Notes under the pieces: model-generated
Seen by the model: only the letters and a program-made list of their open reading frames with translations
The model's database searches: none
Told to the model about the DNA's origin: nothing
NCBI GenBank assembly: GCA_964016885.1
Contig: OZ024744.1
Location: forward strand, 81,840,001-81,904,000
DNA from: Eledone cirrhosa
Taxonomy: Eukaryota
DNA length: 64,000 nt
Reading direction: 5' to 3'
Translations under genes and position numbers: made by a program
In this document: one piece after another, positions 1-64,000 of the stretch
How positions within the stretch are numbered: the first letter of the stretch is position 1
Layout: each line of letters opens with the position of its first letter

Positions 1-13635: not shown

Positions 13636-14610
13636 CTTCCCTATTTCACTATACACAACAATCCTGTATTCAGAGAACGTGAGGCCGCCTGTGAGACGTG
13701 GGGACCGGCTGAGACTTAGCCCAGTAGACGCCCCTCCTCCTTCTCCCCCTATTGACGTCAAGATCCCCAAAGCACTTACGTTGCCATCCAGTGCAGCCTG
13801 GCCTCAGACGGACTCTCTCGCCAGCTTGACCAGCACCGCCTTGCTTGTTTTCATGCGGCCTCCAAACCCCACACTGGTGCCTGGCTCCACGCCCTTCCCT
13901 CCTTCTCCACTGGTACGCAGCTAGACAAACATAGCCTGCGCATCGGCGTTTCCCTGAGGCTCGCCCTCCGGATCTGCCAGCCACACCAATGTCGCTGTGG
14001 TTCCACAGTGGACTCTTTCGGCCTCCACCCGCATTCCTGTCGCTACAGTGCTGGCCGCATTCCACGCCATGCTGCCCTCAACGAGGTCATTAAGCGTGGC
14101 TTGGACGCAGCAGTCTTCTATTCCCAGCTCGAGCCGGTGGGGCTGGATCAATGGGACGGTAAAAGACCAGATGGTATGACCATCTTCCCGTTCAGCGGTG
14201 ACAAACCCCCTCGTCTGCGCTGCCACTTGCACCGACACTTTCTGCAGCCGCAACCTGGTGCCGTCTGCGACTGACCCAGATTCTGGTGCACGTCGGGCTG
14301 AGAGGGCCAAACTCAATAAATACCGGTCGCTCTCCGACAGGTTTGCGGTCGTACCCCTGGCAGTGGAGACTTTGGGTGTCCTAGGCCCCAGGGCTACCTC
14401 CTTACTCACCACAATAGGCGCTGAGCTGGCCAGCTGCAGGTGTGAGCCCCGCGAGTTGGAGTGGCTCTTTCAGCGCGTCTCTCTCGCCGTCTTTCGGGGA
14501 AACGTCTTCTCGATTCTGTCAGCCGGGGCTGTGGGTGGGCCCCATCGCGTACCGCTGTAGTTGTTGTAGAAGAAACGGGTTCCACTTGTATATTGTATAT
14601 ATATTTTTTT
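13636..14610 (+). mobile_element. CRE-clade non-LTR retrotransposon 3' fragment (restriction-like endonuclease)
   Basis: GRIPRHAALNEVIKRGL, DGKRPDGMTIFPF, ATCTDT, KLNKYRSL, PLAVETLG, FQRVSLAVFRGN. Confidence 0.8.
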
Positions 14611-14813
14611 AATTACCCCACAGAAGGTTAATACTTTGAAAGCAATTTTTTTTGGAGCGAAAAAATATGTATTTTGTCGAATTGCTGATTTGATTTAAAA
14701 ATTGTTTTTGTCTTTTAAAGAATTTCAATAAATATTACAATTACTAGCAGAAAAACCGCCCAGAGGCGGTTTTCTGCTAGCATATTTAGTGTGCATATTG
14801 GTATTATACGCAA

Positions 14814-14845
<32 letters not shown>

Positions 14846-14924
14846 AAATTGAAAAGTAAATTGACAATATCTTCTTATTTCTGAGAGGGTCGTGGGGGCA
14901 GTCCTTCTCAAACAACTCCTTCCA

Positions 14925-15500
14925 GCGAGTCTGTCAGACGCAAACCTCTCTAACTGATCCAGCTGGATCCCAAAGCGTGACCAGCCAAGCTCATGGATGT
15001 TATCCAACTATCTTGCTCAGGGTCTACCTCTGGGTCTCTTGCCGGCGGGTTTTGCCTGTAAAATGTGTCCAGCGATCTTCTTTACTGAGACATTCTAACC
15101 ACATGCTCATAATATCGGAGTTCTGATCTCTCAATTCGGAGAAGTAGCGGTTCTACCAGGAGTGACTCTCTGGTCTCTGAGCTATGCACTCTATCGAGTA
15201 ACGTTACTCCAAAGACCCTTCGGAGGAATCCCATTTCTGCCGCTTTTATTTGCAATTGTATTCTTTTGGTCATTACTCAAGATTCATCGGTAAGAGTTGG
15301 CAGGAAGACCAGGAAGACAGCGAGTTTGGCTTTTAAACCTACCCCCTTCTTCTGATTGCTGAATGCTGGGGCTGGCGCATTACTGCATCAGCTTTTGCAA
15401 TTCTTGCACTTAATTCAGCCTCCTGCATTCCATCACTCATGAACACGGCTCCAAGATTCTTGAACTTCTCTAACTACTTCAGTAGAACACCATTCACATG
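14925..15500 (-). mobile_element. RTE-clade LINE C-terminal fragment
   Basis: QIKAAEMGFLRRVFGVTLLDRVHSSETRESL...LRYYEHVVRM. Confidence 0.75.
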
Positions 15501-15599
15501 TATATAAATTTGAGGGACTTCTGTCCACCAGTCCATCACAGAATGTGTATGTGTGTTTGTGTGAATGTATCTGTAAAAGGGAGGAAAGGGATACACACA

Positions 15600-16375
15600 C
15601 ATGTCTCTAATTTAAGAACACCGTCAAACTCGTGAGTGCACATACACAGTCCTATTACCACTCAAGGGTTTTGGCCCGGGCAAACATCCCCTCAATTTTG
15701 GAACCGTCTGGGTTGTCCAGAATTGATGGTAAAAGACTTGAAGGTGTTACTCCTTGCTCCTGGTCATGAGGCAGGTGCCTTACCTGGGACGTCACGGTTA
15801 GTGACTCTTTTTCTTCTTCCCACATCCTGGATGCAGTAGTTAGGGCGAGAACTACAGCATCCGCAACTGAACGGAACAAAATCCTAAAATACCGTGTTGT
15901 CAGCTAACTACATTATCCAGCTTGTGGCGTTCGAGACGTTTGGGGTGATTCGGGCTAAAGACAGCCAGGTTCTTATCTTCACTGGCGGCTCGCCAAAGAG
16001 AGGTAACTGGTGATGCCCGTGAGGGCATTTGATTGTTCCAGCACCTCAGCCTCGCCATCACTCCAGGTAACGCTGCAACCGTGCTGGCTTGCCTCAAAAA
16101 TTATTAGTGGTTACCCAGTGCTCCTGGCTATATTGCTATCTTTTGCTCTGGAAGCGTCTCTCTTTTTCCCCCCACTCTTTCGCCTGCATATTGTTCTATG
16201 GGGTCTAAGATGTGGGTATTACGTGCTTGTGTATTTTTTCTTTCTTATTTCCTTTCCCTTTCCTTTGTATATATTATATCTGTTAGTGTTTTCGTTCTGT
16301 AATCATTATATAAAATTTTTATACAAATTAGTTTTTTAAAAAAGAGTTAAACTGTGTTAATTAAATAAAACGTTA
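15600..16375 (+). mobile_element. Second CRE-clade 3' fragment (decayed)
   Basis: Across frameshifts: LEPSGLSRIDGKRLEG...LTWDVTVSD...ERNKILKY...VAFETFG...LFQHLSLAITPGN; AATAAA at about 16364. Confidence 0.75.
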
Positions 16376-16494
16376 TACTTGTTTTTACCCGCCCATTTCC
16401 AATTCACTGAACGCTGCTATGATGACTGTATGTGTGTGTTTGTGTAAATGCATGTGTGAATGTGTGTTTGAGTAAATATATATGTGTGATAGTA

Positions 16495-19400
16495 TGAAAC
16501 AGTGAACAAAGAACAAGATTTTATAAATCTTGACATCTCCAATGCAAGAGATATGGTCCAGCAAGGGAGAACATTTGTAACTTTCGACGAGAAGGGTGTG
16601 TTTAGAATTAACTCACCCCTTGAAATAAAAGAAGACACAGTGCGAAAGACAGTGATCTTTAGGACTGTGTCCAATACCACGAGAAAGCCGATGTTTATTA
16701 GTCAAGGAGATATAGAAAATACCTTGAAAGAAATTCTAGCAAATATCGAATTTCTCCAGCGAAGAAAACAGTACGGAAGTGTTTCCGTACTATTTAAAAG
16801 CGAAGCACTCGCCCCAAAACATTCTGTGACACCAATAGTGTCAAAAGCATTCACCCTTTTCCCTACATACATGGGAAAAAGGACACAAAAAATAAAAATA
16901 AAAAATATACCACCAAACATTAACATCTGGTGGATCTTAGCTGGCTTCGTAGAGCCAGAGACTGATATGATTCTTTCGATACGAAAGTCTATTCGACAAA
17001 GGTAGACGGGTACTGATTTGGAGATTCTGTTGTAAATACACACACCGAAACACAACCACCACACAATATACCCCTACCCCACACCCCTGACGATGATTAT
17101 TCATCGACGGATGAAGTTGCTCTCCTTCTCTAAGTGAAGAGGGAGACGCGCGGAAATCTAAAAAAAACAAAAAAAGAGACACTACAAAACCCCCAAAACT
17201 CCAATCACCAACACCAACACCAACACACAACCACAGACACAAACAACAACACAAACAACACCACAGTCTAGCATCCAACACCCCATCCAGCACCCAAATG
17301 AAGATTGAACAACCCGATCTCCAGGAAACGAAAAGGTAAGTGCACCTTTCGTCCTTTTTCTCCAACTCTTCTTCACAAACATGGCTAGTTTACGAGTTGG
17401 AAGCGTGAATGTGCGTGGCCTAGGGATGCCCTGGAAACAGGGCCAACTTTTAAACGACCTTAGTTCACACGGTATGGATGTGATAGCCATCACCGAGTCC
17501 AGGATCCACAACAAGCAGCAACTAACCCCCATCTTCAACGACTTTGAGATCTACGCATCTCTCTGTTAGCCAGGAGGTGGAGGGGGAGTGGCTGTCATGT
17601 TTCGGATGAACCTGGACCTCGAAGTACAGCAAGTACACTTGGACCCGGAGGGTAGACTGGTAGTCCTAGACGTGAACAGTATTGAGGGTGGAGCCTTCAG
17701 ACTGGTGGCCGTATAGTCTCCGACCGGGCAATCGCAATCACGGCCAGACTTCTTTAAGCGTCTAGAGTCTTTTCTGGGAACGTCTCGCTCCTTACTTTTA
17801 GTTGGGGACTGGAATGGTATCCTAGATGCACGATGGGACTATTTGGGAGCATGTCCCAGTAGAGGGGGGCGGGGTGCAACAGCCTCAAAACTTTAACCGG
17901 CGAATTCCACCTGGCCGATAGGTATTGACTGGATTTCCGACTGAACCACAGTGGACGTGGGCAAACCGCAGTGGGACATCTAGATCGTATTTAGACAGGT
18001 TCTTCATTAGAGAAAGGGACAAGGAGATGTTAAGCTGTCCACGAATGCACATGGTTGCCTATTCAGATTCACAAATTAGTCGTCTGCATAGTCAACCGTT
18101 GCAGGACACATAGAGATGGACCCGGATATTGGAAGCTGAACGTGTCGTTGCCGGCACGTAAAGCTTATAGTGAACGGATAAGTAGACTAGTCAAGCAACA
18201 GTTAACGGGAGTCATTGTCAACAATAGATGGCGGTACTCTCTCAAGAAAGCAATTAAAGTAGAATCGATAGGGTTTAGCAGAGAGTTAGCCTTAGAGAAA
18301 AACAAAATAGAAAGAGAACTAGTAGCCAAGGTAGATGAGGCACTTAGAAGTGGCAACGCGGCTAGAGTGTTAGCGTCGAGAACGGCACTGGACCAGTTCT
18401 TCGATGCGAAACACGAAGGCTGCGTGGTCAGAAGAAAAACACGTGCTCTAGGAAACGAAGGAGCGAAAGCTGTCAGCTGGCCCCGAGTGGAGGAGGCAAA
18501 AAGTGGCAACAAGTCCACGATTCGGTCTTTGAAAGACCAAAACAGACGCGTGCTACTTGACCCCAAACAAATGTGCGTGGCCTTTCAGCAGCACTTTGCG
18601 CGACTGTTTGAGCAGAACGACGGTGAGCCGAACGGGGTAATGGACTTTAGTTCATACCTCGACGGCGTCCTCGAAGCCGTCTACTGCAATTGGCAGCAGA
18701 ACGGGAGAATTCCCAGTTCTGCAGGCAAGTGCGTAGTAACGCTGATCAGGAAAGACGAGAACAAGGGGACGAATTAACAACTTCAGGCCCATAACTCTGC
18801 TCAACACAGAGTTAAAGATTTTGGCCAAGGTGCTAGCGACGAGGTTGGCGCTTGTCATCGAGAACCTGGTAGGAAAAGCGCAAACGTGTGCAATCCCGAC
18901 CAGGTCCATACACGACAACCTCCACCTCATGCGATACATCATAGAGAAGGTGGGTAGTAAACTCGGCTTCGGTGGGGCTCTGATCAATTTGGATCAGTCT
19001 AAGGCGTTCGATAGGCTCGACCATCGATACTTGAAAGCGGTTCTCAAGGCGGCTGGTTTTGGTCCCGTTTTCAGAGGCTGGATCGAAGCGATGCACACCA
19101 GCATCTGCTCGAGGGTCAAGGTGAACGGCTACCTATCGGAGCCGTTCGCAATCACGTGTTCCATTCGACAGGGGTTCCCTCTCTCCTCCATTCTGTATGA
19201 ATTGACTCTAGAGCCACTACTGCGGAAATTGGAGCTGTTGCAGGGCAACCCTCTAGAACCGGGACTGCGCAAAGCGGCGTTGGCGTATGCCGACGACGTG
19301 ACGGTAATGGTGTCGAGTACCTCGGAAATCGGGGTGATCGGCAACTTACTGAAAGAATACAAAACGCTGACGGGAGCAAAACTAAACCCGGACAAGTCTG

Positions 19401-20865
19401 TCAGTTTGCAACTCTGTACGTGGAGAGGCAAACCGATGACATCCGACAGCGTCGTTGGACGCTGGCCGGATGGACCGTGGAAATTACTCGGGGTCTGGTT
19501 CGGTTCAGACCTCCAGGTGGAGAAAAACTGGAACGAGGTAACGGCCAAGGTGTTTGCGCTCACCCAGAAGTGGGCAGAGTGCAAACTGTCCTTAAAAGGC
19601 CGAGCGGACGTGGCGAACACTTTCATAGCGTCCGTCATCTACTACCGCTTGACTGCCAAGATGGAACGCATGCTCTTCCAGTTTTTGTGGAAGAAGCAGG
19701 CTCCGCTGGTGAGGGGATCCGTCTGCTCTCAGCACCCTGCCAACGGAGGGCTGGGAATGCCGTGGCTGATGATGCGCAAACATGCGCTGAGGCTGCGGCA
19801 TCTCCAGCTATTCCTCACCGGCCCCAACCGGTTTGGCCACTGTTTGTGAGACAGGCTTTCCCACAGCGTGTCTCACTGACGGAGCTGCATTCCTGGGTGA
19901 AGAAAAGACCGAAAACGATGGGAGCCTGGCACATTGAATGCGCTCAGCCGCTCACAGTCCTCTGGCAAGCGGGAACAGCAATCAGTGGAGACTCCACTTC
20001 GACATTCTATAGAGGGATTGTACGTTATAAGGGCTACGACGTGCTCCGAGAGACTCTGGGCGTCGAAGACGATGAGGTCACCAGTCTGTTCGGTAGGACT
20101 TTCCGACCGGGACCTATGGACAACTTCCAGAGGTCCCTGGCCTGGCAATGCTATCGAGGAGCTCTACCGGTTCGTGACAAGATCTACAGGCACGGACGCC
20201 CCGGCAGGGATCCTTCCAAGAGGACGTGTCCAAGATGCGCGCAGGATATTGAAACCGTCCTGCACGTAATTGTACACTGCCCGGGGGTAACCGACCTGTG
20301 GAACTATGCAGAACAACTGCTGTCGCGTATGGGACAAATCCAGTTGACTGCCGAGTCCATAGTAAGGATCAAACCGCCAGCCTTTTTCAAAAACGAAAGA
20401 TGGACGGTTTTCCTCTGTACAGTGGCTATGGTGAAAGAAGTAATATGGTGGACGAAATTGAGAGGACAGAGGACAAATGCCTTTCTCTCCGGACAACAAT
20501 TGATTCCCTTCTTTAAGTATCACTTTAGAAGGAGAATCAGAGTGGAGAGAGAGGCACTGCACCCCAGTAAATTTACTGAAATGTGGGTGAATGAATAAAA
20601 AATGATTGGGCCTTCTCTGTTAATAAGCCTGTAGGTTAAATAAGAGAGCAAAAGCAAGAAAGGAGCACTTGCATAACACGCTCCTGGAGTTGAGGGTTGT
20701 TCTATCGACGTGATATTAAACAACCCATTTGTGGCGCTTTCCCCCTATTGGGATTTCGATTGTTGTAATTGTTTGTTTTTTATTTTTTAAATGACTGTAT
20801 GTAAAATCCCCGGTATGTCTTTGTATTGTCCCCTTTTCTTGTGCGCCCTTGTGGCAAATAAAGAA

Positions 20866-20938
<73 letters not shown>
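16495..20938 (+). mobile_element. Tx1-type LINE copy B (5'-truncated, internal deletions) with AATAAA and (CTAT)n tail
   Basis: ORF1 remnant, APE, RT with YADD, CPRC..H...HC zinc finger; tail about 20866-20938. Confidence 0.92.
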
Positions 20939-20939
<1 letters not shown>

Positions 20940-23900
20940 GCCCTGGAAACAGGGCAAACTTTTAAACGACCTCAGGTCGCATAGTATGGGTGTAGTAGCC
21001 ATTTGCGAGTCCAGGATCCACAGCGAGCGACAACTGGCCCCCATTTTCGACGACTCTGAGATCTACGCATCTCTCTGTCAGCCGGGAGGTGCGGGTGGGG
21101 TTGCCGTTTTGCTGCGGAAACACCTGGACCTCGTAACACAGACGGTACATCTGGAACGGGGGGGGGGGGGTTAGACTGGTTGTCCTATACGTTGTCGGTA
21201 GTGAAGGTGGAGCCTTCAGGCTGGTGGCCGCATATGCCCCATCCGGGACACCGCGCCCAGACTTCTTCAAACGTCTAGAGAATTTTCTGGGAACATCCCG
21301 CTCCCTGCTGTTAATGGGGGTCTGAAATGGAATGCTAGATGCACGTTGGGACTATGTGAGAGCATGTCCCGATAGAAGGGAGTTTAACAGCCTGAAACAG
21401 TTAATCGGCCGATTTGACCTGGCCGATAGATATCGACTAGATTTTCCGACTGTGCCACTGTGGAAGTGGACTAATCGTAGCGGACCATCTAGATCGTACC
21501 TAGATAGGGACACGTTAAGCTGTCCACAAATGTTCATGGTTGCCTATTCAGATCACAAACTAGTGACCTGCATGGTCAACCTTGATAGAACCCATAGACA
21601 AGGACCCGGCCACTGGAAGCTGAAATTATCGTTACCGACATGCAAAGCCTACAGTAGACGGATTAGCACTCTAGTTAAACAGCACTTGACAGGGGCCATT
21701 TCAACAACAGATGGTGGTACTCTCTCAAGAGGGCAGTTAGATTAGACTCGTTAGTTTTTAGTAAAGAATTAGCGGTAGATAGAAATAAGACCGAGAAGGA
21801 ACTGGTGGATAAAGTAGAAGAGGCAATTAGAAGTGGCAACGTAGCCAGAGTGCTAGCCACGAGAACGGCCTTGGACCAGTTCTTCGACGCAAAGCACGAG
21901 GGCTGCGTTGTCAGAAGCAAAATACGTGTTCTGGGTAACGAGGGAGCCAAAGCTGTTAGCTGGGCCCGAGTGACGGGTGCGAAAAGTGGGAACAAGTCCA
22001 CGATTCGGTCTTTGAAGGACCAAGACGGACGCGTGATACGTGAGCCGAAGCAGATGTGCGCGGCCTTTCAGCGGCACTTTGCTCAACTGTTCGGGCAGGG
22101 CGGCGCGCGGGAAGGGGCTATGGATTTCGGTTCATACCACGACGGCCTACCGCGACTCTCGGACAGCGAGGCGAAATTCTGCGAAAGGCCGATTTCGGCC
22201 GCTGAGATAAGGGACGCGCTGAGCCAATGCGGCAAACGCAAATCTCCAGGTCTCGACGGTCTACCCTACGAATTTTACGTAGCAATGTCGGACTTGTTCT
22301 CCGGTCTCCTGGAAGCGGTCTACTGCAACTAGCAGCAGAACGGGAGAATTCTCAGTTCTGTGACCAAGGGCGTAGTCACGTTAGTCAAGAAGGACGAGAA
22401 TAAGGTGGATGACATAGGTAACTTCCGGCCCATAACTCTACTAAACACAGAGTTACAGATTTTCGCCAAGGTGTTGGCAAGGAGGCTGCCGCTTGTCGTC
22501 GAAAACCTGGTGGGAGAAGCGCAGACATGCGCAATCCCGACCAGGTTCATACAGGACAACCTCCACCTCATGCGATACATCATAGAGAGGGTAAGGCGTA
22601 AATCCGGCTTCCGTGGGGCCTTGATCAACTTGGATCAGTATAAGGCTTTCGATAGGGTTGACCATCGTTACCTGGATGCGGTGCTCGAGGCTTCGGACCC
22701 GTGTTCAGGGGCCGGATTGCTGCAATGCACAGCAGCAACATCTGCTCAAGGGTCAAGGTGAACGGCTACCTCTCGGAGCCGTCCCATATTACGCGATCCA
22801 TCCGACAGGGATGCCCTCTCTCCTCCATTCTGTACGTACTGACTCTCGAACCACTACTGCGGAAGTTGGAGCTATTGCAGGGCATGCCTTTGGGACCGGG
22901 ACTGCGAAAAGCGGCATCGGCATACGCCGACGACTCGACAGTAATGGTGTCGAGCACCTCGCAAATCGGGGAGGACGGCACCTTACTGAAGGAATACGAA
23001 AAGTTCACAGGAGCGAATCTGAACCGGGATAAATCCGTCGGTTTGCAACTCGGAACGTGGAGAGGCAAACCGATGCCTTACGATGGCGTCGTCGGACGCT
23101 GGACGGAAGGACCGGTAAAGCTGGTCGGAGTCTGGTTTGGTCCGGACCCCCAGGTGGAGAAGAACTGGAACGAGGTGACGGCCAAGGCATTTGCGCTCAC
23201 CCAGAAGTAGGCCGAGTGCAAACTATCCTTGAAAGGTCGAGCGGAGGTGGCGAACACTTTTATAGCGTCAGTCATCTACTATCGCTTGACCGTCGTGCCT
23301 TGTCCAGCCAAAACGCTCACCAAAATGGAACGCGCGCTCTTCCAATTACTTTGGAAGAAACGGGCTCCTTTGGTGAGAAGATCCATCTGTTGCCAACACC
23401 CTTCAAACGGAGGGCTGGGGATGCCGTGGCTGACGATGCGCAAACACGCGCTCAGGCTGCGGCACCTCCACGTATTCCTCACCGGACAACCGGTGTGGGA
23501 CCCGTTCGTGAGGCGAGCCTTCCTACGACTCGTCTCGCTGACCGAGCTGCAGTCCTGGGTCAAGCAAAGACTGAGGAAAATGGGCACATCGATTGTGCTC
23601 AGGCGCTCACAGTCCTCTGGCAAACGGACCCGGCGATCAGTGGAGACTCCACTTCGACATTCTATAGAGGGTTGGTCCGCAGCAAGTGCGACGACGCGCT
23701 CGGAGAAACTCTAGGCGTAGAGGAGGACGAACTGGCCAGTCTGTTCGGTAGGACCTTCCGCCCGTGACCAATGGACAACTTCCAAAAGTCCCTGGCCTGG
23801 CAGTGCTACCAAGGAGCTCTACCAGTTCGAGACAAGCTCTACAGATACGGGCGCACGGGCAGGGACCCTTCGAAAGAGATCTGTCCGAGATGCGTGCGCG

Positions 23901-24572
23901 ACGAGGAAACCGTCGCGCACGTATTTGTACACTGCCCGGGCGTTCCCGACCTGTGGGGCTATGTAGAACGACTATTGTCGCGGGTGGGACCAATCCAGTT
24001 GATTACCGAGTCCATTGTCATGATTAAACCGCCACCCTCCTCAAAAACGAGGGAGAGGCGGTTTCCTATGTGTTATGGCTATGGTGAAAGAGGTTATATG
24101 GTGGACGAGGTTAAAAGGGCTGAGGTCAGATACCTTTCTCTCCGGCGAGCAACTGATTCGTTTTTTCAAATATCATTTTGGAAGAAGAATCAGGATGGAG
24201 AGAGAGGTGCTGTACCCCAGCAAATTTTATAAAAGGTGGGTGGATGTGGCAAAGATGGCCCCAGTGGTTGGGCCTTCTCTCTATATAAGCCTTTAGGTTG
24301 AGGAAAAAGAGGAAGAGAGGAAGCTAATACTCACTCTTGGTGCTCCTGGAGATGAGGGTTGTACATTTTTTCGGGATGTGTACAACCTCTATGTAACGCC
24401 TCCCCTATTGGGGATTTAAATTGTTATTTATTGTTTTGTACTGGATAATTGCTGGCCTTGTGCCTAAAGTAGAAACAGTTATTTTATTAATAGTTTTATT
24501 TTCATATACCTGTATGTAAACTCCCCATTTGTATTTGTCCCCTTCTTTTGTGCCTTTGTGGCTAATAAAGAA

Positions 24573-24639
<67 letters not shown>

Positions 24640-24640
24640 C

Positions 24641-24672
<32 letters not shown>

Positions 24673-24679
24673 CTCTATC
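20939..24679 (+). mobile_element. Tx1-type LINE copy C (5'-truncated near ORF2 start) with (CTAT)n tail
   Basis: Begins directly in the tail of copy B (..CTATCTATGCCCTGG); APE, RT and zinc finger with frameshifts; SINE fragment in 3'UTR at about 24438-24488. Confidence 0.92.
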
Positions 24680-25002
24680 AGTCGTGTGTCACTTCGCGGA
24701 GAAGTTTCCGTTAATTTATGTAAGGAAAAAACGTGAGTTTTTAGTTCAATTTTATATCATTGTGTAACTTGACCACCCGTCTGGACCTTCAGGTGGTGGG
24801 TCAACTCATTTTCGCCCCTTCAGGGGCGGAATATCCATTAAAAAAATTTTTCTCCATCGAATCTTGGAAAAAATATTGTAAAATTTTGATTACGTTATGA
24901 ACGCTGCGTCCAACGATAATGGTGGTGGAGAGGCGGTAAGACTACAAAGCTCGCAGTCAACAACGTCTTCTTCACTAGATACTATAGAGATGGAAAGACA
25001 AA

Positions 25003-26811
25003 ATGAAAATAAAAAAAACGAATTCACATCCAAACAACACAAATGACACCAAACAGCTCAATGACAACAAAAATAACAGCAAAACCAATAATGATGATAA
25101 AAGCAATAATGATAACAACAACAAAGAAAAAAATAAAGACAACGCCAATAACACCAGCATCAAAGACAACAACAACACCAAGGAAAATACGGATGATACC
25201 AACATCGGTGACAACAAGAATAACAACAAGAATAACAACAATAATGACAACACCACCAATACGGATTCCACAAAGAAACCAAAAATCTCCTTTGCGGAGA
25301 AAGTTCAAAAGAAAGAACAATTGATATATCTCGACATAACAAATGCTGAACACCTTTTAAAGGACGCTAAGAGATATGTCACCTTCGAAAAAAATGGTGC
25401 TTTCAGCATCAATTCTCCGGTAGAAATTCGCAAGGAAACTGCTCTCAAAACGATAGTTTTTAGGACAGTTTCCAATTCTACCCGAAAACCAGTCCAATTG
25501 TCACAGAAAGATATTGAACTGGTTTTCAAAGATTCAATGAATGATATTGCATTCATTCAAAGAAGCAAACTTTTTGGGAGTATTTCGGTACTGATGAAGG
25601 ATCAATTGACGGCCCAAAATTACTCTGTGTCGCCAATTGTATCCAACCTGTACACCTTTTTCCCTACATACATGGGAAAAAAGACACAAAAGATCAGAAT
25701 CACAAGTGTCACACCAAAGGTGAACATATGGTGGATACTGTGCGGCTTCATCAATTTTGATGAAGACAGAATACTGTCAGTAGGAAAGTCCCCCAGAGAT
25801 GTATTCAATGGGACTAGCTTTGAAGTTCTGGTGCAAATGAGCCCAGAGCGAATAGCTATGATCCCACAGCGTGTACTCCTGGACGGACTTACCTACATAA
25901 ACCTTTCGGTTGAGGGTAGGAGGCCTTCATGTTACCATTGCTTTAGCAGGGGTCACCTGAGGGCTTCCTGTCCTAAACTAATGAACCAAAAAAAGGCTCT
26001 TCTGCCGACACCCATCAAAACAACACAACCACCAACACCACCACAACAACAACACCAACACACAAAAATAACCACAACAAACACAGTCCCACCCAACCCC
26101 ACTCCACCTAAAACCACTGCAAAATCACATACAGACACAACAGCTCCCCAAGACATACCCCTCCCCAATCACACAGACGATACAACAGATGAGGCTATCT
26201 CGCCATCACCCAGTGAAGACGAGGGAGAACCCCATCGCTCGAAAAGAAAGAAAAGACATCACAAAAGCAAAAAACCAGCAAACACTACCACAAACATACA
26301 ACCACCAACACAAACAACAAAAATATCACAAACAAAACCCCCACCTCCTGAAAACAAAATACCTACAACAAAACGAAAGCACACACAAGAACTACAGACA
26401 AAAACAAACACAACACAAGAAAATTACACTTACACTTACATAAACACTGAAAACAAAACACTAATGGAGACCATCACGAACGACCCTTCGGTTTTCACCG
26501 AAGGGAAAACTTTCGCCCACTCTATAAAAAATAGCAAAAAACTGAACCTAAAACTGATTAGGGTCCCTATACAAACTTATAGGTCCCTAAAAGAAACATT
26601 TGAGAAGGATGTGGGGAATTCCTGCGTGAAACCACTCAACCGCGTCCTTCTCAAATGCCTCCCCACCTCAGACACCCCCATTCCACCAGACCCCACCCCA
26701 CCAAACATCTGCGTCCCCACCCCGCCGGAAACCGCCACCCATCCAGACAACCCCTCCAACACCCCCATGGAAATCGTGCGGCCTGGTCCCCAGGAGGCGA
26801 AGGGTGAGTGA
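25003..26811 (+). CDS. LINE ORF1p (CCHC zinc-knuckle nucleic-acid-binding protein); true start probably ATG 24897 with a 1-nt indel in an A run
   Basis: 602-aa ORF; CYHCFSRGHLRASC (CX2CX4HX4C); N-rich and T/P/Q-rich low-complexity tracts; homologs in copies A, B and E. Confidence 0.88.
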   Translation: MKIKKTNSHPNNTNDTKQLNDNKNNSKTNNDDKSNNDNNNKEKNKDNANNTSIKDNNNTKENTDDTNIGDNKNNNKNNNNNDNTTNTDSTKKPKISFAEKVQKKEQLIYLDITNAEHLLKDAKRYVTFEKNGAFSINSPVEIRKETALKTIVFRTVSNSTRKPVQLSQKDIELVFKDSMNDIAFIQRSKLFGSISVLMKDQLTAQNYSVSPIVSNLYTFFPTYMGKKTQKIRITSVTPKVNIWWILCGFINFDEDRILSVGKSPRDVFNGTSFEVLVQMSPERIAMIPQRVLLDGLTYINLSVEGRRPSCYHCFSRGHLRASCPKLMNQKKALLPTPIKTTQPPTPPQQQHQHTKITTTNTVPPNPTPPKTTAKSHTDTTAPQDIPLPNHTDDTTDEAISPSPSEDEGEPHRSKRKKRHHKSKKPANTTTNIQPPTQTTKISQTKPPPPENKIPTTKRKHTQELQTKTNTTQENYTYTYINTENKTLMETITNDPSVFTEGKTFAHSIKNSKKLNLKLIRVPIQTYRSLKETFEKDVGNSCVKPLNRVLLKCLPTSDTPIPPDPTPPNICVPTPPETATHPDNPSNTPMEIVRPGPQEAKGE

Positions 26812-26844
26812 TCTCTTTTCCTCTTTTAACTTTTCAGCACCAAC

Positions 26845-29800
26845 ATGGCCAATATAAGAGTTGGATGTGTGAACGTACGCGGCCTGGGGATGCCCTGGAA
26901 ACAGGGCAAACTCTTAAACGACCTCAGGTCACACAGTTTGGATGTGGTAGCCATTTGCGAGTCCAGGATCCACGGCGAGCGACAGCTGGCCCCCATCTTC
27001 GATGACTTTGAGATCTACGCATCTCTCTGTCAACCGGGGGGTGGGGGCGGAGTTGCCGTTTTGCTGCGGAAACACCTGGGCCTCGTAACACAGACGGTAC
27101 ATCTGGACCCGGAGGGTCGACTGGTGGTCCTAGACGTTGACGGTAGTGAAGGTGGAGCCTTCAGGCTGGTGGCCGCATATGCCCCATCCGGGACACCGCG
27201 GCCAGACTTCTTCAAACGTCTAGAGACTTTTCTGGGAACGTCCCGCTCCTTGCTTTTAGTGGGGGACTGGAATGGAATCCTAGATGCACGTTGGGACTAT
27301 GTGGGAGCATGTCCCGAAAAAGGGGGGTGTAACAGCCTCAAACAGTTAATCGACCGATTTGACCTGGCCGATAGATATCGACTAGATTTTCCGACTGCGC
27401 CACTGTGGACGTGGAGTAATCGTAGCGGAACATCTAGATCGTACCTAGATAGGGTTCTAGTTAGAAATAAAGATAGGGACATGTTAAGCTGTCCACAAAT
27501 GTTCATGGTTGCCTATTCAGATCACAAACTAGTGACCTGCATGGCCAACCTTGATAGAACCCATAGACAAGGACCCGGCTACTGGAAGCTGAACTTGTCG
27601 TTACCGACAAGCAAAGCCTACAGTAGACGGATTAGCACTTTAGTTAAACAGCACTTGACAGGGGCCATTTCAACAACAGATGGTGGTACTCTCTCAAGAG
27701 GGCAGTTAGATTAGACTCGATAGTTTTTAGTAAAGAATTAGCGTTAGATAGAAATAGAACCGAGAAGGAACTGGTAGATAAAGTAGAAGAGGCAATTAGA
27801 AGTGGCAACGTAGCCAGCGTGCTAGCCACGAGAACGGCCTTGGACCAGTTCTTCGACGCAAAGCACGAGAGCTGCGTTGTCAGAAGCAAAATACGTGCTC
27901 TGGGAAACGAGGGAGCCAAAGCTGTTAGCTGGGCCCGAGTGACGGAGGCAAAAAGTGGCAACAAGTCCACGATTCGGTCTTTGAAGGACCAAAACGGACG
28001 CGTGATACGTGAGCCGAAGCAGATGTGTGCAGCTTTTCAGCGGCACTTTGCTCGGCTGTTCGGGGGGAGCGGCGCGCCGGGAGAGGCTATGGATTTCGGT
28101 CCATACCTCGACGGCCTACCGCGACTCTCGGACAGTGAGGCGAAGTTCTGCGAAAAGCCGATTTCAACCACTGAGATAGGGGACGCGCTGAGCCAATGCG
28201 GCAAACGCAAATCTCCAGGTCTCGACGGTCTACCCTACGAATTTTACGTAGCAATGCCGGACTTATTCTCCGGTTTCCTGGAAGCGGTCTACTGCAACTG
28301 GCAACAGAACGGGAGAATTCCCAGTTCTGTAACCGGGGGCGTGGTCACACTAATCAGGAAGGACGAGAATAAGGGGGATGACATAGGCAACTTCCGGCCC
28401 ATAACTCTGCTAAACACAGAGTTACAGATTTTGGCCAAGGTGTTGGCAAAGAGGCTGGCGCTTGTCGTCGAGAACCTGGTGGGAGAAGTGCAGACATGCG
28501 CGATCCCGACCAGGTCCATACACGACAACCTCCACCTCATGCGATACATCATAGAGAGGGTAGGGTGTAAACCCGGCTTCGGTGGGGCCCTGATCAACAT
28601 GGATCAGTCTAAGGCTTTCGATAGGGTTGACCATCGTTACCTGGATGCGGTGCTCGAGGCGGCAGGCTTCGGACCCGTGTTCAGGGGCTGGATTGCTGCA
28701 ATGCACAACAGCAACATCTGCTCAAGGGTCAAGGTGAACGGTTACCTCTCGGAGCCGTTCCATATTACGCGATCCATTCGACAGGGATGCCCTCTCTCCT
28801 CCCTTCTGTACGTACTGACTCTCGAGCCACTACTGCGGAAGCTGGGGCTATTGCAGGGCATCCCTCTGGAACCGGGACTGCGGAAAGCGGCGTCGGCCTA
28901 CGCCGACGACGTGACAGTAATGGTGTCGAGCGCCTCGCAAATCGAGGAAGTCGGCACCTTACTAAAGGAATACGAAAGTCTCACAGGAGCGAAGCTGAAC
29001 CGGGACAAGTCCATCGGTTTGCAACTCGGATCGTGGAGAGGCAGACCGATGCCTTCCGATGGCGTCGTCGGACGCTGGACGGAAGGACCGGTAAAGCTGC
29101 TCGGGGTCTGGTTTGGTCCGGACCTCCAGGTGGAGAAGAACTGGAACGAAGTGACGGCCAAGGTGTTTGCACTCACCCAGAAGTGGGCCGAGTGCAAACT
29201 ATCCTTGAAAGGTCGAGCGGAGGTGGCGAACACTTTTTTAGCGTCCGCCATCTACTACCGCTTGACCGTCGTGCCTTGTCCAGCCAAAACGCTCGCCAAA
29301 ATGGAGCGCGCCCTCTTCCGATTCCTTTGGAAGAGGCGGGCTCCTTTGGTAAGAAGATCCATCTGCTGCCAACACCCTTCTAACGGAGGGCTGGGGATGC
29401 CGTGGTTGACGATGCGCAAACACGCGCTCAGGCTGCGGCATCTCTACGTATTCCTCACCGGACAACCGGTGTGGGCCCCGTTCGTGAGGCGAGCCTTCCC
29501 ACGACTCGTCTCGCTGACCGAGCTGCAGTCCTGGGTCAAGCAGAGACCGAGGAAAATGGGCGACTGGCACATCGAATGTGCTCAGGCGCTCACAGCCCTC
29601 TGGCAGGCGGACCCGGCGATCAGTGGAGACTCCACTTCATCATTCTATAGAGGGTTGGTCCGCAGCAAGTGCGACGACGCGCTCGGTGAAACTCTAGGCG
29701 TGGAGGAAGATGAACTGGCCAGTCTGTTCGGTAGGACCTTCCGCCCGGGACCGATGGACAACTTCCAAAAGTCCCTGGCCTGGCAGTGCTACCGAGGAGC

Positions 29801-30281
29801 TCTACCAGTTCGAGACAAGCTCTACAGACATGGGCGCCCGGGCAGGGACCCTGCAAAAAAGATCTGTCCGAGGTGCGTGCGAGACGAAGAAACCGTCGCG
29901 CACGCATTCATACACTGCCCGGGCGTCACTGACCTGTGGGGCTATGTAGAACGACTATTGTCGCGGGTGGAACCAATCCAGTTGACCACCGAGTCCATTG
30001 TCATGATCAAACCGCCACCCTCCTTCAAAAACGAAGGAGAGGCGGTTTTCCTTTGTGTGATAGCTATGGCGAAAGAGGTTGTATGGTGGACAAGGTTGAA
30101 AGGGCTGAGGTCAGACACCTTTCTCTCCGGCCAACAACTGATTCTTTTTTTCAAATACCACTTTTGAAGAAGAATCAGGATGGAGAGAGAGGTGCTGTAC
30201 CCCAGCAAGTTTTATGAAAGGTGGGTGAAAGTGGCGAGAATGGCCCGAGTGAATGGGCCTTCTCTCTATATCAGCCTGTAG
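26845..30281 (+). pseudogene. LINE ORF2p (APE endonuclease - RT - CCHC) with one frameshift at about 27670 and one late stop at 30165
   Basis: ORFs 26845-27714 (NVRGL, GDWN, YLDR, SDH) and 27819-30167 (KSPGLDG, NFRPITLLN, QGCPLS, YADD, CPRC..H...HC); the frame continues to TAG 30281 by comparison with copy C. Confidence 0.92.
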
Positions 30282-30517
30282 GTTGAGGAAAAGGAGGAGG
30301 AGAGGAAAGGAGTACAAGCTCTTCGTACTCCTGGAGATGAGGGTTGCACATTTTTTTCGGGGGTCTGTGTTACCCATATAAACTGTCTCCCTCTATTGGG
30401 GAAAATCGACTAACTTTTAAATTCCATCTGTGATAACATTTTACACGTTTTTATTGTATGTAAACTTCCCCCTTTGTATTTGTCCCCTTCTTTTGTGCCC
30501 CTGTGGCTAATAAAGAA

Positions 30518-30588
<71 letters not shown>

Positions 30589-33500
30589 GGACGTGCGGTA
30601 GATCGTCGGTAAGTTTTTGTAACATTTTTATACAAAAACAGAATTTATTGTGTGAACATTTATATTGTTTGATAGATTAACACCCAGGCTGAATTGTCAG
30701 CTGGGTGGTAATCTCAGTTGTCGCCCCACAGGGGCGGAAATTTAATTAAAAAATTATTGAGAAGTTTTAAAATTTTCCTTGACTGTAACAATGTGTGACA
30801 TACAGAAAACGCTAGACAGCGAGAAGAGAGGGAAAGAGGCAGATATGAGCGTTATATCTCCCTCTATTTCCATAGCAGTATCTATGGAGACAAACAACAA
30901 CAAAACTTCGTTTCGTAAAGAAATAGATATTTACACAACAAAAGATGGAAATAACAGCCCACAACAGACACCAAAATATACAGAAAATGCAGAAATTGAA
31001 ACAATTGACACAACTACACGCGAAAAAACCGACAACAACAAAATTGAAAAAACAACGTTCGCTCAGACTGGGATAAACAAAAGAGTACAAACACATCGAC
31101 ATAAGCAACTCCAAACAAATGTTGACCGATGCAAAACAATTCATAACCTTTGAAGAAAAGGGTGGGTTTGAAATAAACTTGGAAATTAAACGAGAAACAG
31201 TTCGAAGGACAGTAACTTTCAGAACTGTTTCAAATCAAACAAAAAAACCGGTATTCCTCAGTCAAGGGGAAATTGAAACCACCTTGAAAGAGGCTCTGCC
31301 GGACATTGATTTTATGGAGAGGGCCAGACTATATGGAAGTATTTCGGTACTTTTTAAAAGCGAGGCCCTCGCACAAAAGCATTCTGTTACACCAGTCATC
31401 ACAAAAACACACACCCTTTTCCTTACTTACATGGGAAAAAGAACACAAAAAATTAAAATAAATAACATACCACCAAACATCAACATTTGGTGGATCTTAG
31501 CAGGGTTCATAGAGCCAGACTGTGACACAATTCTTTCGGTCAGGAAGTCGACCAAACAAAGTTGGGCAGGGACAAATTTGGAAATTCTGATATAAATGAA
31601 ACCAGAAAGAATTTCCAAAATCACCGAAAGAGTGCTGGTCGACAACCAAAACTACATTAACATTGTAACTGAGGGCAGAAAGCCACATTGTTTTCGATGT
31701 GCAAGCACATCACACCTAAAAGCCTCCTGCCCTTTACAAACAAATAAAAAAAAAGTACTTTTACCAACACCAACACCAAAACAATCACCACCACCACAAC
31801 AACAACACACAAAACAAGCAAACGCACCCAAACAAACAACCACTCAATCACAAACAACAGAAAAAACACAAACAGCACCTCTGAAGAACACAGCCCCACC
31901 CCACCTCACTCAATCAAACACTACCACAAACACACAGACCAAAACACCATCACCACACAACATACCCCTACCCCACACTACTGATGATGATTATTCATCA
32001 ACAGATGAGGTTGCTTCCCCTTCTTTAAGTGAAGAAGAAGAAGAGCCTCGGAAATAAAAAAACAACAAAAAAAGAGACACCACAAAACCACCAAAACTCC
32101 AATCACCAACACACAACCACAGACACAAACAACAACACAAACACCACAACAACCAAACCTCCCCCTACCAACCAAACAAACACCCCCCCCAAACATAAAA
32201 AAGAAAACTCACAGACGAACAAGAAACTAAAACAACACAACCAAAACAAAAACAACAATATACATACATTAGCACCAACAACAAAAATTTGATGGAGGTC
32301 ATCTCACAGGAACCCAAAGTGGAAACTGAGGGGAAAACTTTTGTAAAAGCAGACTCTGAACCACACCTAAAACTAATAAGGGTTTCGAAAGAAACCTATC
32401 AGAAATTGAAAGAACAGTTTTCGCAGGATGTTGGCAACCCCTGCCAAAAACCTATTAACCGCGTCTTATTAAAATGTTTCCCCACCCCACCCAACACCCC
32501 ATCCAGAACTGAAATGGAGTTTGAACAACCCGATCTCCAGGAAACGAAAAGGTAAGTGCACCTTTTCGTCCTTTTCGCCAACTCTTTTCCACCAACATGG
32601 CTGACTTACGAGTTGGAAGCGTGAATATGCGTGGCCTAGGGATGCCCTGGAAACAGGGCCAACTTTTAAACGACCTTAGGTCACATGTTATAGATGTAAT
32701 AGCCATCACCGAGTCCAGGATCCACAACAGGCAGCAACTAACCCCCATCTTAAATGACTTTGAGATCTACGCATCTCTCTGTCAGCCGGGAGGTGGAGGG
32801 AGAGCGACTGTCATATTTCGGAAAAACCTGGATCTCGAAGTACAGAAAGTACACTTGGACCCGGAGGGTAGACTGGTAGTACAAGACGTGAACAGTATTG
32901 GAGGTGGAGCCTTCAGACTGGTGGCCGTTTATGTCCCGACCGGGCAATCACAATCGCGGCCAGACTTCTTTAAGCATCTAGAGTCTTTTCTGGAAACGTC
33001 TCGCTCCTTGCTTTTAGTGGGGGACTGGAATGGTATCCTAGATGCACGATGGGACTATGTAGGTAGAGCGGGGTGCAGCAGCCTCAAAAATCTAATCGGC
33101 CAATTCCAACTGGCCGATAGATATCGACTAAATCTCCCGACTGCACCACAGTGGATATGGGCAAACCGCAGTGGGACATCTAGATCGTATCTAGATAGGT
33201 TTTTCATTAGAGGAAAGGACAAGAAGTTGTTAAGCTGTCCACAAATGCACATGGTTGCCTATTTAAATCACAAATTAGTCGTCTGCATAGTCAACCGTGA
33301 TAGAATATATAGACAAAAACCCAGATACTGGAAGCTGAACGTGTCGTTGCCGGTGAATGGATAAGTAGATTAGTTAAGCAAGAGTTGACGGGTGCCATCG
33401 TCAACAATAGATGGTGGTACTCTCTCAAGAGAGCAATTAGAGTAGAATCGATAGTGTTTAGCAGAGAATTAGCTTTAGAGAAAAACAAATCAGAAACAGA

Positions 33501-36153
33501 ACTAGTAGTCAAGGTAGAAGAGGCGCTTAGGTGTGGCAACGCAGCTAGAGTGTTAGCATCGAGGACGGCACTGGACCAGTTTTTCGACGCGAAACATGAA
33601 AGCTGCGTGGTCAGAAGTAAATCACGTGCTCTAGGAAACGAGGGAGCAAAAACTGTTAGCTGGACCGAGTGGCGGAAGCGAAAAGTGGCAACAAGTCCAC
33701 GATTCGGTCTTTGAAAGACCAAAATTGACCCCAAGCAGATGTGTGCGGCCTTTCAGCAGCACTTTGCGCGACTGTTTGAGCAGAACGATGGTGCACCGAA
33801 CAGGGCAATGGACTTTGGTTCATACCTCGACAGCCTGCCACGCCTCTCAAGCATGGACGCCGAGTTCTGCGAAAGACCTATCACAGCCACTGAGATACGG
33901 GACGCTCTGGGCCGCTGCGGGAAACGCAAATCACCCGGTCTAGATGGTCTACCCTATGAGTTTTACATAGGCATGCCGAACTTGTTCTCTGGCATCCTCG
34001 AAGCCGTCTACTATAATTGGCAGCAGAACGGGAGAATTCCCAGTTCTGCAAGCAAGGGCGTAGTAACGCTGATCAGGAAAGACGAGAACAAGGGTGACGA
34101 AATAAACAATCTCAGGCGCATAACTCTGCTCAACACAGAGTTAAAGATTTTGGCCACGAGGCTGGCGCTTGTCGTCGAAAACCTGGTTGGGAAAGAGTAA
34201 ACGTGTGCAATCCCGAGCAGGTCCATAGACGACAACCTCCACCTCATGCGATACATCATAGGGAGGGTGGGGTGTAAACCCGGCTTCGGTGGGGCTCTGA
34301 TCAATTTGGATCAGTCTAAGACGTTCGATAGGGTCGACCATCGATACTTGGAAGCGGTTCTCAAGGCGGCCGGTTTCGGTCCCGTTTTCAGAGGCTGGAT
34401 CGAGGCGATGCACACCAGCATCTGCTCGAGGGTCAAGGTGAAGGGCTACCTATCGGAGCCGTTCGCAATCACGCGTTCCATTCGACAGGGATGCCCTCTC
34501 TCCTCCATTCTGAACGTATTGACTCTAGAGCCATTACTGCGGAAGTTGGAGCTTTTGCAGAGCATCCATTTAGAACCGGGACTGCGAAAAGCGCCGTCGG
34601 CTTATGCCGACGACGTGACGGTAATGGTGTCGAAAACCTCGGAAATTGAGGTAATCGGCAACCTACTACAGGAATACGAAAGGTTCACAGGAGCAAAACT
34701 GAACCCGGACAAGTCTGTCGGTTTGCAACTCGGAACGTGGAGAGGCAAACCAATGCCGTCCGACAGCCTCGTTGGACGCTGGACGGAAGGACCGGTGAAA
34801 TTGCTCGAGGTGGAGAAAAACTGGAACGAGGTATTTACGCTCACCAAGGTATTTACGCTCACCCAGAAGTGGGCAGAGTGCAAACTGTCTTTGAAAGGTC
34901 GAGCAGAGGTGGCGAACACTTTCATAGCGTCCGTCATCTACTACCGCTTGACTGTCGTGCATTGTCCCCGTGAATACCTCGCCATGATGGAATGGATGCT
35001 TCCAGTTCCTGTGGAAGAAGCAGGCTCCACAGGTGAATAGACCCGACTGCTGTCAACATCCTTCCAACGGAGGGCTGGGCTTGCCGTAGCTAATGATGCG
35101 GAAACATGCGCTGAGGCTACGGCATCTCCAGGTATTCCTCACCGACCAACCGGTGTGGGCACCGTTTGTGGGACAGACCTTCCCACAACTTGTCTCGCTG
35201 ACGGAGCTGCAGTCCTGGGTCTAGCGGACACAGCAATCAGTGGAGACTCCACTTCGACATTCTATAGAGGGTTAGTACTTTATAAGTGCGACAACGTGCT
35301 CTGGGAGATTTTATGCATCAAAGACAACGAGCTCCCCATCTGTTCGGTAGGACTTTCCGCCCAGGACCTATGGACAACTTCCAGAGGTCTCTGGCCTGGC
35401 AGTGCTACCGAGGTGCTCTGCCGGTTCGTGACAAGAACTACAGGCATGGACGCCTCGGCAGGGATCCTTCCAAGAGGACTTGTCCAAGATGCGCACAGGA
35501 CATTGAAACAGTCCTGCACGCAATTGTACACATCCCGGGCGTAACCGATCTGTGAAACTATGCAGAACAACTGCTGTCGCGTATGGGATAAATCCAGTTG
35601 ACTGCCGAGTCCATAGTAAGGATCAAACCGCAAGCCTCTTTCAAAAACGAAAGAGAGGCGGCTTTCCTCTGTTCGGTGGCTATGGTCAAAGAGGTTATAT
35701 GGTGGACGAGATTGAGAGGACTGAGGACAGATGCCTTTCTCTCCGGACAACAATTGATCCCTTCTTTAAGTATCACTTAGAAGGAGAATCAGAGTGGAGA
35801 GAGAGGCACTGCACCCCAGTAAATTTACTGAAAGGTGGGTGAATGAAGCGAAAATGGCCCGAGTGATTGGGCCTTCTCTGTTTATAAGCCTGTAGGTTGA
35901 AGAAGAGAGCAAAAGGAAGAAAGGAGCACTTTCACAACACGCTCCTGGGGTTGAGGGTTGTTCTATCGACGGGGTATTAAACAACCTATTTGTGGCCCTT
36001 TCCCCCTATTGGGGATTTCGATTGTTGTAATTGTTTGTGTTTATATTTTTTACACGACTGTATGTAAAATCCCCGGCATGTCTTTGTATTGTCCCTTTTT
36101 CTTGTGCACCCTTGTGGCAAATAAATTAATCTATCTATCTATCTATCTATCTA
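30589..36153 (+). mobile_element. Tx1-type LINE copy E, full-length but decayed (same subfamily as A and B)
   Basis: Starts in the tail of D; fragmented ORF1 and ORF2; short (CTAT)n tail at about 36130-36153. Confidence 0.92.
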
Positions 36154-36926
36154 CACATATATATACATCTCTCTCTATATAATGTAATGTTTGCTGACGA
36201 AGGCTAAAAGAAGTAACTAACCGAAACTGCTGAGCTCGCGGTCGATCGTCTACTTTTACTAATTCTATGCATATACTCGCTGAATTACTCGGCATTGCCC
36301 AGGTTACTGCTGTCCTTACTCAGATTAGTAAACAATAAATATGAAGACATGTTTTTTTTTCTCATAATTATTTCAAAATACCTCTATTCTATAAAATAAT
36401 ATCAAAATTGTAATGATAATAGAATTTAGAAATTAAAATCTGTCAATCTTGAAGCACCTTAGGGTAAACAATATTCATTGTGTAATTCATGTATGTGTAT
36501 ATGTTTATTTAATAACGCACCTAATCAACACACAAACACACATACACACACTCACAGACACATACACACTCATATACAAAATGGGACGTGGTGGTGGAGA
36601 TGGCGGTGGTTTACTATAGTTGACTATAAAAATATTAATTTAGATACAATCTTATATTGTTTTAATCCAAAAGAAAATGAAAATTACATGTTGATACTCC
36701 CGGGGTCTAATACTATTACCTTGGAAAATTTAATTTGATTTGGTCCAGCCGTTAGAGAATGCATAGGAACAGACAGACTGACAGACCGACAGAGAGACAA
36801 AGAATTATATATATATATAGAGAGATATATTTTTTCCAATACACACTCGCACACATACGCGCGCGCGCATTTGTGTGTGTGAATGAAACAGTTCTAGTCC
36901 TGTAGATGCCATTTTTATATTAAACA

Positions 36927-36998
<72 letters not shown>

Positions 36999-37117
36999 AT
37001 TAAACACCCTCTTCGTATTATAGAAATGACAGTAAAAGGTATAGCTCAATGCAGTTAAACAGAGCCGAAAAATTAAGAGAGTAAAACAAAGAAGCCTTTA
37101 ATACATCAAAAGTTTTT

Positions 37118-37163
37118 ATTAGCCGACAATGTTTCGTCCTATTAAGGACTCATCAGGGCAATT
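37118..37163 (-). ncRNA. Minimal type I hammerhead ribozyme
   Basis: ATTGCC-CTGATGA-GTCCT taat AGGAC-GAAAC att GTC-GGCTAAT. Confidence 0.85.
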
Positions 37164-38461
37164 AAAACAACAAGAAGTAATATCGGCAGATACAAGCCGG
37201 AAGCTCCGAAGAATATGGAGTGTACATACACTAAAGTCTTGCAAAAATATATAATAAAAATAATAAAAATATATAATAAGAATAACTAAGGATGTATATA
37301 ACATTAAGAACCATATTACAAATATAGTCCAAAGCAAATAACCTAGAGCTAAACAAAGGTGGTTATATAGAGCAGGAATTATATATAACACAATGTAATA
37401 TAATATAATACATTATAATAATATACCTTTACCAACATTAAAATTACAATAAAAATCAAAAGGTACAATATGCACATGTATATACGTGCGCACACGCACA
37501 CACACACACACACACCTACAACAATACGCACATCTATCTTCAACTACACAAATTAAACCTTATTAGGAGTTTGAATATAAAAATAAGCATGATAAGAGTG
37601 AAAATAATAATAATAATAATACCAATACATCTGCCCAATATACATGAGGTAATAATATGATATAATTACAAGAAACACATATAATAAATAATAAACAATA
37701 AAATTATATAATTCAATATAATAGATAATCCCCGGTTAATTTACACAAACAATATAGATGTCACAATAATAATATAATAATAATATATATTAACAATGTA
37801 CTAACATTTACAATAAACAATATATACAAATCGACTCATACTGGGTTACAGAGTAAATGAGGAAAAATAAATTATACAATACTCAAAAAACATTATGATG
37901 GTACAGAAAAAAATAATACAGACATCATACATGATATATAAAGTTTAAATATCATAATGTTACATATAATGAACAGTAAGTAATAAGGATCAATATTACA
38001 ATACAATATAATATAATATATTATATAAAATAAATTGACATAAAATAATATATAAATACTTATAATTACAAGGTTAGTAGACAGACATATGTGGATGTGT
38101 AAGTAAGTGCCAGACAGTGAATAGTAAATAGTAAATATGATGCCCAGTAGTATTTCAAATAAAATATAGAATATAAAATATAGAATAAAATAAATAAATA
38201 TAATCAACCGGAAATTACAAAACAAAAACAAATATATACATTTAGGTCTCACATGCGGTTAAGTAGTTAGGTAAAAACTAAGGAAAACAATCCCTGTAAA
38301 TGACTCAAAACCCTATTTGATAAATTAATATTAAAAAATATTTAAGCTATCCAATAAGGTAGTATAATATTAACTATAGTTTAAGTCATTAAAGTTTATA
38401 AACTTTAATGTTTCGTTACAAATGTTTACAAAAAGGAATGAAATTTTTTACTATCATATAT

Positions 38462-38507
38462 AATTGCCCTGATGAGTCCTTAATAGGACGAAACATTGTC
38501 GGCTAAT
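38462..38507 (+). ncRNA. Minimal type I hammerhead ribozyme (inverted twin)
   Basis: Identical sequence on the plus strand. Confidence 0.85.
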
Positions 38508-38548
38508 AAAAACTTTTGATGTATTAAAGGCTTCTTTGTTTTACTCTC

Positions 38549-38628
<80 letters not shown>

Positions 38629-38711
38629 TATATACATACACACACATAAAAATATACTTACACATATATTTTTTATGTGTGTGTGGATATATATATATAT
38701 ATGTGTGTGTG

Positions 38712-40275
<1,564 letters not shown>

Positions 40276-40592
40276 ATGTGTTGTTATTTCTGTCTACCTT
40301 TTACACACACACATATATATATATATACATACATTTACATACTTTTATGTAATTATATGTATTTTTGTACACCAAACTGTTTATGTACGATTTGCGCGTG
40401 TATGCGTACGTGTGTTTATATTTTTGTATATTTTTATACTTTAATATTTTGTTTGTTAATTTTTCAGCTGTCTGGTTAGATGGGTAGATATATTAAGTCA
40501 ATAACCCGAATTGTGCTTATGTTTGTATCTATGTATACTCACGCATGTATATATATATTTAATTAGAAAGTGAACAACACAAAATAAAACTA

Positions 40593-40660
40593 CTCCATTA
40601 CCAAAGGTTTCTGGATCCCAGACAATATTAATATACGTCTGGATCGGTCATCAGACAGAG
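40593..40660 (-). ncRNA. Type I hammerhead ribozyme
   Basis: CTCTGT-CTGATGA-long stem II (gatccagac..gtctgggatc)-GAAACC ttt GGTA-ATGGAG; mismatches at the base of stem II. Confidence 0.7.
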
Positions 40661-41707
40661 ATGTTATGGATAAAAAACATGAAATGAGATTTAAAATCTG
40701 TTAAAAATTTACACTGGGAGATCCTAGCTAAAAGCTAGATCGTATAACGAAAATAAAAGACCATGTGACCTCTGCGCCGCTGAGGCCCTGGAAATACTCT
40801 AGGCCAAAGACCACTTCTTAAACAAAATATCTGAAGCAATTTCGGTTTGTAAACATAAATTGCACAACATTTTCCACATTATACCCTAACGGATAGTACG
40901 ACCTATACGCGGATATTTACGTCTTGATGTGGTAGCTAAGTATATGTTTATACCATTACTTATTTGTATGGGTAAGTATATATTACCTGTATGTTTTGTG
41001 AAGGTACGTATACTTTCTAGTACGTATATTTGCTTGTATATGTTATGGCGTATATATTATATACTGGTACATGTGCATACGGTTATGTGTATACGTGCGT
41101 TCTGCGTCTGTGTGAGTATGCGGGTTCGTACGTATGTTTTCAATTACCTCTGTAATTTATTTATTTTATTCTTAACTCTGAAGCCGAGAATGATTCGGTT
41201 TCCTAAATAGAATTTTAGCCTACGACTTCAGTTATACCATATAATTGGTTTTGTCTTTGCGTGTAATTGTTCTCACCGATCCACATAATGACGTATTATC
41301 TTCGTTTTTTCCGTTCATTGCCAGAGAACGTTTCCACGAACCACCTAATAAAATATTAGTCTACGACTTCATTTATATCATAAACGTGGTTTTGTCTTTG
41401 CGTGTAATTGTTTTAACCGCTCCAATTAATGACGTATTATCTTCGTTTTTATCCGTTCTTTGCCAGGGAACGTTTCCACGAACCAAAGTATCGTCTTCCT
41501 GTCTTCCTTCGGTTGCAACGTTTTTTGAAATATTTACTTCTGCGTTCACAGATTGATTTTTTTAGATTCAGAAGATCCCGTTAAGAGTGAAAGCAGCGAT
41601 TCTTTGCTTAAACTTTAATCTTTTATTTTAATAAATATATATATATATATATGTAGGCTACAGGGCACTCTGTAGCCTACATAGAGCACTCTTTCCGACG
41701 GAATTAC

Positions 41708-41778
<71 letters not shown>

Positions 41779-41927
41779 TGAAATTTCAGTTAGAAACAGA
41801 AAAGGTCATAGAAATGAAGAGTGCTCTATGTCAGTATCAGAGCAAAATTTAATGTATAAAATTAAATGTATAACATTTTTGATTTTCTTGATGTGTTTTT
41901 CTAAGTATTTGCCCATGTTTTATATTG

Positions 41928-41997
41928 CCTCGTCTGACGAACGAATGAAGTCGTTTATTTCGTATTCGCCTCATTCGGGAAACCTCTGGTAATGAGG
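41928..41997 (+). ncRNA. Type I hammerhead ribozyme
   Basis: CCTCGT-CTGACGA-aCGAATGA..TCATTCGg-GAAACC tct GGTA-ATGAGG. Confidence 0.8.
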
Positions 41998-42022
41998 TAA
42001 TAATATTGTATTGATTTTATAC

Positions 42023-42064
<42 letters not shown>

Positions 42065-42241
42065 GAAAAAGGTTCAGGACCCTAACGGCAGAGCTCAAGC
42101 CGCTTCAACGGCTATTTCTGATGCGTCCAGAAATAGCCATCAGGGTCCTGAACCTTTTCCTTTTACCCGCTCTACTACCCAAAGTATCAAGTAGTCTGGT
42201 GCGTTACGGTCCCCCTTCTTCCTTACCACACTTCCTTCGTT

Positions 42242-42342
<101 letters not shown>

Positions 42343-43414
42343 AACAAGTAGGACCCCGACGGCTGAGCTCAAGCCGTTTCGACGGCTAATTCTGGACTAA
42401 ATGAAAATGTTTAGCCTGGTAAATGAATAGCCTTCATTTCCTTCTTCCCCCATCCCTTCCTAGTCCTTCCACCCCAGATCTCCTTCTTTGTCGTCGTTCT
42501 TTTCACATTATCGCCCACCCCAATGCAGCCCTTCTGTCCTCTGCAGCCTCATTTTATGATAGAATTGGCCGATTCCGCTTTTTATAGCAGATGTGCTAGA
42601 CACAAGGTACTTGCTCTGTTCTCTGGTTGCGGCCACATTTCCGTGATTTCTAGATTTCTTAGTGGTATTTCTGCTTTAGTTTCTCGTATATCAGTATTTA
42701 TTTTTTGGGATTCTGAATTAATTTTTCGTATTAGTTTTTCATATATATTGAACGAGTATTTATGTAGATTGTATTAGAATTTGTGTATTGTAGCAGTACT
42801 TATATATATCGTATTAGAATTCATGTTTCGGGATTCTGAATTAATATTTCGTATTAGTTTTTTAGTATGTTGGCCCTCAACTTGTTGACCTGTCATTGTA
42901 AGATAGATTTGGCCGATTACTACTAACTATTGTAGCGGTGGTAGAGCCGCTGTAATGATGGGCTCATAAAATTCTTTCACTACAATCTCGTATTTAGTAT
43001 TCCTTCCCACCTATTAAACTTTTCTATAGCTTAGCAGTACCAGTGAGAGATTTGATGATTGTGGAAGGGAACTAGTAACCAGAAATTGTTTTTTTTATAT
43101 TTTTTATATTTTCTATATATTTACTCCATTTAGATTTACTTATTGTTTCAACTTCCTCCCCCTCCCCTTCTCTAGTATACTTTTTTCGACCTTCTATACA
43201 CTATCCTTAGAATCTGATGTAGTTTTCACTTTCAACGCTTGATTGGGTTTACTCCACCCTCTCCCTCTTTCTTCTACTGGCAAGTTCAGCTACCCCTACC
43301 TTCCACAAAATGCCATGATAGAATCATGTGTCTTAACAACAAACTTTTGTCCAATCCTTGTGACAATCACTTTTACCATATATGGAATTACCCCATGAGA
43401 AGTTCGGCTATTCA

Positions 43415-46140
43415 TTTACCATTATAATTAAGGAAGCGGACAAGGGTAGTACTGTCGTCATTATGGATGCTGAAAAATATAAAACTTCTATTCTTACAAA
43501 ATACTAATTACTATGAAAGAGTAAAAAACTACCAGCAATCAAAAACGATACCAGGAAGACTTAACTAAAAAGGAACATGATTATTTAACACATTTTGAAT
43601 ACAAAACCTGCAACCTTTCCGGACTTCCGAAGATCCACAAGTGTAAAATAATTAAAGACGCCTGTAAACAATCCACCTCAACCTGCGTGAACACACAATA
43701 CCCCCACAGGCCTTAAATTATGATCAATTGTAGCGGGCCCACAATATGGAACACACAGACTAAGCAACTTTATAGACATACTACTAAAACCAATTCTCAA
43801 ACACATACCAAACCTTGTAAGAGACGATCTGGACCTCTTAAAGCACCTCCCCAAACATGTCAACAACGACAATATTATTGTGTCTTTCGATGTAGTGAAT
43901 CTCTACACAACGATCCCACACCAATACGGACTAGAAGCAATAGGATTCTGGCTAGAGAAATATCCCAATGAGATACCTGGCAGAATAGAAAAAAGCTTCA
44001 TCACCGAGGGATTAAAATTTATCTTACAGAACAACTTTTTTGATTTCGATGGCAGTACTTACAAACAAATATCGGGGACTGCGATGGGTACAAAAGCCGC
44101 TCCAACTTATGCCAACTTAGTCATGGCATACTAAGAAGTCCAGATATATGAACAGTCCAAATCAAATTACGGATTGAACTTCCACAAATATTAATCAGAG
44201 AATTGGAAAGGCTACTTGGATGATTGTCTCATTCTTTGGTCCCACACACTCGATCAACTGAATGATTTCAAAAATAACGGCATCAATAACCACATCCAAT
44301 TCACAATGGATTACAGCCAAGATCAACTCCCATTTCTGGACATCTTAAACTTACAAAAAGACACAAATATTGAAACTGACATACACTACAAACCAACAGA
44401 TTCCAAACAATACCTGCTATTCATCTCCAACCATCCAAAGCACACGAAGACGAACATTCCTTTTAACCTAGCAAGAAGAATTTGCACAATTGTCTCCAAT
44501 TATGAAACGCGAAATAAAAGACTTCAAGAATTAAAGGAAATTCTACTCGAAAGACAGTACCCACCATTACTAATAAATAATGGAATAGAAAGGGCTAAAG
44601 CAATAGGCATTGATGAATTACGAAAACAGAAACAAATCCAATATTCTATCATATATCTCAACACACAACCCAAGAAATGCGGAAGCTTACAACACTATTC
44701 ACAAAAATATCCCACTATTGAAACAATACCCAAGAATGAAAAAAGCCCTTGAAACACACAAGATAATCAAAAGCAAAAGACAACAGAAATCACTAAAAAC
44801 ATTACTCACCAATGCCAAATTGCCTACCACAAACCCACAACCAACTGTCAAAAAATGTGGTCGCTCTAATTATGGAACCTGCACTCACCTCATTGCAAGC
44901 AACACGTATACATTTCAATCAGGACAAAATTTTGCTGTAAAAAATCACTTCACTTGCTTATCAAAATATCTATTTTATGCCATTAAATGTAAATGATGCA
45001 ATGAAGATTATATAGGACAAACTAAACTCACACTCAGAAACAGAATGACAGTTCATCGCCAACAATTACGAGATCCAACCACGAGACAGATACCACTAAG
45101 TGCACATCTAGACATATGCGCAAGTAATAAGACACCCAAATTCCAAGTCTTCCCATTTTACCTTTTCGCTGACAATACAACAGAACAAATACGAATAAAT
45201 AAGGAAAATATGTTTATTCAAAAATATAGACCAGCATTAACTATAGTTTAATATACACTATGTCAACACCATAACATGCTAACCATCCAAACATACACAT
45301 ACATACACACACGCATAACACCTTCTACTCTAGAAAATAAAAACCAGAACTAAATGAACCTTAACATACGTTAATACTCTAACACCTTAACATGCTAACC
45401 ACCCCCCACACACACATAACACCCATAGACACACACACACAACTCCCTCCCCCATTTCTACTAATAGAATCATCTTCCTACACATACACACATACGCGCA
45501 CACAAGAACACAAATAAACATACATATCTCTACTTTCTTTATTTCAATAGAAAGTCTGAATTCTGACACTCCAGCGAACCAGCCATATTCACTGAACCAG
45601 AACAAATCTCCCCATCCCATTTCTCTTGACCATTATCTTTTGTTTGTCATAAAATTCTCTAAAAGGCTACAAAATAAATTCCCAAACTCGGGCGCGAAAT
45701 TTAATGAACTTGTTCACGTGACAGTCATAATTTAATTTATAACCAATCAAATTATATTTATAAAAAAAAGCCTTCGGGGCCACTTTTTTTAAAGTAAAAA
45801 GAAATTCAAACAAACTGGCGCGAAAGCTGATGTGCTTATTCACGTGACTGCATCAACCAACCATACTTCACTCATATATGAAAAAACAACCTGAGCCCCC
45901 CCCCCCTTGTTTGAAGAACTTTGTAACGCGAACTGGCGCGAAAATTATTATACTTATTCACCAACCAATTAAATTACTTCTCTAAAAACCTGGCGTTTCG
46001 AGCCACTTTTTTCCATATAAAATAAGTAACATTCAAAGACCAACCAAATGTGAGAAAAACCACAAACCCTCCATCTCAACTCTACTTTTGAAAAGCAGAA
46101 GAATTGCGAAACCGGTAAAGGAACCAAATAAATACATATA
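43415..46140 (+). mobile_element. Penelope-like element (RT + GIY-YIG pseudogene) with 3' terminal region
   Basis: IIIKEADKGSTVVIMD, SFDVVNLYTTIPH, GTAMGTKAAPTYANL, YLDD, YAIKCK.CNEDYIGQT; coding ends at 45251; degenerate hammerhead at about 46085-46121. Confidence 0.9.
45685..45975 (+). promoter_or_regulatory. Triplicated ~120-bp unit with E2F site, E-box and CCAAT box
   Basis: GGCGCGAAA at 45691, 45817 and 45935; CACGTGAC at 45715 and 45841; CCAAT at 45743 and 45965. Confidence 0.55.
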
Positions 46141-46188
46141 TATTTTTAAAAATAAGACTCCAGCTGCATTTTCGATTTCATCTTTTTT

Positions 46189-46236
<48 letters not shown>

Positions 46237-46393
46237 TTATTTTTACCCCCTAACTTTACCTCATGCATCAGTCTGTATATTTTTCCCGTTATTTTATTTT
46301 ATATATTTCTTATTTATATTTTATTTTATTTCACCCTCGCTTTCAATTGTAATAGCCTTTGTTTTTATTTTCATATCTTACGTCCATATTAAA

Positions 46394-46469
46394 TATTCAT
46401 TCTGATGAGCGATTTCAGACGTCTCTGTTGAACTCGTCTGTTTTCGTGAAACCTTTGGTAAATGGAATA
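46394..46469 (+). ncRNA. Type I hammerhead ribozyme
   Basis: TATTCATT-CTGATGA-GCGA..CAGACG..CGTCTG..TCGT-GAAACC ttt GGTA-AATGGAATA. Confidence 0.82.
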
Positions 46470-46559
46470 CTTTTCTTATGTTGTTTATTACACAATTAAA
46501 TAGCTCTGTAGCATACATAGAGCACTCTCCCTTTCTTTACCCTTCCTACGGAAATACTT

Positions 46560-46631
<72 letters not shown>

Positions 46632-46653
46632 CACAAACACACAAATATATGTA

Positions 46654-46717
<64 letters not shown>

Positions 46718-46964
46718 TTACACACACATATATATGTTTATATATATGTATATATATATATATATATATACACATATATATGTATGTGTGTATGTGTGTG
46801 TGTGTTTGTGCCTGTATGTGTGTCCTGTATAGAATAAATATCTAATATATTTATTAAGATTCTACAGAATCGCTCTGTAGTAGTCCATGGATAGGGACAA
46901 GAAACTCCAAGGAACGTAATGATAGTAGCTCTACGCGTATATATTAAATATTATTTGTACTCTA

Positions 46965-47990
46965 GGGCGGTGAATTGGCAATATCGGTAGAGAGTTGGAC
47001 GCCATGCTTTCTAGCATAGTTACGTCCCTTTACGGTTTGAGTTCAAATCCCGCCGAGGTTAACTTTGCCTTTCATCCTTACGGGGTCGATAATATAAAGT
47101 ACCAGTAATGTACTGAGTAATTGCTGGCCTTGTGCCTAAAGTAGATATAATTATTTGTACTCTAGGAATTGTATTAGTATTTCTATTTTGCTCGTAGTAC
47201 TACTATACAAGCAATTATGGTGGATTGGAAGTATCGGTAGAGAGTCGCACGCCATGCTTTCCAGTCCTTTACAGACTGAGTTCAAATCTCGCCGAGGTTA
47301 ACTTTGCCTTTTATCCTTGCGGGGTCGATAAAATAAAGTACCAGTAATGCACTGGGATAATTGCTGGCCTTATACCAAAAGTAGAAACAATTATACATAT
47401 GATTGTTTTACTAACAATTTACCCCCCCCCCCCATCCACACACACGCACTTATTGAGTGTCAAAATCCTGTGAACTGAAGACATTCAAACATCACCTGAA
47501 TGAGCACTCAATACATGTAAGTAGAGTGTAAAATTTACTGGTCAGAATAGTGTTAGTGACTTCATGTATGTATATATGTATATATGTATGTATGTTCTGG
47601 TTTCAGGTAGATTGTAGTATCGGTAGAGGGTCGGACGCCATGCTTTGTCGTATAGAGTTACGGCCCTTGCCATTCTGAGTTCAAATCCCGCCGAGGTTAA
47701 CTTTGCCTTTCATCCTTACGGGGTCGATAAAATAAAGTACCAGTATTGCACTGGGTATTTTGCTAGACATGTGCCAAACGTAGAAACAATTATTTTATTG
47801 GTGGATTGGCAGTATCGGTAGAGGGTCGGACGCCATGCTTTGACGCATTGAGTTACGGCCCTTGCCATTCTGAGTTCAAATCCCGCTGAGGTTAACTTTG
47901 CCTTTCATCCTTACGGCGTCGATAAAATAAAGTACCAGTAACACTGGGATAATTGCTGGCCTTGTGCCAAAAGTAGAAACAATTATTTTA
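46965..47990 (+). mobile_element. Cluster of four ~185-bp tRNA-derived SINEs (core resembles the Meta/MESC domain)
   Basis: Repeated GAGTTCAAATCCCGCCGAGGTTAACTTTGCCTTTCATCCTTACGGGGTCGATAAAATAAAGTACCAG; further copies at 55855-56025 (+) and 60217-60365 (-). Confidence 0.85.
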
Positions 47991-48310
47991 TAATTTTTTA
48001 CCAACATAGAGACGAGGCTCTTTCATCGGAATTTGGGCAACATCAACTAGGTAAATATGTATGTATGTTTGCATGCGTGTGTTTGAGTGCGTCTATGTGT
48101 GTATATGTGTGTAGGTATGGTTATTGTTGTATGTGTGGATCTGTATGCTTTGAGTTATAAGTGTACACGTGCGTATATTTTGTATCTATACATGTGTATA
48201 TGCAGTTATTAGATGCCGAATTTTAGGAATGTTTTACATATTTATGTATGTACGTACGCATGTATGTATATATGTTTGTGTGTATGTATGTATTTATGTA
48301 TGTATGTATG

Positions 48311-51300
48311 GACCGCTCTTGTTGCAAAGGAGCTTCGACGTTACGATCTTGACATCGTAGCTTTATCTGCTCTTGTGGATAAATTAGAAGAATTCCCAGT
48401 AGGGATTAGTGAGCGTCTTATGTCCATGAGAATTCCGCTGGACAAAGGAAGATATGCGACCCTGGTGAGTGTGTATGCTCCAACTATGAATTCTGTCGAT
48501 GAACAAAAAGTGTCCTTTTACCATGCCTTGAAAGGTCTTTTAAGAAATATCCCTCAGGCAGACAAGGTCATCGTGCTTGGTGACTTTAATGCTAGAATGG
48601 GTAGGGATTTTAACACATGGAATGTAATCGGAAGGCATGGGCTGGGAAAGTGTAACAACAATGGTATGCTCCTGCTGCAGATGTGTGAGGAGCTGGATCT
48701 GTGTGTTACCAACACCATGTTCCAACAAAAGAACAAATTTAAGACTACATGGATGCATCCTGCATCTAAGGAATGGCATGTTATGGACTACGTCCTAGTC
48801 AGGATGTGCAGTGTGTTCGTGCTCTTCGTGGGGCTGAGTGCTGGACAGACCACCGCCTGGTACGTGCAAAAGTGAAACTAATCACTAAACGTAAAATCCG
48901 GGCTTCTGGTGTTACTCTGCCCAGAAGATTGAATGCTGCTCGAGATAAAAATGTGAAGAGGACATTGCGAGAAGAGTTGCATGTTGCAGATCTTGGTGAG
49001 TATTGGCCGACCCTTAAAAAGTCGGTTTATGATGTAGGCAGGTGTGTTCTGGGATTGGTGCAAAGAAAACATCAAGACTGGTTTAATGAGAATGATGTAC
49101 ATATAGAAGACTTGTTGGCTGATAAGAGGCGAGTTCTATCACGCTACTTGACGGCAAAACCACAGGAGAAGAATATGTTGCATAAGGAACTCAGGGATGT
49201 AAAATCGCGTGTGAGGCGGAGTCTTTCTCAGATGAAGGATAAGTGGTGGAGTGAGGAGGCTGATGAGATACAAGCTGCGTCAGATTCCAATAACACAAAG
49301 CTGTTGTACAGTCTCTTGCGTGAAGTTTATGTACCATCGTCTTCTCTGGTGACACCGCTTTGCAGCAAGGATGGCAAGGAACTTCTTCATGACTCACAAG
49401 GAATTCTGCGAAGGTGGCGAGAGCACTTTGAGGAACTTTTGAATCAGCCGTCTGTCGTCAATGAAGATTTCCTCAATCTCATCCCTGAAAAACCTGTGAA
49501 AGTAGCTCTCGCAGAACCTCCGACGCTTGTGGAGGTTGCAGTAGCTATCTCGAAGCTGAACAGTGGAAGGTCTCCAGGTATGGATGGCATACATGCTGAG
49601 CTTCTACAATATGGTGGTGAGAGACTCCTGCAACATCTTCACTCTTTGTTTGGCAGGATATGGGCTAGTGAATCCATACCTGAGGACTGGAGAGATGCAG
49701 TAATGGTGGTCTTGTACAAGGGAAAGGGTAACAGGAACGATTGTGGGAACTACAGAGGTATATCATTGCTTTCTGTCGTAGGAAAAGTTTTATGTAGGGT
49801 GCTTCTGGACCGTCTGCTGACACACATTGTAGATTGTGTTTTCCTGAAAGTCAATCTAGTTTTTGTGCTGCACGCGGCACTACTGATATGATCTGCTCAG
49901 CTAGACGGCTCCAGGAGAAGTGCATGGAACAAGGTTTGGATCTGTATCAGGTTTTTGTCGATCTGACAAAAGCTTTCGATACTGTTAACAGATATGCATT
50001 ATGGAAGGTTCTCCAGAAACTTGGTTGCCCTGATAATTTCCTTGCTTTAGTTACGTCTTTCCATGACGACATGAAGGCTTGGGTTAATGTCGGAGGTAAC
50101 ATGTCGGAGCCTATCTCAGTAAAAAATGGAATGAAACAGGGGCATATTTCAGCACCGACCCTATTTGCCATATACTTTGCAAAGGTTTTCTGTATTGCAT
50201 TCAGGAATTGCGAGCATGGTGTTTACATCCAATATCGAACCTGTGGCAGCATATTTAACATCAGGCGCTTTGCTGCAAAAACAAATGTATTTACATCAAT
50301 CATAAGAGACCTCTTGTATGCAGATGGTTGCGATCTTGTGCACACAGAGTGATATGCAGCACATTTTGAATGCATTTTCCGATGCTTGCACTGCCCTAGG
50401 ATTGACTCTCGTCTCAAGAAAACCGTCGTCATGTACCAACCTGCCCCTGGTAAGCAGTACAGTGAGCCAAATATATATGTTTATGGTATACGGCTTGGAG
50501 TGGTTGATCAGTTTGTCTACCTGGGAAGCACTGCCAATTGATACAGCAACCTTGATAATGAAATTCCACTCAGGATTAGGAAAGCAAGCGATGCTTTCGG
50601 AAAGCTAGAAAAGCGCCTCTGTGGTCGGCGAGACATATGCAAGAAGACAAAGGTAAAGGTGTACAAGGCATGAGTACTCTCTTCTCTTCTTTATGCCTGC
50701 GAGACCCGGGTCACATATCGACACCACCTTAAGCAATTGGAGCGTTTCCATCAGATGTGTCTCAGACGGATCCATGGCGTTCACTGGAGGGACAACATCA
50801 GTGATGTCGAGATTTTGGAAAGCTCTATGTGTGACAGTATAGAAGCTCTTGTGCTTAAGCAACGACGCCGTTGGAGTGGTCACCTTGCCAGGATGAAGGA
50901 TTCTAGAATACCAAAACAACTATTTTATGGTGAGTTAGTTAAAGGAAAACGACCGCCACATAAACCAAAAAAAGAGGTATAAGGCTCCTTGAAAGCCTCT
51001 TTGAAAGACGCTAACATCTCTGCTGATACATGGGAAAATGTAGCTGCTGATCGTAATAAATGGAGAAAGACTGTATATGAGGGAAAAGTTGCCTTTGAGG
51101 CATCTCGAATCGCATACGAGAAAGTAAAGCGGGATGTGAGGAAGGGCATTGCTGTTGCACTTCCAGACGGCGAGGGTCCTCCTATGGTGCTGACATGCAG
51201 CGTATGTGCGAGACTCTGCCTAAGCAAAGCTGGACTCGAAAGTCATCTTCGCAGTCATAAAGTAAGACCAGTGGTTGACTACCAGGCTGCTGTTGGAGAT

Positions 51301-51500
51301 GCTACTCATCATGCTTGCCAAACATGTGGTAGAGAATGTAAATCAGCAGGAGGGCTCAAGCGACATGTAAAAGTACATGAACTCCAACCACAGCCGGCTA
51401 TTCCCAGTGAATGTTTTGGTTGCCGACTCTGTGCAAGACATTTTAGATCATTGGCTGGGCTAAAAAGCCACATTCGATCGCAGCGCTGTTAGTGGTTATC
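48311..51500 (+). mobile_element. RTE (BovB-like) LINE pseudogene: APE, RT and three C-terminal C2H2-type zinc fingers
   Basis: SVYAPT, LGDFNA, TDHRLV, NYRGISLLS, VDLTKAFD, LLYADG, RRRWSGHLARM; CSVC..SH..SH, CQTC..RH..VH, CRLC..SH. Confidence 0.92.
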
Positions 51501-51659
51501 GTGTGTGTGTGTGTGTGTATAGATATGTTTATGTGTGCGCGTGTGTGTGTGTATATATATATGTATATGTATATTATTATTGTTGTTATTATTATTATTA
51601 TTATTGTTATTAATGTATATGTGTGTATGTATATATATATGTGTGTATATCTATATATA

Positions 51660-51712
<53 letters not shown>

Positions 51713-51720
<8 letters not shown>

Positions 51721-51849
51721 TAAAATAACAGATTAAAGTTTAAGCAAAGAATCGCTGCTTTCACCCTTAACAGGATCTTCAGAAGATCCCGTTAAGGGTG
51801 AAAGCAGCGATTCTTTGCTTAAACTTTAATCTGTTATTTTAATAAATAT
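51713..51849. repeat. Near-perfect 137-bp palindrome centred on a hammerhead-like core
   Basis: 68-bp arms, one mismatch, 1-nt loop; a single arm recurs at about 41570-41637. Confidence 0.9.
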
Positions 51850-51931
51850 TTGCTCTACGGTTTTTATATATTTGATATATATTTTCCTTATCGAGCCCTC
51901 TTTGGATTTTAGTCTTCAATTTTATTATTAT

Positions 51932-52009
<78 letters not shown>

Positions 52010-52113
52010 CTTTTTTTAATTTAATTTAATCTTTTATTTATCTATTAATATATATATATTTTTCTCCTCGTGCAATCGCCATACTCGTTAACGAGGGGGC
52101 AGCCATCATAATG

Positions 52114-52147
<34 letters not shown>

Positions 52148-52204
52148 TGTATGTATGTATGTATGTATGTATGTATGTATGTATGTATGTATGTATGTAT
52201 GTAT

Positions 52205-53846
52205 GTCAGGTCACCACTTGGTGCTACTGGTAACATGTATCCCAGTACAACCTGTCTCATGGTCGGGTCGTTGGCGACTAAACTGGCAACCCCACCAAGG
52301 TTTCTTGGTGAGGAGGGTGACTTTGGACATCCTGCAGGACTAAAAACAAAACCTGTCAAAGGGCAAAGGAGCTCTTAAGAGTCAATGGCCATCCAAAATC
52401 ACTGGGAGAGATGACCCCTTAGCCTTTGTCAAGGCAGAATTCTAGGAGAAGGAAAACTCTGATATAACACCTGCAACCCTGATAGTATCCAATGATGTTG
52501 ACTTGTTCTTCTTTTTGGTAAATATCATCTTGGTTAAGAGAGTGGGACTGGCTTTGTGCAGTGCCTTTGCTCACTATAAAAGCTTCACGGCACAGGCATT
52601 GCTTTATATCTGGAGATCTCTCTGCACTTGTCGTCACATGGTACCAAAGGCAAAGCACTATGTGTCAATAATTGTCACAAGTGTAGTGTTTGTACCAGAG
52701 TTTTCAAGTCGCTGGCTGGACTAAAAAGTCACACTCGTTCAGCACATCGGTAGGGGTTCTCCTACATGGATATAAAGTAGTGGCCGTACTCGAAAACGAG
52801 TTGGCAGCCACCATATATATGTGTCTGTATGTATGTATGTGTATATATGTATATATGTATGTATGTGTATATATATATATGTATATATGTATGTGTATGT
52901 ATATATATGTATGTATGTATGTGTATATATGTATATGTGTGTATGTATGTGTGTGTGTATGTATGTATGTATGTATATATGTATATATATATATATATGT
53001 ATGTATGTATGTGTATATATATATATATATATATGTGTATGTATGTATGTATATATGTATGTGTATATATGTGTATATATGTCAGGTCACCAGTTGGTGC
53101 TACTGGTAACATGTATCCCAGTACAACCTGTCTCATGGTCGGGTCGTTGGCGACTAAACTGGCAACCCCACCAAGGTTTCTTGGTGAGGAGGGTGACTTT
53201 GGACATCCTGCAGGACTAAAAACAATACCTGTCATCAAAGGGCAAAGGAGCTATTAAGAGTCAATGGCCATCCAAAATCACCGGGAGAGATGACCCCTTA
53301 GCCTTTGTCAAGGCAGAATTCTAGGAGAAGGAAAACTCTGATATAATACCTGCAACCCTGATGGTATCCAATGATGTTGACTTGTTCTTCTTTTTGGTAA
53401 ATATCATCTTGGTTAAGAGAGTGGGACTGGCTTTGTGCGGTGCCTTTGCTCACTATAAAAGCTTCACGGCACAGGCATTGCTTTATATCTGGAGATCTCT
53501 CTGCACTTGTCGTCACATGGTACCATGGGCCCAGCACTATGTGTCAATAATTGTCACAGGTGTAGTGTTTGTACCAGAGTTTTCAAGTCGCTGGCTGGAC
53601 TAAAAAGTCACTCGTTCAGCGCATCGGTAGGGGTTCTCCTACATGGATATAAAGTAGTGGCCGTACTCGAAAACGAGTTGGCAGCCACTATGTATGTATG
53701 TATGTATGTATGTATGTATGTATGTATGTATGTATGTATGTATGTATGTATGTATGTATGTATGTATGCATATAGACACACGCACGCACACATCTCCCTT
53801 TCTTTCTCATTCTCCCCCGACGCTCTCTCTCTCTCTCTCTCTCTCG

Positions 53847-53900
<54 letters not shown>

Positions 53901-54248
53901 TACAACCTATCCCATGGTCGGCTCCTTGGCGACTAAACTGGCAACCCTACCAAGGTTTCTTGGTGAGGAGGGTGACTTTGGACATCCTGCAGGACTAAAA
54001 ACAAAACCTGTCAATGGCCATCCAAAATCACCGGGAGAGATGACCCCTTAGCCTTTGTCAAGGCAAAATTCTAGGAGAAGGAAAACTCTGATGTAACACC
54101 AATAATTGTCACAGGTGTAGTGTTTGTACCAGAGTTTTCAAGTCGCTGGCTGGACTAAAAAGTCACCCGTTCAGCGCATCGGTGGGGGTTCTCCTACATG
54201 GATATAAAGTAGTGGCCGTACTCGAAAACGAGTTGGCAGCCACCACCA
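52205..54248 (+). mobile_element. Head-to-tail array of a ~600-bp non-autonomous RTE-derived element with (TATG)n tails: 52205-52812, 53081-53689, 53900-54248 (deleted)
   Basis: Near-identical units; 3' end encodes [22 protein letters not shown], homologous to the RTE C-terminus at 51420-51492; 5' part has CTAGGAGAAGGAAAACTCTGA. Confidence 0.85.
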
Positions 54249-54350
54249 TGTATGTATGTATGTATGTATGTATGTATGTATGTATGTATGTATGTATGCA
54301 TATAGACACACGCACGCACAAATCTCCCTTTCTTTCTCATTCTCCTCCCA

Positions 54351-54474
<124 letters not shown>

Positions 54475-54991
54475 ATATATATATATATATACAATTAAAG
54501 AAATGACAACACAATCATAGGGATGCAAAACACAAAGTCTTATTAGTATCTCACCGAAGAGGAAGTAAATGAGGGTTCGGCGCTTCGGACGTAAATTTTT
54601 TATTCAGGAAAGGGAGAGTTCGGAGGGAGAAAATCAGGCCGGAAGATCGGAGTTTGGAAAAGAAGTTTTTAAGAATGTTTGGGCTGGTAGACGATTGATA
54701 ATCGTCTTTCGCAATCAAGTATGACTTGGTAGTATGTACAATGGATTTGCTCAGGGTTTTATGTGTCTATGTAGTTGCGAGTAGACGCAGACACTGTCTC
54801 AACCCTCCATCCCTTGATTCACTAGAACATTCAGAATGTGAAAGCTGGAAAGAAAGGGGACTGAACCTGTACCAATATTAGTACCAGTACCAGGTTGCTA
54901 CTTTCTTTATCAACCCCGAAAAGATGAAAGGCAAATGAAACTTCGACATGATTTGTACTTAGAGCCAGAACAAATATCCAATGCTCTAGAG

Positions 54992-55203
54992 CAGGCATGT
55001 CAAACTGAGGGTCCCCTGAGGGACACGTGGGTCACCACATATGTGTTGTCTGAGGGCTACACACGACAACGAATTGCGTCAATTACAACTAAATTTTTAA
55101 AATTTTATCTTACGAAGATAAAACATGCTCGAGCTCTGAAAACCTTTGTGCGGGCCGCAGGTGTACTAGTAAAGGGCCGCAGGCCGCATGTTTGCCATGC
55201 ATG
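54992..55203. mobile_element. hAT-type MITE
   Basis: Imperfect TIRs CAGGCATGTCAAAC / GTTTGCCATGCATG; 8-bp TSD CTCTAGAG at 54984-54991 and 55204-55211. Confidence 0.85.
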
Positions 55204-55334
55204 CTCTAGAGACTCTGGGAAAACGACAACATACATCTTTCCATCGCTACGCATATAGCTACACACAGACAGACACACGTGCGCATAAATATACACGGAA
55301 ATACATTTATTTATACGTACAACATATAAAAGCG

Positions 55335-56320
55335 TAAAAAAGACACCCTTCGGTCACGAATGACCATGGAATTTGTACCTAGAAAGTTTCCCTCCAAGGC
55401 ACAAATCCGGGTAAGGTTATTTGTGGAAGGCCACAGCAGTGACCCATGCATACCAGTCACCCCTCTCCACTTCACTGATGTTGTCCAAGAGAAAGGCAAT
55501 GGCCGACACAACTTGGCATCAGTGACGTCGCAACTAATATATACATTATATATACACTATATACACGCTATATATATAGACTGTATAGTATATACACATC
55601 ATATATAATGTTGTCCAAGGGAAAGACAAAGACCGATACAACTTGGAACCACTGACGTCACAACTAATATATACAATATATATATACACGCTATGTATAC
55701 ACTATATATTATATATACTCTACATACACACTATGTATAGACTGTATAGTATATATACTTCATATATGATGTTATCCAAGGGAAAGGCAATGGCCGACAC
55801 AACTTGGCATCAGTAACGTCGTAACTAATATATATACATTATATACACACGCTGTAGAGGGTCGGACGCCATGCTTTGACGCATAGAGTTACGGCCCTTG
55901 CCATTCTGAGTTCAAATCCCGCCGAGGTTAACTCTGCCTTTCATTCTTACGGGTGTCGATAACATAAAGTACCAGTAATGTACTGGGATAATTGCTGGCC
56001 TTGTGCCAAAAGTAGAAACAATTATATACACACGCTGTGTATACACTATATATTATATATACACTACATACACTATGTATAGACTATATAGTATATATAT
56101 ATATATATACATCATATATGATGTTGTCCAAGGGAAAGGCAATGGTTGATTCAGCTTGACAATAGTGACGTCGTAACTCATTTCTACTGCTGAGTGAACC
56201 GAAGCAACGTGAAATAAAGTGTCTTGCTCAAGGAAACAACGCAAAGCCCGGTCCGGGAATCAAATTCACAATCTCACGATTGCAAGCCCAACGCTCTAAC
56301 CACTTAAGCCATGCGCCTTA
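55335..56320 (-). mobile_element. tRNA-derived SINE with a four-fold amplified internal segment and a nested second SINE
   Basis: GATGTTGTCCAAGGGAAAGGCAATGGCCGA..GTGACGTCGCAACT at about 55477, 55607, 55768 and 56120; tRNA-like head at 56245-56318. Confidence 0.75.
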
Positions 56321-56534
56321 TACAAACATACATGCACAACATATACACACATACAAACATATACACCCATACAAGCACATACACACATACGCACACACGT
56401 GTATGTATATGTATGTGTGTATGTATAATTTTGTGAGCGTTCGATTAAAAATATGCATTTATTTCAATGACTATGCAATTGATAAAAAAATCACCAGAAA
56501 GATTCAAATGTGATAGTTATTGTGAATATCCCCG

Positions 56535-56828
56535 TCTCTCTCTCTCTCTCTCTCTCACTTACTTTCGCTCTGTCTCTCTCCCCCTCTGTCTCTCCGTCTC
56601 TCTGTCTCTCTCTCTCTCTCTCTCTCCCTCTGTCTTTCCGTCTCTCTCCCTCTCCGCCTCTCTCTCTTTCTCTCTCTGTCTCTCCATCTATATCTCTCTC
56701 ACTTACTTTCTCTCCCTCTCTCTCTCTCACTTACATTCTCTCCATCTCTCTCTCTCTCTATCTTTCTCTCTCTCTGTCTCTCCGTCTCTCCTCCTCTGTC
56801 TCTCCGTCTCTCTCCCTCTGTCTCTCCG

Positions 56829-56862
<34 letters not shown>

Positions 56863-57256
56863 ACTTACTTTCTCTCCCTCTCTCTCTCTCACTTGCATTC
56901 TCTCCATCTCTCTCTCTCACTTACTTTCTCTCCGTCTCTCTCTCTCTCACTTGCATTCTCTCCATCTCTCTCTCTCACTTACTTTCTCTCCGTCTCTCTC
57001 TCTCTCACTTACATTCTCTCCATCTCTCTTACTTTCTCCCCCTCTCTCTCCCTGTATCTCCGTCTCTCCGTTTTTCCTTTTCTTTTACTTCTTCTTCTCT
57101 CCCCTTTCTCCCTACTACAGATTATCTTGTAGTATATTATTGTTGTTATTGTTGTTATTGTTGTTATTGTTATTATTGGTGTTGTTAATGTTGATGATAT
57201 TTCTGTTACTGTTGTTTTGTTTTGGTAGTTGTTCTTGATATCGTTGTTGTTTTTGC

Positions 57257-57293
<37 letters not shown>

Positions 57294-57308
57294 ATGTTGT
57301 TGTTGTTA

Positions 57309-57341
<33 letters not shown>

Positions 57342-57533
57342 CGTCGTCGCCGACTATGCTGATGTTGTTGCTGATGATGTTGTTGCTGATGATGTTTATA
57401 TTTTTGTTTTCGCGGTGGTCGTCGTTGCTGGTAATAATATTTTCTGCTGCTTTTGTTGATTTGTTGCCTCTGTTGTTGTTGTTGTTGTTGTTGTTTTTGT
57501 TGTTGTTGTTGTTGTTGTTGTTGTTCTTGTTGT

Positions 57534-57600
<67 letters not shown>

Positions 57601-57860
57601 CCTTTTGTTGTTAATATTGTTTGCTGTTCCTGTTGTTTTTTTATTGCTGCTTTTGCTGTTGTTGTTGTTGGTGTTATTGGTGCGTTTGCTGTTGTTGTTG
57701 TTGTTTTTATTGGTGCGTTTGTTGTTGTTGTTTTTATTGGAGCTTTCGCTGTTGTTGTTGTTGTTTTTATTGGAGCTTTTGCTGTTGTTGTTGTTGCTGT
57801 TGCTGTTATTTCTGTTGTTGCTGTTGCTGTTGCTGTTGCTACTGTTGTTGTTGTTATTAT
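56535..57860. repeat. (CT)n-rich cryptic repeat followed by (GTT)n cryptic repeat
   Basis: Direct reading; switch at about 57120. Confidence 0.95.
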
Positions 57861-58384
57861 TTGCAGCACGAACTTCCATGAGTTGTCATAGTGCTGTTAG
57901 AGATAGACTAGGTCATTTAACGCACACAGGTGGACTAAAAGCGGCCTCTTACAGCTAGCAGCATATATTATCGATTGATTATGGACAGTATCAAAGCAAT
58001 GTAAAATATTATAATTGATCTTGAGATACAGCAGGTTCCCTTAAATTCATAGTTTTGACATTTGGTCTCGACCTTTGACACAGCCCAGAAACAAAGGCCA
58101 ATGCTTAATCAGAATGAATGAGGCTGGCACCGATGTATAAGGGGAGGTTATTTTCTAAAAGACCATGTGCATAATTTAGCAACGAGGCAAACAGTTCAGC
58201 CGTGAACCGAATTCTTGACACGCACCATTCATAGATACACCCCACCCACCCAACCACCCAACCAACCCACCCATCTTTTTATACATACCTCACCTCATCC
58301 CACAACACCACCACACCTTATGCCCCACCAACAGTGACACAGTAGATTTAATGGCATTATGGTATAACCATTTCTTGAAATGTT

Positions 58385-58423
<39 letters not shown>

Positions 58424-58474
58424 CTGTGTGGTGTGTGTATGTTATAACTACCTATCTATTTATATGTATATGTA

Positions 58475-58539
<65 letters not shown>

Positions 58540-58588
58540 GTTTATCCCGGGCTCAATCGGGGTATACACATACTTATATATATATATA

Positions 58589-58760
<172 letters not shown>

Positions 58761-59079
58761 CATACACACACACACACACACATATATATATAAATATATA
58801 AGTATGTGTATACATATATATGTACACATAAATATATATGTATATCCGCACACATGCCTGAAGGATCTCATGCAAAGAAAAACTCTGATTAGCGACGGAG
58901 TAAATAATGAAGGTAGGGGATAATTATGTATAGAAATGTAAAGTAGGAAAGGAGTACTCAAAACATGCAGTAGAGTGAAATTTTATTTACGTAAATTCGA
59001 GTGCGATCATTCAGCTTTTATTAAAGTGAATGAAGAAAAGAAAGATATTGGGCTAAATTTATAGAAAGGTGGGGCAGGC

Positions 59080-59340
59080 CGTTGTAGCGGGTGTCGCTGG
59101 CCATTGTCCGCAGAAATACCTTTGCAGTTTTGTCCGCGGGGCGCAGCCGAAACACAGCCTTAGGCTCAGAGTCCATCACTCTCTCTCTTTCCCCACCCAT
59201 TCTTCTGTGGCCCAAGAGTTCTTGCTTTTTGCCCCCTTTTCCTCTCATTTATGGCATTTATAGTCCTTTCCTCTACTTTCCCATACAGACAGATCTGCCC
59301 TCCTTTACCCCTTCCTCATTTTCTCATTATTAATTTTGTT
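59080..59340 (+). mobile_element. CRE-clade extreme 3' fragment
   Basis: RVSLAIVRRNTFAVLSAG matches RVSLAVFRGNVFSILSAG of the 13636 element. Confidence 0.65.
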
Positions 59341-59574
59341 TTTATCTTTCTTTTTCCTAATTATGTAATTATCAATAGTTTTAAGCTAGCCTTGTGAGTT
59401 TAACTTGAAAGCGTAACTTGGCTCTCATTTGGTCGGTAAAGCTCACATAGTAAGCCTAGAGGCTTCTGTTGGAGTTTGATGAATTCAAGGGAGATTATGC
59501 AAGAGCATTAATTATCTGGACGTGAGGAGAGATAACTGTATTGTATTGTATTATATTATATTGTATGTATGTAT

Positions 59575-60110
59575 GTCGGGTCACTCTTGAGTGCTACTGG
59601 TAACATGTAACCCAGTACAACCTGTCGCATGGTCAGGTCGTCGGCGACTAAACCGGCAACCCCACCAAGTTTTCTTGGTGAGGAGGGTGATTTTGGACAC
59701 CCTGCAGGACAAAAAACAAAACCTGACAAAGGGCGGAAGAACTCATAAGAGTCAACGGCCATCCAAAAGTGTGTAAATATGTATATACACATGTACCGGG
59801 TGGTTAAACCACTGGGAGTGAAGGACCCCTAGCCTTTGTCAGAGCATTCTTCTAGGAGAATGCAACTCAGGAAACTGGGATAACTCCGATATAAAACCTG
59901 CGGCTCAGTAGTTACCGATGATGTTGATCTTTTCTTCTTTTCGGGTTATAGCTATTGTCGCTCAGAGAGTGGGATTGGCTCAGTGCACAGTCTTTCCTCA
60001 CTTTAAAAAATATCTTCATGCACAGGCATTCCACGATAGAATTAATTACTAATTATTAATAATGGTATATCGTGCAATGGCCATACTCGATAACGAGGGG
60101 GCAGCCATCA
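59575..60110 (+). mobile_element. Diverged relative of the RTE-derived non-autonomous element
   Basis: Homologous 5' region and 3' end GGCCATACTCGATAACGAGGGGGCAGCCATC followed by (TATG)n. Confidence 0.8.
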
Positions 60111-60592
60111 TGAATGTATGTATGTATGTAAATATGTATATATGTATGTATACATGCATACATGCATATTATGTATATATATATATATATGAATGTATGT
60201 ATGAATGTACGTATATAATTGTTTCTACTTTTGGCACGAGGCCAGCAATTACCCAGTGCATTACTGGTACTTTATTTTATCGACCCCGTAAGGATGAAAG
60301 GTAAAGTCAACCTCGGCGGGATTTGAACTCAGACCGTAAAGGGACGTAACTACGCCGGAAAGCATGTACGTATATAATATCGCCCTTACCCGCACGCATG
60401 CAGACATACATACATACCTACCTAGTTGATGATGTCTAAATTCCAATGAGAGAGAGTCTTGTGTCTATGTTAGAAACCGACTCTCTCTATTGGGAAAAAA
60501 TGTATAAAATTATAAAATCAGAACATACATACATACATACGTACATACATATGTACATACATACATACATACATACATACATACATACATAC

Positions 60593-61364
60593 ATGTCATC
60601 GCGGTACTATCGACCCACGAGGCATGATGTAGTGGCCAAAACACTGTACAATGCAACCCGTAGAAAAGATAACCCTGATAATAAACACATTAAAAGCTAC
60701 AGCAATGTGGATAACATACATATACATAATATGAAAGAGTACTGGTGGAATGTTCCAGTAAAACCCCCAATAAAATGCAGGCATAACAGACCAGATATAA
60801 TGATATGGGACAGGGAAAAAAAGGCATGCACAGTAGTGGAAATTAGCTGCTCAGCAGATGCCAATATAATATCAAAAATTAGCGAAAAGGAGAATATTTA
60901 TGCAGAACTAATGAGAAATCTGCAGATACTCCACCCTGATTAGACCTTCAGATTTATGCCTGTGATTATTGGGGCACTGGAGTATGTTAGTAACTGACTC
61001 AATACAAATCTTGAGAAGCTGGGTTTCACAGGAATACAAAGAACACAACTAGTTAGGAAATTATAAGTCCAATCCATTAATTAGATAGACAGTAAAAATA
61101 TGTAAAACATTCCAAATATTTTGCATCTAATAACTGCATACACACATGTACAGATACAAATCATATGCACATGCACACATACAACTCAAAACATCCACAT
61201 CCACACATACAATAACATCCATATCTACATACACATGCATGCAGACATACATAATCTACCTAGTTGATGTTGTGTAAATTCCAATGAGAGAGTCTTGTGT
61301 CTATGTTAGAAACCGACTCTCTCTCTATTGGGAAAAAATTTGTGAAATTATAAAACCAGAAGAA
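60593..61364 (+). mobile_element. R4/Dong-clade non-LTR 3' fragment with (CATA)n tail; a further 3'-end-only copy at about 60400-60522
   Basis: RHDVVAK..HNRPDIMIWD..VVEISC..EKENIY restriction-like endonuclease; flanked by (CATA)n on both sides. Confidence 0.82.
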
Positions 61365-61374
61365 CATACATACA

Positions 61375-61408
<34 letters not shown>

Positions 61409-61437
61409 CATACAAACATACATACATACATACATAC

Positions 61438-62170
61438 ATGATGGCTGCCAACTCGTTTTCGAGTACGGCCACTACTTTATATCCATGTAGGAGAACGCCT
61501 ACCGATGCGCTGAACGAGTGTGACTTTTTAGTCCAGCCAGCGTATTGAAAACTCTGGTACAAACACTACACCTGTGACAATTATTGACACATAGTGCTGG
61601 GCCATGATTGGTAGAGAGATAGGTAGATAGACATGTATATATACAACCCCACCAAGGTTTCTTGGTGAGGAGGGTGACTTTGGACATCCTGTAGGACTAA
61701 AAACAAAACCTGTCAAGGGGCAAAGGAGCTCTTAAGAGTCAATGGCCATCCAAAATCACCGGGAGAGATGACCCCTTAGCCTTTGTCAAGGCAGAATTCT
61801 AGGAGAAGGAAAACTCTGATATAACACCTGCAACCCTGATGGTATCCAATGATGTTGACTTGTTCTTCTTTTTGGTAAATATCATCTTGGTTAAGAGAGT
61901 GGGACTGGCTTTGTGCAGTGCCTTTGCTCACTATATAAGCTTCACGGCACAGGCATTGCTTTATATCTGGAGATCTCTCTGCACTTGTCGTCACATGGTA
62001 CCATGGGCCCAGCACTATGTGTCAATAATTGTCACAAGTATAGTGTTTGTACCAGAGTTTTCAAGTCGCTGGCTGGACTAAAAAGTCACACTCGTTCAGG
62101 GCATCGGTAGGGGTTCTCCTACATGGATATAAAGTAGTGGCCGTACTCGAAAACGAGTTGGCAGTCACCG
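61438..62170. mobile_element. Two RTE-derived non-autonomous copies in divergent orientation (61438-61605 minus, 61645-62170 plus)
   Basis: Homology to 53081-53689. Confidence 0.85.
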
Positions 62171-62260
62171 TGTATGTATGTATGTATGTATGTATGTATG
62201 TATGTATGTATGTATGTATGTATGTATGTATGTATGTATGTATGTATGTATGTATGCATG

Positions 62261-64000
62261 TTCTTCTGGATATTTCACATATTTTTGCCAATAGAGAGAG
62301 AGAGTCTATTTCTAACATAGTCACAAGACTCTCTCATTGGAATTTACAGAACATCAACTAGGTTGATATGTCTGCATGTCTGCATGCATGTGTGTGTAGA
62401 TATGGATGTTATTGTATGTGTGGATGTGTATGTTTTAAGTTGTATATGTGCTTTGTATCTGTACATGTGTAAATAAATTTTTGGAAAGTTTTTCATATTT
62501 TTACTGATCCATTAATGGATTGTACTTGTAATTTCCTAACTAGTTGTGTTCTTTCTGTTCCTGTGAAACCTAGCTTCTCAAGATTTGTATTGAGGGAGTT
62601 ACTAACATACCCCAGTGGCCCAGTAATCACAGGCATACATCTGAAGATGTAATCAGGGTGGAGTATCTGCAGATTTCTCATCAGATTTCTCATCCTTTTT
62701 GCTAATCTTTGATATTATATTGGCATCTGCTGGGCAGCTAATTTCCACTACTGTGCATGCTTTCTTCTCCCTGTCCCATATCATAATATCTGGTCTGTTA
62801 TGCCTGCATTTTATTGGGGTTTTTACTGGAACATTCCACCAGTACTCTTTCATATTATGTACATGGATGTCTTTCACATTGCTGTAGCTTTTGATGTGTT
62901 TATTATCAGGGCTATCTTTTCTATGGATTGCATTGTACAGTCTTTTGGCCACTACATCATGCCTCATAGGTAGATAGTACCGCGATGACATCTTTGGACA
63001 GCTGCTGATGACATGGGTGATATCCTCGATGTTAGTTCTGCAGAGTCTGCACTTGTTATCACATTTAGATGTTTTGCCTGCATCCCTATCTCTTTTGTGA
63101 ATCAGGTATTTCGTGCTAATCTCCTGTTCTTGGATTGCAAAAGCGTATCCTTCAAAGTGGGAGCCAATATAGCGGTTGTTGGTCCAAGAGAGACTACTTT
63201 CCTTATCTATATTACTCTCACTCTGGAGCTTCCTGGCAACATATCCATGCATGATTTTTTGCTGATAAGCGTGCAGCTTTTCATCCATGGATTCACTGCG
63301 ATACTGCTGAGCGACTTCCCTGGATGTGAGTTTTTGATTATCACACAGGGAATATCTCTCGAGGAGTTCCTTCCCAACTCTCGTGATCTTATCTGTTTCG
63401 TGCAGATAGGCTTGCTCGAGAAACGGGCTCCTACGCTTCGAGGTTCGTAGATGTTGTCGGAGAGATATGATGCGACATTCAAATGTTGTCTGGACTGATT
63501 AGGCCTCTGCCTCCCTGCTTACGTTTCAAGTAAAGGAGGTCTATGTCACTGTTGATGTGGAAGTTTCCGGTGTTGTTTAGTATTTTTCGAGTTCCAACAT
63601 CAACTGCTCGGATTTCGTCTATCGTCCAATTGAGTATTCCAAACGTTGGTGTTAGGACAGGCACATCAAACACATTGTGAGCCACTGTTTTTTTTTGCGC
63701 AGAGAGTTCCGATGACCAGATCTTTCTTAATCGGGTGTAGTATTCCCTGGTTACGCGTTCCTTATTACAGATACCATTATAGGATATGTTCTCATCTATC
63801 CTCAGGGATCTGTAGCAGTCCTCATCAGATATCGGTGAAACAGTTAGACCATTGATGGCTATGTTGCTAGATTGGGTTGTTGTTTTTCCCCGCTTTACAG
63901 TCATGTACGAGCATTTATCTTGGCCAAACTCCATTCCTATATCCTTTGAGAACGTTGTAACCAGGTCAAGATTTTTCTTCATCCCATCTATGTTCTTGGC
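62261..64000 (-). mobile_element. R4/Dong-clade non-LTR retrotransposon (RT C-terminus, CCHC, restriction-like endonuclease), runs off the window
   Basis: DIGMEFGQDKC, LYLKRKQGGRGL, AIQEQEISTK, CRLCRTNIEDITHVISSC, RHD..RPD..E. Confidence 0.88.

Follow-up and report, generated by a model that had tools for sequence, protein, structure and literature searches.

Organization of the LINE Array

The window, i.e., the whole 64,000-nt stretch of Eledone cirrhosa DNA that was analyzed, harbors a young Tx1-like LINE in five copies, arranged in tandem on the plus strand and carrying (TATC)n tails. Copy A (2027..6834; subfamily D) is present without its 3′ end, copies B (16495..20868; subfamily D) and C (20938..24575; E′-like, comprising ORF2 and the 3′ UTR) are 5′-truncated, and copy D2 (30589..36131; subfamily D) is full-length and degenerate. 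The focal copy, a full-length member of subfamily E (24680..30520), is positioned directly between two (TATC)n tails, and the stretch at 30521..30588, a tail or a target, separates it from D2. Comparison with the genome showed 99–100% identity to 40 scored copies over 601 nt.

ORF1 of the focal copy (24897..26811) contains an RRM-like region and one putative CCHC knuckle, with a 1-nt frameshift near 25010. A pyrimidine-rich spacer (26812..26844) lies between ORF1 and ORF2 (26845..30281), which encodes an APE endonuclease, a reverse transcriptase and a zf-RVT domain and is broken by a frameshift near 27670 and a premature TGA at 30165–30167. In the intact copy L078, ORF1 and ORF2 code for 638 and 1145 aa, respectively, and the terminal TAG is the true ORF2 stop. 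The 3′ UTR (30282..30514) holds a purine-rich tract following the stop, a stem-loop and, ∼230 nt downstream of the stop, AATAAA at 30509–30514.

The ORF2 domains (PF03372, PF00078, and PF13966) correspond to an APE endonuclease and an L1-type RT; the nearest relative of solved structure was L1 ORF2p (E 7e-52), with R2 at 2e-22. The CCHC motif of ORF1 was recognized by sequence (Pfam E 0.24, below the cut-off), and the Atlas look-alikes of ORF1 were of the zf-CCHC/RRM type (0.90–0.92). The copies start after and end in (TATC)n and form tandem arrays, and the relatives H and T have 3′ ends in (ATT)n. Judged by ORF2 domains and microsatellite target, the element is probably a Tx1-like LINE of the L1 group, and its nearest named relative is a protein of Argonauta hians (56–66% identity). 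The Tx1-clade LINEs Kibi and Koshi target microsatellites (PMC4494074), and L1-Tx1 is counted as recently active in Octopus vulgaris (PMC13282606). Like Kibi and Koshi, the present element is a LINE of animals that has two ORFs, encodes APE-RT, and is stacked in microsatellites; its ORF1 may likewise carry a zinc knuckle. It differs in its (TATC)n or (ATT)n targets, and an ORF1-end splice site is not mentioned in the available part of the Kibi and Koshi account (PMC4494074).

A Conserved Donor at the End of ORF1

The end of the focal ORF1 overlaps a splice donor motif (26801..26811; cut after 26803) comprising the last codons and the TGA stop, and this sequence has 303 exact matches in the genome. 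The preliminary description had placed AG|GTAAGT at 4053, 17336, and 32552 (copies A, B, and D2) and GG|GTGAGT at 26804, and the donors were found at all four positions. Its observation that the motif is kept despite differences in ORF1 stop and phase holds far beyond the window, i.e., in 15 subfamilies with ORF2 identity down to ∼69%, in two phases and with all three stop codons. When distinct copies were collected by a pattern at the start of ORF2, 40 of the 42 had the donor, which is present also in H, L127, L133, T1, T2, and U. Its variants are limited to GTAAGT, GTGAGT, GTAGGT, and GTATGT, and the non-coding GT at +5/+6 is kept after three different stops in both phases. Around the donor, the spacer is unrelated between families, and in T and U the end of ORF1 is unrelated too. 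By our own simple score for U1 match, the donor was the best or joint-best site in nine of ten natural copies and the second in one, each having 237–307 sense GT dinucleotides; this exceeds chance expectation. The distant L424 keeps the donor without a TAG at the ORF2 stop; among eight distant metagenome elements, one has a donor at the ORF1 stop. By sequence, the end of ORF1 thus carries a conserved 5′ splice site motif.

Further candidate sites had been overlooked in the preliminary description. A donor-like GTGAGT is found near the 5′ end of the focal copy, in the 5′ UTR (24733..24738), and similar candidates occur near the 5′ end in D (30609 in D2), E′, and J1 copies. The spacer contains an AG at 26836–26837, which is restricted to E-related subfamilies. 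A mini-intron of 34 nt from the donor to this AG was considered and rejected, as D, F, G, I, H, T, and U lack the AG and the search for copies without the 34 nt gave none.

The ORF2 Stop as a Candidate Acceptor

The preliminary description regarded the whole of ORF2 as an intron with its acceptor on the ORF2 stop codon. TAG|GTT is indeed present at 20634, 24296, 30281, and 35895, i.e., at the ends of ORF2 in copies B, C, E, and D2 (35893–35895 in the last), and the TAG is in frame with ORF2. The candidate acceptor region of the focal copy (30258..30281) consists of a pyrimidine run, an alternative AG at 30273–30274, and the stop TAG at 30279–30281; the competing AG, 7 nt upstream of the TAG, had escaped notice. 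The acceptor-like character was borne out to a moderate degree. Eleven families were scored with general base frequencies, and in seven of them (E, E′, D, F, G, H, and I) the AG of the stop ranked 2–8 of 260–274 downstream AGs. In the remaining four, it ranked 16, 23 (J), and 42 (U) and was absent in one. Conservation of the TAG across families did not hold up, since the abundant and intact sister family T ends ORF2 in TAA (82 of the 100 matches listed, out of 6,031) and keeps the donor. In family T, the rank-1 acceptor of 262 sits in the 3′ UTR, where the sister family U has none.

A stop no more than two codons after the TAG in the phase of the donor is what an ORF1-only message would need. 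Such a stop was found in all five phase-1 families (TGA, TAG, or TAA) and in three of nine phase-2 families, and in F, G, and J it follows directly; the ORF1p made would be identical or almost so. Joining through the TAG would give D, E′, M, N, and I unrelated tails, and the basic tail predicted for the spliced subfamily E product had been read correctly. The stop at +3 is kept in T too, in which no AG precedes it. Synonymous conservation over the last 20 ORF2 codons was 0.78 against a mean of 0.61, an unexceptional value (rank 95 of 1,088 windows). These codons include a conserved six-pair hairpin (30242..30259), located inside the proposed intron and kept in 15 sequences with no pair altered on both sides; a compensatory change in the family U hairpin, read by eye, was not confirmed. 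Taken across families, the sequences do not support the ORF2 stop as a 3′ splice site kept by conservation, and the TAG appears weaker as an acceptor than the ORF1-end motif as a donor.

Search for ORF2-Less Copies

Precisely ORF2-less copies, the retroposed products expected from the preliminary description, were sought in E, E′, D, F, and H. The ∼1,450 donors counted yielded none, and neither did the 4,203 E-type 3′ ends; donors of F, H, and GTGAGT-type E′ that are unspliced do not enter into the first of these totals. Joins to the TAG were absent among 665 D donors, among ∼550 E-type donors, and in the searches with E′/K-type, F, and H donors, and ORF1-only progeny were likewise absent from the E, E′, D, F, and H searches. 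All the splice-like joins that were found employ an AG other than the ORF2 TAG. In contigs of four runs of unrecorded kind, no donor-to-acceptor joint was present for the E element among the 15 of 278 joints listed, nor in the acceptor-to-donor stretch of an E tandem (six joints; three of the same runs), both results being uninformative either way. Two single copies were set aside as splice evidence because they lie within the background rate, namely L277 and L225; in the latter, a D donor leads in register into a TAG-ending minisatellite unit, part of an array of >36 kb.

Hybrid Lineages Joined at the Donor

In three hybrid lineages, J1, J3, and T1, the sequence changes precisely at the donor position and continues after a CAG that lies 23–76 nt upstream of the donor of the other element, so that ORF1 is swapped. 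In all three, the join lies at the donor of one parent and after an AG of the other. The join of J1/J2/J3 has 22 matches; their ORF1 is of E′ type (92–95% to L046/L067) or of another type, their ORF2 is 94–95% identical to family I, and the ORF1 of family I itself gave no blastn match to theirs. J3 is not a local duplication, because its middle 76 nt carry J1-diagnostic bases. T1 shares 76–77% identity in ORF1 with U and 65% with T2, and 96–97% in ORF2 with T2; it leads from the donor position of U into T2 sequence after the CAG. For J1 and T1, the sequences compared were relatives of the presumed parental elements. J1 and J3 came from donor-aimed searches, and T1 came from an ORF2-end search that was not.

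Backward joins occurred at a background of two in 361,456 nt, and the probability that two share a position is roughly 1e-4 to 2e-3. A control AG 23 nt upstream showed no distant join in 13 matches. Since the sequences before the donor and acceptor cuts share a terminal AG, the same letters would result from a template switch or a deletion at this 2-nt microhomology, and local deletions between two AGs are common (10 of 24 matches lost 7 nt). What speaks for splicing over a microhomology-driven DNA or RT event is the statistics of position. The hybrids were likely joined by RNA splicing, and the spliceosome has apparently made use of the ORF1-end donor.

Possible Roles of the Donor

The reading that we tentatively prefer, at somewhat short of an even chance, is that the conserved donor binds U1, has no fixed partner, and is occasionally spliced into the next element. 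The 5′ splice site on the ORF1 stop would be bound by U1 and probably left unspliced in most transcripts. Transcription likely reads through the tandem array, and the donor would then splice to an AG just upstream of the donor of the next element; the product, with the promoter and ORF1 of the upstream element and the ORF2 and tail of the downstream one, could be copied back as a new hybrid family. Selection may act on how the full-length RNA is handled, by guarding it against early termination or by controlling its export, as for the copia element EVD. The conservation of the motif across phases and stops, the tandem arrays of mixed families, the three exact donor joins after CAG, the loss of the ORF2-stop AG in a donor-keeping family and the absence of ORF2-less copies all agree with such a donor. 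Against it, eight of ten copies have no AATAAA in ORF2, which leaves little downstream for U1 to protect; splicing would be expected of a strong donor whose candidate acceptor ranks at the top and is followed by an enhancer-like tract and, 230 nt on, by a poly(A) signal; and the motif is rare among the distant metagenome elements. Further points against it are the AG microhomology, the donor-aimed discovery of J1 and J3, and the fact that any hybrid keeping both ORFs must break near the donor.

In a possible but more doubtful explanation, ORF2 is a retained intron running from the donor to an acceptor at or near its end, which would be the TAG, the upstream AG at a distance of 7 nt or, in T, the 3′ UTR AG. 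The ORF1-only mRNA would set the ORF1p:ORF2p ratio, and cis action of the proteins, a preference established for L1 (PMC5860796), would make copies of it rare. The high rank of the ORF2-stop AG in seven families, followed by the purine tract and AATAAA, the in-phase stops of the phase-1 families and of F, G, and J, the rank-1 3′ UTR acceptor of T, which lost its TAG, against none in U, and a hairpin that would leave with the intron are all consistent with it. They are opposed by the complete lack of TAG joins in the donor and 3′-end searches, the loss of the TAG in T and its weakness in J and U, the unrelated tails of five families, the +3 stop that T keeps without an AG, and the ordinary synonymous conservation. 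A fuller version, held with equal reserve, is a two-message program like that of copia, with ORF2 retained, the acceptor on its own stop (in the 3′ UTR in T), a junction that rebuilds the ORF1 stop, and the same donor making ORF1 a swappable exon from which new autonomous lineages arise.

Pairing of the donor with an acceptor early in ORF2, the RNA ending at an internal poly(A) site like the shGAG RNA of EVD, is unlikely. Lacking a 3′ tail, such RNA would never be copied, which would account for the missing retrocopies; high-scoring AGs recur at ∼+235 and ∼+450 in E, F, D, G, and H, and in L277 the donor region is followed by ORF2 sequence from ∼90 nt onward, the join lying after a TAG. L277 is, however, one copy and fits a deletion at 2-nt microhomology (background of 20 departures in 151,095 nt), and ORF2 has no conserved internal AATAAA. 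Still less probable is that the motif serves translation (termination and re-initiation at ORF2) or is a by-product of the stop letters, the hybrids having arisen when templates were switched at AG microhomology. In its favor, the donor consensus can accommodate all three stop codons, AG microhomology deletions are common, and for other LINEs it has been proposed that ORF1 was swapped at the DNA level (PMC4120745). Against it speak the retained +5/+6 GT and the position of the three joins, which hit the donor to the base, although perfect homology in another register lies close by and would be the preferred site of a template switch.

Comparison With Known Systems

In the Arabidopsis Ty1/copia element EVD, a dual role of U1 has been shown, allowing formation of the shGAG RNA and protecting the full-length RNA (PMC5580714). 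The 5′ splice site after the structural gene is shared; EVD, however, is an LTR element with a short intron, a fixed acceptor, an internal poly(A) site and experimental proof (PMC5580714), whereas the present element is a LINE with candidate splice partners. Splice-born retrotransposon subfamilies include SVA_F1 (MAST2) and a chimpanzee SVA (STK40) (PMC6139936), and mRNA/L1 chimeras end at splice donors (bioRxiv 10.1101/2025.02.02.635956). As in the SVA cases, a retrotransposed splice join would have founded a new mobile lineage; there, a host-exon donor was used and a promoter gained (PMC6139936), while here the element's own donor would have exchanged a whole ORF1 between autonomous families. 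Spliced LINE RNAs kept as genomic copies are also represented by the human L1 SpIREs, but these lose 5′ UTR or ORF1 sequence and are dead ends (PMC5860796), whereas the present hybrids kept both ORFs and amplified. HAL1 elements, ORF1-only L1 derivatives (PMC5753468), are the type of product that the preliminary description predicted, in contrast to the outcome of the searches in E, E′, D, F, and H.

In the literature covered (exclusive of Repbase Reports, most subscription papers, and supplements), no conserved donor at a LINE ORF1 stop, no whole-ORF2 intron, and no swapping of ORF1 by splicing has been described. The preliminary view is supported in part. Donor conservation and likely use are supported; the TAG acceptor and ORF1-only progeny are not. 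Of the three refuting conditions that the preliminary description named, two turned out against the TAG acceptor: no precisely ORF2-less copy was found among those searched, and family T lost the TAG yet keeps the donor.

LINEs are commonly regarded as unspliced bicistronic RNAs, with splicing as a dead end. To our knowledge, the reticulate evolution of LINE ORF1s has hitherto been attributed to DNA-level events. If an ORF1-only message is made, it would explain the far greater amount of ORF1p than ORF2p, and the host could use splicing as a switch. A clade with a donor maintained on the ORF1 stop and with successful families likely founded by splicing of one element's ORF1 onto the ORF2 of another offers a testable route to the reticulate evolution of LINE ORF1s.

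LINE Copies in the Window

Five copies of one LINE group were found at window positions 2027–36131. Copy A (2027–6834) lacks its 3′ end, and B, C, E, and D2 follow one another head to tail, all four with AATAAA and (TATC)n at their ends. APE, RT, and zf-RVT domains are present in ORF2, for which L1 ORF2p is the best solved relative; a protein of Argonauta hians is the nearest relative that has a name. The focal copy E (24680..30520, + strand) is broken by two frameshifts and one premature stop. The family is young, as shown by the 99–100% identity over 601 nt among 40 scored copies, the intact ORFs of the genomic locus L078, and 2,079 exact matches to a degenerate ORF2-start pattern.

The L078/L061/L087 group ends in (TATC)n, its sister group L119/L395/L405 in (ATT)n, and a D-like fragment (L225) adjoins (TTC)n; together these offer natural material for mapping how the endonuclease chooses its target. 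Ten H-family copies form a regular head-to-tail array with ∼5.84 kb spacing at L120 (G000:C1:423362127-423414666). Elsewhere in the window, 48213–50352 holds a broken LINE of unrelated type, recognized by its matches to APE and RT, the degenerate tandem repeats at 1–1460 and 57127–57867 are related to each other, and 6842–7086 matches 38717–39003 on opposite strands.

A Splice Donor at the End of ORF1

The preliminary description placed eight donor and TAG motifs at the ORF ends, and all were located there. The hexamer GT(A/G)(A/G/T)GT at the ORF1 end (in E, cut after 26803) was present in 40 of 42 distinct copies drawn with the ORF2-start pattern (8 of 50 rows being repeats), and the other two carried point changes. 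It was also present in H, L127, and L133, and in T1, T2, and U, whose ORF2 is ∼69–71% identical to that of E, with unrelated ORF1 ends. The GT at +5/+6 was constant despite TAA, TAG, or TGA as ORF1 stop, a phase 1 or 2 cut, and variable spacer length. By a simple U1-match score, the donor was best or joint-best among 237–307 sense GTs in nine of 10 copies and second in the other. The ORF1-end donor is a real feature. Among metagenome relatives (24–30% identity), only one of eight elements with both ORFs, L424, had a donor at the ORF1 stop, and its ORF2 stop is TAA; hence, the donor is a trait of this clade and not of L1-group elements generally.

Several subfamilies with otherwise dissimilar 5′ UTRs have a second donor-like site placed 20–55 nt in from the 5′ end (window 24733–24738 and 30609–30614; also L087, L088, L234, and L083). 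As many as five AATAAA occur in the A-rich ORF1, and this site could suppress them. Although their identity is low, E and D copies both show, by eye, two 5′ UTR hairpins (24768–24830, 30680–30740). In the stretch covered by L225 and L282–L284 (G000:C5 from 21848353), a D-type ORF1 stops exactly at the donor, where the sequence passes, without loss of register, into a minisatellite array of 21-nt units extending >36 kb.

The ORF2 Stop as Candidate Acceptor

The TAG at 30279–81 is in frame with ORF2 and terminates ORF2 of L078, as had been claimed. By an acceptor score built on base frequencies, which yielded no rank for L127, its AG stood at 2–8 of the 260–274 AGs that follow the donor in seven families (E, F, D, H, G, E′, and I), 16th in L133, 23rd in J, and 42nd in U. 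The preliminary description proposed regular splicing from the donor to this stop, removing all of ORF2; on that view the TAG should be retained in related active families, and precisely ORF2-less copies should occur in the genome. A stop in the donor phase lay at most two codons past the TAG in five of five phase-1 and three of nine phase-2 families. This hint of an ORF1-only message is suggestive only, since the families are related and family T keeps the +3 stop without the AG. In D, E′, M, N, and I, products made via the TAG would carry tails, and the basic tail predicted for D2 had been read correctly; use of an AG 7 nt upstream would end them after two codons.

Retention of the TAG did not hold in family T, an outcome that the preliminary description had named as refuting. 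A distant-clade pattern gave 6,031 matches, with TAA as the ORF2 stop in 82 of the 100 matches listed; this abundant family, T, is intact (ORF2 open in five of seven fetched loci) and retained the donor without an AG at the ORF2 stop. The rank-1 AG of T (of 262) sits in its 3′ UTR and is absent there from the sister family U, which speaks for a 3′ partner. Synonymous conservation at the ORF2 end was not exceptional.

ORF2-less copies were likewise not recovered. The predicted junctions gave no match in the genome, against 303 for the unspliced E 23-mer. In an open test for the exon end followed by any off-consensus sequence, with every match read, none ran from donor to ORF2 stop among 17 E-type matches (vs ∼550 unspliced, estimated from 92 of 100 listed among 601), 44 + 1 E′/K matches (seven of the 44 being J loci), 24 D matches (vs 665 unspliced), one F match, and two H matches; ∼240 more unspliced donors were estimated from 89 of 100 listed among 272. 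From the 3′ side, the 21 + 3 matches set against 4,203 unspliced E-type ends could be put down to local deletion, duplication, or 5′ truncation, and none linked an ORF1 donor to the ORF2 stop. Cis preference (PMC5860796) weakens this absence as evidence, but abundant RNA bearing the element's own 3′ end would be expected to leave some copies. Regular splicing to the ORF2 end is a close rival that we consider possible, if somewhat doubtful. It does not exclude splicing from the donor into the next element, and low-level use of the ORF2 end plausibly fits either.

A conserved hairpin lies in the last ORF2 codons (30242–30259), and a 3′ UTR stem-loop (30308–30332) includes one pair of which both bases differ in seven of 15 sequences; both structures are candidate recognition sites for the reverse transcriptase. 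At L078 ORF2 codons ∼894–913, five families were identical at every one of the 49 pairwise fourfold-degenerate sites (mean 0.61), a hint that some RNA or DNA element overlaps this 20-codon block. Internal deletions of 80–2,150 nt were frequent: across ∼1.4 kb of ORF2, 114 copies showed 20 departures.

Hybrid Lineages Joined at the Donor

Of the 100 matches listed among those 272, three broke away from the element precisely at the donor, and these belong to a hybrid group, J, of at least 22 copies. J1 and J2 run through ORF1 to the donor base and continue with family I sequence that begins directly behind a CAG lying 23 nt ahead of the I donor; past the join come the I spacer and ORF2 (94–95% identical to L064), and family I's own ORF1 showed no match to the J1/J2 ORF1s. 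In J3 (four copies), E′ ORF1 breaks off at the donor base and the sequence resumes in a J1 element, directly behind a CAG situated 76 nt upstream; the insert has J1 bases rather than its own. As J2 may derive from J3, the group was counted as two events. Similarly, T1 ORF1 is 76–77% identical to U vs 65% to T2, and its ORF2 is 96–97% identical to T2; the switch falls exactly at the U donor position, passing to T2 sequence after a CAG ∼44 nt before the T2 donor.

The background was 20 departures in 151,095 nt of ORF2, and backward joins away from the donor numbered two in 361,456 nt in both surveys together. The chance of two backward joins at one position among 2,500–4,000 copies (an estimated number) came to roughly P = 1e-4 to 2e-3, and a control AG gave no distant joins among 13 matches. 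J1, J3, and T1 quite probably arose by splicing. Against this origin, the AG common to donor and acceptor is also a microhomology, viable hybrids must break near the donor anyway, and J1 and J3 were found by donor-directed searches. Ordinary recombination also occurs: in L353 and L355 the parents of the J hybrids are united through homology, without a shift of register.

ORF1 exchange among LINE lineages is known and is ascribed in PMC4120745 to recombination or nested insertion. In the literature searched, no report was found of a LINE ORF1-stop donor, a whole-ORF2 intron, or an ORF1 swap by splicing. Founding of families by splicing, as proposed for these hybrids, has counterparts in SVA_F1 and the STK40 SVA (PMC6139936) and in mRNA/L1 chimeras (bioRxiv 2025.02.02.635956), and the LINE donor may work like that of EVD, which is controlled by U1 (PMC5580714).

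Around the observed joins, the mechanism favored here, by a small margin over splicing to the ORF2 end, presumes U1 binding, read-through, and a selected benefit. Most element RNA would have to stay unspliced, being needed for ORF2p and as template; U1 likely sits on the ORF1-end site and perhaps on the second site near the 5′ end. Since elements stack in microsatellites, read-through would likely extend into the following copy, and the donor of that copy would there mark out an exon of 23–76 nt. Splicing into this exon would unite the promoter and ORF1 of one family with the ORF2 and tail of another, and such a hybrid RNA, bringing ORF2 in cis, would be able to amplify.
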